Below, piece by piece: positions 1-64,000 of a DNA stretch of 64,000 nucleotides. A program made the translations under genes and the position numbers. The stretch spans positions 15,660 through 79,659 of the forward strand of contig JAFXGW010000009.1 of assembly GCA_017536685.1 (NCBI GenBank), given 5' to 3'. The notes beneath the pieces are model-generated. The model was not told where the DNA came from. It saw only the letters and a list, made by a program, of their open reading frames with translations, and ran no database searches. How positions within the stretch are numbered: the first letter of the stretch is position 1; each line of letters opens with the position of its first letter. Origin of the DNA: Clostridia bacterium (GTDB lineage: Bacteria > Bacillota > Clostridia > TANB77 > CAG-508).

Positions 1-702
1 AGTAGTATAGATTCTGATGATTTTTTTGAACTATCTGATAGATATACTAGTGGAAAATTAAATTTATTAGATTTCATGAACGAATTAACATATATGTGGC
101 CAGATTATACAGAGTATATTTATGGAAAGACAAATGTATACATAACATATCCGCTAAAAGGTATAGAAATTCGCATAAATTATGGTGACATAAACGGAAT
201 TTTGGTGTATAATAATAATAAGAGCAATATGTCAAAAATTAGCAGATATTTAGAAAATACAATATTTGTTGGAAGACTTCAAAAAGACTTAGTTTATGAA
301 GCTGAAAAAAGTCGTTTTGAAGTTTCAAGCAAGCTATTAAATAGATGTAGAGAATATGAAGAAACTTTAAGTGAAGCTGAGAAAAATAGAATCGGTACTA
401 GTATGAAGTATTCTATATATGCTGAAAAAGATGTGAATGGATATATATATTCTATGAAGTTCATTTCACAATTTGGAGAAGAACCTAATAGAGAATTAAA
501 TGACGGAATTTTTTCATATTTGTGGGTAAATAATGATTACTTCTTATTTTCTAAATCAGGAATTGGAGTGTATTTTTATAATTTAAATACAGGTAGGGTA
601 CAAAAGATAGATGGTCTAAGTGGAAATGAGACATATGAGCTTAAAGAATACAAAGATGGAATTTTAAAATATGATGATAAAAAAGCTATGTTACAATTTT
701 AA
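1..702 (+). CDS. hypothetical protein, 5' end lies outside the window
   Basis: The frame of the 76..702 ORF stays open back to nt 1: SSIDSDDFFELSDRYTSGKLNLLDF precedes the first Met. The gene therefore probably starts upstream of the window. Only 26 nt separate it from the next gene, and that gap carries a GAAAGGAGAG RBS. I recognise no motif. Confidence 0.6.
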   Translation, partial: SSIDSDDFFELSDRYTSGKLNLLDFMNELTYMWPDYTEYIYGKTNVYITYPLKGIEIRINYGDINGILVYNNNKSNMSKISRYLENTIFVGRLQKDLVYEAEKSRFEVSSKLLNRCREYEETLSEAEKNRIGTSMKYSIYAEKDVNGYIYSMKFISQFGEEPNRELNDGIFSYLWVNNDYFLFSKSGIGVYFYNLNTGRVQKIDGLSGNETYELKEYKDGILKYDDKKAMLQF

Positions 703-728
703 AAATTGTAACTAGAAAGGAGAGTAAC

Positions 729-3700
729 ATGAAACAATTTAAAATAGTTGTAAAAAAATTGATATTAATAGTTCTACTAATATCTATTTTAATGATGTTT
801 TTTGCTACTCCTGTATCTAATGCAAAATTAGATTTGGAAGATGGTGATTTTTACTATTCAGGAACTACAGAAGGTTCATATAAACCTAAAAATGGAAATA
901 TATTTAGTTGGTTTATAGAATCGCTTGCAGATATTGCCGATTGGATTCTGGGCATTATAACATTAGGACCAAGGATGGTATTTGTAGGGTGGACAGCTTT
1001 ATTGGAAAAATTATTGACTTGGGGAGTTGAATCAGCAAGTGGTGTTAGCGTAGATGGTACTATTGTTTCAGATCCTACAGACTTAACAGATGTAACAGAT
1101 TCGAAAAATAATATTACAGTTGAAGCGATTGTTTATAACAAAGTAGCAGCGTTAGATGCAGATATTTTTGAAACAGAATTTGATAGAACACTTTCTGCTA
1201 CAGGACATAGATTAGTATGTGAAAACTGTGAGGAATTCACTGATGATTTAGGTCTAAAAAGATATAAAGCAAAATATGCAGATGAATGCATTTCAGCAGA
1301 AAAAGCAGCTCAAATAATGGCAAATCCAGAAAGTTATGGTGATGTCGAAAGCATTTGTACATGTGCATGTGGCGGATGTGATGCTTGTAGAATATATGTT
1401 GAACAATTAAAAATAAAAGATCCAATAATATTTAGACTAAAACAATTAATTGCTACATGGTATTACATTATTAGAACTTTAGCAATGGCAGCAATGCTTG
1501 TTGTATTACTTGCAATTGGTATAAAAATGGCTATTTCTACAATTGCTTCTGATAAAGCTGTATATAAGAGAATGCTAGTAGATTGGGTGGTTGGTGTGAT
1601 AATGCTTTTCACATTACACTACTTTATGGTATTTGTAATAAGTACAAATGATATAATGATAGGTGTTATAGAAAAATCAGCTCAATCTGTAAATCAAGCT
1701 TCCTTAGAATCTGTTGCTGATGATTTAAACATGGAACTAGGTGATCTTGAATTAGCTTCAAAAGATTTAGAAATAAGAGTATATGAAGAAATTAGAACAA
1801 GAGCTTATGATGCAAAATTAACAAATGGTATCACTGGCATGATTATGTATATGGCTTTAGTATTTATGGCAATAAAATTCACTGTAATCTATGTTAAGAG
1901 ATTATTTACAATAATGATATTAACATTAATGGCACCAGGAATTGGTGTTGCTTATGCATTACAAAAAGTATTTAGTGGAAAAAGTCATGCTTTAAAAACA
2001 TGGATGACAGAATATATTATGAACGTAATTATTCAAATTGTTCATGCGTTAATATATGCAATATTTATTTCACAAGCACTAATCTTATCTTTAACAAATA
2101 TTGCTGGAATGATTTTTGCTTTAGTATTAATGAATTATACTTCAAAGGCAGAAGAAGTATTTAAGAAAATATTTAAATTTGGTGGAAAAGATAGTCTATT
2201 AGGACATACTGAAAATGCAATGGAAAGCATGAAAGAAAACTTTCAAACAACAAAAGCTATTGTTACAGGTGCTAAACCAGCAGCTAAAATTCTATCAAAT
2301 ACTCCTTATGCAAAAGCGTTAAAAGGAATTGGAAAAATGGCTGTTGCAGGAGCTGTTGTTGGAACAGCAAAGGCTAGTTCAAAGATATCTGAATTAACTG
2401 GTGGAAAAGAAGGTAGAGAAGATAGAAGATATCAAAGAAAATGGGACAAGGAATATGCAAAAATAGAAGCAGAGCATAGTTCTTATGCTACTCGTAGTGA
2501 TAGAGATGCTGAAATTGAAGAAATGCAAAGAGAAGCAACTAGAAGATTAATGCAAAAAGGTATAATTGATCCAAAAATAACAAGAGCAGCTAATGATAGA
2601 TTTTTGGAAACTCCAAGAGCTGATTATCAAGCAAAATTAGATGAAAGTAGTATTGAGCTAGAAAAAGCAAGAAAAGAATTAGAGAACAGTCCTAATGATT
2701 CTCAAGTTAGAAAAACTTATAATGAAGCAGAACAAAGACATGCTGCAGCTCAAGCTGATATAGATAAATATAACGAATTAACAGAAATTAAAACAAGTGA
2801 TATTGTAAAAGGTCGTGCTGAAAAAATATTTGATATTGAGAATGCATTTAGATTTACAAAAGTAGCAGGAAAAACAGATTTTAAAGTTAATACACAAAAT
2901 TTAAATGCAATTTCTGATGCGATATTTGGTACTGCATATTTTGATCCTAAGAAAATGAAATATGTAAGAGCAAAGGATGGTATTTATACAAGATTCTCAG
3001 CAGAAAATATGTTAGGACTTTCAAAAGATGATAAAAAAATACTAAAAGAACAAATTTTATTACCTATGGGAAAAAGTATAGGTGGTATGATATCTTTATT
3101 TGGTGGTATGGGAATGGCTGTAATGGATCCTAAAGTGGGATTACCACTATTAGCTGTCGGAATTCCAGCAACACATAGAACATTTCACAGAACCAAAGAT
3201 AATGATAAATATAAAAATAGAAAATATAAATATGTAAGACCAAGTGTAGGTGCTATAAATACTATGACGAAAGGTGCTACTGAAGAGATTTCAAAAGCAT
3301 CTAGAAGAACAATTGGGGAAAGATTAAAAGCTCGTAGAAAAGGTTTTGTAGAGAAATTTAAAAAAGGTGATGTAAAAGCGGTAACATTAGGAGTTGCTTT
3401 CGGTGCTACTTTAGGACCGGTTGCTCTTGCAACTCATACAGCGTTACATCCTGTAAAAACAGCTAAGGGTATTAAAAATTCAACAATGCAAGTAGTTAAC
3501 TGGATGAAATCAGATAAAGAACACAAAGTACAGTCAGTTAAAAATGCTGGAGTTGCTGCTACAAACTTTTCTAAAAATATTGCAAGGTCTACAGCTTCAA
3601 CAGCAAAATCAACTGGAAAATTTGTAATTGATTCTGAATATAGAAGAGAAAAATTAGGAGACGCGAAAGAAAGCGTGGTTGAATTTTCAAAAGATGTTTC

Positions 3701-6083
3701 ATATACTGCTTCTGAATATTCTTCAAGAGCAAGAAATGCAGGAACTTATGTTGGTGGTAGATTTTATAGAAAGCTTGGTATAAGTGAGAATATAGATAAT
3801 GTAGAAACACATATTTTAAATCAAAGAAGAAAATTGGAACAAGGAATTAGAGAGGATGCCATTAGAATAATGGGAATTCAATCAAGAGCAGAGATGGCTC
3901 AATTGATGGCAACCGAATTCCAAAAATTAGAAGATAGCACAAAAGCTCAGGACATTAAAGCTGCAGAAAAGTTAGGATATGTATTTAATCCTAAAACCAG
4001 AATGATGACTAGAAAAGAAAGAGTTGAAGCTAGTGATATTAGACCAATTAATACATCTAATGTTCAATTAAATCATAAAGATGTTGATCAAATCCTTGAT
4101 AAAATATTACCAAAATTTTCTCATAGAGATGTGAGGGCATCAAAAACACAAAGTGATATTATGGTTGCATTTACAAAAGAATTGAAAGAAAAGAAATATG
4201 ATGGAAAAGTAGAAGATTTATTTACAGACGGAAAAGATGGATTTACCAAAATTGTTAAAGGAAAAATTGGTAAAATTAAAGAAGTGCAACAATTAGAAGA
4301 AGAGCTAAAATCAATTTTAGGAGAAGATGATTTTAAAGTAGTTCAAGGTGTAATAGAAAAATCAGACAAAAAGCAAGATTCAACATCTATGTTAGAACAA
4401 ATTAGCTTAGCTATAGCAGCTGCAACTGCTGCTAGTGAGAATAGTGGCAATGGAGGAGATGATGCTAAAGTTGTTCCTAATAAATCTGTACCAGTTGAAG
4501 AAGTAATAGAAGCAACTGATATAAAGGAACCTGAAAAAAATCATTCAAAACCAAGTCATAAAGAGGTTGATAAAGTATTAGAAGAAGCATTAAAGATTTG
4601 TGGTATAACAGATGTAAAAAGTGAAAGCGCAAAGTCAACTATAATAGATAAATTTACTAGTTTATTACGCGAAGGTGGATACATAAAAGGTGATGAGAAA
4701 GCGGAAGATATATTTAAAGGTGGAAGAACAACACTTAGTGAAAAAATAAACAAAAAAGCAGATAGAATGAAATATGCTGAAGAGTCTGCTAACTCTTCAT
4801 CTGGAACTTCAAATGAAAATATTCCAGGAAAGAGTTCTGTTGCAACTCCTAGATCTAGTGGACAAGTTGACTCATCTAAAGATGGATCAAGAAGTGTAAG
4901 TAAAACACCGAGTGACGCAAAAGCTAGTGGTGCTGTGGATTCTTCTAAAGATGGTTCTATGACAGCAGGTGCCTCAGATCGTGGAAGTGTAGTAGATTCT
5001 AGAAAAACAGGAGATAGTGTTGTTGTATTTTCTGATGGAAGTGAAGAATCAAAAGCTAAAAATAATGCAATATCTAAATATGTAACTGCAATAACTTCTG
5101 GACCTAAAGTTGAAAAAATGAAATCTAAGGGCAGCAGAAAGAAAGTTGCGGAAGCATTAAATATGATGTTGCCTGAAAATGATGCAACTTATGGTACTGA
5201 AAGTATGCCTGAAGAACAAGATTTATCACTTGAAAAGATGTTAGAACAAGTAAAAACAAGTAAAAAGGTTACAAAAGGTGGAAGAGAAGTATCATTAAAT
5301 GATGCTGAAGCAGATACAGCAACAAAGATGTTAGAAAAATTATTGGAAATAAAAGCTGTAAATGAAATTGCTATTAAAGATGTAAGTATGAAGAGTGGTA
5401 CAAAAGAATATGTAAAACAAAGACAAAAGAAGAGTACATTAGCAATTGAAATAAATCAATTAGAAAAACAACATTTGCAATATCAACAACAAAGTGCTAA
5501 TGGAACACAAGATTTACAACAATTAGATAATGCTGGTGGTGTTCAACAAAATGGATATAGTGACTTACAAGGACAACCAAAAGCCAATAATGATGGCGGT
5601 CAAAGATTTGACGAAAATTCAGCAAAATCAGGAACAAACAATAGAAATAGTCAAGGTTATACTGGAAATCAAGGAAGACCAGGAGTAAACAATGGAAATG
5701 GTCAAGGTTATACTGGAAGTCAAGGAAGAGCAGGAGCAAACAACGGAAATGGTCAAGGTTATAATGGAAGTCAAGGAAGAGCAGGAGCAAACAACGGAAA
5801 TGGTCAAGGTTATACTGGAAGTCAAGGAAGAGCAGGAGCAAACAATAGAAATGGTCAAGGATTCACTGGCGCTGTTAAAAATTCAAATCAAAATGCTAAT
5901 TCTGCAAATCCTTATAGAGATCAAGACGCAAAAAGTATTTACAATAGAATTCAACAAAAAAATTCTGAAATAAGAAGAGTAGATCAAAGAATGAAAATGG
6001 CGGGACCAGCAGTTGATATAAATAGTATAATTAAAGATATAAATAAAGCAGCTGATGGCAGCAGGAAGGTAGGTAAAAAATAG
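729..6083 (+). CDS. giant polytopic membrane protein (1784 aa), paralog 1 of a tandem trio; possible extended VirB6/TrbL-like protein
   Basis: The ATG follows a GAAAGGAGAG RBS. The N-terminus looks like a signal peptide (LILIVLLISILMMFFATPVSNA). There are multiple hydrophobic spans. It shares conserved blocks with the next two genes: WYYIIRTLAMAAMLVVLLAIGIKMAISTIASDKAVYKRMLVDW, and GKSHALKTWMTEYIMNVIIQIVHALIYAIF. About 1200 aa of K/E-rich, S-rich and Q/N/G-repeat tail follows. Confidence 0.85.
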   Translation: MKQFKIVVKKLILIVLLISILMMFFATPVSNAKLDLEDGDFYYSGTTEGSYKPKNGNIFSWFIESLADIADWILGIITLGPRMVFVGWTALLEKLLTWGVESASGVSVDGTIVSDPTDLTDVTDSKNNITVEAIVYNKVAALDADIFETEFDRTLSATGHRLVCENCEEFTDDLGLKRYKAKYADECISAEKAAQIMANPESYGDVESICTCACGGCDACRIYVEQLKIKDPIIFRLKQLIATWYYIIRTLAMAAMLVVLLAIGIKMAISTIASDKAVYKRMLVDWVVGVIMLFTLHYFMVFVISTNDIMIGVIEKSAQSVNQASLESVADDLNMELGDLELASKDLEIRVYEEIRTRAYDAKLTNGITGMIMYMALVFMAIKFTVIYVKRLFTIMILTLMAPGIGVAYALQKVFSGKSHALKTWMTEYIMNVIIQIVHALIYAIFISQALILSLTNIAGMIFALVLMNYTSKAEEVFKKIFKFGGKDSLLGHTENAMESMKENFQTTKAIVTGAKPAAKILSNTPYAKALKGIGKMAVAGAVVGTAKASSKISELTGGKEGREDRRYQRKWDKEYAKIEAEHSSYATRSDRDAEIEEMQREATRRLMQKGIIDPKITRAANDRFLETPRADYQAKLDESSIELEKARKELENSPNDSQVRKTYNEAEQRHAAAQADIDKYNELTEIKTSDIVKGRAEKIFDIENAFRFTKVAGKTDFKVNTQNLNAISDAIFGTAYFDPKKMKYVRAKDGIYTRFSAENMLGLSKDDKKILKEQILLPMGKSIGGMISLFGGMGMAVMDPKVGLPLLAVGIPATHRTFHRTKDNDKYKNRKYKYVRPSVGAINTMTKGATEEISKASRRTIGERLKARRKGFVEKFKKGDVKAVTLGVAFGATLGPVALATHTALHPVKTAKGIKNSTMQVVNWMKSDKEHKVQSVKNAGVAATNFSKNIARSTASTAKSTGKFVIDSEYRREKLGDAKESVVEFSKDVSYTASEYSSRARNAGTYVGGRFYRKLGISENIDNVETHILNQRRKLEQGIREDAIRIMGIQSRAEMAQLMATEFQKLEDSTKAQDIKAAEKLGYVFNPKTRMMTRKERVEASDIRPINTSNVQLNHKDVDQILDKILPKFSHRDVRASKTQSDIMVAFTKELKEKKYDGKVEDLFTDGKDGFTKIVKGKIGKIKEVQQLEEELKSILGEDDFKVVQGVIEKSDKKQDSTSMLEQISLAIAAATAASENSGNGGDDAKVVPNKSVPVEEVIEATDIKEPEKNHSKPSHKEVDKVLEEALKICGITDVKSESAKSTIIDKFTSLLREGGYIKGDEKAEDIFKGGRTTLSEKINKKADRMKYAEESANSSSGTSNENIPGKSSVATPRSSGQVDSSKDGSRSVSKTPSDAKASGAVDSSKDGSMTAGASDRGSVVDSRKTGDSVVVFSDGSEESKAKNNAISKYVTAITSGPKVEKMKSKGSRKKVAEALNMMLPENDATYGTESMPEEQDLSLEKMLEQVKTSKKVTKGGREVSLNDAEADTATKMLEKLLEIKAVNEIAIKDVSMKSGTKEYVKQRQKKSTLAIEINQLEKQHLQYQQQSANGTQDLQQLDNAGGVQQNGYSDLQGQPKANNDGGQRFDENSAKSGTNNRNSQGYTGNQGRPGVNNGNGQGYTGSQGRAGANNGNGQGYNGSQGRAGANNGNGQGYTGSQGRAGANNRNGQGFTGAVKNSNQNANSANPYRDQDAKSIYNRIQQKNSEIRRVDQRMKMAGPAVDINSIIKDINKAADGSRKVGKK
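5634..5872 (+). repeat. in-frame 51-bp (17-aa) tandem repeat, about 4.5 copies, unit NNGNGQGYTGSQGRAGA
   Basis: Near-identical units are visible in both DNA and protein: GRPGVNNGNGQGYTGSQGRAGANNGNGQGYNGSQGRAGANNGNGQGYTGSQGRAGANNRNGQGF. Confidence 0.9.
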
Positions 6084-8785
6084 TGAAAAAAATACTGAAA
6101 AAATTTTTGATATGCATACTAATTTTAGTAACTTTAAATAATTTTTTCATATCAAATATAACTTATGCTGCAGAGAATCCAATTATAGCGGCTATTGGAG
6201 ATCAATTAGAAGACTTATTAGGGACTGTAATAGGACTTTTGGCTGCTATTCCTAAGCTAGTTGTGCTACCATTATCCTATGGGGCACAGATGTTAATGGC
6301 AGGTGTTGCGTATTCACAAGGAACTTCAGATGCTGAAGGAAACATATCAACTGGAGTTGTTTCACTAGGAGATAGACTATTTCTTACTCCGTTTGATATA
6401 ATTTTTAATCAAGTAGCTTTAGTAGATGTAAATATATTCAACATACCAAGTCAATTGGGCGCGATTAGAAATATAAGAGTAGCTGTAGCTGGATGGTATT
6501 ATGTAATGAGAAATATAGCCGCAACTATATTGTTATGTGTGCTTATATATGTTGGAATTAGGATGGCTATATCAACAATTGCATCTGATAAAGCTGCTTA
6601 CAAAAAAATGTTAATAGATTGGTGTGTTAGTTTAGCTTTAATATTCTTATTACAATATATAATTGTATTTACTTTTGGAGTAAATTCTGCTTTTATAAAA
6701 TCTTTAGCAGAAACAAGAGATGTAACAGCTTTAGATGAAGCTACGAAAGATTTATTTCTTACAGCAGTTGGACATGATTTGAATTCAGTTGCAGCCACTG
6801 TAGTAATTTGTATGCTAACTTGGCAAACATTTTCTCTACTTATATCATATATACAACGTATGCTTAAAGTTTCGTTTTTAGTTATAATTTCACCTCTTAT
6901 AACATTAACATATTCAATTGATAAAATGGGAGATGGAAAAGCGCAAGCATTAAATACGTGGCTTAAAGAGTTTGTGTATACAGTACTATTGCAACCATTT
7001 CATTGCATAATATATATGGTTTTTGTAGGAATGGCAATAAAATTGATGGGTGGAGTTGGAATATTAGGTTTTGGAGAAATTGATGATAATAATCTTGCAG
7101 CAATGATTCTAATTATATTATGTATTCACTTCACAAAAGAAGCTGAAAAATTATTAGGAAAAATATTTAATTTCAATGATAGTGTATCTGGTGCATCTTT
7201 AGCAACTGGTATGGGAGCAGCTATGATTTTAACATCACAAGCAAAAAATATTGGTAAAGGAGCAAGAACATTAGTTAACGGAGCAAAGAATTTTGCAGCA
7301 TCTAAGCCACTAAGAAATGCTAGAGTTGAATTGGCAACTCTTGGAGCTATTATGCATGGAAAATCAATTGAAGACGCAAAAGCTTCTGCAGAGGAAAAGA
7401 TTAGTGCTCAAGATGCTAAAGTTAAAAACTTTGCTACAAATACAGGCAATACAATTAAGAGGGTAACGGGATATACAGCTGTAAAAGGTGCTTTAAATTC
7501 AGCAAAAGAGAAAGCAACAACTAAAGGAAAAGAAAAGGCAAGAAATAATGCTATTGAAAAAGAAACTCAAAAAATAATGGCAGCTGGTGCTGGAGAAGAA
7601 GCAGCTAGAAAAGAAGCAACTAGAAGAGTTGATGAAAGAACTGAAAAGAAAAATCAAAGAAAACAAAATATAAAAAATGCTAGAACATTTATATCTCAAA
7701 GTAAAACTGCAAATATGCTAACAAAACAAGTATTACCAGCAATGGTTTCTACTGGTGTAGGAGTATTTGTAGGAGCGGGAAGTTTTGGTCTTGGTGGAAA
7801 TGCAGTACAATCAATTATGTTAGGTTCTGGTACATATAAAGGTTCGCAAGAATTCTTTAAAACTAGTTCAAAGAATGTTTCTCAAAATACAGCTGCTTTA
7901 ATTCAAGGGGCTGGAGCACAAGATGAGTCACAAGGTAGAGAAAAAATTGAAGAAGTATTAGAACGTTCTGAGGAATTTGAAAAAGCATCAGAAGAGATAG
8001 ATAAAATTTATGCTGAAATACAAGCAGCATTGGGCGAATTAGATGGAGAGGATTCAAAAAAATTAAAGAGTAGAATTAAAAATGTTGTAGATAAACAAAT
8101 TTTAGAAAATCCTTCATCTAATAATGCTCAAATTATAGATACCCTTGCTAATGATGATAAAATACAAGGGATACTTCAAAATAATAACCAATCTGTAGAT
8201 AATTTTAGGGGATTAGAATCTTTAGATAAATTAATAGGATTTCAAAGAGATGCGAAAATATACGAAAACTTTACAACAGTGGGAACATGGGGATTGTCAA
8301 ATGATGCGATGATTGAAGAAACAATGAGGAAATTTACTGCAAATGCATCTACTCAACCAGTACAAACAGATGCATCACAAGATGGAAATTCTACTCAAAT
8401 GCCATCAAATCCACCGACTACTCCTAACCAAGGTGATGAAGAACAAGTGGATGATTCTAGAGAGGATGATTCTATTGTTGAAGTAGATGAACTTTCTCCT
8501 GAAGATAAAAAAGAATTTGAAAAGCGTATACAAGAAGCTACTAAAGAACAAAATGCGGAAATTGCGTTTTCTATGAATGAAGCTGATAGAATTTGGAATG
8601 AAAACCCAAATTTAACACCAAATGATGTTATAAAAGAACTTAGAAGGCTTAGAAATGATAATACAGAACAAAAAGAAACAATTGAGTATTTAGAAAAGAT
8701 TATAAAACAAATGGGAAATAAAGATAGTTTCTCTCAATTACATCAAAAATATAAATCTAAAATTAATTATGGAGGAAAAGCATAG
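6083..8785 (+). CDS. polytopic membrane protein (900 aa), paralog 2 of the trio
   Basis: The GTG start overlaps the upstream TAG stop (ATAGTGAAAAAAA). It has a signal-peptide-like N-terminus (LICILILVTLNNFFISNITYA). Conserved blocks are WYYVMRNIAATILLCVLIYVGIRMAISTIASDKAAYKKMLIDW and ISPLITLTYSIDKMGDGKAQALNTWLKEFVYTVLLQPFHCIIYMVF. The C-terminal half is charged and coiled-coil-like. Confidence 0.85.
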   Translation: MKKILKKFLICILILVTLNNFFISNITYAAENPIIAAIGDQLEDLLGTVIGLLAAIPKLVVLPLSYGAQMLMAGVAYSQGTSDAEGNISTGVVSLGDRLFLTPFDIIFNQVALVDVNIFNIPSQLGAIRNIRVAVAGWYYVMRNIAATILLCVLIYVGIRMAISTIASDKAAYKKMLIDWCVSLALIFLLQYIIVFTFGVNSAFIKSLAETRDVTALDEATKDLFLTAVGHDLNSVAATVVICMLTWQTFSLLISYIQRMLKVSFLVIISPLITLTYSIDKMGDGKAQALNTWLKEFVYTVLLQPFHCIIYMVFVGMAIKLMGGVGILGFGEIDDNNLAAMILIILCIHFTKEAEKLLGKIFNFNDSVSGASLATGMGAAMILTSQAKNIGKGARTLVNGAKNFAASKPLRNARVELATLGAIMHGKSIEDAKASAEEKISAQDAKVKNFATNTGNTIKRVTGYTAVKGALNSAKEKATTKGKEKARNNAIEKETQKIMAAGAGEEAARKEATRRVDERTEKKNQRKQNIKNARTFISQSKTANMLTKQVLPAMVSTGVGVFVGAGSFGLGGNAVQSIMLGSGTYKGSQEFFKTSSKNVSQNTAALIQGAGAQDESQGREKIEEVLERSEEFEKASEEIDKIYAEIQAALGELDGEDSKKLKSRIKNVVDKQILENPSSNNAQIIDTLANDDKIQGILQNNNQSVDNFRGLESLDKLIGFQRDAKIYENFTTVGTWGLSNDAMIEETMRKFTANASTQPVQTDASQDGNSTQMPSNPPTTPNQGDEEQVDDSREDDSIVEVDELSPEDKKEFEKRIQEATKEQNAEIAFSMNEADRIWNENPNLTPNDVIKELRRLRNDNTEQKETIEYLEKIIKQMGNKDSFSQLHQKYKSKINYGGKA

Positions 8786-11301
8786 TGAAAAAAATTATAA
8801 GTAAAATACTGATAATTTTTATAATAGCAATATTAATGTTTGAGTTTTGCTTCTCAAGCAATATTTCCTATGCGATGGATATTAGTCCTGAATTTATTAA
8901 TGGCTTAACGAGCTTAGCTGGTGGCCTTGTTGCTTATGGAATTTGGTTTCAAAGAATAATTGCTGTTGCAATATCTTCGGTATTTAATGAACTTTTATCA
9001 GTTTCATTTGCTGGTAGTTGTGATGTTAATTGGGGATCAAAACTTGCTTTTGCAACACCATTTGCTATATTTTTTAATAAATATAAATTATTTGATGTTA
9101 ATATATTTGATATTACTGGAACTAATAATGTTTTAAATAATATTAGAAGAGGTACGGCTAGCTGGTTCTACATTATGAGAAATTTTTCAGCTTCGATATT
9201 ACTTTGTATATTAATATATGTTGGAATAAGAATGGCAATCTCAACAGTTGCTGAAGATAAGGCAAAATACAAAAAGATGTTTTTTGATTGGTGCTGTAGT
9301 TTGGCTTTGATATTTGTTTTACAATATATTGCTATTTTTACAATATATGCAAACAATGCTATTGTTGATGCTTTAAAGACATTACATAATGGAAGCGATT
9401 TAGATGAGGCTATTGGAAAAATTGCTTTGCAAGCACTTATGCCAGTTGGAACGGTAAGTATAGTTGCTACTTTTGTATATGTTATGATTGTTTTCCAAAC
9501 AATTTCGTTTATGATAGCATATATGCAACGTGTTTTGAAAGTTGCATTCTTATTAATAATATCTCCACTAATATCAATAACATATTCAATTGATAAAATG
9601 GGAGATGGAAAAGCCCAAGCACTAAATGCATGGCTTAAAGAATTTGTTTATACAATATTAATACAACCATTTCATTGCATAATTTATATGGCTTTTGTTA
9701 ATGCAGCAGTTGCTTTGTTGCCAAATAATACAATTTTGGGTACTTTTGCAAGTTTATTTGCAACAGAGTATAATCAATTAGCAAATGGAATGTTAGTTGT
9801 GCTTTGCTTAAAATTCGTGAATGATGGTGAAAAAGCTATTAGGAAAATATTCGGATTCCAAGATGATGGTAACTTAACATCTATGGCTGCAGGAGCTGTT
9901 GTTGGTATTGCTGTATTAAAAAATGCTCAAAAAATTGGTACATCAACAATAAAAGGAATAAATGGTGCCAAAAATTTCGCAACAGCTTTAAAAGGAAATA
10001 TAGGCGAAGATGCAAAGAATTTTAGAGATAAGTTTCCTGATGCTAAATTTAGTAATACAAAAGTAGGTAAATGGGCTAAAGGAGTAACGTATGGAATTAA
10101 AACTTCAGATAAATTACCAGCAAAAGCATTAAGAAAAGCTGGTGGAGCTGCTAAAAATGTAGGAAAATGGACAGGAAATAAATTTAATTCTTATAAAAAA
10201 TGGAGTGATAATTTCCATGATAAGTTAGGAAAAGAAGCAAATGATCCAAATAAAAATAGATTAATAACTGGTGCTAAGAGCTGGCTTGCAAAAGGAGTTC
10301 CTACTTCTCATAATTTAATGAATGCAATGCCAGGTGCCCTTGGACTTATGGCAGGTGCAATGTCTTATGCAACAGGTACTTCTGGAGCAATGGAAGCTCT
10401 AGGTATGGGAGCAGGATTCCAAAAAGGAGCAGAAGCGCTATTTAGTTCAACTTTAGGAACCACAAGCGATACATTAAGAGAAGAAGATGATAAGCGTGAA
10501 GAAGCACAGTTAGAACAAGAAAAATACAATAAAAATTCAGCTGTAATGGCAGCTGCAACAGATGCTACAGGTAAAGTTAATCCAGATTACAATTCGGATG
10601 ACAAAATTAATGCAGAAGCTCAAAAATATGCAAATTGTATTAACGATGTAGCTCGTTTAGAAGAGCTTTCTAATAAGAGCGAATTGACAAAGGAAGAAGA
10701 AAAAGAAAAAGCTGCATTAGAAAAGTCAAAACCAGAAGAGAAGAAGAAAGCGTTAGAAGCAAAATATGAAAAAGATGGTGTATTAGAAGCAATGCAAGCT
10801 AGGGCTGAATTGGATACTAGAAAAGGAAAAGAAGAATTCAAAAAGAAAAGAAGAGAGAAAAATACAATAGAAGGTAAAGCACTTAGTGCAAAAGAGCTTG
10901 AAGCCAAAGCTGATACATTATTACAAGCAATAATGGAATTAAAATTAAAACAAAAACAAAATGACCCAGAAGTGGATTCAGATATGAAAAATGTTTTAAC
11001 AGATAATGATGTTAGTAGTGCAGAGAAAACATTAGATACCTTAAAACAAACTATTGATAGAAGCTTTGTTTACGGTAGTGGCGGTTCATTTGATATGAGT
11101 AGAATGCTACAACAAGAAATGGGATTAGAAGATGATGGTTCAGAAACATATCAATCTGTAGTAAGAGCTGCATTAGATTATAGAGCAGGAATAGCGAATA
11201 ATAGAGCTGAAGCAGTATATCAAAATTGGGGAAAATTAAATGGAACAAGAGATTCATTAGCTAAAAGAGCTCATAATATAGAAATTCCTCATGAAGATTA
11301 A
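8785..11301 (+). CDS. polytopic membrane protein (838 aa), paralog 3 of the trio
   Basis: It has the same ATAGTGAAAAAAA stop/start overlap as paralog 2. It has a signal-peptide-like N-terminus. Its conserved blocks are near-identical to paralog 2: WFYIMRNFSASILLCILIYVGIRMAISTVAEDKAKYKKMFFDW and ISPLISITYSIDKMGDGKAQALNAWLKEFVYTILIQPFHCIIYMAF. The tail is K/E-rich. Confidence 0.85.
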   Translation: MKKIISKILIIFIIAILMFEFCFSSNISYAMDISPEFINGLTSLAGGLVAYGIWFQRIIAVAISSVFNELLSVSFAGSCDVNWGSKLAFATPFAIFFNKYKLFDVNIFDITGTNNVLNNIRRGTASWFYIMRNFSASILLCILIYVGIRMAISTVAEDKAKYKKMFFDWCCSLALIFVLQYIAIFTIYANNAIVDALKTLHNGSDLDEAIGKIALQALMPVGTVSIVATFVYVMIVFQTISFMIAYMQRVLKVAFLLIISPLISITYSIDKMGDGKAQALNAWLKEFVYTILIQPFHCIIYMAFVNAAVALLPNNTILGTFASLFATEYNQLANGMLVVLCLKFVNDGEKAIRKIFGFQDDGNLTSMAAGAVVGIAVLKNAQKIGTSTIKGINGAKNFATALKGNIGEDAKNFRDKFPDAKFSNTKVGKWAKGVTYGIKTSDKLPAKALRKAGGAAKNVGKWTGNKFNSYKKWSDNFHDKLGKEANDPNKNRLITGAKSWLAKGVPTSHNLMNAMPGALGLMAGAMSYATGTSGAMEALGMGAGFQKGAEALFSSTLGTTSDTLREEDDKREEAQLEQEKYNKNSAVMAAATDATGKVNPDYNSDDKINAEAQKYANCINDVARLEELSNKSELTKEEEKEKAALEKSKPEEKKKALEAKYEKDGVLEAMQARAELDTRKGKEEFKKKRREKNTIEGKALSAKELEAKADTLLQAIMELKLKQKQNDPEVDSDMKNVLTDNDVSSAEKTLDTLKQTIDRSFVYGSGGSFDMSRMLQQEMGLEDDGSETYQSVVRAALDYRAGIANNRAEAVYQNWGKLNGTRDSLAKRAHNIEIPHED

Positions 11302-11330
11302 TAATTAAATAAAATAGGAGAGTAATTATT

Positions 11331-11843
11331 ATGAAAAAAACAAACAATAAATTTGTAATAGCTGGTCTTGGAATAATTGCAGTACTTTTAGTAATAGTTT
11401 TGAATTTGAAGATTCAAAATAAAGAACCAGATTATGAGAACATGTCTGAAGATGAAATTGATATTGCAATTGAAGAAAAAGTTGAAGATGTAAGACTAAA
11501 AAATCTTGCAAAACTAGAGGAAGGAGACAGAATTCAACACTATGCTTCAGACTTTATGGAAAAAGTTGACCTTGGAAAATTTGAAGAAGCATACAATTTA
11601 TTGTATGAAGAATTTAAAAATAATTACTTTCCAACTTTAGCTAGTTTTGAGGAGTATGCAAAAAATAAGTTTCCTACTACTATGACTTTAGAGCATACTA
11701 ATATTGAAAGAAATGGTGATATATACGTTATTTGGACAACTATGTATGATTTAATGAAAGGTAAAGATGCTGGTATTGAAATGAATTTTGTAGTTCAAGA
11801 AAAGGGCTTGAATGATTTTGTTTTATCATTCTCAGTTATTTAG
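11331..11843 (+). CDS. N-terminally membrane-anchored small protein (170 aa), function unknown
   Basis: An AGGAGAG RBS precedes the ATG. There is a single N-terminal TM segment (FVIAGLGIIAVLLVIVLNL). The ectodomain carries the pattern GKFEEAYNLLYEEFKNNYF...FEEYAKNKF, which is also seen in the next gene. Confidence 0.7.
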   Translation: MKKTNNKFVIAGLGIIAVLLVIVLNLKIQNKEPDYENMSEDEIDIAIEEKVEDVRLKNLAKLEEGDRIQHYASDFMEKVDLGKFEEAYNLLYEEFKNNYFPTLASFEEYAKNKFPTTMTLEHTNIERNGDIYVIWTTMYDLMKGKDAGIEMNFVVQEKGLNDFVLSFSVI

Positions 11844-11857
11844 AAAGGAATGTAAAT

Positions 11858-12829
11858 ATGAATGTTACAGAATTAAGATTAAAAATTAGACACTTTTTTA
11901 GAAAATATAGAAAAGTAATAATTATAGGATTAATAATTTGGGCTATAATATTTTTAGTTAATCAAATAATAATGAATATGCCTAAAAACTATGAACCAGA
12001 AACTTCTTATGATGCACATACTTCAATAATGAGCACTTCAAGTAAAACGCCAAAATCTATGAGGCAACCAATAGAAAATGTTATAAAAGAATATGTTGAT
12101 TATTTGAATGAAGGAAATTTTCAAAGTGCTTTTAATATGTTGTCAGATGATTGCAAAAGATATGGTTTTAATTACGATATTAATGAATATATGAAACATG
12201 TATTTACTAAAATGCCAACACCAAAACAATATGCTATTCAAAATTATTCAAATATTAAATATGGTAAAAAGGATATGTATATTTATGAAGTCAGATATTT
12301 TGATGATTTTTTAGCAACAGGTTTAACTAATTCGAAATATGAATATACTTCAGAAGATATTACTTTCTATTATGGTGATAATGGATTGGAAATGAATGTT
12401 GGAAATTACATATATCATACAGATATAAAAAATATTTCAGAAAATGATTATTTAAAAATTGATGTTATTGATAAAGTGGTTAATTATAGTATAGAAACTT
12501 ATGAAGTGAAATTTACTAATAGATCTGATTATATTGTAGTTGTTGCTGATGGTGTGGAAGAGGATGAAGTTCAACTTCTATTACCTAACGAAACAAGGCA
12601 ACCTTCAGAATTTACAGATATAATATTAGGACCAGATGAATCTATAACAGCCAAATTTACTTTCCCTAAATTTGTTGATGATGGAGATATGGCATTATCT
12701 TTAGTATTCTCTGCAGTTAGAGTAATGGAAAAATATTCTGGAACTGAAGACGTAGATGAAGCTGTTATTCAAGAGGAAATAAATAATGCGATTTCTAAAT
12801 TTAGTATGGAAGTTGCTATAACAGAATAA
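11858..12829 (+). CDS. N-terminally membrane-anchored protein (323 aa), function unknown
   Basis: A GAAAGGAA RBS precedes the start. There is a single N-terminal TM segment (VIIIGLIIWAIIFLVNQII). The membrane-proximal module (GNFQSAFNMLSDDCKRYGF...INEYMKHVF) resembles the preceding gene, and a further beta-rich domain follows. A strong terminator lies downstream. Confidence 0.7.
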   Translation: MNVTELRLKIRHFFRKYRKVIIIGLIIWAIIFLVNQIIMNMPKNYEPETSYDAHTSIMSTSSKTPKSMRQPIENVIKEYVDYLNEGNFQSAFNMLSDDCKRYGFNYDINEYMKHVFTKMPTPKQYAIQNYSNIKYGKKDMYIYEVRYFDDFLATGLTNSKYEYTSEDITFYYGDNGLEMNVGNYIYHTDIKNISENDYLKIDVIDKVVNYSIETYEVKFTNRSDYIVVVADGVEEDEVQLLLPNETRQPSEFTDIILGPDESITAKFTFPKFVDDGDMALSLVFSAVRVMEKYSGTEDVDEAVIQEEINNAISKFSMEVAITE

Positions 12830-12890
12830 AGATTAATATGAATTTATTAATTAGATGATTTGAAAATATTAATAAATAAAATTAAATAAA

Positions 12891-12946
12891 AAAACATCTT
12901 TTATATAAGTAAGCTTAAAGCTACTATTATAAAAGATGTTTTTTCT
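12891..12946. terminator. bidirectional rho-independent terminator between convergent genes
   Basis: A perfect 15-bp stem, AAAACATCTTTTATA (12891-12905) pairing with TATAAAAGATGTTTT (12928-12942), is flanked by an A-run on the left and a T-run on the right. Confidence 0.8.
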
Positions 12947-12953
12947 TATTAAA

Positions 12954-13130
12954 TTATTTTTGTTTAGTATTTTTTGATTTTTTTTCATTTTTCTTTTTTT
13001 GACGATAATTTTTCCACCATTCGTATACTACGCCACCTTCTTTAAGACTTCCAGATGTCCTTCCCCAATACCAAAAGAACCCAATGAAAGTAAGTAGAGC
13101 TAGAATTATATACATAAGAAATTTTTCCAT
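12954..13130 (-). CDS. small membrane peptide (58 aa), absent from the ORF track because it is under 60 aa
   Basis: My minus-strand translation is MEKFLMYIILALLTFIGFFWYWGRTSGSLKEGGVVYEWWKNYRQKKKNEKKSKNTKQK. A GAGGT RBS lies about 8 nt upstream of the ATG. The peptide has one TM helix and a lysine-rich tail. It ends at the bidirectional terminator. Confidence 0.5.
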   Translation of the reverse strand: MEKFLMYIILALLTFIGFFWYWGRTSGSLKEGGVVYEWWKNYRQKKKNEKKSKNTKQK

Positions 13131-13487
13131 AAATTTACCTCATTTAATTTTACATAATTTTATATAAATATTATAAAATTTTATGATTGAAAAATCAATA
13201 GGAAATAAATAATTTTATAATTAAACCAATGTAGCATATATTTATAAAATAAATTGATATTGAAATTGCAGTTTATTTTTATGCTTATAAATAGACTATA
13301 TAAAATAACTATAAATAACTGTAAGATTAAAATTATTAATTTTATGACAAAAAATTGATAGGAGTTAGTAAATAGAACATAATAAAAATTATTCTTTATT
13401 ATAAGAAAGTGTTAATATTTTAATTCAAAAAATATATAAATAATTAATATTGTAATCAAAATGTAAAAGGATTACCATAAAAAACTA

Positions 13488-13516
13488 TTGATAAGATATA
13501 TTAAATACTATACAAT
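13488..13516 (+). promoter_or_regulatory. sigma-A-like promoter for the hydrolase gene
   Basis: TTGATA (13488-13493), a 17-bp spacer, then TACAAT (13511-13516). Confidence 0.4.
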
Positions 13517-13568
13517 ATAATTGTAAAAATAGATTTTGAAGCACTAATGAAAGGAGGAAGTAAATAAA

Positions 13569-14891
13569 ATGAGTAAGTATGATAGAGACTATTTAGAAGA
13601 AGCAAAAAGACTTCCGGACCTTTTTAGAGAGATTCAAGATATAAAATATGGACGAGCCGAGGCACAAGTATTAGAACGAGATAAAGAAACAATAAATTTT
13701 AATAGAATATATGTTGTTGATCATAGATTTAACGCAGCTGGAGTAATAATTGGAATATTATTTTTGATATTATTTTCTACAGCAATTCATGGCAATTATA
13801 TATTTGCCAAAACTGATGAAGAAAAGATTGCGATAGGAAAATTTGAAGAAAATAAAAAATCAATAAATATGATGGACACAATTTCAACCAATATTAGTGC
13901 TTTTACAAAAAAAGAGATTATTAGTAAAGAAATTGATATTGCATATGAAACTAAATATGTAGAAACAGATTTATTGCCTAAGGATGAACAAAAAATTATT
14001 CAAAGTGGATCAAATGGAAAAATTGAACAAACGTTGATATTAAGCTATGAAAATGGTGAATTATTAAGTGAAGAAGTAATAAATGAGTGTACTGTTTCTG
14101 AACCAATTAAAGAAATAATAGAGGTAGGGACTTCAGAATTCTTATATAAGAATAAGGTTCATGTGGGAGATTTAATGTATACACTTGAAGAGATAGATAT
14201 TTTCTCAAATGAGAACTTAGAAGAAACTTTAGGTTACATATATCCATATATAGATTTAAAAATACTTTCGGAGAAAGATGGGGTAGCCAAAGTTTTAGTA
14301 GATGGTACGGAAGGATTTGTTAAAGCGAATAAAATTACTTCAGAAGCAATGACACCAGGAATTAAAGAAAAGAGTAGAATACAAAGAATTGTTGTTAATG
14401 TTAATCCAGATATGAAATTAAATAAACCAAGTGGTCTTACAAAAGATGACTTCAAAAAAATTTTTTCTGGAAATGCTAATGATACGAATAAGATTTTTGA
14501 AGAAAATGCTACAGTGTTTTTTGAAATGGAACAGATGTATAATGTTAATGGCATTTTTATAGCGGCAATAGGAATTCATGAAAGTAATTGGGGAACATCG
14601 AATATAGCGATTCAAAAGAAGAATTTATTTGGTTATGGTTCTTATGATTCATCTTCTTATGAATCTTCATACATATTTGATAGTTATGAAGATGGAATTG
14701 ATGTAGTTACAAGAACCATGGCTAAGAATTATTTAAATGAACGAGGCACAGAAATTTTTGATGATCAAATTGCAGATGGTACATATTATAATGGCCCTAC
14801 AATTTCGGGCGTAAATGTTAGATATGCTAGTGATTCTAATTGGGCAACAAGAGTTTACGAAATAATGCTTTCACTATATAAAAAGTTATAA
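13569..14891 (+). CDS. membrane-anchored peptidoglycan hydrolase (G5-like, SH3-like and N-acetylglucosaminidase domains)
   Basis: A GAAAGGAGGAAG RBS precedes the start. A cytoplasmic N-terminus of about 55 aa is followed by a TM segment (AAGVIIGILFLILFSTAI). The G5-like segment is YETKYVETDLLPKDEQKIIQSGSNGKIEQTLILSYENGELLSEEVINECTVSEPIKEIIEVGT. The SH3b-like segment is DGVAKVLVDGTEGFVKANKI. The C-terminal glucosaminidase-family signature is FIAAIGIHESNWGTSNIAIQKKNLFGYG. Confidence 0.8.
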   Translation: MSKYDRDYLEEAKRLPDLFREIQDIKYGRAEAQVLERDKETINFNRIYVVDHRFNAAGVIIGILFLILFSTAIHGNYIFAKTDEEKIAIGKFEENKKSINMMDTISTNISAFTKKEIISKEIDIAYETKYVETDLLPKDEQKIIQSGSNGKIEQTLILSYENGELLSEEVINECTVSEPIKEIIEVGTSEFLYKNKVHVGDLMYTLEEIDIFSNENLEETLGYIYPYIDLKILSEKDGVAKVLVDGTEGFVKANKITSEAMTPGIKEKSRIQRIVVNVNPDMKLNKPSGLTKDDFKKIFSGNANDTNKIFEENATVFFEMEQMYNVNGIFIAAIGIHESNWGTSNIAIQKKNLFGYGSYDSSSYESSYIFDSYEDGIDVVTRTMAKNYLNERGTEIFDDQIADGTYYNGPTISGVNVRYASDSNWATRVYEIMLSLYKKL

Positions 14892-14913
14892 TTAGAAAAG
14901 GAATGATAAAAGT

Positions 14914-15741
14914 TTGAAAAAAAGAAAGATTAATACAGTTGCTATATTATTAATAAATATCGGACTATTAATATTTTCATTTTTTATATATAAATATATT
15001 TTTGAAGTAGAAACGTTAAAAAGAACTTATGCTGAAGAGACAACAAAATTTATTGAAGAAAATGAAAATCCTGTATTTAAAATTGGTCAAATAATTTTAT
15101 ATAGTAGTGCATTTGCTAATGATAATAGTAATGGAGATTTAAAGGATATTGATATAAGTCAATTTACTGATATAGAAATTTATATAGATAATAAATCTAA
15201 AGTTGAAGAAATAACAGCAGAAAATACAATAAATGAAATGTATATAAGTAATATAAAAATCGAGAGTACAAAAGAAGATGAGGAAAAGATTTTTAATTAT
15301 AAAAATCCACAAAAATGTGGTAAATATGTGGATTTATCAAATTGGGAAGCTGATGGTATTTTATTCAATATTATTCGTACTAATGAAGAAAATGAAAGTG
15401 CAAATTATGATCAAAATATATTTTTTACAGATTGTTCGAATCCAATTTCTTTAGGGTATATAAATAGGAATATATTAGAAGGCTGCGAAGTGAGCAAAGA
15501 TGTTGGAACTGTGAATTTTGATGGGACAATATTGAAAAGTGCAGGAATTGATGTGGAGGATTTAAAAACCAAAATAAGTTTTTCAATTAATATAACAAAT
15601 AATTATAATGAAAAATTCGTATGTAATTTAGATCTTGATGTGGACTTAGAAAGTGATGATGAAGGAATATATTCAGGATATTTAATAAAGATGTTAAATC
15701 CAGAAGGTGATAAATATAATTTTATAAAAGTTTTAGATTAG
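14914..15741 (+). CDS. N-terminally anchored protein (275 aa), paralog of the 17433..18161 product
   Basis: It uses a TTG start and has a single N-terminal TM segment. It aligns with the 242-aa product of 17433..18161: PVFKIGQIILYSS aligns with LPFSISKILVVST, and VNFDGTILKSAGIDVEDLKTKISFSINIT aligns with ITYDGKLLSNLGVTVPEIEFNVNFDVIIT. Confidence 0.7.
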   Translation: MKKRKINTVAILLINIGLLIFSFFIYKYIFEVETLKRTYAEETTKFIEENENPVFKIGQIILYSSAFANDNSNGDLKDIDISQFTDIEIYIDNKSKVEEITAENTINEMYISNIKIESTKEDEEKIFNYKNPQKCGKYVDLSNWEADGILFNIIRTNEENESANYDQNIFFTDCSNPISLGYINRNILEGCEVSKDVGTVNFDGTILKSAGIDVEDLKTKISFSINITNNYNEKFVCNLDLDVDLESDDEGIYSGYLIKMLNPEGDKYNFIKVLD

Positions 15742-15835
15742 AAAATCAAGTTTAGTAAAGAGGAAACAAAAATAGGTGACCTTGACAGCTATACTTGATT
15801 TTTCTTATAAATACATATATAATATAAAAGTAAAT

Positions 15836-15911
<76 letters not shown>

Positions 15912-16011
15912 CATATTATAAAAAAATTAGACTAAGGGACTCGAAAAGGAGGCTGCCCGAACAAAGAGAGGGTTAAAATAGTCCAGTGGACTATTTTACC
16001 GACGCGGCTCG

Positions 16012-16042
16012 CGAGTCCCTTTGTGCACACCACATATTATAA
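16012..16042 (+). repeat. direct repeat copy 2 (orphan tRNA-Arg 3'-end fragment, att-like)
   Basis: CGAGTCCCTTTGTGCACACCACATATTATAA lies 90 nt downstream of the intact tRNA. No matching 5' tRNA half is present. Confidence 0.9.
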
Positions 16043-16083
16043 GTGCAAATAAGATAATAACTATGATATTAGATGGAGATAAT

Positions 16084-16905
16084 ATGAAAAAAAATTTTCT
16101 AAAAATTGTATTTATTATTTCATTTTTACCATATGTATTTATACTAATTCAGGGTATAATAGGGGCATTTACAGGTATATCTTTTTTCTATAATACTACA
16201 TATGGTTTTGATGCATTTGTTACAAGCACTTTGTTAATGCTCTATACTTTTTCTTTTAGTATACCGATTATTCCAATTTGCTTATTTTTTCAAGTTTGCT
16301 ATATTTTAAGGAAAAAAGTAGGAAAGGTTAAGAGCATTAGTTTAAAAAAGTATATAAAAATTTGTTGTATTATAGGAATGCTTATTATAATTTCTTTACT
16401 TATGTATTCATATTCTGCTAAAGTAGAAAGATTTATAGACAAAATTTGTGCAAAACAAATGATTAATAAATGTGATGAGAAGATCGGATATAAAAAAAGT
16501 ACTATTATAACTGGCGGAATTTTTGATATGCCAGAGTATCAATATAATCATATTCTTATAGATTACGATGAACCAGAAATTGGTTTAATTATGCATTCGG
16601 GTTATGATAGTTTTTGGAATACAAAATTACAAGAAACAACAAAAGATAGTTCAATATATCAACATATTATAAATGATTATTATATGCAAGTGAACTTACC
16701 ACTTGCATCTCCTGGGAAAAAACTTATAAGTTTTTATGAGGAAGACAGTGGAACACATCGTACGAAGGCTGTTTTGTTAATATATGAAGATGGAAAAATA
16801 TATTTTGCAGATGATATAAAGGAAAAAGATACAGGTCATTCTGTTTTCACAGCATTAAATTCAAGTGAATTCTTTGTTGGAGAAAAAATAAAGTTTAGTG
16901 AATAA
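16084..16905 (+). CDS. polytopic membrane protein with a C-terminal soluble domain, function unknown
   Basis: I moved the start to the ATG at 16084 (MKKNFLKIVFIISF...), which has a GGAGA RBS 5 nt upstream. The track start at 16021 lies inside the tRNA-derived repeat. There are about 4 TM helices, then a 150-aa hydrophilic domain. Confidence 0.65.
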   Translation: MKKNFLKIVFIISFLPYVFILIQGIIGAFTGISFFYNTTYGFDAFVTSTLLMLYTFSFSIPIIPICLFFQVCYILRKKVGKVKSISLKKYIKICCIIGMLIIISLLMYSYSAKVERFIDKICAKQMINKCDEKIGYKKSTIITGGIFDMPEYQYNHILIDYDEPEIGLIMHSGYDSFWNTKLQETTKDSSIYQHIINDYYMQVNLPLASPGKKLISFYEEDSGTHRTKAVLLIYEDGKIYFADDIKEKDTGHSVFTALNSSEFFVGEKIKFSE

Positions 16906-16977
16906 GAATTGAATGTTGTGAATTAAAAAATATATATGAGATTTATAAAACATTTGTCAATATAAGGAGTACATAGA

Positions 16978-17452
16978 TTGAAAGAAAAGTTTATGAGAGA
17001 AGCACTAAAAGAAGCTCGGAAAAGCTTTAGATAAAGAAGAAGTTCCAGTAGGTGCTGTAATTGTAAAAGATGGAAAAATAATAGCTAGAGCCCATAACAC
17101 CAAAGAATCTAAAAAGGATTCTACATGTCATGCTGAAATTTTAGCTATAAAAAAGGCGTGCAAAAAATTAGATTCTTGGAGACTCTTAGATTGTGAAATG
17201 TATGTTACATTAGAACCATGTTCAATGTGTGCTGGTGCTTTAATAAACTCAAGAATAAAAAAATTGTATATAGGAACTGATGATGGAAAAACAGGTGCTT
17301 GCGGTTCGGTTTTAAATCTTTTAGGCGATTATAAATTTAATCATAAAATCGAAGTTGAGAAATATATATTAAAAGAGGAATGTGAAACTTTACTTAAAGA
17401 TTTCTTTAAGTTTTTAAGGGAGAGAAATAAGATTGAAAGAAAGAATTCTTAA
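16978..17452 (+). pseudogene. tadA: tRNA adenosine(34) deaminase TadA, interrupted by a 1-nt frameshift in an A4 run
   Basis: An AAGGAG RBS lies 8 nt before a TTG start. Frame 1 reads MKEKFMREALKEARKSFR and then stops (TAA at 17032-17034). The +1 frame continues KALDKEEVPVGAVIVKDGKIIARAHN...CHAEILAIKKA...TLEPCSMCAGALINSRI, which carries the HAE and PCxxC deaminase motifs. Removing one A from AAAA (17020-17023) restores a normal TadA of about 157 aa. Confidence 0.85.
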
Positions 17453-18161
17453 AAAAAGTTTATTTATAATCTTTTTAGTTGTACTTTTAATGATTGTAAT
17501 ATCAATAATGATAAAATATGATGTTGAAGGAGAAAAAAAACTTCCATTTTCGATTAGCAAGATTTTAGTTGTAAGTACAGTTGATGGTAAATTAAATGAA
17601 GATACAGAAAATATTTGGAATATTGGTGTTACACAAGTAAATGACTTATACTTGTATGTGGACAAGACGATAAAAGATGATGAACAAACAATTAAAGAAA
17701 TAAAAATAGAAAATTTTGTTATAAATAAAGCTCCAAATAGAGGAAAATTAAAAGTTTTAAGACCAACAGGAGAAATCGCTAACCTTTATACTCATAGTCA
17801 TCAAGATTATTTGAATGATAAAATTGTTTATACGGGTGGTGTTATTGACGATTTAAAATCTCTGGAAATTTCTAATAATGGTGGAATTCTTGGATTTAGA
17901 ATTTCTGTTGAAGAATTAGGAAATTATATATCTAATGAAGATGAAACTATAACTTACGACGGTAAATTACTTTCTAATTTAGGAGTAACAGTACCAGAGA
18001 TTGAGTTTAATGTTAACTTTGACGTGATTATTACAACAAGTGAAAATATTAGTTTTAAAGGAACAATTAATTTAAGTTTGCCTATAGATACTGTAATAGA
18101 AGAAGGTTCTTCAAATAAAGAAATAACAGACTTTTCAGATGTGGTATTTAAGAGAATTTAG
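17433..18161 (+). CDS. N-terminally anchored protein (242 aa), paralog of the 14914..15741 product
   Basis: A TTG start follows an AGGGAGAG RBS and overlaps the tadA 3' end by 20 nt. There is a single N-terminal TM segment (SLFIIFLVVLLMIVISIMI). It shares blocks with the 275-aa protein. Confidence 0.7.
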   Translation: MKERILKKSLFIIFLVVLLMIVISIMIKYDVEGEKKLPFSISKILVVSTVDGKLNEDTENIWNIGVTQVNDLYLYVDKTIKDDEQTIKEIKIENFVINKAPNRGKLKVLRPTGEIANLYTHSHQDYLNDKIVYTGGVIDDLKSLEISNNGGILGFRISVEELGNYISNEDETITYDGKLLSNLGVTVPEIEFNVNFDVIITTSENISFKGTINLSLPIDTVIEEGSSNKEITDFSDVVFKRI

Positions 18162-18169
18162 AAAAAGTA

Positions 18170-18198
18170 TTGCAAAATAAGGAAAAGCGTTATATAAT
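18170..18198 (+). promoter_or_regulatory. sigma-A-like promoter of the SRP RNA gene
   Basis: TTGCAA (18170-18175), a 17-bp spacer, then TATAAT (18193-18198). Confidence 0.55.
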
Positions 18199-18212
18199 TA
18201 CTCAAGAAAAAA

Positions 18213-18336
18213 CAGTGGCTTTTCTTAAGGAAGGTATGCTTCAATAAAAAGCTATGAATCTCGTCAGGTTCGGAAGAAAGCAGCGATAAGTAGTGTATTA
18301 TGTGATTTCGCATGCCTTCCTTAAGGAAAGTCATTT
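18213..18336 (+). ncRNA. ffs: signal recognition particle RNA, short (4.5S-like) form
   Basis: The conserved helix-8 core GTCAGGTTCGGAAGAAAGCAGCG matches the bacterial consensus GUCAGGUCCGGAAGGAAGCAGC. It is closed by a 24-bp stem, TGGCTTTTCTTAAGGAAGGTATGC pairing with GCATGCCTTCCTTAAGGAAAGTCA. A T-run follows. The position immediately upstream of dnaX is classic for Firmicutes. Confidence 0.8.
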
Positions 18337-18436
18337 TTGCATATTGATAAAATACAGAACTTATATAAAAAGAGAAAGTAGGTAAAAAATGTATTTTGTC
18401 AAGCTTACAAAAGTTTAAAAGATTTAGGAGGTAATA

Positions 18437-20032
18437 ATGTCATATACAGCTCTTTATAGAAATTTTAGACCATTAAAATTTTCAGATATGGTTGGTCAAG
18501 AACACATTACTAGAACTTTAAGAAATCAAGTAATGTCAAATAGAGTTGGACATGCGTATCTATTTAATGGTGGTAGAGGAACAGGAAAAACTACTTCGGC
18601 AAAGATTTTAGCAAGAGTAGTAAATTGCTTAAATCCTCAAGAAGGAGAGCCTTGTAATGAATGCGAAATTTGCAAGGAAATTCTAGAAGGTTCTTTAACT
18701 GATGTTGTAGAAATGGATGCTGCATCAAATAACAGTGTTGAAGATATTAGATCAATAAGAGATGAAGTAAATTTCCTACCTACAAAAGCTAAATATAGAG
18801 TATACATTATAGATGAGGTTCATATGCTTTCAACTGGTGCTTTTAATGCTCTTTTGAAAACATTAGAAGAGCCACCAGAACATGTTAAATTTATTTTAGC
18901 AACTACAGAACCACAAAAATTACCTACAACAATTCTTTCAAGATGTCAAAGATTTGATTTTAAAAAAATACCAGAACCAGATATAATTAAAAGATTAAAT
19001 GTAATTTGTAAGGGGGCTGATATTAAAATAGATGATGAAGCTTTAAAAGTAATTGCAGTACTTTCAGAAGGACACATGAGAGATGCAATTAGTATCTTGG
19101 AAAGGTGTAGTCAAGAAAATTCAGAAAATATAACAATAGAAGAAGTAAAAGAATTAGTTGGACTTCCAAGTTTAGAATATATTAATAAACTTGCTCGTGG
19201 AGTTTTAGAAAAAGATACTATAAAATCATTAGCTGCAATTGATGATGTAATAAATGATGGAAAAGATTTATATAATTTTTTATGGGAAGTTATAAAATAT
19301 TTTAAAGATATATTAGTTTATAAAACAACAAATTCGCTAACTCTTTATTCAGAAAAAGAGATTGAAGAAATTAAAAATTTAGCTGATATAACAAACGAAG
19401 AAAGACTATTAAATATAATTTATCAATTATCAGATTTAGAAAATGATATTAAATGGTCATCTCAAAAAACAATTATGTTTCAAACAGGAATTATAAAAGC
19501 TTGTAGAGATGAAATAGAAGCTTCGAATGCTGGAGGAAGTTCACTATTGAAACGTTTAGAGGCTTTAGAAAATAAAGTTGCTAATATGAAATTTGGACCA
19601 GCTCAGCCAATGGGAATGCAAGATTTTCAACCAACTAGTGCTTCTCTACCAAGAAAAGAAACTACTGAAACTAAAAAAGAAGTTTCTTCAAAACAGGCAG
19701 GCGGTGCTCAAGAAATTTGGAAGAGAGTTATTGAAGCTTTAAAAAGAAATGGAAAACTAAGATTATATACATCGTTAATAAATACGAGAATAAATATTTT
19801 AAACGATTTGGTTTGGGAAATAGAATTTCCAAATGGACTAACTTCATTTAATCAAAAGATATTAGAAGATGTTAATAATAAAAATGAACTTACTCAAGAA
19901 GTGTTTAAAGCAACAGGAAAAGAGATTCATTTAAAACTTAAAGATCCTAAAGCTACAAATAAAGAACAAGTACAAAACGCTCCTAAATCTCCTATTGCAG
20001 ATTTAGGAATAGAAATAAATATTATAGATTAA
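18437..20032 (+). CDS. dnaX: DNA polymerase III subunit gamma/tau
   Basis: An AGGAGG RBS precedes the start. The protein has the Walker A motif GGRGTGKTT, a CNECEICKEI zinc module, the DEVHML Walker B motif, NALLKTLEEPP and the SRCQRF sensor motif. Confidence 0.95.
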   Translation: MSYTALYRNFRPLKFSDMVGQEHITRTLRNQVMSNRVGHAYLFNGGRGTGKTTSAKILARVVNCLNPQEGEPCNECEICKEILEGSLTDVVEMDAASNNSVEDIRSIRDEVNFLPTKAKYRVYIIDEVHMLSTGAFNALLKTLEEPPEHVKFILATTEPQKLPTTILSRCQRFDFKKIPEPDIIKRLNVICKGADIKIDDEALKVIAVLSEGHMRDAISILERCSQENSENITIEEVKELVGLPSLEYINKLARGVLEKDTIKSLAAIDDVINDGKDLYNFLWEVIKYFKDILVYKTTNSLTLYSEKEIEEIKNLADITNEERLLNIIYQLSDLENDIKWSSQKTIMFQTGIIKACRDEIEASNAGGSSLLKRLEALENKVANMKFGPAQPMGMQDFQPTSASLPRKETTETKKEVSSKQAGGAQEIWKRVIEALKRNGKLRLYTSLINTRINILNDLVWEIEFPNGLTSFNQKILEDVNNKNELTQEVFKATGKEIHLKLKDPKATNKEQVQNAPKSPIADLGIEINIID

Positions 20033-20052
20033 AATTTAAGGAGGATATAAAA

Positions 20053-20397
20053 ATGGGAAAAAGAGGAGGATTTCCAGGAGGAATGGGAGGCTTTGGAGGT
20101 ATGAATATTAACCAACTTATGAAAGAAGCTAAAAAAATGCAAGCAGATATGGAAAAATCACAAGAAGAATTAGGCTCAAGAGAATTTGAAGCTACTGCAG
20201 GTGGTGGAGCTGTATATGTAAAAGTTAATGGAAACAAAGTTATTAAAGAAATAAAATTACAAAAAGATGCTGTTGATCCAGATGATGTAGAAATGTTACA
20301 AGATTTAATTTTAACATCAGTAAATGAGGCTTTAAGAAAAGTTGATGAGGCTCAAGCTGCCCAACTTGGAAAATATAATATTCCAGGATTAATGTAA
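20053..20397 (+). CDS. ybaB: YbaB/EbfC nucleoid-associated protein
   Basis: It is 114 aa with a Gly-rich N-terminus, then MNINQLMKEAKKMQADMEKSQEEL...V.V.G...I..I.I....VDPDD.EMLQDLI. It sits in the canonical dnaX-ybaB-recR order. Confidence 0.9.
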   Translation: MGKRGGFPGGMGGFGGMNINQLMKEAKKMQADMEKSQEELGSREFEATAGGGAVYVKVNGNKVIKEIKLQKDAVDPDDVEMLQDLILTSVNEALRKVDEAQAAQLGKYNIPGLM

Positions 20398-20443
20398 AAT
20401 AATTATATAGGTAAATGAAAAATATAATGTAAAGGAAACTAAA

Positions 20444-21043
20444 ATGTCATATTATTCACCTTCAATAGAAAAATTAATAGAAAGTTTTGAGAAATTACCT
20501 AGTATAGGTCATAAAACGGCTCAAAGATTGGCTTTTTACATGCTTGATTTATCAAATGAAGAGGCTGAAGAATTTACTAATTCTATACTTAATGCTAAAA
20601 AAAGCTTACATTTTTGCTCTAAATGTTTTAATATTTCAGATACAGATCCATGTAATATTTGTTCAAATCCTAAAAGAGATGAAAGTGTTATATGTGTTGT
20701 AGAAGATGTTAGAGATGTTATTGCAATGGAAAGAACACATGAATTTAATGGAGTTTATCATGTTTTACATGGTTCAATTTCTCCAATGAATGGTGTTGGT
20801 CCAGATGATATTAAGATTAAAGAACTTTTAACAAGAATAATGGATGGAAATGTTAAAGAAATTATTCTTGCAACAAATCCTAGAGTTGAAGGTGAAGCTA
20901 CTTCAATGTATATTTCTAAGCTTGTAAAACCACTTGGAGTTAAAGCGACAAGAATTGCTAGAGGAATTCCAGTTGGAGGCGATTTAGAATATACAGATGA
21001 AATTACTCTTACAAAAGCTTTAGAAGGTAGAAGCGAGATTTAG
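20444..21043 (+). CDS. recR: recombination protein RecR
   Basis: [17 protein letters not shown] is a helix-hairpin-helix motif. [16 protein letters not shown] is the C4 zinc finger. A Toprim region ([25 protein letters not shown]) follows. Confidence 0.95.
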
Positions 21044-21103
21044 GTGACATTTTAATATAAATGCTAATAAAATATATTAGTATTTATATAAAGGAGATGG
21101 ACT

Positions 21104-22057
21104 ATGCAAAAAAATAAAAAGGTTGTAATACTAGGTGGAGGTACAGGAACTTCATTTGTATTAAAAGGTTTAAAATATTTCCCGGTTGATATAACAGCTG
21201 TTATTACGGTTTCAGATGATGGAAGTAGTACAGGTAGATTAAGAAAAGAATTTTCTACTCCAGCAGTTGGAGACATTAGAAAAGTTTTAAGTAGTTTATC
21301 TACATTACCAGATGAAGTAAGAGATGTAATGGAATATAGATTATCTACATATAGTGAACTTAATGGGCATGCTCTTGGGAATTTGGTTTTAACTTCTTTA
21401 ATTAGGGAAACGGGAAGTCTTCAAAAAAGCATTCAATATTTAAGTAAAATATTAGATGTAAAACATAAAGTTTTGCCACTTTCAGAAGATTCTTTAACTT
21501 TGATGGGAGAGACAATTGATGGAAATGTAATTGAAGGCGAAGAAGAAATTACAAAAGCAAATATGAAATATAAAAAATTCTTTTATAAAGAAGAACCACA
21601 TATTTTACCAGAAGTGTTTGATGCAATAGAACAGGCAGATTTAATAATTTTAAGTATTGGAAGTCTTTATACAAGTGTTATGCCTCATATAATATGCAAA
21701 GACGTTGTAGAGGCAATAAAAAAAGCGAAAGCAAAAGTTATGTATATATGTAATGCAATGACTCAACCAGGTGAAACTGATGGTTTTGGTGTTAGTGATC
21801 ACATAAAAGTATTAGAACAATATTTAGGAGAGAATGCAATAGACGTTGTTATAGCAAGCAATACAGATATTCCTAAAGAAATGCTTGAAAAGTATGAGAC
21901 AGAAGAACAAAAAGATCAAGTTCCAATTGACTATGAAAATATTAAAAAAGCAAAATATGAACTTATAGAAGATGATTTATTAACTACAACAGACGGAACG
22001 ATAAAACATAATAGCTTAAAATTAAGTTCAGTTATATTCTCATATTTGATGAGATAA
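21104..22057 (+). CDS. yvcK: YvcK/CofD-family gluconeogenesis factor (UPF0052)
   Basis: The N-terminus VVILGGGTGTSFVLKGLK...ITAVITVSDDGSSTGRLRKEFSTPAVGDIRKVL matches the YvcK family signature. The length is 317 aa. Confidence 0.85.
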   Translation: MQKNKKVVILGGGTGTSFVLKGLKYFPVDITAVITVSDDGSSTGRLRKEFSTPAVGDIRKVLSSLSTLPDEVRDVMEYRLSTYSELNGHALGNLVLTSLIRETGSLQKSIQYLSKILDVKHKVLPLSEDSLTLMGETIDGNVIEGEEEITKANMKYKKFFYKEEPHILPEVFDAIEQADLIILSIGSLYTSVMPHIICKDVVEAIKKAKAKVMYICNAMTQPGETDGFGVSDHIKVLEQYLGENAIDVVIASNTDIPKEMLEKYETEEQKDQVPIDYENIKKAKYELIEDDLLTTTDGTIKHNSLKLSSVIFSYLMR

Positions 22058-22097
22058 CACTTTGTATATAAAAATAATTAAATAATGAATAAAACAA

Positions 22098-22128
22098 AAA
22101 ACTCTTAGCTAATATGCTGAGAGTTTTT
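22098..22128 (+). terminator. rho-independent terminator after yvcK
   Basis: AAAACTCTTAGC, loop TAATAT, GCTGAGAGTTTT: a 12-bp stem with one G-U pair, followed by TTTTT. Confidence 0.75.
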
Positions 22129-22342
22129 GCTTTATTAATTACTAAATTAACGGTATAAGATTGAAAACGTTAAGAGATTTTGTAAAGTGTAAGTGAAAAA
22201 TAAATTATATTTTGTAATTACAAAATTAAAAGATTAATTTAATACGCAAATAATACCATTTCCCTAGAAAAAAACGGAAAATAATAAGTATTAGAAACTA
22301 AAAAGATAGGAAAACGTAAATAAAAAGATAAAAAACTAAAAA

Positions 22343-22370
22343 TTGAATATTCCCTAGAAAACGGTATAAA
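22343..22370 (+). promoter_or_regulatory. candidate promoter of the giant surface-protein gene, with a repeated box in its spacer
   Basis: TTGAAT (22343-22348), a 16-bp spacer, then TATAAA (22365-22370). The spacer contains TTCCCTAGAAAACGG, which also occurs at 22260-22277. Confidence 0.35.
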
Positions 22371-22464
22371 AATACTAAAAAATGTAAAATAGTTGTTATA
22401 GTAAAAACTGCTTAAATCCTTTATATTAAAGAAGAAAATAACTTTTGGGAGAGGAATTTTTACT

Positions 22465-25400
22465 ATGAAAAAAAGAGATGATTCTAAAAAACAAAAAAAG
22501 AATTTAAAAAAGCTAAAAGACTTGAGTAAATTAACTCAAATCAAAGCTGTTCTTGGTGAGAAAAGACTAAGAATAAAATCAAAGAGAATAGATAAGTTAG
22601 TATTTTGTTTAAGCATATTTGTTATATTACTTGCAATAGTTGGAATATTAGCAGTAAAAGATAAAACAATAACTAAATCAAGTATTACTGCAACACCAGA
22701 ATTAATGAGAGCAATGCAGTATGAACAATTTGATGATGGAGATGAGAATTTAGAGGCAACTGACAATGTTAAGTTTAGTGCGTTCTTTTTGCGTGATTTA
22801 GATGGAGATGGCTATGCTGAAAAAGTAAAAGGAACATGTAAAGAAATCGGAACAGAAGATACTTTATACATGGAACTTAATGTACAAACAGAAGGTTATC
22901 TAAAAGATGCAAAAGTAGAAATTCAAGGGCAAAATTTTTATTTGCAAACAACTCTTCCAAAAGATGAACAGTTAAAAGATAATTATATTGGCAATAATGT
23001 AAAGAAAATAGAATTTAATCAAATAGTAAATGGAACTCAAAAATTATTAACAGGAATTGTAAGAAGTGGGGATTATTCACGTTCAGATATCATCAATAGC
23101 GCAATTGGAAATAATATAAATAACTATTCGAGAGAAGATAATAAAATAATTTTGACAGGAATATATGTTGATGAAAATGGAAAAGAGACTAGAATTACAA
23201 AGGAAATCTTGCTTACAGTAGATTGGTATGGAACAACTGAAACAAGAATATATGGAGAAAATCAAACTTATAGAACTCTTTCAAGTATAATAGATGAAGC
23301 AAATGAAGTAATAAAGTTGAATTTTGAGGTTAAAACAGAGGAAATAGATCGATTATTGAATTTGAAAAAAAATCATGTTGAAGGAACTATACCTGAATTA
23401 AATGGTTATGCTCCAATAAAAGTTTCTTCGAAAAATTTAAATTTTACTTATGATGATGGAACAAGAACATTTTTTATTGATAAAGAAGCTACTGTTGATG
23501 AAAATGGTACTATAATTACTTCTGTGTCAAGATATAATTATTATCAAATAGAAGTCGTTTATCCTTTAGATGCGTATAAAAATTCAGGAAAAGAATCTGT
23601 AAATATCGAAATACCAGTAAGAACTTATTATGAGGGATTTAATAATCCAAATGAACAATTTAAAAATCCATATAGATCAAATATTGCGTCTACAGTTTTG
23701 TGTGTGAACTATATGTATTTAGTAGAGGATATAGAAACAACATATTTAGATATACATGTAGGAAGATATGCATACAGTCCGGAAGCAAGATATATGATAT
23801 CTAAACAAAAACCATTGAGAATATATAATGGAATAAGTGAAGTTGAAAAAGATGATACATATATAGTTAAATGGGAACTATCAACAGGAACATATGGTGA
23901 ATCATCTGGTATTATATTGAAAGAACGTAAACATGATGAAGTTCAAATCTCTGATTATTTTCAAAAAGTAGATAATACAACAGAAAGTATGGAAAATCTT
24001 ACAAACAATATTGGAATTGCTTTTTCAGGAGCAAATACAATGTTAAAAGAAGATGGTTGGATAAAAGTATATGATGATGAGACTGATAATTTATTAGTAA
24101 CATTTACAAAAGAAAATTGGAATAATTATTCTAGTTGGAATTATTATAAATATGAAATACCAGTTAGACATATTAGGGTCGAAACTAGTAGTAATAATAA
24201 AGAAGCTTATTTATATGTATACAATATAAAAGAACTAGATGATGAATATATAACAACAAATTACACAAAAGAACAATTTGATAATTTAAAATACATACAT
24301 TCAACTTTAAATGGATATTTGGGAGAAAATTATATTGGAACTACTAAAGACAAAGCACTTTACGAAGCACCGTATTCAATTGCAACAATACATTTAAACA
24401 ATGGTAATTTATCAACACAATCAACAGAAGAAAATGAGATTATAACTATAAATGCAAGTCAAGATATTAATAATAATCAATTAGGCTGGAATGATGGTAG
24501 CTTTCTAATTAAATTACCACAAGAAATATTAGAAGTTGAAATAAACAATGTAACTGTAAATAATAATAATATTGAAATATTAACTTATGAAATAATAGAA
24601 AATGAGAATAGAAACTTTATAAAAATAAATACTGTTAATAAAAGTGATACTTTACAAAGTTTTGAACTTAAAGTTGATGCAAATATAACTCCAGATCCAC
24701 GAATTCCAACTACAATAGGTGATATTGAATTATATGCAGTAAATTATGAAGGAGTTGAATATTATTATTCTGCAGCAGACATATATGATGTGAATGATAA
24801 TTTAAACAAAGAAGAATTAATTAATAAAACAAAAACAATAGTAAACTTAATTGCACCAAATAGTTTATTAACAAACCAAACAGCAAGTGAATTTGACAAA
24901 TCTGGAAAAGTTATTGTATCACCAAAGGTAATAGAACTTTCACCAAAATATGTAAAAATTGATAATGAAGCATTAACAGCCAAAATTGGAATACAATTAA
25001 CAAATAATTATTCGAGCGATATAAGTGAAATTTTAATATTAGGAAAAATACCATTTAAAGGAAATAGAACAGTATTAAGTGATAAAGACTTAGGTTCTGG
25101 ATTTACAACTAAGATGATTAGTTCTGGAATTGAAATACCAGAAGAATTATCAGGAAAAATAAGAGTGTATTATTCAGAAAAAGAAAATCCAGATAAAGAT
25201 ATTAATAATGAGCTAAATGAATGGACATTAGCAGAAAATGTAACAAATTGGGATAATATAAAAACATTTTTAATAGATTTTGGGAATGAAAAAATCTCAG
25301 AAAAGAAAGAGTATACATTCTATTATACGATACAAATGCCAGAAGATATTGACTTTAATCAAACAGCATATAGCCATCATGGAATATACTTTAGTTTAGA

Positions 25401-28400
25401 AACTGCAGAAGGAAAATATAGAACAAAAACGGAACCAAATAGATTAGGTTTTAGACTTGTAGAAAAATTTAATTTAGAATTAACAAAAACACATGCAGGA
25501 AAAGAAATATTTGTTCCAGCTGCAACTTATAGTGTAACAGAAATAAATACAGATGGAACAATAGGAAAAATGAGAACTGGTGTTACAAATCCTCAAGGTA
25601 CTTTCTTAATGAAGGATTTATATGCAGAAAAAACATATGAAATACAAGAGATAAAATCTCCTGAAGATTATCAATTAAGCGAAGATGTTATTAGATTTAT
25701 TGCTAGTGTAAATCAGGATGATGGTTCTATATCAATAATTAAAAATCAAGGAGAAACCAAAGAAGATATTACAGTAACTAAAAATGATGATGAAAAACAT
25801 AAAGTTATTGTAAAAGTGGAAGACAAACCAAAAGCAAAATTAAAAATTACTAAAAAAGAAAAAAATACAGAAAATCCTGTAAGCTTCGTTAAATTTAGAA
25901 TAGCTGGAAAAAACTTAGGTGAAAACGGAAAAATATTAACAACTAACGTAAATGGCGAGACAAGTATAAATGGATTATTAGTAAATGAAGAATATATTTT
26001 ACAAGAAATAAAAGCTAATGGATATTATTTAGAAAATCCTATTAAATTCAAAATTCTTCATGAAAATGGAAATTATTCAATAGAAATAATTGAAGGAAAT
26101 GTATTAAATAGCAGTGTTGGTGAAGAAAGTAATTTCCCAGTTGCTAGTATAGCTATTGAAAATGAAAAAATACAAACTTATAACTTAGAAATAAGTAAAA
26201 TAAAGAAAATCTTAGAGACAGAGTTGACTGAAGAACAAATTGGTGCTAACAATACAGAGGAATCAATTATAGAATATCTTGCAGGAGCGAAATTTAAATT
26301 ATATAAAAATTCAAAAGAAATTGGAGAATATGTAACTGATGTAAATGGAAAAATATTAATTTCTGGATTATATCAATATGTAGACGGAAAAAGTGAAGAA
26401 GCAATATACACATTAAAAGAAGTATTACCGCCAGAAGGATATGTGAAAGCAAAAGATGTAAATTTCAAAGTACAAAATATAAATGGAGAATTAAAGTTTA
26501 TTGATCTTGATAATAATACAAGAGCTACTACGGTTGAAGGTTCAACTGTGAAATTAGTAGTGGAAGATAGTCCGGCATTTAAATTAATTAAAAAAGATGC
26601 TGAAACTGGTGAAGCATTAGCTAATGTTAAATTTGCAATATACAATTTTGAAAATAACTCTGAACCAGCAACAAACAGTAAAGGCGAAAAGATAGGAACA
26701 TTAGAACACATAAATGGAAAAGATTATTATACAGTAACAACAGATAATAACGGCTTACTAACAATTGATTTACCAGAAGGTTTATATAAAGCAATAGAGT
26801 TACAAGCACCAGATAAATACAATATAGAAAATTCAATTTATTATTTTGGTGTTGGAGCAAGTAGAGAAGGAAAAGTTAGATTGCAAGCCGATTGGTCACA
26901 AGCTATTGGTGGAGAAAAAGATGATGTGTTATTGAATGTAGAAGCTACTAGTGATGGTGGATATATTGTAGTAGGACAGTTTGTAAGTGAAAACATTGAA
27001 CTTGCTAATGGTGAAATTATAAATAATAAAAATTCAACGTATTCAGATGGAATTATAATTAAATATAGTAATGATGGAGAGGTTGAATGGGCTAAATCAA
27101 TAGGAGGTGATAATACCGAAGAAATATACACTATTCAAGAAACAAGTGATGGTGGATATATAATTACAGGAACATTTACTAGCACAAGCATAGATTTTGG
27201 AAATGGAGTTGGATTAGCAAATCCAGGAACAAGAAGTGGAATGCTAGTAAAATATGATATAACAGGAAATGTTGAGTGGGCAAATGCAATAGAAGTTGGT
27301 TATAGTGCTAATATTGTTTCTGTATCTGAAACTGTTGAAAATTGTTTTATGGTAATGATGAATTATGAGAACCAAAATTTAGATTTGGGAAATGAAATTA
27401 CTTTGAGCAATAGTGGAGGAAAAGATGGTGCAATATTAAAATACAACAGTGAAGGTGTTTTACAATGGGCTAAAAATATTGGTGGAAGTGGTTATGAAGA
27501 ACTAATATCAGGAAAACCAACATTAGATGGTGGATTTATAGTTTCAGGTTTATTTTCAAGTGAAAGTATAGATTTAGAAAATGGAATGATATTGACAAAT
27601 TCAGCTACAAGTACAACAGATGGATTAATAATAAAATATGATAGTAATGGAAGTATAGAATGGACAAAAAAAGTTGGAGGAGTAAGTGAAGATATAGTTA
27701 GTTCAATTGAACAATTGACAGATGGTTCTTATTTAGTTACATTAAGCTTTATGAGTAGTACTGTAGATTTAGAAAACGGGTTTGAATTGACTAATAAAGT
27801 TACTTCTACAATGGATTCTGCTTTAATAAAATATGATTCAAATGGAAGTATAATATGGACAAAATCTATTTCAGGAAATCAAGATGAGATGATTGATATG
27901 CTTGAAAAAACTGCTGATGGTGGATTTATTATACAAGGTATATTCAACAGTGAGAGTATTGATTTAGGAGATCAAGTAACATTAACAAGACATGGCGATA
28001 ATTATAATTCAATGATAGTAAAATATAATTCTAGTGGAAAGACAGAATGGGCTGATATAATAGCTGCAAATAATTTACAAATTTATTCATTAGAAATAAC
28101 AAAAGATAATGGTTGTCTGATATTGGGGCAATTTGAGGAAGAACAAGTTGGGTTCGGAAATTGCATTGATGGAAGTGGAATTATAAAATATAATTCAGAA
28201 GGAAAATTGGATTATACATGGTCAGCTACTACTGGAGTATATTCTGCTAAAGAATTATTAGATGGAGATATTTTAGCAGTAGGAAGTCTTTATGGGGTAG
28301 CATATTTTGATACAAAACTAGAGAGCCGAGGCTTAAATGATGGTGTTGTAATAAAGCTTTCAGAAAAAGAAATGGTAGATTTTGCAATTACAGATATTCA

Positions 28401-31400
28401 ATCAGAATCAGATGTTAGTTCTCTAACTAAAGATGGCGGATATATAGATATATTAAGTTTTTCAGTAGATACAGAATTGCCTAATGGGACATTTTTAAAA
28501 TGTAATGGTAAAAAAGATGCCGCTATTGTTAAATACGATTCAAAAAATAATATTGAATGGGTAAGAACTATTGGTGGGGCTGGTGACGACTCAATTAGTC
28601 AAATAATAGAAACAAAAACAGGAGATTATATTGTAGGTGGATCGTTTAAAAGTAATATTATAGAACTTGAAAATAATATTACATTAACTAATAGTAGTGA
28701 TAAAAATATTGCAGATTCAATGATAATGAAATACTCAGAAAATGGTGAGTTAAAGTGGGCTAAATCTATTCTTATAAAAGACAAAGAAAATTATAAATCA
28801 GAAGATGAACATGAATATATTCGTGAAATTATAGAAACTAAAGATGGTGGATATTTAATAAATGGATATTTTTATGATAAATGGGAATATGAAGATGAAA
28901 TATATGATACAGATAGCAATTTAGTTAAATTTTCTGAAAGCGGGCATGAAGAATGGCAAAGATCTATAACAGGATATAGATATGAAGAAATATACGATAT
29001 ATTAGAAATCGACGATATTGGTTTTATAGTGGTAGGTGGTGCGTCTGATTCTAGTCCTGATTTTGGCGAAGGATTAACTTTAGATTGTGAGTGGAATGAA
29101 GGTTTTATAGTGAATTATACAGCTAATGGAGACATAAAAATGGTTCGAAAACGCTATAGTTCTGATATAAAGCAAACAAGTGATGGGGGATGGATTGAAT
29201 GGGGAACTTTCGCTAAACAAACCTTAGATTTGGGAGATGGATTTATATTACAGGGTTATGATGATGACTTTTATAATAGTGATATTGTAATAATAAAATA
29301 TAACAAAGATTGGAAGATTGAATGGGCTAAAGCTATTGGTGGTGATGATGATGATTATATATCTAATGTAATAGAAACTAGCGATGGTGGATACTTAGCC
29401 ACAGGACATTTCAACAGTTTAGATATAAATCTAGAAAATAAGTTTATATTTACTAATACAAGTAATTCATATTATGATGAAGAAGGAATTATAATAAAGT
29501 ACGGCAAAGATGGAACTTTAGAATGGGCAAATACGGCAAAAGGAGCTAATGGCAGAGAGTATTTTACAGATGCAGTAGAAACTTCAGATAATGGATATAT
29601 AGTTTTGGGTGAATTTGCAAGTGATACAGTAGATTTAGGTGATGGAAAGACAATAACAGGTGGATATACAGATATAGTGTTAGTAAAATATAATAAATAT
29701 GGAAAAGTAGATTGCGCTAAAAAAATTGATGCGAATAGTTCATCAGTTTATTCTTTCGAAAAAATATCAGAAGGAAAATATACTTTAGAAGTTGCTTTAA
29801 GAGATGCTGAAGTAGAATTAGATAATGGAGAAATTGTTACTATAGATGATGATATTGTTACGTTTACAATTGAAGATTTATTAGAAATACAAGAAACCCA
29901 AGAATTGATTGTTGAAAATAATAGAAAAGAATTTAATATTACAACAGATATAGAAAAAACAGAGGGAGTAAAAGGCGGAACAATTTCAGGAGAAGATGAA
30001 GTACCTTATGAAACAATAAAATATGGAGACAATTCAACAAAAGAAATAAAACTTGTTCCAGAAGGTGAATATGAGATTATATCTATAAAAGTAAATGGAG
30101 AAGAAACAGTATTTAATACTGCCGAAGACGGTTCATATATAATGCCGATATTTACAAATGTAACAGAAGACTTACATATAGTAGCGAAGTTTGGACTAAA
30201 AGAAAATACATTTACTATAAATAAAATAGATAGTGAAACAAAAGAACCGTTAGAAGGTGCTGTATTTAAATTAGACCAATTAGAAGAAAGAGAAACACCA
30301 GCTCATGTTATTGGAGAGATAAATGATAATGGTGAGACATATTATGAGTTAAATAAAGAAACAGAAGGAGTGTTAGGCAATTTAGTAGATAATGGACAAA
30401 CATATACATTAATAGATGAGACAAATCAAATTACAGATGCTTTAGGTGAGTTGACTGACAATGGAAGTTATGTATTTGTAAAAGAAACAAATGCATATGG
30501 AGAGGAAGTATATGTACCAACAAATAGTAAAACATATCAGCTAGCAAATGGAGGTGCTGCTGGAATATCAAGTTCTGTAGCAAATTCATATATACCTATA
30601 GACTTAACTGGATACCAAGGTAAATATATGCTTGTTGTTAATGCAACAATATCAAGTGGTTACTCTGATTATGGATATGCTACTGTTACAACAACAACAT
30701 ATGCTCCTGGTTATTATAATTCAACAGGAAGATTTATATATGATTATGGAACTTATGTTGGTACTAAAAATTATACAGCCAATGTATTAGAGGGTGGAAA
30801 AAAATATTACTTACATTTGGGATATAGCAAAAATTATAGTGGAGATTCAGGTAGTGATCAAATAATCTTTAACAGTATTAAATTATATGGAACTAAAGAT
30901 ATAACATATAATTTTGTTGAGAAAGATGGAAAATATGAATCAACAAATCAAGGAATGTCTAGTACAGTTTCAAATTCATATATACCAATAGATTTAACAA
31001 ATTGCACTGGAAAATATTCTGTAGTTTTAAATGCGCAAGTATCATGTATATATGGAAATTGTGGATACGCAACAATAACCCAAAGTACTTCAAGACCTGC
31101 ATATAATTCAACAACAGGAAGATTCGTTTATATAGATGGAATTTCATCAGAATCAAATAATTATCAATCTGAACTATTAGAAGGTGGAAAGATATATTAT
31201 TTACACTTAGGATATTATAAAAATGCAACTGCAAATGGTGGAGAAGATAAATTTACTGTCAATAGCGTAAAAGTATATAATACTATGCCAACAGTATATG
31301 GTTTTGTTGAAGAAGATGGAAAATATAAATCAAGTATTAATGGGTTAGATTCAAGAACCGCAAATTCATATTTCTTAGTAGATTTAACAGATTACGAAGG

Positions 31401-34400
31401 AAAATATAATTTGATAGTAAATGCAAATATTTCTAGTGAAGTTGGTGATTATGGATATGCTACTATAAGCCAAAATGCTAATACACCAAATTATGATCAA
31501 ACAGAAGGAAGATTTATATATATTTCTGGAACAACTGAAAGTTCTATAACACCAACAGATTATACAACAGTATTAGAAGGCGGAAACAAATATTATTTAC
31601 ATGTAGGATATTATAAAAATTCTACGACAAATGAGGGGGATGATGAATTTGTAATAAATTCTATAAAAGTAGTACCAAATGGAGAACACTTATATCACAC
31701 AGAGGTAACAACAAATAGTCAAGGAAGTGCAAAGGTTGAAATTCCTCATGGTATATATTCAATAAAAGAAATTATTGCACCAGAAGGATATGAATTAAAT
31801 GAAAATGCTACAGTAGTAGAATTTAGAAAAGATTCAGCTCAAGAAATTACAATAGATAACTCTATACTTGCGAAGGTAATTGTAAATCATAATGAAGCTA
31901 TTGAAAATGAAGATGGAACTGTTACATATACAGAACATCCACTTGCAGAAATAGATATTTTAGAGGATAAAGCAGGACACCCATATTCAACTAGTCCTAA
32001 ACTAGACCTTGCAGAGCATGAACTAGAAACAAATGAAGATGGAAGTTATAAATTACCGGAAAATGCAACAGGACAATTCGTTTCAGGAGAACAAGAAGTA
32101 ACTTATTATTATATGAGAAAATCAATACCAATTATAGTAAATCATTATATTGAAGGAACTGAAACACCAGTAATTTTAAACGATGGAAGTAGTGTTGAAG
32201 AAATAATAAGTTATGGTAATGCTGGTCAAGAATATACAACGCAGGCAATATCAGCTGAAGAACTGCACGAGAAATATGAACTTGTAGAAATTCCAAGTAA
32301 TGCAACTGGAACATTTGAATATTCTGACGTTGTAGTAAATTACTATTATAGAATAAAAACATTTGATATATCAACAAGAGTTGAAGAAAAAATTGAAACA
32401 ACAGTAACAGGTGAAACAAAGATAGTTAAAGGTGGTACAATTTCTGGAGATGGAGAAGAGTTTTATGAAATTGTAGAGTATGGACAATCTAATGAAAAAG
32501 AAATAATTGTAACTCCTGAAGATGATGCACATAAAGTAAGTCAAATTACAATTAATGGTGAAAATTATGAATTTTTGGAAAATGAAGATGGAACAGTGAC
32601 TTTACCTATATTTGAAAATATAACTGAAGATATCAAAATTGTTGTAACATTTGAAAGAATCCTTACAAAAGTGATGGTTCATCATTATATAGAAGGCACA
32701 GAAACGTCAGTTAAATTTAAAAATGGAGATGCTGTACCAGATGAATATTATGAAAAACAATATGGAGAAATATATGAAACAAAATGTATTTCAGAAGAAA
32801 ACTTATATCCGACATATGAATTATGTTCAATTCCAAATAATAATACAGGAACAGTAGGAAATGATACGATAATTGTTACTTATTATTATAAATTAAAAGA
32901 CTATACATTAGAATTAACTAAATATGAAGCAAAAGAAGAGAATATATTACCAGGAGTTAAGTTTAAATTAATTGATTGCTCAACTGGAAATGCAAAAGAA
33001 TATGAAACAGACGAAAATGGGCGACTATCGATAAGTAATTTAATTGCAGAAAAACAGTATGAAATACGCGAAATAGAAACTGCTGAAGGATATTTATTAA
33101 ATAATTCTAAAAAAGTATTTTCTTTAGAAACAGTTGATTCTAAATTAAAATTAAAAGTATTAGATGGTTCATTTAAAGAAACAGAAGATGAAATTGTAAT
33201 AGAAAATGCAAACGGAAACAATCCAATTGTAAAAGTAAGTTTAGAAAATGAGACGATATTTACTTTGACTAAAAAAGATAGTAAAGGTAATAAATTATTA
33301 CCAGGTGCCAAATTTACTATTAAAGAAATAGCTGAAGAAAATGGTACAACTATAGAAAAAGATGCTAAAGATGGCTATGGAAATTTGGTTGGTCAAGAAG
33401 AACAAATAAATGGAGAAAACTTGAGAGTGGTAACTACTAATGAAAATGGTGAAATAAATATACCATTAAAAGCTGGAAAATATAAGCTTACAGAAGTACA
33501 AGCACCAGAAAACTATTTAATAGGTGAAAATAATTTTCATTATATTGAAATACAAGCTAATGAACCACCAACTTATGATATTAATCAAACTTGGGAAGGT
33601 AATTTATATGGTGATAAATTTACAAAATTAAATGATAATGGATTTGTTAGCTTTATAAACTTTAGAGATATGATAATAATTCCTGCGGAAAATACTACAA
33701 ATAATCAAGAAATTGAATTAATATCTACTAATGGAAGTTCAGATATTGGTATTATAAAATATAATTCTGATTTTAAAATTGAATTTGTAAAAAACATAGC
33801 TACAAATAATGATGAATATGTAAACTCAGTATTTGCTACCTCTGATGGAGGATACATAGTATTAGGCGAAATTGTAGGGCATCCAACAGTAATTGATGGT
33901 GAACTTCAAATTTCAACAGAAAATAATTCATTGGATGGAGCTGTGGCAATTAAGTATAATTTACAAGGTAATGTTGAATGGGTAAATAAGATAAATTCAG
34001 ATTATGGATATTCATATAATAGTAATGCTATAGAGACAACCTCAGGAGAGTTTGTTGTATTTGGATATTCTAGTAACTCTATAACAATTCCAGCAGAAGC
34101 TACTGTAGATAATCAAGAAATAAGAATAAATTCAGGATACTATGTTCTGCTATTGACAGATGATGGAAAAATTAAATGGATTTATGTAGATCAAAGTTGG
34201 AAATATTATTGGAGTGATAGTACAGCTTATGAAACTGCAAATGATAATATATTAATAATACCAAATAAATATGGAGATTTAAAATATTTGGAAATCTCTT
34301 TAAAAGATGGAATGATTACAAACGAATATGATGCGTCAAATTACATGACTTCACTTCAAGACATTACAACACTTACTGTTGATGAGATAAGAATAGCAAA

Positions 34401-37400
34401 AGATAAGTGTATTATAATAACTGGTTATATAGTACAAAATGAAACTATATCATCTGAACACACAGTTAAAGGTGAAGAAATTAAATTAAATTCAAATCAA
34501 GGTTCACCTACAGAATTTATTTTGAAATTAAATAGTGATTTGAAAATCGAATGGATACAAACATTTGAAGGATCTAAAATGACAATGCCTTATGATTTGT
34601 ATGTAGATGAAGAGGGTAAATGTGTTATATTAGGTATGTTAATGGGAAATTTAGTTATTAATGCTGATAAAACATTTAGTAATAAAGAAATTACTCTTTT
34701 GGCTGATGAGAATGTTCCTAGTAATTTGATTATTAAATTAAATGATGAAGGAAAAATCGAATGGGCAGATTCAAGCATACCTTACCAAAAAGTGCAATAT
34801 CAAACAATTTATTCAATTTCAGACGATGAATACATGTTATATTATAATTATATGCAAAGTATTTTAAAAGAGACAAAGCAAGAAGCTGTAATAGCAGAAA
34901 AGGTAAATTTAGAAGTAACCAATACTTATAATGGACCAATGAATGAAATTTCTGCTACACTAGAAAAAAATGGTCTGCAAAAAATTACTTCATTAAAGAC
35001 AAATGTAAATTATGAAATAAAATATAATGCAGTAATAGAACATTGTGAAGGAAAAGCTAAAGTTACAATAGTTGATAAATTACCATATCCAATTACAGTA
35101 GAAGCTTCAAATCTAGATAATGGAATATATGATTCAACAACAAATACTATTACTTGGATAGAAGAAATAAATAATATTAATACATTTACAAATGATGAAC
35201 CACAAAATATTGAATTTATCAAAAATATAAGTTTAAAATATAATTTTGAAGAAAATTTAGAAGAATTAGAAAATGTAGAAAATATTGTAACTGTAAAAAT
35301 TGAAATATTAACTCAAAATGAAGAAAATCCGGATGAATATATTGTTATAAAAGAAGATGAGCAAGTTGCAACAGAAAATACTCCGGTAGATTTAGAAACA
35401 GTATATACAATAAACTACTATTATGAAAATCAATTAAATGAAACTAAAACTGAAACCATAAAAACACAAGTAGGAACAGAAATTACTGAGTATCCAGATA
35501 AATTAGAAGAAGGATATGAAGTTGATAGAGTTGAAAACTTACCATTGATAATAGATGAAGATTCAAGTAAAAATATAATAAATGTATATTATAAATTGAA
35601 AGCTTCTCAAATAATTGTGAAATATTTAGACAAAGAAACTAAATATGAATTGGAAAAAGATGTGATTATAGATGGTAAAATATTTGATACTCATGATTTA
35701 TCAACAAATAAAAAAGACATCGAAGGATATACTTTAACCTGGGAACCTGAAAATCTTCAAGTAGAATTTACAGAAGAAAATCAAACTTTTATATTCTACT
35801 ATGCTAAGAATACTCGTGTAATAGTGAAATATCTTGAAAAAGATGATACACCAAGTAATGATGATAATTTAGTAATTGATGAAGAAACAATTATTGAAGG
35901 ATATGTTGACAAAGAATATAAAACAATACAAAAAGATATTGAGAAATATATCTTCGCAGAGTCAACAGAAAATACAGAAGGAAGAATGGCAAGACTTCCA
36001 ATTGAAGTAATTTACTACTATACAAAACAAAAATCTGGTCTACATGAAAAACACGTAGATGTAAAAACAAATGAAGTTTTGGATAGCTTATATCATGAAT
36101 TACCATTAGATGAAACTTATACGATAAATTCGGAAGAATTTGATGGATATGATATTGCTAAAAATAAAGATATTTATACAGAAGAAGAGCTTACAGAAAA
36201 TCAATTAAATCCAGATGAAAATTATATTCCTGAAAATTTTGAAGGTATTGTAACAATTGAACCAATAGAAGTTAAATATTATTACATTAGAAAAACTTCT
36301 GTTAAAGTAGAGTATATTGATAATGTAACAGGAGAAGTAATTAAAGAAACTGTTGAAATTGATGAAGATGAAGATGGAATTATTGACAGAACAGAACAAA
36401 AAGATTCAACAGAAGTAATTGAAGGACATGAAGGTGACGAATATACAACAAATTCAAAAGAATTTGATGGATATATTTTAGTAGAAGAAAAAATTCCTGA
36501 AAACTCTGAAGGTACAATGGATGTTGTAACTGATGAAGATGGAAATGTAATAACTGAAACAGTAGTAAAATATTATTATGTTCAAGAAACAAAAGTTATC
36601 GAAAGACATATTGATATTAAGACTGGAAAAGAACTTGAACCAGAGATTATTCATGAAGGATATGAGGGTAAGGAATACAAAATAGAAGATAAAGAATTCG
36701 AAGGATATGATTTAGTAAAAGAACAATTACCAGAAAATGCGGAAGGTACAATGACAAAAGAAATAATTGAGGTAAATTACTATTATATCAGAAAAGCTAA
36801 AGTTGTTGTTGAATATTTAGACAAGACAACAGGAGAGAAAATCTTTGAAATTGCAGAAAAAGACAATGATGGAGACGGAATTACAGATGAAGAAGTAAAA
36901 GTAGACTCTACTGAAGAAATCGAAGGACATGAAGGGGAGGCTTATGAGGCTACAAGAAAAGAGTTTGATGGATATAAATTAATTGAAGAAGAACGTCCTG
37001 AAAATGAAAAAGGAACAATGATAGTAATAGTAAAAGAAGATGGAACTGTAGACGATACAATTTATGTAAGATATTATTATTCAAAAGTTGAAGAAAAGCC
37101 AGGAGAAGATCCTGAGGAACCGGTGAAACCAGATGATCCAGAAAAGCCAGGAGATCCTGAGGAACCGGTGAAACCAAATGATCCAGAAAAGCCAGAAGAT
37201 CCTGAGGAACCGGAGAAACCAGATGATCCAGAAAAGCCAGGAGATCCTGAAGAGCCAGAGAAACCAGATGATCCAGAAAAGCCAGGAGATCCTGAAGAGC
37301 CAGAGAAACCAGATGATCCAGAAAAGCCAGGAGATCCTGAAGAACCAGAGAAACCAAATGAACCAGAAAAACCAGGAAATCCTGAGGATTCTGAAGAACC

Positions 37401-37851
37401 AGATGAACCTGAAGATACAAAGAAAAATGCAATAGTAATAGTGAGATATTTGGAAAGAGGAACAAACAAGGTTTTATCAGAAGAGGTTATTAAAGAAGGA
37501 AAAGTAGGAGATGACTATACAACAGAGGCTAAAACAATAGAACTTTATACTTTAGATAAAGAACCAGAAAATAAAAACGGTGTAATGAAAGAAGAAACAA
37601 TAATAGTTACATATTATTATTACTTTACAAATCCACCTCCACAAGAGATACCTCACGTAAAAGAAGACGTAAAAGTATCAGAAACAATAATTAAACCTAC
37701 AGACAATACTCCAAAACCAAACAATCAAAATGAAACTTTGGCTACAGGAGATACTTCACCGATAATTTATGTTGGAATAATAATATTTGTTGCTATGATA
37801 AACATTATTCAAATTATAATTAGAAAAAAAATAAAAAGTAAAAATGAATAA
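22465..37851 (+). CDS. giant multi-domain cell-surface protein (5128 aa) with a C-terminal wall-sorting-like signal
   Basis: A GGGAGAGGA RBS precedes the start. The N-terminus is lysine-rich and ends in a TM anchor. Several domain types are visible:
- Multiple SpaA/Cna-B-like prealbumin-fold modules, for example LPGAKFTIKEI...TTNENGEINIPLKAGKYKLTEVQAPENYLI.
- Two arrays of repeats of roughly 60-70 aa (DGGYI..G.F.S..I.L.NG......D..I.KY...G...WAK.IGG).
- Three modules of about 140 aa.
- More than 10 MucBP-like modules (VIVKYLDKET...GYTL...FYY).
- A PE-rich linker.
- A C-terminus TLATGDTSP followed by a hydrophobic helix and RKKIKSKNE. Confidence 0.9.
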   Translation: MKKRDDSKKQKKNLKKLKDLSKLTQIKAVLGEKRLRIKSKRIDKLVFCLSIFVILLAIVGILAVKDKTITKSSITATPELMRAMQYEQFDDGDENLEATDNVKFSAFFLRDLDGDGYAEKVKGTCKEIGTEDTLYMELNVQTEGYLKDAKVEIQGQNFYLQTTLPKDEQLKDNYIGNNVKKIEFNQIVNGTQKLLTGIVRSGDYSRSDIINSAIGNNINNYSREDNKIILTGIYVDENGKETRITKEILLTVDWYGTTETRIYGENQTYRTLSSIIDEANEVIKLNFEVKTEEIDRLLNLKKNHVEGTIPELNGYAPIKVSSKNLNFTYDDGTRTFFIDKEATVDENGTIITSVSRYNYYQIEVVYPLDAYKNSGKESVNIEIPVRTYYEGFNNPNEQFKNPYRSNIASTVLCVNYMYLVEDIETTYLDIHVGRYAYSPEARYMISKQKPLRIYNGISEVEKDDTYIVKWELSTGTYGESSGIILKERKHDEVQISDYFQKVDNTTESMENLTNNIGIAFSGANTMLKEDGWIKVYDDETDNLLVTFTKENWNNYSSWNYYKYEIPVRHIRVETSSNNKEAYLYVYNIKELDDEYITTNYTKEQFDNLKYIHSTLNGYLGENYIGTTKDKALYEAPYSIATIHLNNGNLSTQSTEENEIITINASQDINNNQLGWNDGSFLIKLPQEILEVEINNVTVNNNNIEILTYEIIENENRNFIKINTVNKSDTLQSFELKVDANITPDPRIPTTIGDIELYAVNYEGVEYYYSAADIYDVNDNLNKEELINKTKTIVNLIAPNSLLTNQTASEFDKSGKVIVSPKVIELSPKYVKIDNEALTAKIGIQLTNNYSSDISEILILGKIPFKGNRTVLSDKDLGSGFTTKMISSGIEIPEELSGKIRVYYSEKENPDKDINNELNEWTLAENVTNWDNIKTFLIDFGNEKISEKKEYTFYYTIQMPEDIDFNQTAYSHHGIYFSLETAEGKYRTKTEPNRLGFRLVEKFNLELTKTHAGKEIFVPAATYSVTEINTDGTIGKMRTGVTNPQGTFLMKDLYAEKTYEIQEIKSPEDYQLSEDVIRFIASVNQDDGSISIIKNQGETKEDITVTKNDDEKHKVIVKVEDKPKAKLKITKKEKNTENPVSFVKFRIAGKNLGENGKILTTNVNGETSINGLLVNEEYILQEIKANGYYLENPIKFKILHENGNYSIEIIEGNVLNSSVGEESNFPVASIAIENEKIQTYNLEISKIKKILETELTEEQIGANNTEESIIEYLAGAKFKLYKNSKEIGEYVTDVNGKILISGLYQYVDGKSEEAIYTLKEVLPPEGYVKAKDVNFKVQNINGELKFIDLDNNTRATTVEGSTVKLVVEDSPAFKLIKKDAETGEALANVKFAIYNFENNSEPATNSKGEKIGTLEHINGKDYYTVTTDNNGLLTIDLPEGLYKAIELQAPDKYNIENSIYYFGVGASREGKVRLQADWSQAIGGEKDDVLLNVEATSDGGYIVVGQFVSENIELANGEIINNKNSTYSDGIIIKYSNDGEVEWAKSIGGDNTEEIYTIQETSDGGYIITGTFTSTSIDFGNGVGLANPGTRSGMLVKYDITGNVEWANAIEVGYSANIVSVSETVENCFMVMMNYENQNLDLGNEITLSNSGGKDGAILKYNSEGVLQWAKNIGGSGYEELISGKPTLDGGFIVSGLFSSESIDLENGMILTNSATSTTDGLIIKYDSNGSIEWTKKVGGVSEDIVSSIEQLTDGSYLVTLSFMSSTVDLENGFELTNKVTSTMDSALIKYDSNGSIIWTKSISGNQDEMIDMLEKTADGGFIIQGIFNSESIDLGDQVTLTRHGDNYNSMIVKYNSSGKTEWADIIAANNLQIYSLEITKDNGCLILGQFEEEQVGFGNCIDGSGIIKYNSEGKLDYTWSATTGVYSAKELLDGDILAVGSLYGVAYFDTKLESRGLNDGVVIKLSEKEMVDFAITDIQSESDVSSLTKDGGYIDILSFSVDTELPNGTFLKCNGKKDAAIVKYDSKNNIEWVRTIGGAGDDSISQIIETKTGDYIVGGSFKSNIIELENNITLTNSSDKNIADSMIMKYSENGELKWAKSILIKDKENYKSEDEHEYIREIIETKDGGYLINGYFYDKWEYEDEIYDTDSNLVKFSESGHEEWQRSITGYRYEEIYDILEIDDIGFIVVGGASDSSPDFGEGLTLDCEWNEGFIVNYTANGDIKMVRKRYSSDIKQTSDGGWIEWGTFAKQTLDLGDGFILQGYDDDFYNSDIVIIKYNKDWKIEWAKAIGGDDDDYISNVIETSDGGYLATGHFNSLDINLENKFIFTNTSNSYYDEEGIIIKYGKDGTLEWANTAKGANGREYFTDAVETSDNGYIVLGEFASDTVDLGDGKTITGGYTDIVLVKYNKYGKVDCAKKIDANSSSVYSFEKISEGKYTLEVALRDAEVELDNGEIVTIDDDIVTFTIEDLLEIQETQELIVENNRKEFNITTDIEKTEGVKGGTISGEDEVPYETIKYGDNSTKEIKLVPEGEYEIISIKVNGEETVFNTAEDGSYIMPIFTNVTEDLHIVAKFGLKENTFTINKIDSETKEPLEGAVFKLDQLEERETPAHVIGEINDNGETYYELNKETEGVLGNLVDNGQTYTLIDETNQITDALGELTDNGSYVFVKETNAYGEEVYVPTNSKTYQLANGGAAGISSSVANSYIPIDLTGYQGKYMLVVNATISSGYSDYGYATVTTTTYAPGYYNSTGRFIYDYGTYVGTKNYTANVLEGGKKYYLHLGYSKNYSGDSGSDQIIFNSIKLYGTKDITYNFVEKDGKYESTNQGMSSTVSNSYIPIDLTNCTGKYSVVLNAQVSCIYGNCGYATITQSTSRPAYNSTTGRFVYIDGISSESNNYQSELLEGGKIYYLHLGYYKNATANGGEDKFTVNSVKVYNTMPTVYGFVEEDGKYKSSINGLDSRTANSYFLVDLTDYEGKYNLIVNANISSEVGDYGYATISQNANTPNYDQTEGRFIYISGTTESSITPTDYTTVLEGGNKYYLHVGYYKNSTTNEGDDEFVINSIKVVPNGEHLYHTEVTTNSQGSAKVEIPHGIYSIKEIIAPEGYELNENATVVEFRKDSAQEITIDNSILAKVIVNHNEAIENEDGTVTYTEHPLAEIDILEDKAGHPYSTSPKLDLAEHELETNEDGSYKLPENATGQFVSGEQEVTYYYMRKSIPIIVNHYIEGTETPVILNDGSSVEEIISYGNAGQEYTTQAISAEELHEKYELVEIPSNATGTFEYSDVVVNYYYRIKTFDISTRVEEKIETTVTGETKIVKGGTISGDGEEFYEIVEYGQSNEKEIIVTPEDDAHKVSQITINGENYEFLENEDGTVTLPIFENITEDIKIVVTFERILTKVMVHHYIEGTETSVKFKNGDAVPDEYYEKQYGEIYETKCISEENLYPTYELCSIPNNNTGTVGNDTIIVTYYYKLKDYTLELTKYEAKEENILPGVKFKLIDCSTGNAKEYETDENGRLSISNLIAEKQYEIREIETAEGYLLNNSKKVFSLETVDSKLKLKVLDGSFKETEDEIVIENANGNNPIVKVSLENETIFTLTKKDSKGNKLLPGAKFTIKEIAEENGTTIEKDAKDGYGNLVGQEEQINGENLRVVTTNENGEINIPLKAGKYKLTEVQAPENYLIGENNFHYIEIQANEPPTYDINQTWEGNLYGDKFTKLNDNGFVSFINFRDMIIIPAENTTNNQEIELISTNGSSDIGIIKYNSDFKIEFVKNIATNNDEYVNSVFATSDGGYIVLGEIVGHPTVIDGELQISTENNSLDGAVAIKYNLQGNVEWVNKINSDYGYSYNSNAIETTSGEFVVFGYSSNSITIPAEATVDNQEIRINSGYYVLLLTDDGKIKWIYVDQSWKYYWSDSTAYETANDNILIIPNKYGDLKYLEISLKDGMITNEYDASNYMTSLQDITTLTVDEIRIAKDKCIIITGYIVQNETISSEHTVKGEEIKLNSNQGSPTEFILKLNSDLKIEWIQTFEGSKMTMPYDLYVDEEGKCVILGMLMGNLVINADKTFSNKEITLLADENVPSNLIIKLNDEGKIEWADSSIPYQKVQYQTIYSISDDEYMLYYNYMQSILKETKQEAVIAEKVNLEVTNTYNGPMNEISATLEKNGLQKITSLKTNVNYEIKYNAVIEHCEGKAKVTIVDKLPYPITVEASNLDNGIYDSTTNTITWIEEINNINTFTNDEPQNIEFIKNISLKYNFEENLEELENVENIVTVKIEILTQNEENPDEYIVIKEDEQVATENTPVDLETVYTINYYYENQLNETKTETIKTQVGTEITEYPDKLEEGYEVDRVENLPLIIDEDSSKNIINVYYKLKASQIIVKYLDKETKYELEKDVIIDGKIFDTHDLSTNKKDIEGYTLTWEPENLQVEFTEENQTFIFYYAKNTRVIVKYLEKDDTPSNDDNLVIDEETIIEGYVDKEYKTIQKDIEKYIFAESTENTEGRMARLPIEVIYYYTKQKSGLHEKHVDVKTNEVLDSLYHELPLDETYTINSEEFDGYDIAKNKDIYTEEELTENQLNPDENYIPENFEGIVTIEPIEVKYYYIRKTSVKVEYIDNVTGEVIKETVEIDEDEDGIIDRTEQKDSTEVIEGHEGDEYTTNSKEFDGYILVEEKIPENSEGTMDVVTDEDGNVITETVVKYYYVQETKVIERHIDIKTGKELEPEIIHEGYEGKEYKIEDKEFEGYDLVKEQLPENAEGTMTKEIIEVNYYYIRKAKVVVEYLDKTTGEKIFEIAEKDNDGDGITDEEVKVDSTEEIEGHEGEAYEATRKEFDGYKLIEEERPENEKGTMIVIVKEDGTVDDTIYVRYYYSKVEEKPGEDPEEPVKPDDPEKPGDPEEPVKPNDPEKPEDPEEPEKPDDPEKPGDPEEPEKPDDPEKPGDPEEPEKPDDPEKPGDPEEPEKPNEPEKPGNPEDSEEPDEPEDTKKNAIVIVRYLERGTNKVLSEEVIKEGKVGDDYTTEAKTIELYTLDKEPENKNGVMKEETIIVTYYYYFTNPPPQEIPHVKEDVKVSETIIKPTDNTPKPNNQNETLATGDTSPIIYVGIIIFVAMINIIQIIIRKKIKSKNE
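37093..37413 (+). repeat. in-frame 45-bp (15-aa) tandem repeat, about 7 copies, unit EKPGDPEEPEKPDDP
   Basis: Near-identical units GAAAAGCCAGGAGATCCTGAAGAGCCAGAGAAACCAGATGATCCA are visible. The central three copies are identical. Confidence 0.9.
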
Positions 37852-37882
37852 TTAAAATTGTAATTTTATGTCAATAAGTACC

Positions 37883-37917
37883 AAAAAGGAACTAGAAAAT
37901 ATTTTCTAGTTCCTTTT
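37883..37917. terminator. bidirectional terminator between convergent genes
   Basis: A near-perfect palindrome: AAAAAGGAACTAGAAAAT paired with ATTTTCTAGTTCCTTTT. The stop codon of the minus-strand 74-aa ORF (CTA on the + strand at 37906-37908) lies inside the 3' arm. Confidence 0.75.
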
Positions 37918-38130
37918 ATATTTATTTTTTATTTTATTGATTTTTTTATCAATTTTTTTTAATTTTAAATTAGCCCAAATTCCGTTTTGTTCTTTAATTT
38001 TTTCTTTTTCATTAAGTAGATTATTTACTATTATTCTGTCTTCATTAGACAGGTCAAAAAGAAGTTTTGCTTTGAAAATGTTTTCTTTGACAAGTTGTTC
38101 ATAATCTTTTTTTTCACCATATAGGCCCAT
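37906..38130 (-). CDS. small lysine-rich hypothetical protein (74 aa)
   Basis: An AAAGGA RBS lies 7 nt before the ATG. No hydrophobic segment and no recognisable motif. Confidence 0.5.
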   Translation of the reverse strand: MGLYGEKKDYEQLVKENIFKAKLLFDLSNEDRIIVNNLLNEKEKIKEQNGIWANLKLKKIDKKINKIKNKYKRN

Positions 38131-38257
38131 AATTATTTCCTTTCAAAATTGTATAGCTTGAGTATATTATAATTTTATAAGAAAGTCAATTTTGAAAGAA
38201 AGTATTTTTATTATAGCTATATTGAAAAAAAATAAATAAGAAAAGTATGAAACATTT

Positions 38258-38974
38258 TTATTTTTCTTTAAAATAATCCATTAATCCTATATAAATACTC
38301 CATGCTAGTTCGTTTTGATATTTTTCAGTTTGCAATTTCTGTGATTCTTCTAAATTTGATAAAAAGCCACACTCAACTATAACAAGAGGTATATTAACAT
38401 TTTTGGTTAAATATATTCCAGATATAGATTTTATTTCTCTATTATTTTCTTTTTCTATAAAAAAGTTAAGACTAGTTTGAATATTTTGAGCAATTTTTTT
38501 ACTAGTATCATCATTATTTTTATAAAATGTTTGCCAACCAGAATATTGTACTTGTGGTAATTTGTTCATATGTATAGATATAAAGGCATCTGCATTAGAT
38601 GTGTTTGCAATATTCGCTCTATTTTTCATATCTGAAACCTTTTTTTCACGAATAGAGCTTGTAGTTGTTTCATAGATTCCGTTTTCGTTAGATCTAGTTA
38701 AAATTACATTACAATTAGCTATTTCTAATAAATTTTGTAATTTTAAAACGATTTGTAAATTTAATTCGGACTCTATAATTGTTCCGTTAATATCGGTTGC
38801 TCCACCATCAGGATTTCCATGACCAGCATCTAAAATAATGTTGTGTCCACTGATGGGAGTAGATGAGACTAATTCTGTTTTATAATGTGAATTATTTATC
38901 AAAGAACAAGAAAAAATAGAAGAAAGTATAACTGAAGATATAAATAATATTCGCTTTTTATTTAATAAAATCAT
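38258..38974 (-). CDS. cwlD: N-acetylmuramoyl-L-alanine amidase, CwlD-like (germination-specific)
   Basis: An AGGAG RBS precedes the start. The protein has an N-terminal TM segment. It carries amidase_3 motifs ILDAGHGNPDGGA, ESELNL, VILTRS and DAFISIHMN. The 238-aa size and architecture are typical of CwlD. Confidence 0.8.
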   Translation of the reverse strand: MILLNKKRILFISSVILSSIFSCSLINNSHYKTELVSSTPISGHNIILDAGHGNPDGGATDINGTIIESELNLQIVLKLQNLLEIANCNVILTRSNENGIYETTTSSIREKKVSDMKNRANIANTSNADAFISIHMNKLPQVQYSGWQTFYKNNDDTSKKIAQNIQTSLNFFIEKENNREIKSISGIYLTKNVNIPLVIVECGFLSNLEESQKLQTEKYQNELAWSIYIGLMDYFKEK

Positions 38975-39169
38975 AATATCTCCTAAAAATTATATTTATA
39001 AGAAAATATATGATTCAATTAGTTATTTTATTTATAAAATTTGAATAAATTTGAATTTATACTTTTAGATAAATAAGAATTTATCATTTGTCAAATCAAA
39101 TATAAACGTAATTTTGTATATTTCGTAAAATTTCGGAAAAAATAGATAAAAAAACATGAGGGGATTTTT

Positions 39170-42100
39170 ATGAAAAAATACAAAAAGTTGAATATTCCAG
39201 GAACTCTCTTAGACAGAGGACAGTTAGCAAAGCATATTGAAAAAACAGCTTCAGATCATAATATAAAAAGTAATTCTAGAAAAGATACCTATCCGATACC
39301 TAATCTAATTGAAGATTATAAGTTTATTTTAGAAACTTATAATCTTCTTAGTAAACATTTAAAACTTGGAATAAAAATTCATTCAGCAGGAGAATGGATC
39401 TTAGACAATTTTTATGTGATAGAAGAAACTGTAAAAGTAATTCAAAAAGAAATTTCATTGAAAAAATATAAAAATATGATAGGGCTGGCAAATGAATCTT
39501 ATTTTGGATTTTCAAGAAGCTATGTTTTAGCTAATGAAATTGTGGCTTTTTCAGATTGCAAAATTGATAGGGAACTTATAGATATTGCTTTAAATGCATA
39601 CCAAAAGAAAAAGATTCTATCTATGGAAGAATTATGTAGTATAGGAATATTTTTAAAAATTTCAATAATATCTCATATAAGAAAACTTTGTGAAAAAATA
39701 TATTCTTCTCAAGTACAAAAATATAAGGCAGAAAGCATTGTAGAAAGATTAGTAGAGAAGAAAAATTATCCAAATTTAAAATTTATTTCTCCACAAAAAA
39801 CATTAAAAATAGGTGATGAAATTTTAAAATATCCTTTTATTGAATACATGTCTTATAAATTAAAATTATATGGTAAAAGTGCAATTTCTTATCAAAATAT
39901 ATTAGAAAAAGAAGTTCAAAAAATAGGACTTTCAATTTCAGAAGTTATACAGAAAGAACATTTTAATATAGCAAATATAAAAATAACAATGGGAAATTGT
40001 ATTACAAGTATTAAAGAAATAAATAGGATTGATTTTTCAGAAATTTTTAGTTATATGAATGCATCAGAAGAAATACTAAAACAAGATCCATCAGGAATTT
40101 ATACACAAATGGATGAAGAATCAAAAAGCTATTATAGAAGAAGATTAGAAAAGTTGGCTCGTAAAAATAAGATTTCGGAAATATATATAGCGGAGAAAAT
40201 AATTACTTTATGTCAGGAATTCCAAGACTCCAATAATCTTGAAGATATAAAAAAATCACATATAGGATATTATTTATTAAAAAAAGATGGTATAGAAAAA
40301 TTAAATAATTTACTTGAAATAAAGAATCATAAGACATTAAATGATAGACAGAAATCAAGATTATATGTTGCTACAAGTACGTTTATTCCAATATATTTTT
40401 GTTTCGTTTTATATATTTTTTTGATTTATAATAATAAAGAATTTTGGATTTCAACTTTTGCTTTAGTAATATCTTATATTCCAATATCTGAAATATTTTT
40501 TAGAATGCAAAATTATTTTTTAAGTAAAATAAAAGCTCCAACGATGTTACCCAAAATGGATTATGATAAAGGAATACCTGAAAGTAAATCTACTTTTGTA
40601 GTAATTCCTACTATATTAAAATCAAAAGAAAAAGTTCAGGAAATGTTTGAGAAATTAGAAGTTTATTATTTAGCAAATAAATCTGAAAATCTATATTTTG
40701 CTCTTCTAGGTGATTGTTCTGAAGAAACGGTTAAAGTTAAAGATGAAGATTATGAAGTGATATCAAGTGGAATTGATATATGTAAAAAATTAAATGAAAA
40801 GTATAAAACAGATAAATTTAATAAATTTCATTTTTTATATAGAGAAAGACAATGGAACAGTCAGGAAAAATCCTATATAGGATGGGAAAGAAAAAGAGGA
40901 CTTTTAACAACTTTTAATAGATATATAAAAGGAAAACAAGATAATAATTTTTTGGAAAATACAATTGAAGTAGAAAAAGAAAAAATACCAGATATTAAAT
41001 ATATTATAACTTTAGATAGTGATACTAATTTAAATTTAAATACAGCTTCAAAATTAATTGGTGCAATGAGTCATATTTTAAATTTACCGGTTATACAAGA
41101 TCGTAAAGTTGTTGATGGATATGGAATAATGCAACCTAGAATTGGTATGGATTTATTGTTAAGTCAAAAAACTTATTTTGTAGAATTGTATAGCATGAAA
41201 GGTGGAATTGATTGCTATACAAATGCAATTTCGGATATTTATCAAGATTATTTTTGTGAAGGAATTTTTACTGGTAAAGGAATTTATAACGTAGAAATCT
41301 ATAATGAAATACTGAAAGATGAATTCCCTGAAAATACAATTTTGAGCCATGATTTATTAGAAGGAAATTTTTTGCGTTGTGGACTTCTTACAGATGTTAT
41401 GTTGTTAGATGGATATCCAATGAGATATATTCCATATATGCTTAGAAATCATAGATGGATAAGAGGAGATTGGCAAATTGTAAGATGGTTAAAAAATGAG
41501 AGATTAAATGAACTTTCGAAATTTAAAATTTATGACAATTTAAGAAGAAGTTTATTACCAATATTTTCTTTTCTAATGATTGCTTTTGGGATCTTTGATG
41601 TATTTAAAAGCGTATTAGCTAATAATATTTTCATAAGCATTGGGATTGTAGGAATAATAATACCATATTTTTTAGATATTTTAAATTATATTATTTTTAA
41701 AGAAAGTAATATTTCTGGGGCTGTTTATGCTTATAAAAAATTTTCTAAAGAATTAAGCCTAATAAAAATAAGTTTTATTAGACTATGTCTTCAAATTTTG
41801 TTTTTACCTTATGAAACTTATAAAAATATTGATAGTATAGTTAGAAGTTTATATAGGATGAATAAGAAATGTAAATGCTTAGAGTGGATTACAGCAGAGG
41901 ATGGCGAAAAAAATTCTAAAAATGATTTGAATTCTTATTACAAAGAAATGTGTGTTTGTTTTATTGCTGGTTTATTTTTTGTGGTTTCATTTAATTGGAT
42001 TGGAAGAATGTTAGGAATTGCATGGATTGGTGCGCCAATTATAGCATGGTATATAAGTTTAGAAAGACAAGACAAAAAAGAAATTTCAGCCAGCAATAAA

Positions 42101-45100
42101 AAATATCTTGAAGAGATTGCTAAGCGTACATGGAACTTTTTTGAAGATCATATAAATGAAGATAATAATTATTTAATGACTGATAACTATCAAGAAGATA
42201 GAAATGAAAAAATTGTATCAAGAACTTCTTCTACTAATATAGGTTTAGAGCTATTGGCAATAATTTCTGCTTATGATTTAGGATTTATAAATTTTAAAAA
42301 AGCAATAGACTATTTAAATAAAGTTTTAGTGACAGTAAGTGGACTTAGTAAATGGAATGGGCATTTATATAATTGGTATAACACTAAAACTTTAATGCCA
42401 TTAATTCCAAGATATATTTCAACAGTTGATAGTGGAAATTTTGTGGGATATTTATATGTAGTTAAATCATTTTTAAAAGAAAACAAAAATAAAGCTGATT
42501 TAGAAAACATAACTATTTTAGTAAATGATTTAATTAACAATACTGATTTTTCGAAGTTATATAGTGAGAAAAATAAATTGATGTCAATCGGATACAATTT
42601 AGAAGAAAATAAATTAACAGATTCATATTATGATTTTTTAGCTTCTGAAGCAAGACAGGCAAGCATTGTTGCAATTGCCAAAAGAGATGTTCCAATTAAA
42701 CATTGGAACAATTTGAGTAGAACTCTTACAAGTTTAAATGGATATAAGGGCTTAGTATCTTGGACTGGAACAGCATTTGAATATTTAATGCCAAATGTGA
42801 ATTTAGACAGATTTAAAGGAAGCCTTTTAGATGAAGCTTGTAAATTTGCTATAATGAGTCAGATTGAATATGCAAAAAAGCTTGGTGTACCATGGGGAAT
42901 TTCAGAATCAGCATTTAATCTTCGTGACTTAAATAATAATTATCAATATAAAGCTTTTGGAATTCCTTGGCTTGGATTAAAAAGAGGCCTTGACGAAGAT
43001 ATAGTAATATCTCCTTATAGTACGTTTTTGTCTTTAGAGGATAAACTAGAAGAAGGAGTAGAGAATTTAAAGAAAATTGAGTCCAATGGTGGATATGGAA
43101 AATATGGTTTTTATGAAGCTATTGACTATACTTCATTAAGAGTAGGAAAAAGCGGAAAGGCTATTGTAAAGACTTATATGGCACATCATCAAGGTTTAAT
43201 TTTGCTTTCTATTAATAATGTTTTGCGAAATAATATTTTAAGAAAAAGATTTAATAAAAATCCAGAGATAGAAGCTACAAATATTTTGTTGCAAGAAAGA
43301 ATGCCAATTCAATTGATAATAACAAAAGAGAAAAAAGAAAAAATTACTAAAAATAAAAATATAAATTTTAGTTCATACATTGAAAGAATAATAGAAAAAC
43401 CAAGTAAAAAATATAAAAATTTAAATGTAATATCTAATGAAAAATATAAAATAATAATTGATGATTATGGAGATAGCATTAGTGAATATGATGGTTTGAT
43501 GGTAAATAATTTCAAAAGAACTTCAGAATTAAAACAAAGAATGAATTTTTACATTAAAAATATAAAAAATAAGAAAATTGTAGATACAAAGGAAAATACA
43601 AAGGTAATATTTGCACCAGATAAAGCTAAGTTTATAAAGAATGAGAATAATTTGAAAATAGAAGAGATTGTGTGTTTGGATCCTAATAAGGCGATTGAAA
43701 TACGAAGATTAGAAATTGAAAATTTAGGAAATACAGATGAGGTGTTGGAAATAATTGCAGATTTTGAACCATCTCTTTCTAAGAAGATGCAAGAATATTC
43801 ACACCCAGCATTTAACAAATTATTTATGAAGTTAGAAGAGACCAATGGAAATATAATTTTTGAAAAAAAAGATAGAAATTTATTGGAAAGCAAATATTTA
43901 GCAACAAGTTTATACACAGAAAATGAACAAATTGGGGATTTTGAATATGAAATAGACAAAGAAAAATATTTAGGTAGAGAAAATTTGGGGATATCTAATA
44001 TGATAAAAACTCAGAAGAGCTTTTCGAAAGAAATTTTTCAAGTTACAGATCCTATCATAGCAATGAAACGAACCATAAAAATTAAAGCAAGAGAAGTTGT
44101 AAATATAAATTTCTTGATTTCAGTTTCTGATTCAAAAGAAGAGGCAATTGAAAATTTAGAAAATGTAAAAAGTGAAGAAGAGATAATTAGAATATTAAAT
44201 ATTGCTAGAGTAAGAAGTGAAGAAGAAAGTAAATATTTGCAGATTGATGGAAAGAAAATAGATTTATATGTAAGATATTTAAAATATTTATTAAGACCAA
44301 CAATAAGTAAAACTGCATCTAATATTGAAAATTTTCAAATAGATAGTTTGTGGAAGTATGGAATCTCTGGAGATAATCCAATTTTGCTTGTAAAAGTAAA
44401 AAATATTGAAGATATTTATGTTTTAGATGATGTAATAGCTGCTTATGAATACTATAGAGCAAAAAAAATATTTATAGATTTAATTATTTTAAATGAGGAG
44501 ATTGATGTTTATGAAAGATATGTAAAAGAAAATATAAATAGTGTTATTTCAAATAAGCAATTAGATTATTTGAAAGATGTTAATGCGGGAATTTTCGTTT
44601 TAAATAAAGATGAAATAATGAAGGAAGATTTAGATGTAATTGAATTTAAAGCAAGGATTATTTTAGATAGTAGTAAAACGGATTTGGAATCATTTATAAA
44701 AGATTTAGAAGAGCAAGAAAATGATAATGATATAGTGAAAAAAGAAAAAAATTATACAACAAATTCAGAAATGTATCCATTTAAAAAAGAAAAATTATTA
44801 TTTGATAACTCTTATGGTGGTTTTTCAGAAGATGGAAGAGAATATAAGATTTACAAAAATGAAGAAAATACTTTGCCAACTGTGTGGTGTAATATTTTAG
44901 CTAATAATTTTTTTGGAACAGTTGTGACAGATAACTTGGGAGGATATACGTGGAGTAAAAATAGTAGGCTAAATAGACTAACTGCTTGGAATAATGATAG
45001 AGTTTTAGATATTCCATCAGAGATTTTTTATTTAAAAAATGAAGATAATAAAAATGTATGGACTTTGAATTCCGGAGTGGTACCAAACAAAAATTATTAT

Positions 45101-47182
45101 TATATAACTCATGGTTTTGGTTATACAAAAATTTTAAATACAAATGATAATTTAAAACAAGAAGTTGAAATTTTTGTTCCAAATGAGGAATCTTTAAAAA
45201 TAATGGACTTTACTATAAAAAATTTAATAAATGAAGAAAGAACATTAAAATTAATTGTTTATATTAAAACTGTTTTAGGTGAAGATGAATACTTGACAAA
45301 TGGAAATTTAAAAGTAGAAAAACAAAACAATTGTATAAAAATTAGAAATGCATTTAGGGAAGATAGTTTTAAAAATAAGATAATGTTTGTATCTAGTAAT
45401 TTGAAGATAAATTCTTTTACTGGAAGTAAAGAAGATTTCGTGGGAGATGGTGATTTATTAAATCCAGATGGATTATATAAAAAATTAGATAATTCGGATG
45501 GGCTTGGTAAAGATTCTTGTTTGGGGATTGAATTCAATATAAAACTTTCAAAATTAGAAGACAAAAAATTTAATATAATTATTGGAGAAGAGAGTTGTGA
45601 AAATAAAATACTTGAACTTGAAGAAAAATATAGTAAAGAAGAGTCTGTTAATTTGGAAAAGGAAAAAACGAAAAAAATTTGGAGTGATATTGTAGATACC
45701 ATAAAAGTAAAGACACCATCTCAAGCCTTAAATTTATTAATGAATGGATGGCTAGTTTATCAAACTTTAGCTAGTAGAATTTTAGGTAGAACAGGATATT
45801 ATCAATCGGGAGGAGCATTTGGTTTTAGAGATCAATTGCAAGATTGTTTGGGAATAAGATATATAGATTCTAATTATTTGAAAAAACAAATTATAAATTG
45901 TGCAAGACATCAATTTATAGAAGGGGATGTTCTTCATTGGTGGCATAATGAAACAAAAAAAGGAATTCGAACTAAATTTTCTGATGATTTATTATGGCTT
46001 GTATATTCTGTAATAGAGTATATAAAATTTGAGAATAATAATTCAATTTTAGAAGAAAAAGTTGAATATTTAAATGGTGAAATTTTAAAAGATTATGAAG
46101 ATGAAAAATATAATTTATATTATGGCTCAAATGTAAAAGAATCAATTTTTAGTCATTGTGTTAGAGCTATTGATTATACACTTAGTAAAGGAATAGAACC
46201 ATTTCCTAAAATAGGAGTTGGTGATTGGAATGATGGTTTTAGTAAAATTGGCGCAAAAGGCAATGGGCAAAGCATATGGCTTGGATTTTTCTTGTATGAT
46301 ATTCTTAATAAATTTATACCAATATGCGAGAAAAAAAATAGAGAAGATTTAGTTTTGAAATATTCGGCAGCAAAGGAATCTTTAAAAAGAAATTTAAACA
46401 CAAAAGGCTGGGATGGTAGATGGTTTAAAAGAGCAATTACGGATGAAGGAATTGAAATTGGTAGTATAAATTCGGAAGAATGTAGAATAGATAGTATTGC
46501 TCAAAGTTGGGCTGTAATTTCTGGTGCAGCTGAGAATGATAAAAAATTTATTGCTATTTCAGAAGTGGAAAATTATTTGATAGATAAAGAAAATAAAATT
46601 ATAAAACTTTTTGATCCTCCTTTTGAAAAAACTTTGATGAATCCTGGATATATAAAGTCATATCCACCAGGAATTAGAGAAAATGGTGGACAGTATACTC
46701 ATGGGGCCTGTTGGCTTTTAATTGCAGAAACTATGCTTGGGTTTGGAGATAAAGCGTTAGAGATTGCTGAAATGATTAATCCTATAAACCATTCAAGAAA
46801 TAGAGAAGAAGCTAAAAAATTTAAATTAGAACCCTATGTAATTGAAGCAGATTTATATAGTAATAAAGATTTAATTGGACGTGGTGGATGGAATTGGTAT
46901 ACTGGTTCGAGTAGCTGGTATTATAAAGCAATACTTGAATATATTTTAGGGTTAAAAATTGAGAATGGATATTTAAAGATTGAACCATGTATTTCAAAAG
47001 AATGGAAAGAATATGAAATTCAATACAAGTATAAAACTACTTTGTATAATATAAAAGTTAAGAATAATTTTGGAAAAAATGTAGGAGTAAATAAGCTTTT
47101 GCTAAATGGGGAAATGATTGAAAATAAAGAGGTTAAATTAGTTGACGATGGGAAAATTTACAATATAGAAATTTTTATGTAA
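39170..47182 (+). CDS. cyclic beta-1,2-glucan synthase-like protein (membrane GT domain, alpha/alpha-barrel domain and GH94 phosphorylase-like domain; 2670 aa)
   Basis: A GAGGGG RBS precedes the start. The TM-flanked glycosyltransferase region carries ITLDSDTNL (a DxD motif) and HRWIRGDWQ. The central region is NNYLMTDNYQEDRN...TSSTNIGLELLAI. The C-terminal GH94-type signatures are GGAFGFRDQLQD, GVGDWNDGF and ENGGQYTHGACW. Size and domain order match the Cgs/NdvB/ChvB family. Confidence 0.8.
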   Translation: MKKYKKLNIPGTLLDRGQLAKHIEKTASDHNIKSNSRKDTYPIPNLIEDYKFILETYNLLSKHLKLGIKIHSAGEWILDNFYVIEETVKVIQKEISLKKYKNMIGLANESYFGFSRSYVLANEIVAFSDCKIDRELIDIALNAYQKKKILSMEELCSIGIFLKISIISHIRKLCEKIYSSQVQKYKAESIVERLVEKKNYPNLKFISPQKTLKIGDEILKYPFIEYMSYKLKLYGKSAISYQNILEKEVQKIGLSISEVIQKEHFNIANIKITMGNCITSIKEINRIDFSEIFSYMNASEEILKQDPSGIYTQMDEESKSYYRRRLEKLARKNKISEIYIAEKIITLCQEFQDSNNLEDIKKSHIGYYLLKKDGIEKLNNLLEIKNHKTLNDRQKSRLYVATSTFIPIYFCFVLYIFLIYNNKEFWISTFALVISYIPISEIFFRMQNYFLSKIKAPTMLPKMDYDKGIPESKSTFVVIPTILKSKEKVQEMFEKLEVYYLANKSENLYFALLGDCSEETVKVKDEDYEVISSGIDICKKLNEKYKTDKFNKFHFLYRERQWNSQEKSYIGWERKRGLLTTFNRYIKGKQDNNFLENTIEVEKEKIPDIKYIITLDSDTNLNLNTASKLIGAMSHILNLPVIQDRKVVDGYGIMQPRIGMDLLLSQKTYFVELYSMKGGIDCYTNAISDIYQDYFCEGIFTGKGIYNVEIYNEILKDEFPENTILSHDLLEGNFLRCGLLTDVMLLDGYPMRYIPYMLRNHRWIRGDWQIVRWLKNERLNELSKFKIYDNLRRSLLPIFSFLMIAFGIFDVFKSVLANNIFISIGIVGIIIPYFLDILNYIIFKESNISGAVYAYKKFSKELSLIKISFIRLCLQILFLPYETYKNIDSIVRSLYRMNKKCKCLEWITAEDGEKNSKNDLNSYYKEMCVCFIAGLFFVVSFNWIGRMLGIAWIGAPIIAWYISLERQDKKEISASNKKYLEEIAKRTWNFFEDHINEDNNYLMTDNYQEDRNEKIVSRTSSTNIGLELLAIISAYDLGFINFKKAIDYLNKVLVTVSGLSKWNGHLYNWYNTKTLMPLIPRYISTVDSGNFVGYLYVVKSFLKENKNKADLENITILVNDLINNTDFSKLYSEKNKLMSIGYNLEENKLTDSYYDFLASEARQASIVAIAKRDVPIKHWNNLSRTLTSLNGYKGLVSWTGTAFEYLMPNVNLDRFKGSLLDEACKFAIMSQIEYAKKLGVPWGISESAFNLRDLNNNYQYKAFGIPWLGLKRGLDEDIVISPYSTFLSLEDKLEEGVENLKKIESNGGYGKYGFYEAIDYTSLRVGKSGKAIVKTYMAHHQGLILLSINNVLRNNILRKRFNKNPEIEATNILLQERMPIQLIITKEKKEKITKNKNINFSSYIERIIEKPSKKYKNLNVISNEKYKIIIDDYGDSISEYDGLMVNNFKRTSELKQRMNFYIKNIKNKKIVDTKENTKVIFAPDKAKFIKNENNLKIEEIVCLDPNKAIEIRRLEIENLGNTDEVLEIIADFEPSLSKKMQEYSHPAFNKLFMKLEETNGNIIFEKKDRNLLESKYLATSLYTENEQIGDFEYEIDKEKYLGRENLGISNMIKTQKSFSKEIFQVTDPIIAMKRTIKIKAREVVNINFLISVSDSKEEAIENLENVKSEEEIIRILNIARVRSEEESKYLQIDGKKIDLYVRYLKYLLRPTISKTASNIENFQIDSLWKYGISGDNPILLVKVKNIEDIYVLDDVIAAYEYYRAKKIFIDLIILNEEIDVYERYVKENINSVISNKQLDYLKDVNAGIFVLNKDEIMKEDLDVIEFKARIILDSSKTDLESFIKDLEEQENDNDIVKKEKNYTTNSEMYPFKKEKLLFDNSYGGFSEDGREYKIYKNEENTLPTVWCNILANNFFGTVVTDNLGGYTWSKNSRLNRLTAWNNDRVLDIPSEIFYLKNEDNKNVWTLNSGVVPNKNYYYITHGFGYTKILNTNDNLKQEVEIFVPNEESLKIMDFTIKNLINEERTLKLIVYIKTVLGEDEYLTNGNLKVEKQNNCIKIRNAFREDSFKNKIMFVSSNLKINSFTGSKEDFVGDGDLLNPDGLYKKLDNSDGLGKDSCLGIEFNIKLSKLEDKKFNIIIGEESCENKILELEEKYSKEESVNLEKEKTKKIWSDIVDTIKVKTPSQALNLLMNGWLVYQTLASRILGRTGYYQSGGAFGFRDQLQDCLGIRYIDSNYLKKQIINCARHQFIEGDVLHWWHNETKKGIRTKFSDDLLWLVYSVIEYIKFENNNSILEEKVEYLNGEILKDYEDEKYNLYYGSNVKESIFSHCVRAIDYTLSKGIEPFPKIGVGDWNDGFSKIGAKGNGQSIWLGFFLYDILNKFIPICEKKNREDLVLKYSAAKESLKRNLNTKGWDGRWFKRAITDEGIEIGSINSEECRIDSIAQSWAVISGAAENDKKFIAISEVENYLIDKENKIIKLFDPPFEKTLMNPGYIKSYPPGIRENGGQYTHGACWLLIAETMLGFGDKALEIAEMINPINHSRNREEAKKFKLEPYVIEADLYSNKDLIGRGGWNWYTGSSSWYYKAILEYILGLKIENGYLKIEPCISKEWKEYEIQYKYKTTLYNIKVKNNFGKNVGVNKLLLNGEMIENKEVKLVDDGKIYNIEIFM

Positions 47183-47199
47183 TAAATTTGAAAAAAAAC

Positions 47200-47228
47200 T
47201 TGTACAAAATTGTTAAATATGATATAAA
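47200..47228 (+). promoter_or_regulatory. candidate promoter of the response-regulator gene
   Basis: TTGTAC (47200-47205), a 17-bp spacer, then TATAAA (47223-47228). Confidence 0.35.
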
Positions 47229-47273
47229 GGAATAGTAAAATTTGATAATTTCTTTTAGAAAGGCGGTAATTTT

Positions 47274-48026
47274 GTGGAAGAAATAGTTGAAAAAGACAAA
47301 AAAACTATACTTGTAGTAGATGACGAACAAAGTATAATGGAGTTATTGGTATTTAATTTGCAAAAAGAAGGATATAATACATTAGAAGCTTATGACGGTG
47401 TTACTGCAGTAGAGATGGCAATAAATGAAAAACCAGATTTAATTCTTTTAGATGTTATGATACCAAAAATGGATGGAATATCAGTATGTAAAAAAATTAG
47501 ATATGCATTAAATATATCAAATATTCCTATACTAATGATATCAGCTAAAGATACAGAATCAGATAAAATAGTTGGATTAGAAATGGGAGCTGATGATTAT
47601 ATAACTAAGCCTTTCCAAATAAGAGAAGTTATGGCTAGAATAAAAGCTAATTTAAGAAAAGCAGAGTTAAATGCAAATATTGATTCTATGAATAGTAGAA
47701 AATCTGAAGATAAAAACGACATTATAAGAGTTGGAGATTTATCTTTAGATCTAAAAAAAGTTGAAGCTAAAGTTAAAGGGGAAGTTATTAATTTAACTAA
47801 AAAAGAATTTGATGTTCTTAAATATTTAGCAAGTCAACCAGGACAAGTTGTAACAAGAGAGATGTTACTTCGCGAAGTTTGGGAATATGAAGAATATGTT
47901 GGGGCTATTAGAACAATAGATGTAACAATGAATAGAATTAGAGATAAAATAGAAAAAGATAAAGCAAATCCTAAAATTCTTATAACAAAAAGAGGAGTAG
48001 GATATTACGTTACAGATAAAAATTAG
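47274..48026 (+). CDS. OmpR/PhoB-family response regulator
   Basis: A GTG start lies 7 nt after AAAGGCGG. The receiver domain carries ILVVDDE, the phospho-acceptor Asp in DLILLDVMIPKMDG, and ADDYITKPF. A winged-helix C-terminus (LTKKEFDVLKYLASQPGQVVTREMLL...RGVGY) follows. The inter-domain linker is unusually long (LNANIDSMNSRKSEDKNDI). Confidence 0.9.
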   Translation: MEEIVEKDKKTILVVDDEQSIMELLVFNLQKEGYNTLEAYDGVTAVEMAINEKPDLILLDVMIPKMDGISVCKKIRYALNISNIPILMISAKDTESDKIVGLEMGADDYITKPFQIREVMARIKANLRKAELNANIDSMNSRKSEDKNDIIRVGDLSLDLKKVEAKVKGEVINLTKKEFDVLKYLASQPGQVVTREMLLREVWEYEEYVGAIRTIDVTMNRIRDKIEKDKANPKILITKRGVGYYVTDKN

Positions 48027-48032
48027 AAATAG

Positions 48033-48064
48033 AAGCTAGATACTAAATGTATCTAGCTTTTGTT
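48033..48064 (+). terminator. rho-independent terminator directly after the response regulator
   Basis: AAGCTAGATAC, loop TAAAT, GTATCTAGCTT: a perfect 11-bp stem, followed by TTGTT. Confidence 0.65.
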
Positions 48065-48120
48065 AATATAGAAATATTTTTAGTTATAATGAAAAATATA
48101 ATAAATAGTTATAGATTTGC

Positions 48121-48149
48121 TTGAACAAATTAGAGCTTAAGTATATAAT
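48121..48149 (+). promoter_or_regulatory. near-consensus sigma-A promoter in front of the histidine kinase
   Basis: TTGAAC (48121-48126), a 17-bp spacer, then TATAAT (48144-48149). A GGGAG RBS lies before the ATG at 48185. Confidence 0.55.
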
Positions 48150-48184
48150 ACAAAGAGAAATTAATACCAATATGGGAGAAAAGG

Positions 48185-49652
48185 ATGTTAAAAAGTATAC
48201 AAATAAAAATTGTGCTAGTTTTTTCAATAGTTGGAATTATTGCTATTACAGTGTTTGGATTAACAGAAATATATAATTTACAAGAACTCCAAAAAAACAT
48301 TTTGTCAAGTGATACAACTATTCGGAATTAATGTAGAGATTTCAAATCTAATTTATAAAACCAAAGCTATAACAGGGATTGCTTTAGCGAGTTTTGTGTT
48401 TTTAATGACTATAGTTGGAGTTTTCGTTTCTAAAGTAATAATAGCTCCAATTTCAAACCTTGTAAAAAGTGCGGAACAAGCTACTAAAAGTGAGAGAATA
48501 AAATATTTAGGAGACGGTAAAAAGAAAAACGAAATAAATGATTTAGTTTCTGCTTTTGATAATATGAATAATGAATTAAAAGAAAATCTTAATGAAGCAA
48601 CAAGACAAAAAAAGCAAATGGAAACAATATTACTTCATATGACAGATGGAATTATAGCTTTTAATATTGAGGGAAAAATAATTCATATTAATCCAGCTGC
48701 TAAAACATTCTTAGGTGTTGACAACGAAAAAACATTTAATGAAATTTTTGATCAGTATAATGTAGATATAAATTTAGAAAAAATTATTTATTTAGAAAAT
48801 TGGACTTCCTCAGAACAAAAAATAAATGTAGAGGATAGAACTATAAATTTATTTTTTGCACCATTTAAAAATGAGAATGATAGACCAGCAGGTGTAATTG
48901 TAGTTATTCAAGATATTACAGAACATGTAAAACTAGATACAATGAGAAAAAGATTTGTTGCAGATGTGTCTCACGAATTAAAAACACCAATTACTTCAAT
49001 AATGGGATATGCAGATACACTTTTGGAAAATGAAGTAGATGAAGAAATAAGCAGAAAATTTTTAGAGAGGATTTCTACAGAGGCACAAAGAATGTCAAGA
49101 TTGGTTAGTGATTTATTAACCCTTTCTAGATATGATACTTCAAAAATTAAAACAGAAAAAACAGAATTTGATCTAGGGGAATTGGTAAAATATACATTTG
49201 ATGGTTTGGATTTAGAAATGAAGAAAAAATCACAAACAGGAGAGTGCTTTGTGACTTCAGATGTTCCACTTGTGTTTGCTGATAAAAATGGAATTGAAAG
49301 AGTAGTATTAAATATATTGACAAATGCTATTAAATATACTCCTGAAAATGGAAATATAAAAGTATATGTTGGATTTGTTTATAATGATGCATATATAAAA
49401 ATAATAGATACAGGTATAGGAATACCAAAGGATGATTTAGATAAGATTTTTGAAAGGTTCTATAGAGTGGATAAAGCTCGTACTAGAGAAATGGGCGGAA
49501 CTGGACTAGGACTTTCAATTGCTAAAGAAATATTAGATAGAAATGATGCTATGATAGATATAAAAAGTGAGGTTGGAAAGGGAACAGAAGTGGTTATTAG
49601 AATACCAACCAAACAACCTAAAAATATAAAGGAAAAGAAGACTGAAGAATAG
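48185..49652 (+). pseudogene. PAS-containing sensor histidine kinase, reading frame broken in an A7 tract (frameshift or sequencing error)
   Basis: ATG 48185 encodes TM1 (MLKSIQIKIVLVFSIVGIIAITVFGL...) and stops at 48329-48331. The +1 frame is open from 48264. It encodes TM2 (ITGIALASFVFLMTIVGVFV), HAMP, PAS (LLHMTDGIIAFNIEGKIIHINPAA), HisKA (FVADVSHELKTPITS) and HATPase (NAIKYTP, DTGIGIP, GGTGLGLSIAKEIL) modules. Deleting one A from the A7 run at 48291-48297 fuses the two parts. Confidence 0.85.
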
Positions 49653-49663
49653 AGGAGAATATT

Positions 49664-50962
49664 ATGAGAATGTTAAAAAAATCTTTAATTAGTTTAAGTA
49701 TGATATTATTTTATACAAATAAGGTATATGCTACAACAGAAAATAATGTTACAAATGTTACGATAGATTCAGGAAAAATAGGATTACTTTTAGTAGCAAT
49801 AGGTTTGATAGCATTGGTATTACTATTAGGATATAAATTAGATAAAAATGAGGCTCAAGAAAAAAGAAAAGAACAAATTATAAAGAAACGCAAAAATAAT
49901 AAAGAAAGTATTTCTCATAATGAAGCAAAAAATGAAAATGAATATACAAAAATAGCAGATGAAACATCAGCTTTTGAAACTGTGTATCCAAAATTAAATG
50001 AAGAATTAGAAAACGATTTTGAAGAAATTGAAAATTTTGATAAAACAGCTGTAATAGCTAAAGTTAATTTATCAGATATAGATGAACAAGATGCTGAGGA
50101 AGAGTTATATGAGGAATTTGAAGAACAAGAAGATAAAGAAAATGATTTTGAAGCTAATTATGATTATGAAAACTATGAAAATTCAACAATGATTTTTGAT
50201 GCTCCTCCTATAAAAAAAGAAACAGAAACACTAAGTTCATTTGATACTGTAAAAGGATATGATTTTGAGGATAAAGAATTAAATAATATTGAAAAAGAAT
50301 CAACTACAATGGTAAAAAAATATACAAGAAAGAAAATGCAAAAAGACTTGCAAGTAGTTGATGAAGAAAAAAAGGTTAAAACAAGAAAGACAGCAAAAAA
50401 AGAAACAGAAGAGAAACCAGCAAAATCAAGAAAAACTACTAAAAAAGAAACGGAAGAAAAACCAACAAAAACAAGAAAAGCTACTAAAAAAGAAACAGAA
50501 GAAAAAACAACAAAAACAAGAAAGACAACAAAAGAAGAAACAGAAGAGAAACCAGCAAAGGCAAGAAAAACTACTAAAAAAGAAACAGAAAAAAAACCAG
50601 CAAAGGCAAGAAAAACTACAAAAAAAGAAACAGAAGAAAAACCAGTAAAAACAAGAAAAACTACTAAAATAGTAAAGGAAGAAAATATAGAAGATAAAGA
50701 AAACACTGAAAAAAAAGAAATTCAAGAAATGTTAGAAGTCGAAAAAAAAGTAGAAGAGAAAAAAACTAAACCAAGAAAAACAAGAACTCAAAAAGCCGCA
50801 GAAGATAAATTAAAGAAAACAAGAGCAACTTCAGTTAGAAAGGCTGCTGAAAAAGAAGCTGAAAAAGCCAAAGAAGCTTTAGAGAAGACGAAAGAAAAAA
50901 GAAATAGAAAGACAACAAAATCAACAACTAAGAGAAATACAACTGGAAGAAAAAAAGCATAA
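49664..50962 (+). CDS. secreted or membrane-anchored, highly charged repeat protein (432 aa)
   Basis: A GAGGAG RBS precedes the start. There is a signal-like N-terminus (SLISLSMILFYTNKVYA) and a second hydrophobic span (IGLLLVAIGLIALVLLLGY). An acidic region follows, then 6.5 copies of a 15-aa K/T/E repeat, then a basic C-terminus. Confidence 0.75.
   Translation: MRMLKKSLISLSMILFYTNKVYATTENNVTNVTIDSGKIGLLLVAIGLIALVLLLGYKLDKNEAQEKRKEQIIKKRKNNKESISHNEAKNENEYTKIADETSAFETVYPKLNEELENDFEEIENFDKTAVIAKVNLSDIDEQDAEEELYEEFEEQEDKENDFEANYDYENYENSTMIFDAPPIKKETETLSSFDTVKGYDFEDKELNNIEKESTTMVKKYTRKKMQKDLQVVDEEKKVKTRKTAKKETEEKPAKSRKTTKKETEEKPTKTRKATKKETEEKTTKTRKTTKEETEEKPAKARKTTKKETEKKPAKARKTTKKETEEKPVKTRKTTKIVKEENIEDKENTEKKEIQEMLEVEKKVEEKKTKPRKTRTQKAAEDKLKKTRATSVRKAAEKEAEKAKEALEKTKEKRNRKTTKSTTKRNTTGRKKA
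50377..50668 (+). repeat. in-frame 45-bp (15-aa) tandem repeat, about 6.5 copies, unit K[TSA]RK[TA][TA]KKETEEKP[ATV]
   Basis: KTRKTAKKETEEKPA KSRKTTKKETEEKPT KTRKATKKETEEKTT KTRKTTKEETEEKPA KARKTTKKETEKKPA KARKTTKKETEEKPV KTRKTTK. Confidence 0.9.
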
Positions 50963-51001
50963 AATAATATTAAAAAATATAAATAGAAATATGTATTTTA
51001 C

Positions 51002-51030
51002 TTGAAAATATAAAAAAAGTAATGTATAAT
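51002..51030 (+). promoter_or_regulatory. sigma-A-like promoter upstream of lepB
   Basis: TTGAAA (51002-51007), a 17-bp spacer, then TATAAT (51025-51030). Confidence 0.5.
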
Positions 51031-51061
51031 TCGTTTTGAAAAATGAGAAAGAAGGAAACTA

Positions 51062-51691
51062 ATGAGCGAAAATGTTAAAGAAATATTGGAATGGTTTTAT
51101 TGTATAGTAATTGCTCTAGTTTTAGCATTATTATTTAGATATTTTATTGCAACACCAACAATTGTGCAACAAAGATCTATGTATCCAACATTAAAGCATG
51201 ATGAAAGATTAATATTAGATAGAACATTTAGAATAACTCGTAAAAAACCACAAATAGGAGATATAGTTACTTTCGAAGCACCATCAAAAGATTATGAAAA
51301 ATGGAATGCTGATCAATCGAATCCAATTGCAATATATGATAATGAACCAACTAATGTATTTAGTAAGTTTGTATATTATTGCTTGGAAACAACTAAAAAA
51401 AGCTATATAAAAAGAGTTATTGCCTTAGAGGGAGATCATGTGAAAATTGAAAATAACACTGTTTATGTGAATGGTATTCCTCAAGATGAAAAATATTTAT
51501 CAGATGATGTTGTAACAGAATCATCTGTGTTTTACGATTTTATAGTTCCAGAAGGATATTTCTTTGCGATGGGGGATAATAGAACCAAAAGTACTGATTG
51601 TAGAAATATAGGATGTATCCCATTTGAAAAATTGGAAGGAATAGTACGTTTTAGATTTTGGCCATTTAGTGAATTTGGAAAAATTGATTAG
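51062..51691 (+). CDS. lepB: signal peptidase I
   Basis: An N-terminal TM segment is followed by the catalytic Ser box (QQRSMYPTL), the Lys box (YIKRVIALEGD) and GDNRTKSTDCRNIG. Confidence 0.9.
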   Translation: MSENVKEILEWFYCIVIALVLALLFRYFIATPTIVQQRSMYPTLKHDERLILDRTFRITRKKPQIGDIVTFEAPSKDYEKWNADQSNPIAIYDNEPTNVFSKFVYYCLETTKKSYIKRVIALEGDHVKIENNTVYVNGIPQDEKYLSDDVVTESSVFYDFIVPEGYFFAMGDNRTKSTDCRNIGCIPFEKLEGIVRFRFWPFSEFGKID

Positions 51692-51702
51692 GAGTAAAAT
51701 AA

Positions 51703-52611
51703 TTGGAGTTTAAAAACATTATTGGTAATACAGAAATTAAAGAGTATTTAATGAAAAATGTTAAACAAAAAAATATTTTACATAGCTATTTATTTTTAGG
51801 AACTGCTGGTATTGGAAAATTGCTAATAGCTAAAGCATTTGCTAAAAATATATTGTGCTTAGGAAATAATGAGGATGATTGTAATTGTAAATCATGTATG
51901 TGTTTTGATGGTTTAAATCATCCAGATTTTTATTGTATAAATGAAGAAGGAGATACAATAAAAGTTGAAACAATTCGAAATTTAACAGAAAAAGTAATTG
52001 AAAAACCAATTGTTTCTAATAAAAAGGTTTATATAATAAATGACTGTGAAAAAATGACAAAAGAAGCTCAAAATTGTTTACTTAAAACTTTAGAAGAGCC
52101 ACCAGAATTTGCTATTATTATTCTAATATCATCAAATGAAAATGTAATTTTAAATACCATTAAATCAAGATGTATGAGTGTTAAATTTAAAAATATTGAT
52201 GATATAGAATTGTTAAAATATGCAAAAGAAATTTTAGGATATCAAGAAGTTTCAGAAAATCTATTAAAATCATTTTATGGTAGTATTGGAAAAGCAATAA
52301 AATTAAAAGATTCAAAAGAAAAATATGATGAAATAGATAAGTTCGTATCAAATTTATCGAAAAAAGATATCATAGATATAATGATAGACGGAAAAATAAT
52401 ATATGATAAAGAAAATATTTATGATATATTAGATTATATAACTGTATGTTTATATGCTAAATTTAATGAGAATGAAAAAAACATATATTGCATAAAATAT
52501 GTTAATGAGTGTGCTGACAGGCTTAGAACAAATAGCAATTTTGATATGACAATTGATAATTTGCTATTCAAAATGTGGGAGGAATTAAATGAAAATAGTA
52601 ACAGGTGTTAG
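51703..52611 (+). CDS. holB: DNA polymerase III subunit delta'
   Basis: A TTG start follows an AGGAG RBS. The protein carries LHSYLFLGTAGIGKLLIAKAFAKNILC, CKSCMCF, LLKTLEEPP and SRCMSVKF. Confidence 0.85.
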   Translation: MEFKNIIGNTEIKEYLMKNVKQKNILHSYLFLGTAGIGKLLIAKAFAKNILCLGNNEDDCNCKSCMCFDGLNHPDFYCINEEGDTIKVETIRNLTEKVIEKPIVSNKKVYIINDCEKMTKEAQNCLLKTLEEPPEFAIIILISSNENVILNTIKSRCMSVKFKNIDDIELLKYAKEILGYQEVSENLLKSFYGSIGKAIKLKDSKEKYDEIDKFVSNLSKKDIIDIMIDGKIIYDKENIYDILDYITVCLYAKFNENEKNIYCIKYVNECADRLRTNSNFDMTIDNLLFKMWEELNENSNRC

Positions 52612-53515
52612 ATTCAAAAGACCTGGTAAAATATATTATTTTGATCCAGAAAATTTACAAATAGAAAAAGGCATGAATGTAATTGTTGATACTGCTATGG
52701 GAGAAGAATACGGTGAAGTGGTAATTGCAAGAAAAGAAGTTGAAGATAACGAAGTTACAGAGCCATTAAAGAAAATTGTTAGGATTGTTACTGAAAAAGA
52801 TGAAAAAATGCGTCTTCAAAATAAAGGAAAAGAAAAAGAAGCATTTAAAATTTGTTTGGAAAAAATAGAAGCTCATGGTTTACCTATGAAGCTTATTGAA
52901 GTTGAATATAAATATGATGGTTCTAAAGTCATTTTTTATTTTACAGCAGATAAAAGAATTGATTTTAGAGAACTTGTAAAAGATTTAGCAGCAATTTTCA
53001 GAACAAGAATAGAACTTCGTCAAATTGGTGTGAGAGATGAAGTAAAAAGATGCGGTGGAAATGGAATTTGTGGTAGAGAATTATGCTGTTGTTCATTTTT
53101 AGGAAATTTTGAAACAGTTTCAATAAAAATGGCAAAAGAGCAAAATATATCATTAAATCCTTCAAAAATTTCAGGAAATTGTGGCAGATTAATGTGTTGC
53201 TTAAAATATGAACAAGAAGTGTATGAAGAAAAATTAAGCAGATTGCCTAAAATAGGAGCAATAGTTAAAACTTCGGAAGGAACAGGTGAAGTTGCGTCTG
53301 TAGAAACTCTAAAAGAAGTTATTAGGGTTAAATATCAAGATGGTGATGAAATCTATTTTAAAAAACATGAAGCCAAAGATGTTGTAGTTATAAAAGATGC
53401 AGTTGTTGATGATGAAAAGCTTGAAGTTGAAAACGCTGAAGACTTAGAAGAATTAAGAAAGCTAGAAAGAATGGAAAGAGACGATAAAAAGAATACTACA
53501 CAAGATGATATTTAA
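52589..53515 (+). CDS. yaaT: PSP1-domain protein YaaT/RicT (stage 0 sporulation-associated)
   Basis: A GGGAGG RBS precedes the start, and the gene overlaps holB by 23 nt. The N-terminus is VTGVRFKRPGKIYYFD. The PSP1 core is KVIFYFTADKRIDFRELVKDLAAIFRTRIELRQIGVRDE. A Cys cluster (CGRELCCCSF...CGRLMCCLKYE) follows. Confidence 0.9.
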   Translation: MKIVTGVRFKRPGKIYYFDPENLQIEKGMNVIVDTAMGEEYGEVVIARKEVEDNEVTEPLKKIVRIVTEKDEKMRLQNKGKEKEAFKICLEKIEAHGLPMKLIEVEYKYDGSKVIFYFTADKRIDFRELVKDLAAIFRTRIELRQIGVRDEVKRCGGNGICGRELCCCSFLGNFETVSIKMAKEQNISLNPSKISGNCGRLMCCLKYEQEVYEEKLSRLPKIGAIVKTSEGTGEVASVETLKEVIRVKYQDGDEIYFKKHEAKDVVVIKDAVVDDEKLEVENAEDLEELRKLERMERDDKKNTTQDDI

Positions 53516-53684
53516 CTTGAGCGCAGAAAAAAATGAAATTTTTTATTAAAATAGCAATGATTATAGAATTTATTTATGTATAAGAATTGATAATTCGAAT
53601 TAAAAGATTTTCAAGAGAATTTTTGTGCCCAAAAAAGGATGTAAACTAAAGAATAAATTCATGATAACTTTGAGGGGAACTTAG

Positions 53685-54965
53685 ATGAAAACACTTGTAA
53701 CAAATGCTTATGTATTAGACATGGTAGGGGATATACCAAATGTTGAGAAAAAAGATATACTAATAGAAAACAATATAATAAAGAAAATTGAAAAAGATAT
53801 AGATAAAGAAATTGAAGTTGATGAAAAAATCAATGCCAAAAATATGTTGGTAATGCCAGGATTGATAAATACCCATACACATTTGGCCATGAGTATTTTT
53901 AGAGGATATAAAACTGATAAAAAATTGATGGATTGGCTTGAAAATGCAATCTTTCCAGTAGAAGATAAATTAAAACCTGAAGATATATATTGGAATTCGT
54001 ATCTTTCATGCTTAGAAATGATAAAATCAGGAACAACAACATGTAATGATATGTATTTTGGTATGAATAAAACTGTAGAAGCAATTAATGATACAGGTTT
54101 AAGAGCTGTTGTGGCTTGGTGTATAAAGGATGATTCTATAAAAGATAAAGTAGAACAAACTAGAGAATATGCAAAAAGGTATAACTCTAATGAAAATGGT
54201 AAAATTAGAATTTACGTTTCAGCAGATGCACCACATACGTGCAATCCAGATACAATAAAATTATGTGTTGATTTAGCTAAAGAATTGAATACAGGATTAC
54301 ATATTCACTTAGCAGAAACAATAGATGAAGAAACTAAGATAAAATCAAGATATGATAAAAGAAGTACAGAATATTTAAATGATTTAGATGTGTTTGATGT
54401 GCCGGTTGTTTTAGCACACGGAATTTATGTATCTGATAGTGATATAGAAATATTAAAAAAAATCAGGGGTGGAATATCTCATAATCCTATTAGTAATTGC
54501 AAATTATCATCAGGAATTTGTGACGTTGTAAAATTAAGAAAAAATGGAATAAATATAGGGCTTGGAACAGATGGAATTGGAAGTACAACAACAATGGATA
54601 TGTTTGAAGAAATGAAAACTGCAGCATACCTTCAAAAAGTAAATACGATGGAACCAAGTTCAATATCTGCATATGATATATTAAAAATGGCAACTATAGA
54701 AGGGGCTAAAGTTCTTGGAATGGAAGATGAAATTGGAACTTTGGAACCTGGAAAAAAAGCGGATATGATATTTATAAAAACCGATAAATTACATATGTGT
54801 CCTGCAAATGATGTATGTGCAAACTTAGTATATTCATCAAATGGAGCAGATGTTGAATCAGTTATGATTGATGGAAAAGTAATAATGCAAAATAGAAAAA
54901 TGCTTAACTTAGACGAAAAACAAGTAATGCGTCAAGTTAAGAAAATTGCAAAAAGACTATTATAA
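53685..54965 (+). CDS. mtaD: amidohydrolase, 5-methylthioadenosine/S-adenosylhomocysteine deaminase-like
   Basis: The metal-binding PGLINTHTHLAMSIFRGY is followed by MDWLENAIFPVE, HIHLAET, VLAHG and GLGTDG. These are typical of the MtaD / chlorohydrolase (ATZ/TRZ) subfamily. Confidence 0.8.
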   Translation: MKTLVTNAYVLDMVGDIPNVEKKDILIENNIIKKIEKDIDKEIEVDEKINAKNMLVMPGLINTHTHLAMSIFRGYKTDKKLMDWLENAIFPVEDKLKPEDIYWNSYLSCLEMIKSGTTTCNDMYFGMNKTVEAINDTGLRAVVAWCIKDDSIKDKVEQTREYAKRYNSNENGKIRIYVSADAPHTCNPDTIKLCVDLAKELNTGLHIHLAETIDEETKIKSRYDKRSTEYLNDLDVFDVPVVLAHGIYVSDSDIEILKKIRGGISHNPISNCKLSSGICDVVKLRKNGINIGLGTDGIGSTTTMDMFEEMKTAAYLQKVNTMEPSSISAYDILKMATIEGAKVLGMEDEIGTLEPGKKADMIFIKTDKLHMCPANDVCANLVYSSNGADVESVMIDGKVIMQNRKMLNLDEKQVMRQVKKIAKRLL

Positions 54966-55025
54966 TTCTATGAGAAATAGAAATACAATAGATAATAATG
55001 AAATTTATGAAAGGAGGCTTTTATT

Positions 55026-55196
55026 ATGGCATATAAAATTAACGAAAAATGCATTTCTTGTGGAGCATGTGCAGGAGCTTGCCCAATGAACTGTATTTCT
55101 CAAGGAGCAGATAAATATGTTATCGATCCAGCTACATGTATTGATTGCGGAACATGTGCAGGAGTTTGCCCAGTTGAAGCACCAGTAGCTGAATAA
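55026..55196 (+). CDS. 2x[4Fe-4S] clostridial-type ferredoxin (56 aa), absent from the ORF track
   Basis: My translation is MAYKINEKCISCGACAGACPMNCISQGADKYVIDPATCIDCGTCAGVCPVEAPVAE. It contains two CxxCxxCxxxCP motifs. A GGAGG RBS lies 8 nt upstream and a terminator lies downstream. Confidence 0.9.
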   Translation: MAYKINEKCISCGACAGACPMNCISQGADKYVIDPATCIDCGTCAGVCPVEAPVAE

Positions 55197-55219
55197 TTAA
55201 ATACATATCAAAAACTTTA

Positions 55220-55256
55220 AAATAATATTAGGTTTGGCCTAATATTATTTTTTTTA
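55220..55256 (+). terminator. rho-independent terminator after the ferredoxin gene
   Basis: AAATAATATTAGG, loop TTTGG, CCTAATATTATTT: a perfect 13-bp stem, followed by TTTTTT. Confidence 0.75.
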
Positions 55257-55258
55257 TA

Positions 55259-55287
55259 TTGACAAGAACAAATGTTTGTTGTATTAT
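55259..55287 (+). promoter_or_regulatory. sigma-A-like promoter of the XRE regulator gene
   Basis: TTGACA (55259-55264), a 17-bp spacer, then TATTAT (55282-55287). This element overlaps the track's TTG start at 55276, which argues that start is wrong. Confidence 0.5.
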
Positions 55288-55311
55288 AGGTTGAAATCAA
55301 ATTATGAAAGG

Positions 55312-55686
55312 ATGATATATGTGAATAATGTAAGTATTGATGTGCTTGAAGTAAATAACTATATAGTAAAACATAGAAGAGAATTTAATAAAGAGATTGG
55401 GAAAATGATAAAAGAGTGGAGATTAAAAAAGAAAATTTCAATAGAAGAAATGTCGTGTATGACATTTATGGCTCCATCATATATTAACCAATTAGAACGA
55501 GGTACTAATGGTATTAGCTTGAACAAATTTATATTAATATGTAATGCTTTAGAAATTAATTTAAAAGAAGTATTGGAAATTTATATTTACAAAAAACAAA
55601 CAAACGAAGATGTTTTGTATAGTAAACTGCAAGAGGGAAAATGTATTTCTGAAAATATATTAGAATATATAAAATGTAAAATGTAG
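55312..55686 (+). CDS. XRE-family helix-turn-helix transcriptional regulator
   Basis: The HTH motif is ISIEEMSCMTFMAPSYINQLERGTNGISLNKFILICNALEINL. I moved the start downstream of the predicted promoter to ATG 55312. GTG 55321 is an alternative, so the exact start is uncertain. Confidence 0.7.
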   Translation: MIYVNNVSIDVLEVNNYIVKHRREFNKEIGKMIKEWRLKKKISIEEMSCMTFMAPSYINQLERGTNGISLNKFILICNALEINLKEVLEIYIYKKQTNEDVLYSKLQEGKCISENILEYIKCKM

Positions 55687-55914
55687 ATTAAATTTATAGT
55701 ATGAAAATAAGGGAATAGTGATTTTAAAATTAAAATGAATTTGACGCTTTATTTTAATATTTAAAATATATATTTAACGAAAAGTGTGAATATAGAAAAT
55801 AATAAAATTTTAAGAGAAACAATCTATTTGAAATTTTTTATTTATATGATACAATAATAAAACAAAATATTTTGAGAGGAGAAAATCATAATTAATAATT
55901 ATGATAATTTAATA

Positions 55915-56469
55915 ATGAAAGAAGAATTTTTGAATTTATTAAGAAGTACAAATAGAGAAGGAATGGAAAAATTAATTGAATTTATAGAAAAAACCGATTT
56001 TTTTAAAGCACCAGCAAGTACAAGATTTCATGGAAATTATGAAGGTGGACTACTAGAACATAGTATGAAAGTTTATGAAATTTTAAAAGAAAAAGTAGAA
56101 AAATCGAGTTTTCCAATTGAAACCTCCACAGAGTCAATAATAATAATTGCTTTATTACATGATATTTGTAAAGTTAATTTTTATAAAGTTGATTATAGAA
56201 ATGCAAAAAATGAATTTGGTGAATGGGAAAAAGTTCCATATTATACTGTGGAAGATACAATTCCTTATGGTCATGGTGAAAAAAGCGTAATGATGCTTAC
56301 AGAATATATTAAACTTACAAGTGAAGAAAAATATTGTATTAGATGGCATATGGGATTTTCCGAACCCAAAGAATTGTATACAACGTTAGGTCAAGCTTAT
56401 AAAAAATATCCATTGGGATTATTAGTGTTTGAAGCTGATTTAGAAGCTACATATTTTTATAATATTTAA
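55915..56469 (+). CDS. HD-domain phosphohydrolase
   Basis: STRFHGNYEGGLLEHS and IIALLHDICK give the H...HD metal-binding motif. The length is 184 aa. No good RBS lies close to the ATG, so the start is uncertain. Confidence 0.7.
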   Translation: MKEEFLNLLRSTNREGMEKLIEFIEKTDFFKAPASTRFHGNYEGGLLEHSMKVYEILKEKVEKSSFPIETSTESIIIIALLHDICKVNFYKVDYRNAKNEFGEWEKVPYYTVEDTIPYGHGEKSVMMLTEYIKLTSEEKYCIRWHMGFSEPKELYTTLGQAYKKYPLGLLVFEADLEATYFYNI

Positions 56470-56552
56470 TATTCTGAACTGGTATTTTATCTTGATATAG
56501 AAATGTCAAAATGATATAATTTTTATGAAAAATAATAGGTTAGGTGTATTTT

Positions 56553-57308
56553 ATGGCAATAATAACAGTTTATGATTTGTTAGAAGTAAGTGAAGATGCT
56601 TCTAAAGAAGAAATAGAAAAATCATATTTATATTTAATAAATGAATATAAAACAGATCCAAGGAATCCGCAAGAAGTGAATAATGAAAATGAAATGATTT
56701 TAAAAAAAATGAAATTAGCATATGATATTTTAATTGATGATGAAAAAAGGAAAAAATATGATGCGGAACTTGCGAGAAAAAGAGCAGAAGAATTAATAAA
56801 AAATGTTACAGTGAGTTCTAGTGATTCAGAAGAAATTGATAAGAAAGTTGAAGAAAATATACCAGAAAATGAAATATCTAATGTGGAGCAAATACAACAT
56901 GATGAAATTGAAAAATACGAAGAAGATGATGATTATGAAGATGATACTACAAAAATAGAACTAACTGATAATGAAAAAAAGAAATTAAAAAAAGCTGCTG
57001 AAAAAGAATTTAAAAATAATTTGAAGAAAGTGCAAAAAGCGGAAGAAGAATATAATAGAGCATACAATGAAGCATATAATAATTATTTAAGAAAAATGGG
57101 ATATACGGTAAAAGAACCATGGACTTTAAAAAGACTAAAAAATTTAATCATAGGATTATTTGTAATAATTGTTGTTTGTATTTTAATATGGATATTGCCA
57201 CCAACAAAAAATTTATTAATAAGAATATACGAAGAAAACTTTATTATAAAATCGCTTATAGATATTATAGTTATGGTTTTTAATGCAATAATAAATACTT
57301 TTGTATAG
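56553..57308 (+). CDS. J-domain-like, C-terminally membrane-anchored protein
   Basis: The N-terminus TVYDLLEVSEDASKEEIEKSYLYLINEYKTDPRN...KLAYDILIDDEKRKKYD resembles a DnaJ J-domain, but TDP replaces HPD. An acidic/basic coiled region follows, then a TM segment (LIIGLFVIIVVCILIWIL). I took the start at the ATG 6 nt after AGGTG. Confidence 0.65.
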   Translation: MAIITVYDLLEVSEDASKEEIEKSYLYLINEYKTDPRNPQEVNNENEMILKKMKLAYDILIDDEKRKKYDAELARKRAEELIKNVTVSSSDSEEIDKKVEENIPENEISNVEQIQHDEIEKYEEDDDYEDDTTKIELTDNEKKKLKKAAEKEFKNNLKKVQKAEEEYNRAYNEAYNNYLRKMGYTVKEPWTLKRLKNLIIGLFVIIVVCILIWILPPTKNLLIRIYEENFIIKSLIDIIVMVFNAIINTFV

Positions 57309-57320
57309 AAGGCGGTGCAA

Positions 57321-59588
57321 ATGGTAAAAAAAAGTAATAACAATGAACAAAAAGAAAATTTCTTTTTTAATATTAGGTTAGTTATTTGTGGTATTGTTGC
57401 TACATTGGGTTTTATTATTGTAGCTGGACATTTAGCAATACTTCAATTTGTAGAAGGAAAAGAACTTAGTCAAAAAGCTTATAATCAGCAGATAGAAGAT
57501 CAAATAATTAGCCCCAATAGAGGCAAAATTTATGATACTAAAGGAGAAATATTGGCTCAAAGCATAGCAGTAGATACAATATCTCTAAATCCTGAATTTT
57601 TAACATATTCTAATAATAAAAAGGTTGAAGACGAAATAGTTGCCAAAGGTATGTCTGAAATTTTTGATATCACATATGAAAAGATGATGGAAGAACTTAG
57701 CAAAGATAAATCTGTTATAGTTATTGAAAAAAAAGTAGAAAAAGATAAAGTTGACAAATTGAAAAAATGGATGACAGAAAATAAAATTACTGCTGGGATT
57801 AATATAGATGAAGATTCAAAAAGATATTATCCGTATAACAATCTAGCATCTAATTTGATTGGTTTTTGTGGAACAGATAATTCAGGTCAAACTGGAATAG
57901 AAGAAAGATGGAATGATGTTCTAACAGGTGTGGCTGGAAAAATTGTAACTACTGTAGACGCATCGAGAAAAGCGATTTCTGATGAAAATGAACAATATGT
58001 AAGATCAGAAAATGGTAGCAATATTTATTTAACAATAGATACAACAATACAAGCAACTGCGGAAAAATATTTAAAGCAAGCAATGACAGAGAATTCAACA
58101 GCAACAGCTGGAAATGTACTTATAATGAATCCACAAACGGGTGAGATTTTAGCTATGGCTACGAGCCCAGATTATAACTTAAATGAGCCATCAAAATATA
58201 CCAGTACAGGATATACAGAAGATGCTTGGAAAGAGTTACAACCAACTGAAAAGAGTGCAGCACTTTTGAATGTTTGGAAAAATAAAGCTGTTTCAGGAAC
58301 ATATGAACCAGGTTCTACATTTAAACTTATTACAGCTGCTGTTGGAATTGAAGAAGGTTATGTTCAAACAGACACTGCAAATGACTTTAATTGTACAGGT
58401 TCATATATTGTTGCTATGGATAAAGAAGAACCAGTTGCTATTAGTTGTTGGAGAACAGTTCCACATGGTCCGCAAACATTAAGGTTGGCACTTCAAAATT
58501 CTTGTAACCCGGCGTTTATGCAATTAGGACAAAGAATAGGTGCAAGCACTTTGTATAAATATTTTCAAGCTTTTGGATTATTCGAACCAATAGGAAACAA
58601 TATAGCAAAAGCCTACAAAGGAACTTTTAATGATTTAGAGAATATGGGACCAGTAGAACTTGCAACTACTTCGTTTGGACAAAGATTTGAAATATCTCCT
58701 TTACAATTAGTAACTGCAATTTCAGCAATTTGCAATGATGGTAAATTAATTGAGCCTAAAATTGTAAAACAAATTGAAAATACAGATACAGGTAGTATAG
58801 AAGTTATAGAGAATGAAGTTGTAAGACAAGTGATTTCAAAAGAAACAGCAGATAAAGTAAAAAATATGATGTTATCTGTTGTAACAGATGGAACAGGAAA
58901 GAGAGCACAAGTTGCGGGGTACTCTATTGGTGGAAAAAGTGGTACATCAGAGCCGCGACCAGATAAAAAAGAAGAAGGATATGTTGCTTCTTTTATTGCA
59001 GCATCTCCAATTGAAAATATACAAGTAGTTGTTTTATTTGCGCTATATGGATTACAAGAAAGCGCAGATCATCAAGGTGGGCAAGTTACAGCTCCATATG
59101 TATCTCAGATCTTATCGGAAATTTTACCACAATTAGGAATTGAGTCAACAACTACTAGCGATACAAAACCACAGATTGATGAAAACTTAAGAACAGTACC
59201 TGATGTGAAAAATTCAACAGTAACTGAAGCCAAACAACAATTAGGAAATTTAGGATTTAATGTTATTTGTAATTCACCTCTAGATCCTGATACAACTTTG
59301 GTTGTTGATCAAGTACCAAAATACGGTATGGGATTATCAGAAGGCTCAATTGTTTGTTTATATACTTCAAATGAAGATGTAAGAAATAAAACAATTGTAC
59401 CGAATGTAAAAGATATGACACCAGAACAAGCAATAAATTCTTTAAGATCAAAAAATTTAAATGTTCAAATTGATGGAACTTCAGGAATTGTTGTGTCTCA
59501 AGAGCCAACTTATGAGACTGAAGTTGAAGAAGGAACTGTAGTTCATATTGTAATAAAAGATACCTTGACTGGTTCTCAATTATATTAA
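57321..59588 (+). CDS. class B penicillin-binding protein (PBP2B/SpoVD/FtsI family) with two C-terminal PASTA domains
   Basis: There is an N-terminal TM segment. The transpeptidase motifs are STFK (SxxK), SCN (SxN) and KSGT (KTG-like). Two PASTA-like repeats are present (VPDVKNSTVTEAKQQL..., VPNVKDMTPEQAINSL...). Confidence 0.85.
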   Translation: MVKKSNNNEQKENFFFNIRLVICGIVATLGFIIVAGHLAILQFVEGKELSQKAYNQQIEDQIISPNRGKIYDTKGEILAQSIAVDTISLNPEFLTYSNNKKVEDEIVAKGMSEIFDITYEKMMEELSKDKSVIVIEKKVEKDKVDKLKKWMTENKITAGINIDEDSKRYYPYNNLASNLIGFCGTDNSGQTGIEERWNDVLTGVAGKIVTTVDASRKAISDENEQYVRSENGSNIYLTIDTTIQATAEKYLKQAMTENSTATAGNVLIMNPQTGEILAMATSPDYNLNEPSKYTSTGYTEDAWKELQPTEKSAALLNVWKNKAVSGTYEPGSTFKLITAAVGIEEGYVQTDTANDFNCTGSYIVAMDKEEPVAISCWRTVPHGPQTLRLALQNSCNPAFMQLGQRIGASTLYKYFQAFGLFEPIGNNIAKAYKGTFNDLENMGPVELATTSFGQRFEISPLQLVTAISAICNDGKLIEPKIVKQIENTDTGSIEVIENEVVRQVISKETADKVKNMMLSVVTDGTGKRAQVAGYSIGGKSGTSEPRPDKKEEGYVASFIAASPIENIQVVVLFALYGLQESADHQGGQVTAPYVSQILSEILPQLGIESTTTSDTKPQIDENLRTVPDVKNSTVTEAKQQLGNLGFNVICNSPLDPDTTLVVDQVPKYGMGLSEGSIVCLYTSNEDVRNKTIVPNVKDMTPEQAINSLRSKNLNVQIDGTSGIVVSQEPTYETEVEEGTVVHIVIKDTLTGSQLY

Positions 59589-59644
59589 AAAATAAGAATA
59601 AAAGTAAATAAAAAACATACAATTGCTTTGAAAGAGGTGGTTGT

Positions 59645-60457
59645 ATGTTTTCTTTTTATAAAATGCAAGTTGCAGGAAGTGACTTTATAATAGTAGATTT
59701 TTTAGAAAGAAGATTAGAATATAGTTTTAAATTATTTTCTAAATATTTGTGTGATAGACACTTTGGAGTGGGTGGAGATGGGACTATATTCTTAGAAAAA
59801 AGCGAAATTGCAGATTTTAAAATAAAAATTTTTGATAAATTTGGCGAAGAAATAGAATTTTGCGTAAATGGAATTTTATGCATTGCCAAATATGTTTATG
59901 AAAACAAAGCTATAAATAAAACTCAATTTGATATTGAAACGAAATCAGAAATAGTAAAAATAGAAGTTCAGGATAGTTTAAGCGAAATTGAAGTTGATGT
60001 AGGAATTCCTAAATTTGATTTAGAAGATAGGTATAATAGTGAAGTAGATAATGCTTATTGCGATATGCTAGCTATAGAAAATTTGGATATACATATGATA
60101 TCGTTAGGTGAAATGTATTTAGTAATTTTTTCAGATAATATTTTTCGAATAAATATTGAACAAATATTAAAAAAACTTGAAGATTACAAATATTTTGGTG
60201 ATAATTGCAATATTGTATTTGCACAAATTGTTGATGAAGAAAATATAAAGGTAAGAAATTGGAAAAGAAATATAGGAGAAGTTCTTTCTAGTGGAACTGG
60301 AGCTTGTGCAGCAGCTGCTGTTGCAAATAAATATAAATCAATAAGTGGTACGGTAAATGTAAATTCATTAGGTGGAATACATAAAATTTTATGTGAAAAA
60401 AGTATAAAATTGAAAGGAAATGCAGAAAATGTTTTTTGGGGTAAGATAGTAATTTAA
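59645..60457 (+). CDS. dapF: diaminopimelate epimerase
   Basis: A GAGGTGG RBS precedes the start. The protein reads MQVAGSDFIIVD..., GVGGDG, with the first catalytic Cys region FCVNGILC and the second SSGTGACAAA. The length is 270 aa. Confidence 0.8.
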   Translation: MFSFYKMQVAGSDFIIVDFLERRLEYSFKLFSKYLCDRHFGVGGDGTIFLEKSEIADFKIKIFDKFGEEIEFCVNGILCIAKYVYENKAINKTQFDIETKSEIVKIEVQDSLSEIEVDVGIPKFDLEDRYNSEVDNAYCDMLAIENLDIHMISLGEMYLVIFSDNIFRINIEQILKKLEDYKYFGDNCNIVFAQIVDEENIKVRNWKRNIGEVLSSGTGACAAAAVANKYKSISGTVNVNSLGGIHKILCEKSIKLKGNAENVFWGKIVI

Positions 60458-60602
60458 TAGAGTTATTCATAATAACTGCTATTTTGATAGTTATTTTTTA
60501 TTAAAATAAATTATTATATAAGATGAAACGCCATCAATTTTCATGAGTTTTGCTCGATGAAATTAATGGCGTTTCGGACAAGCATTTGCCTTGTCAAATG
60601 GG

Positions 60603-60794
60603 TTAAAAAATCATTGCGATTATTTCGAAAATGATTAATATAGCTAATAAAGTTATCAGCCAACCTTTATGCCGAAACAAAAACTCAATGATGCAGAAAA
60701 GAATCGCCCAGATGGCCAGACATACCTTAAGAAGAAACGGTAAGGCGAATTTGAAAAACAGAAAGATGATAAGGATTGTTAATAAAAATTGCAT
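60603..60794 (-). CDS. small hydrophobic two-TM protein (63 aa)
   Basis: The minus-strand ORF reads MQFLLTILIIFLFFKFALPFLLKVCLAIWAILFCIIEFLFRHKGWLITLLAILIIFEIIAMIF. An AAGGGG RBS lies about 8 nt before this ATG. The overlapping + strand ORF (60631..60882) is basic and lacks an RBS. Coding status is unproven. Confidence 0.4.
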   Translation of the reverse strand: MQFLLTILIIFLFFKFALPFLLKVCLAIWAILFCIIEFLFRHKGWLITLLAILIIFEIIAMIF

Positions 60795-61001
60795 AAAGTT
60801 CACCCCTTGTATTGATTATATAATATATTATAACATATTTTTATGTAAAATAAAAGCATTTAAGAGAATAGGAGTTTTATAGAAATAGAGAATAAATTTT
60901 GAAGAAAAAATGTATAAATTTATTAAATTTTATATAGACATTTTTTTTAAATTCCTATATAATGAGAAAAAGATTATGAACTTTTAGGGGGCTGTAAAAA
61001 A

Positions 61002-62870
61002 ATGTATGAAAGAAGTGCAATAGTATTAGAAAGATACTTCGAAAATCTGTTAGGATACAGAAAAGAAGGAAATATAAGAGATAACTTCAATAATTATTGT
61101 GATTTAGTTGAAAAACTAGAAAAATACCAAATTAATTATGAAAAAGAACTTGCTGCTACAGAAGAGTTTGAAGAAAGTTTGAAAAAAATTAGATTAGTCC
61201 AAGCCTCTCAAAAAAAATTGTATGAAAAAAGTGTAAAATTAGAATATAATAGAAATTTGCTATTTAACAATATTGAAGCGAAAATTGATGATACAAGAAA
61301 ATGTATTGAAAAAATTGAAGCTGATGTAGAAAAAAATAACAAAGAAATGGCTGATTCAAAAGAAAAATTAATAAATGCATTAACAGTATACAATGAGAAA
61401 AGATTTGAACTTTCAAAATGTAAGAGATATAAAAAAATGGCAGAAAAAGCATATACAGATGCCTATGAAATTGCTGTAAATAATTATGATTCGATTTCAC
61501 CAGAAACAATAGAATTTGCAAAAGAATTTGCTAATTTTGATGATGCAGAGGATATAATAGTTGAACTTGAAAATAATGGAAAAAATGAAAAGATTCCATT
61601 TAATGAAGATGTTATAAGAAATGCAACAGTTTATGGAATTGAAACTGCAAAAAAAGAGGTTGCAGGATATATTATTTTACATGAAAAAATGACCAAATTA
61701 TTAGCGGATATTGAAGAAGGTGCAACAAAAATAGAATTGCACAAACAATATGCTAGAAATGAAAAATCAAAAATGGATTTTATTTATGCTGTAAAAGATT
61801 ATTTAACTCAATTTTTAGATTATGAGAGAATGACTGTAATCCATGGAAGAAAATCTCACAATAGATTAATGAGTGAGGCATGCGAAAATTTTGAAGCTGA
61901 TATAATTCAAATAAATAATTTGTTTGAATTATTAGTAAAAGAAATTACAAATAAATCTACTAAAAAGGCATATAAAGAATTATATAATAAAAAATATTTA
62001 TTAGATATTCAAGAAAAAGATGAAAAGTTCAAGAGGGAAAAAAATCGTGTTAATCTAAATACAGCTACACTTATTAATTCAAATTATTGGAGAATAGAGG
62101 GTATTAGAGAAATTTTCACAATATTTTATAAAACAGTTTCAGAAGTTCTTGGTAGAAACGTAGATGAATTTGATGTACTAAAAACAGAAAGTGATGAATT
62201 TCAAGAAAATACAGCAATAGAAACAGATAAAGATAGTTATGTTGAAGAACCACAAGAAGTTGAGAAAATTCCATTTGAAATTGATGATTCTAAAAAGAGA
62301 AAAGCTAAGAGTATTACAATTGAAGAAGATGATGATGATGATGATTTAAAACCATATGTATATAGCGATAATGACGAAGAAGATGAAGATGACGAGGAAT
62401 ATTCTGCATCTCAATACTTAGAAAAAGACAGTTTTAACAAATTTGAAAAAAACAATTTAAATGAATTAGATGACGAAATAGAAGATGATGATTATAATAC
62501 AGCTGATGATATGATTGATGACTTAGTACAAAATTTCCAAAATGAAACATCAGATGAAGATTTTGATATTTTTGGAGAGAAATATAAAGAAATAGATTCT
62601 TCAGAAAAAATCAAAGAAAAAACGAAAAAAGTTTCAAAAGATACAAATTCAAAGAAAAAGAATGAGGAAATACTTGAAACAAGTAAATATGATTTTGAAG
62701 ATGATGAAGAAACACTATTTGCAGACATAAAAACAGTAAAAAAACGTGGAAAAGCCAAAAATGAGATTCAAGAGATGAAAGTAGAAGAATCAAAACCAAA
62801 AACAATAATAAAGAAAGTAAGAAAAATAGCTAAAACAAAAAAGAAAACAGCAGAAAGTGATATTTGGTAA
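61002..62870 (+). CDS. hypothetical protein with a coiled-coil N-terminal half and an extremely acidic C-terminal half (622 aa)
   Basis: A GGGGG RBS precedes the start. No TM segment and no enzymatic motif are seen. D/E runs are present (EEDDDDDDLKPYVYSDNDEEDEDDEEY) and the extreme C-terminus is lysine-rich. Confidence 0.7.
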   Translation: MYERSAIVLERYFENLLGYRKEGNIRDNFNNYCDLVEKLEKYQINYEKELAATEEFEESLKKIRLVQASQKKLYEKSVKLEYNRNLLFNNIEAKIDDTRKCIEKIEADVEKNNKEMADSKEKLINALTVYNEKRFELSKCKRYKKMAEKAYTDAYEIAVNNYDSISPETIEFAKEFANFDDAEDIIVELENNGKNEKIPFNEDVIRNATVYGIETAKKEVAGYIILHEKMTKLLADIEEGATKIELHKQYARNEKSKMDFIYAVKDYLTQFLDYERMTVIHGRKSHNRLMSEACENFEADIIQINNLFELLVKEITNKSTKKAYKELYNKKYLLDIQEKDEKFKREKNRVNLNTATLINSNYWRIEGIREIFTIFYKTVSEVLGRNVDEFDVLKTESDEFQENTAIETDKDSYVEEPQEVEKIPFEIDDSKKRKAKSITIEEDDDDDDLKPYVYSDNDEEDEDDEEYSASQYLEKDSFNKFEKNNLNELDDEIEDDDYNTADDMIDDLVQNFQNETSDEDFDIFGEKYKEIDSSEKIKEKTKKVSKDTNSKKKNEEILETSKYDFEDDEETLFADIKTVKKRGKAKNEIQEMKVEESKPKTIIKKVRKIAKTKKKTAESDIW

Positions 62871-62876
62871 AATAGT

Positions 62877-62911
62877 GAAAATGCATTTCATAAAGAAATG
62901 CATTTTTTATT
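62877..62911 (+). terminator. rho-independent terminator
   Basis: GAAAATGCATTTC, loop ATAAA, GAAATGCATTTTT, followed by a T-rich run. Confidence 0.75.
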
Positions 62912-63228
62912 TAATAGGAAAGTTTTCTTATTAAATAAAATGCTTCGCATTACTGTTGTACTCAAATTTTATTACATAAAATTTGGCACACGAACAAGAT
63001 GGGGCAAATAAGTTTTTTGAAAAATGAATAATTTAAAATTTGCTTCTTTTGTTCTTTAATATGAATGTGTATGTTTCTTAATAGTAAATTAATCAAAATT
63101 GAAACAATAATTATGATGAAATATACTGTTTTGTAATGAGAAAGTAATATATATTGTAATATTTTTGCTTGATTCTTAAAAGGTAGCATGATATAATAAA
63201 TTTGATATTTATGTGGAAAGGAAAGAGA

Positions 63229-63990
63229 ATGAACCAAATTTTAGTATCTGAAAAATTGTATATAACCCCAGAACTAAAAAGAAAAAAAAGAATGTACAAA
63301 ATTGACTTCTTTATTTCTGTTTTTTTGGTATGCATTTTATTTTCTTACTATATATATGCAGAATATGATAAAAATAAGAATGAAGCTATTTCTAAAGAAA
63401 TATTATCAAATCTAAATTTTGAAAATAATATTGTAGATGATACTACAATTAAATTTGCGAATAATTCAATTGTAGTTATTTTAAATACTGAAGATCCATT
63501 TGAAGTTATTTATTCAGAACCAGTTGAAGAAGATACTGGAGATAATATAAATTGGCTAGAAACTGCAAGTGGAACGAGATATTATGCTGTTGCGACTGTT
63601 AATATACCAAAAATAGATTGTACATATCCTGTAATTTTAGGTAGTAATCCAGATAATGCAGAAGAATTAGAAGAACTTTTAAAAATATCACCATGTAAAT
63701 TTTGGGGACCAAATCCAAATGAAGTTGGAAACTTTTGTATAGTAGGTCATAATTATAGAAGTGATAAGTTCTTTAGTCATGTTCCAGATTTAAGTATTGG
63801 TGATAAAATTGAGATAAAGGACATAAATGGTCAGACGATAATTTATAAAATATATGACAAATATGTAGTACAACCAGATGATGTATCATGTACATCACAA
63901 AGAACCAATGGATTAAAAGAAGTTACATTAATCACTTGTACTGATGATAGTAAATTAAGAGTTATTGTAAAAGCAAGAGAAGATATATAA
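63229..63990 (+). CDS. sortase (SrtA-like transpeptidase)
   Basis: I took the start at ATG 63229, after GGAAAGGAAAGAG. There is an N-terminal TM segment (FFISVFLVCILFSYYIY). The His box is NFCIVGHNYRSDKFF. The catalytic Cys box EVTLITCTDD matches the TLxTC motif. A conserved Arg lies near the C-terminus (LRVIVKA). Confidence 0.85.
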   Translation: MNQILVSEKLYITPELKRKKRMYKIDFFISVFLVCILFSYYIYAEYDKNKNEAISKEILSNLNFENNIVDDTTIKFANNSIVVILNTEDPFEVIYSEPVEEDTGDNINWLETASGTRYYAVATVNIPKIDCTYPVILGSNPDNAEELEELLKISPCKFWGPNPNEVGNFCIVGHNYRSDKFFSHVPDLSIGDKIEIKDINGQTIIYKIYDKYVVQPDDVSCTSQRTNGLKEVTLITCTDDSKLRVIVKAREDI

Positions 63991-64000
63991 TAAAAGATTA

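Follow-up and report, generated by a model that had tools for sequence, protein, structure and literature searches.

The T4SSs of Patescibacteria, such as those of Southlakia epibionticum ML1 and Nanosynbacter TM7x (PMC12102498; PMC12857230), are encoded close to the replication origin by clusters that contain pilin arrays, TrsD, PrgI, VirB4 and VirB6 and lack a relaxase (PMC12102498). The reference VirB4 tree for these systems sampled only plasmid and ICE VirB4s (PMC12102498; PMC12857230). The VirB2 pilus grows on VirB6 as its base (PMC9259494), and members of the VirB6/TrbL group (TrwI of R388, VirB6 of A. tumefaciens; Pfam TrbL and TrbL_3) are polytopic proteins with long helices that are encoded beside VirB4. 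Proteins that combine a VirB6-like N-terminal domain with a large hydrophilic extension include TcpH of pCW3 (832 aa), a 1562-aa T4SS protein of B. cereus pBFI_1 and the VirB6 paralog families of Rickettsiales, which are reported as tandem paralogs from Rickettsia, Ehrlichia and Anaplasma (PMC7648143, PMC2653234).

We analysed a 64,000-nucleotide stretch of DNA (the window) from an uncultured gut member of the Clostridia of the TANB77/CAG-508 kind, and conclude that positions 1-15741 are probably the distal part of a ~25-kb chromosomal T4SS, conserved in such Clostridia and akin to the monoderm MPF_FATA class. The cluster begins with four to six VirB2-like pilins, a PrgI/VirB3-like protein, a TrsD-like homolog of the VirB4 N-terminus and the VirB4 ATPase; continues with a short VirB6-like protein, two bitopic paralogs of 394 and 513 aa and three extended VirB6-like paralogs (P1, P2 and P3); and ends with two bitopic NTF2-like proteins of 170 and 323 aa, followed by a G5-glucosaminidase wall hydrolase as a separate transcription unit (Table 1). 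On the best reading, its closest known analogue is the T4SS of Patescibacteria. Both are monoderm, chromosomal and origin-proximal, with no relaxase near virB4, several divergent VirB2-like pilins (PF18895/PF04956), a TrsD-like protein beside VirB4, PrgI/VirB3-like and VirB6-like proteins and wall hydrolases, and both kinds of host have small genomes. The present cluster differs from the patescibacterial systems in its Clostridia host, in its VirB6-like paralogs, which number up to four and include three of 840-1800 aa, in having bitopic paralogs in two pairs and in showing no T4CP nearby. A T4SS with VirB6-like proteins and a VirB2-like pilin array, without nearby genes for DNA transfer, has so far otherwise been described only from Patescibacteria.

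Table 1. Features of the cluster and its downstream border in the window
Feature	Position	Strand	Evidence or remark
3' part (final 233 codons) of the gene for a 513-aa bitopic membrane protein	1-702	+	Full-length gene in contig L093; cut by window edge
P1, extended VirB6-like paralog, 1784 aa	729-6083	+	ORF; paralog alignment
51-bp tandem repeats in P1 tail, 17-aa units GNGQGYTGSQGRAGANN	5629-5860	+	blastn self-matches; peptide repeats
P2, extended VirB6-like paralog, 900 aa	6083-8785	+	AF2 model; Foldseek PDB; TAGTG junction with P1
P3, extended VirB6-like paralog, 838 aa	8785-11301	+	TAGTG junction with P2; paralog alignment; NF045889 match
170-aa bitopic protein, TM anchor and NTF2-like-related module	11331-11843	+	hhalign; synteny in relatives
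323-aa bitopic protein	11858-12829	+	AF2 (pLDDT 82); Foldseek PDB; conservation
Intrinsic terminator hairpin, A-run and T-run flanks	12889-12944	+	dG -22.2 kcal/mol; z -8.06; 17-bp stem
Membrane-anchored G5 and glucosaminidase peptidoglycan hydrolase	13569-14891	+	Pfam G5 3.7e-18; Glucosaminidase 4e-12
275-aa bitopic protein, travels with hydrolase gene	14914-15741	+	Syntenic 273-275-aa gene in loci L080-82 and L089-92
tRNA-Arg	15836-15911		Just downstream of cluster; 5' end faces cluster

The three giant and two small genes that an initial annotation had grouped into an operon are present as it described them and are the back half of a T4SS fixed in the chromosome, but they are not a self-contained unit that starts at position 729. 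Positions 3919-16795 of contig L093 are 100% identical to window positions 1-12877, and this contig extends past the upstream window edge, where it encodes a VirB4-type ATPase, a 420-aa short VirB6-like paralog (S) and the bitopic 394-aa and 513-aa proteins. In the organism's own genome, S and the two bitopic genes thus stand between the VirB4-type ATPase and P1, and the VirB6-like paralogs number four and not three as first proposed. An apparent 208-aa ORF at 76-702 is the 3' end of the 513-aa gene, truncated by the window edge. The earlier remark that no Walker-A NTPase was spotted holds for the five genes, as the window proteins have no conserved Walker A motif (a GAIMHGKS string in the P2 tail is not kept in orthologs), but fails for the cluster as a whole; the impression of a closed NTPase-free unit was an artefact of the window edge.

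The 394-aa protein, encoded outside the window, and the 513-aa protein are paralogs (E 3e-19), and the latter has orthologs of ~510 aa in ~20 species. Further upstream in ~20 related species are a PrgI/VirB3-like gene, a gene for a TrsD-like protein that corresponds to the VirB4 N-terminus, and the four to six tandem pilin genes. In these relatives, a 664-aa protein matches the VirB4 CD1110 family with an E-value of 5e-61; the match of a 422-aa protein, which carries the precomputed label TraC-like, is confined to the N-terminal part of a VirB4 model; and the PrgI match has an E-value of 0.004. Four of the pilins in relatives exceed the PF18895 cut-off (28-38 bits against 26.6), and one of these also matches TrbC/VirB2. 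The gene content of the cluster is established.

The translational coupling proposed for the giants is borne out by TAGTG stop/start overlaps at both junctions, with Shine-Dalgarno-like sequences (GGAGG/GGAAGG) upstream. Each giant starts with a signal-peptide-like segment and a helical hairpin, which the sequences and the AF2 model (H33-53, H55-76) both show; P1 further comprises a Cys-rich insertion, a polytopic VirB6-like core and a low-complexity tail. P1 to P3 can be aligned over ~400 aa, including both conserved blocks reported earlier, with the second degenerate in P1, and an 85-sequence family alignment shows W138, R143, G158, M161, P271, Y277, W293 and Q304 to be invariant. In every VirB6-like protein, the first of these two blocks is a hairpin that resembles a pilin. 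Counted from the core ends, the K/E/S/G-rich tails measure ~1300 aa in P1 and ~480-570 aa in P2 and P3, and they evolve quickly, with 26-41% identity where the cores have 51-71%.

A VirB6/TrbL-like identity of the giants, suggested earlier from architecture, is supported by four independent lines of evidence. An AF2 model of P2 residues 1-416 (pLDDT 82) was searched with Foldseek against the PDB (350,542 chains), and the top five ranks were all TrwI/VirB6 of the R388 T4SS, which is the best and only specific PDB fold match of the core (probability 0.97-1.0, TM 0.45-0.51 over the whole target, and modest E-values of 0.019-0.12). The VirB6-like fold is regarded as established. Some homologs, though not the window proteins, carry the precomputed Pfam label TrbL_3, which our own Pfam search did not reproduce. 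Weak but collinear NCBIfam matches point to transmembrane conjugal-transfer families of Mycoplasma ICEs (P3 against NF045889, E 0.004). The fourth line is gene context: the organism's own genome has the VirB4-type ATPase upstream of P1, and relatives have PrgI-like and VirB2-like pilin genes still further upstream. The paralog directly 3' of VirB4 is S in three- and four-copy loci, and single-copy lineages have one extended paralog in this canonical VirB6 slot. On plasmids, a weakly similar protein stands between VirB4/DUF87 and a wall hydrolase. HMMs for VirB6/TrbL, PrgH and TcpH gave no significant match to the window proteins. This lack of significant matches, which extends to Pfam, NCBIfam and PHROG, would suit an envelope apparatus that is unrelated to T4SSs or stems from a phage, such as a lysin and tape-measure-like proteins, and to which the T4SS genes are mere neighbours. 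The top fold match in BFVD, to an uncharacterised protein of Bacillus phage G (E 3e-5), would suit it as well. We consider such an apparatus very improbable, given the specific VirB6 fold matches in the PDB, the VirB6 slot occupied by the short or single paralog, tape-measure matches of probability 0.33 or less in BFVD, a rank-5 BFVD match that is itself a phage protein named TrbL, and the near absence of the family from IMG/VR.

Like VirB6/TrbL proteins, the giants have their N-terminus outside and their C-terminus probably inside, but they differ in their cleavable-looking signal peptide, the embedded pilin-like hairpin and C-terminal tails of 500-1300 aa. Their position near VirB4 and a wall hydrolase recalls TcpH and the pBFI_1 protein, although profile similarity to TcpH and PrgH is not detectable and identity to the pBFI_1 protein is only 23% (E 6e-3). 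The Gram-positive pCW3 and pBFI_1 systems are conjugative, with a T4CP and a relaxase, and the Rickettsiales systems are diderm, unlike the present cluster.

The 170-aa and 323-aa proteins each have one N-terminal TM helix, as first noted, and their proposed shared module was marginal by BLASTP (E 0.029) and clear by hhalign (probability 92.9%, E 3.6e-7, 130 columns). In the AF2 model of the 323-aa protein, the anchor is followed by an NTF2-like domain (~aa 66-195) and an Ig-like beta-sandwich (~aa 199-320). With 60-64% identity, this protein is among the best conserved here, near the cores of the giants and well above their tails. An N-terminal TM helix with an extracytoplasmic NTF2-like domain, in a T4SS cluster, is the layout of VirB8, TcpC, PrgL and TraM, and two NTF2-like copies also occur in pIP501 (TraM, TraH) and pCF10 (PrgL, PrgD). 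The NTF2-like fold is very common. The earlier VirB8/TcpC-like suggestion thus stands for the predicted architecture and not for a specific relationship: neither protein matched TcpC specifically or showed sequence similarity to VirB8, TcpC, PrgL or TraM, the TcpC fold match to the 323-aa model was weak (rank 12, probability 0.13, Foldseek PDB), and the Ig-like domain is an addition.

Across 77 species-level loci, gene order is universal, VirB4 is present in 71 and pilins in 61, and the VirB6-like proteins number one, three or four per locus according to clade. In the paralog tree, each of the four classes (S, P1, P2 and P3) is represented in 13 species, with congruent sub-clades, which establishes an ancient, retained paralogy. 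The chromosomal position is likewise fixed: gene order and housekeeping flanks are the same across genera, with an ArsC/Spx-like gene upstream in relatives, tRNA-Arg, a tadA fragment, SRP RNA and then dnaX-ybaB-recR downstream, and M16 peptidases and PBP5 as flanks in more distant lineages. The initial annotation had suggested a search of the neighbourhood for an ATPase, a relaxase and an integrase; the VirB4-type ATPase was found, while relaxase and integrase were not found in the loci searched. In 1701 ORFs (1.79 Mb; 91 related loci and the window), phmmer queries with PcfC, TcpA, TcpB, PcfG, TcpM, a tyrosine integrase and a serine recombinase, which relaxases of other MOB families would escape, gave 0 matches, against 48 ORFs for the VirB4 positive control. 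Genes of the T4CP, relaxase or integrase kind were also absent from the 10 kb upstream of the pilins in relatives and from the remaining 48 kb of the window, downstream of the cluster. Their absence is established for the neighbourhood; the gene for a coupling protein or a relaxase might still lie in another part of the genome, an arrangement common in Patescibacteria. A lack of ATPase and DNA-processing genes in a strictly conserved locus had been named as evidence against a T4SS, and the outcome is mixed. With an ATPase nearby, the T4SS homology stands, whereas the missing DNA-processing genes and the conservation in place argue against conjugation and not against a T4SS.

An ordinary conjugative ICE, with its coupling protein, relaxase and integrase further away or too divergent, is therefore unlikely. 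All components are homologous to MPF_FATA conjugation machinery, the closest plasmid relatives lie in transfer-like regions, T4CP genes may be far from virB4 (PMC12102498), and a tRNA-Arg gene lies just downstream. However, this tRNA turns its 5' end, not its 3' end, towards the cluster, the four paralogs have congruent phylogenies, only one match was found among 2.9 million IMG/VR contigs, and the G+C of the cluster (~0.29-0.33) overlaps that of the remaining window (~0.23-0.32). Taken jointly, it is likely that the T4SS is vertically inherited, non-conjugative and probably pilus-building.

In R388, a VirB6 pentamer sits at the base of the stalk, and the four VirB6-like proteins may similarly form a membrane platform above a VirB4 hexamer. 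VirB4 would pull VirB2-like pilins from the membrane and polymerise them on this platform into a T4SS-type pilus, which the NTF2-like bitopic proteins and the hydrolase would take through the thick wall. The tails, probably cytoplasmic at least proximally by the positive-inside rule, may be paralog-specific scaffolds or substrate receptors. Along with this pilus and tail topology, we infer a hetero-oligomer of the VirB6-like proteins, and the machine could, upon contact, serve to exchange material with other cells or attach to them, and not to conjugate, a role also proposed for the T4SS of Patescibacteria. A T4SS-derived device for DNA uptake or release (ComB-like, Ced-like), or a one-way exporter of effectors or toxins into the milieu (S. 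suis 89K-like), would be an alternative to such a pilus-based contact device, since uptake systems are among the T4SSs that have no T4CP close by and some patescibacterial loci adjoin competence genes. The VirB4 also weakly matches CedB and CedD, ATPases of archaeal DNA import (E ~1e-6), but these matches are generic P-loop similarity far under the family cut-offs. As the cluster contains no ComEC-type or DNA-binding genes, no candidate effector/immunity pairs are apparent and the conserved pilin array points to a filament, we judge this alternative improbable.

The hydrolase gene is syntenic in other strains of the window's organism and, behind the 322-aa gene, in another species, and TcpG of pCW3 is likewise a glucosaminidase-domain protein; it is probably the VirB1/TcpG-type wall-opening enzyme of this T4SS. 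The adjacent 275-aa protein had no family match in profile searches. The strong terminator noted earlier after the 323-aa gene was confirmed, although a simple consensus scan missed the hairpin, which is probably bidirectional and shared with a convergent 58-aa ORF (12954-13130, minus strand).

The left edge of the window cuts the unit to which the three giant membrane proteins (P1, P2 and P3, in gene order) and the two small bitopic proteins of 170 and 323 aa belong, and what was read as a '208-aa ORF' at 76-702 is the last part of a gene for a bitopic protein of 513 aa. A metagenomic contig (L093) that is 100% identical to positions 1-12877 reaches 3.9 kb further upstream; ahead of the 513-aa gene it encodes a 394-aa bitopic paralog (E 3e-19), a 420-aa short paralog of the giants (S) and a DUF87/P-loop_TraG ATPase. 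In the window's own genome this ATPase, a protein of 667 aa, is encoded ~3.9 kb upstream of P1, just past the left edge. The 664-aa ortholog of this ATPase is clearly VirB4, with matches to the NCBIfam models of the VirB4 CD1110 family (E 5e-61) and Mycoplasma ICE VirB4 (E 1.5e-57) as well as to TraC/VirB4 models, and 48 VirB4 orthologs were found with PrgJ of pCF10. The initial annotation had pointed to the upstream sequence as the place to look for ATPase and DNA-processing genes; the VirB4-family ATPase is there, but no relaxase, integrase or coupling protein was found in the searched loci.

The same gene order extends further upstream in about 20 related species, where it takes in genes for a ~420-aa protein, a protein of 111 aa and, in tandem, 4-6 products of ~125-140 aa. 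These tandem genes exceed the cut-off of Pfam T4SS_pilin (PF18895), with TrbC/VirB2 (PF04956) matched by one of them too, and form a pilin array upstream of the PrgI-like gene and VirB4. The 111-127-aa protein is weakly PrgI-like (Pfam PrgI E 0.004, below the cut-off; a precomputed PrgI label described as weak in one related lineage) and is conserved in size and position. The match of the ~420-aa (422-aa) protein is confined to the N-terminal part of VirB4 (model positions 105-385, E 0.002), and the 664-aa VirB4 matches VirB4 models from about position 180 only, the region ahead being missing. Judged from these matches, the two proteins would together make one VirB4 in two pieces, the arrangement described for TrsD.

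The five ORFs of the operon are present exactly as the initial annotation described them, and the features it had read from the sequence hold up. Both giant junctions show TAGTG stop/start overlaps with Shine-Dalgarno-like sequences ahead, as expected of translational coupling; the three giants share a core of ~400 aa with two strongly conserved blocks, the second degenerate in P1, followed by hydrophilic, low-complexity tails rich in K/E/S/G; and each small protein has one N-terminal TM helix. The terminator is real by folding (dG -22.2 kcal/mol, z -8.1), this AT-rich element having been overlooked by a consensus terminator scan. The tails evolve much faster than the cores (ortholog identity 26-41% vs 51-71%). 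In some species the P2 core (409 aa) and tail (456 aa) are encoded by separate genes, which shows the tail to be a separable module. A Walker-A-like string in the P2 tail shows no conservation and was dismissed as chance, and the P1 tail contains 51-bp tandem repeats encoding GNGQGYTGSQGRAGANN units. P1 also carries a Cys motif, CxxC ... EC ... CxCx2-3CxxC, kept in the P1 orthologs of 13 species within an otherwise hypervariable insertion of a predicted extracellular loop; the cysteines may form either a metal site or a disulfide knot. A small membrane protein of 58 aa is encoded by an ORF that converges on the operon and shares the terminator with it; gene calls for this ORF exist in three further contigs, from the same or closely related strains.

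Positions of features, in window coordinates unless a protein (aa) or a related metagenomic locus (L-number) is named
Feature	Position	Basis or remark
VirB2-pilin-like helical hairpin (first conserved TM block) of P2	aa ~124-198 = window 6452-6676	T4SS_pilin and hhalign
Same hairpin in P1	aa ~236-310	T4SS_pilin and hhalign
Same hairpin in P3	aa ~113-187	T4SS_pilin and hhalign
Cys motif of P1	aa ~164-222 (window ~1218-1394)	
Tandem repeats of P1 tail	5629-5860	
Terminator	12889-12944	
58-aa ORF	12954-13130 (-)	
170-aa bitopic protein	11331-11843	
323-aa bitopic protein	11858-12829	
G5 + glucosaminidase hydrolase	13569-14891	syntenic in another species and in other strains of the window's organism
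275-aa bitopic protein	14914-15741	
tRNA-Arg(CCT)	15836-15911	
84-aa TadA-like ORF	17198-17452	
242-aa bitopic protein	17433-18161	
5128-aa surface protein	22465-37851	
2670-aa protein	39170-47182	
Sortase gene	63202-63990	
Putative split VirB4 + preceding ~420-aa protein	L012 2707-5989	complementary VirB4 model matches
Putative split VirB4 + preceding ~420-aa protein	L083 12578-15857	complementary VirB4 model matches
P2 as core and tail genes	L080 10001-12800	
P2 as core and tail genes	L008 5635-8434	

Scans of the five window proteins against Pfam, NCBIfam and PHROGs returned nothing significant, and phmmer and profile searches against PDB sequences gave no match or just matches to the low-complexity tails. 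An AlphaFold (AF2) model of the P2 core, built from an 85-sequence alignment (pLDDT 82, pTM 0.75), is predicted as a bundle of long, mostly hydrophobic helices, and a Foldseek search with it of 350,542 PDB chains placed TrwI/VirB6 of the R388 T4SS at ranks 1-5 (E 0.019-0.12, probability 0.97-1.0, TM(target) 0.45-0.51, 255-273 columns against a 260-272-residue target), with no other specific match below these in the PDB list. Genomic context agrees with the VirB6 identity first suggested for the giants. The short paralog directly follows VirB4, a place taken in single-copy lineages by one extended paralog, and weak plasmid relatives of the giants lie between VirB4/DUF87 and a wall hydrolase. 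Two family members give weak, collinear matches on two consecutive stretches to the same Mycoplasma ICE transmembrane models of NCBIfam (NF045848, NF045889). Window proteins had no match to the Pfam TrbL, TrbL_2 and TrbL_3 HMMs. PF19590 TrbL_3 is a precomputed label on some homologs and on none of the window proteins, and PF26593 TraC-like is that of the ~420-aa protein; the Pfam searches here returned neither, so both labels rest on precomputed annotations. By hhalign the family profile gave probabilities of 0.8% with TcpH (pCW3) and 0.1% with PrgH (pCF10), the single-sequence targets limiting sensitivity. Because modelled fold and context point to VirB6 and the PrgH and TcpH comparisons were negative, we file the giants as VirB6-like and assign them to neither the PrgH nor the TcpH family.

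A phage or tape-measure origin of the giants was also considered. The top match of the VirB6-like core in a BFVD fold search is an uncharacterised protein of jumbo Bacillus phage G (Gp153, G3MBL9, E 3.3e-5), a modelled resemblance which raises the possibility of VirB6-like membrane proteins in some Bacillus phages. A TrbL-named protein stands at rank 5 of the same search and tape-measure proteins score poorly; with an empty PHROG scan and one fragment only in IMG/VR, that origin was rejected.

The VirB6-like reading is joined by a second resemblance, in the first conserved block of each giant. Pfam T4SS_pilin matches this block, exceeding the cut-off in one homolog (27.8 vs 26.6 bits), and a profile made from the pilins of the cluster itself aligns with it at an hhalign probability of 95.6% (E 1.2e-8), the pilin loop AAPGDKADIKK falling on the giants' STVASDKAKYKK. 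A pilin-like hairpin in every paralog fits, as far as sequence comparison goes, a role at the base of a pilus, and its presence within VirB6 offers a lead, open to testing, on the way in which the pilus is seeded by VirB6.

In the model of the 323-aa protein (pLDDT 82), a TM anchor is followed by an NTF2-like domain, with helices at 66-118 and then a curved sheet at 124-195, and by an Ig-like sandwich. Its fold matches are NTF2-like proteins, namely the PBP2a N-domain, scytalone dehydratase, dioxygenase beta subunits and 3ebt. The 170-aa protein has the same anchor and NTF2-like module; the shared module claimed for the pair is marginal by BLASTP and clear between ortholog profiles (hhalign probability 92.9%, E 3.6e-7, 130 columns). 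The suggestion that these proteins are VirB8-like stands for their bitopic, extracytoplasmic NTF2-like architecture, as in VirB8, TcpC and PrgL, but not for specific similarity to a characterised member: TcpC (3ub1_A) ranked 12 in the Foldseek search with the 323-aa model (probability 0.13, TM 0.11-0.14) and reached a probability of 0.4% against the 323-aa profile by hhalign. The NTF2 fold is common, and the likeness lies in the architecture. A wall hydrolase of the VirB1/TcpG/PrgK type is probably provided by the G5-glucosaminidase gene, replaced in other lineages by Peptidase_C39_2 or Phage_lysozyme2+GDSL giants. The 275-aa gene downstream is syntenic in the same genomes as the hydrolase. 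It shows weak similarity to the 242-aa bitopic protein (E 6e-5), from whose gene it is separated by the tRNA-Arg(CCT) gene and a 294-aa polytopic membrane ORF.

Conjugation genes were sought by phmmer with the pCF10/pCW3 coupling proteins, relaxases and recombinases among 1701 ORFs in 1.79 Mb of related loci and in the window. PcfC, TcpA, TcpB, PcfG and TcpM gave 0 matches there, compared with 48 for the VirB4 control, although divergent relaxases may escape such a search and a coupling protein or relaxase may be encoded elsewhere in the genomes, beyond these loci; integrases and recombinases had no match in the same set. Coupling-protein and relaxase Pfam domains were absent upstream in two relatives and downstream in the window. 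The flanks are of a housekeeping kind: in two species an ArsC/Spx-like gene next to the pilins on their upstream side, with unrelated genes further out, in distant lineages M16 peptidases and PBP5 and, after the cluster in the window, tRNA-Arg, a tadA fragment, SRP RNA, dnaX-ybaB-recR, cofD, holB and cell-wall genes. These housekeeping flanks recur from species to species. An ICE integrated at the adjacent tRNA-Arg was rejected for the wrong tRNA end, the lack of an integrase match in the searched loci and the conserved flanks. As far as can be seen, the locus is not a conjugative element. The tadA fragment is an 84-aa ORF with a PCxMC motif that covers just the C-terminal half of a TadA-like deaminase. 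It is either a pseudogene left by truncation or a gene whose start was called wrongly; at the corresponding place a related locus (L080) has the deaminase intact.

Our survey comprised 77 loci from species-representative genomes, the window's own genome not being a GTDB species representative. All 77 are from uncultured gut or rumen Clostridia MAGs, and the named hosts, Candidatus Scatovivens and Merdicola, correspond to GTDB TANB77/CAG-508 (PMC13106387). The order pilins, PrgI-like protein, TrsD-like protein, VirB4, VirB6-like protein(s) and NTF2-like proteins is universal in these loci. VirB6-like copies number one (extended, 830-1020 aa, after VirB4), three (S, P1, P2) or four (S, P1, P2, P3), the window's clade having four. 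In a 13-species tree the paralog classes are each essentially monophyletic and branch congruently within, which marks the duplications as old and retained; one sub-clade has a P3 that was copied recently from P2. With at least 77 species-level genomes, the design is not rare, and the VirB6-like family comprises ~4,750 clusters at 50% identity. Three related loci (L080-82) have an extra gene for a 233-aa ABC-type ATPase after the 322-aa gene, which the window lacks.

A mechanism can be proposed by analogy with R388, where VirB6, of seven long helices, makes up the base of the stalk as a pentamer, and VirB4 is proposed to drive growth of the VirB2 pilus from there (PMC9259494). The VirB6-like paralogs, together with PrgI and the TrsD-like protein, would build a platform above VirB4 upon which the pilins would be polymerised, and the NTF2-like bitopic proteins and the glucosaminidase would carry the structure through the wall. 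The tails of the giants are probably cytoplasmic in their proximal part, since they are K/R-rich after the last core helix; further Gly/Ala-rich hydrophobic segments lie beyond.

The closest known system is the T4SS of Patescibacteria, which is chromosomal, often origin-proximal, without a relaxase nearby, and combines pilin arrays of 2-11 genes with TrsD, PrgI, VirB4 and VirB6; it is essential to epibiotic growth in one species (PMC12102498; PMC12857230). Both systems share the pilin array, VirB4, VirB6, chromosomal location and lack of a nearby relaxase, and putatively the TrsD-like protein, and the 4-6 pilin genes found here fall within the 2-11 divergent VirB2-like genes near virB4 of the Patescibacteria type. 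The locus is a pilin-array T4SS of Clostridia in the style of Patescibacteria, apparently non-conjugative and with an expanded set of extended VirB6 paralogs. According to a December 2025 review, VirB2 pilins are absent from Gram-positive T4SSs save those of Patescibacteria, which are unique among monoderms in their potential for conjugative pili (PMC12857230); the Clostridia locus, as known here from its genes, contradicts this statement, with the same design, chromosomally fixed and with no relaxase nearby. The VirB4 tree of the Patescibacteria paper includes plasmid and ICE references only (PMC12102498), and systems like that of TANB77 were therefore unsampled. A literature search for T4SSs in TANB77, CAG-508 or Scatovivens found none; the published 'pilin' cluster of TANB77, the sole pilus cluster described as conserved there, is a Tad-type pilus (PMC11680825). 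TANB77 is an uncultured clade linked to cancer-immunotherapy response (PMC11680825), and the host clade is medically relevant. For the question of where the Patescibacteria system came from, the TANB77 T4SS is a candidate, as outgroup or as donor, and its retained tandem extended VirB6 paralogs are a second natural case after Rickettsiales. We advance only tentatively the wider proposal that the T4SS of gut Clostridia in the TANB77/CAG-508 clade is the counterpart, within Bacillota, of that of Patescibacteria, perhaps its missing sister or donor lineage: a vertically inherited, non-conjugative system with a VirB2-type pilus on a Gram-positive envelope, its base templated by up to four hairpin-bearing VirB6 paralogs, for contact-dependent exchange with partner cells. 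If true, such contact dependence would help to explain the clade's resistance to cultivation.

Two further large genes lie in the window, along with a sortase gene. One encodes a surface protein of 5128 aa, a probable giant adhesin in which SpaA (prealbumin-like) and MucBP domains are repeated. The product of the other, 2670 aa long, combines glucoamylase-like, GH94 supersandwich and GH94 catalytic domains, an architecture that we take to resemble cyclic beta-1,2-glucan synthases and that would presumably be unusual in a Clostridia genome.
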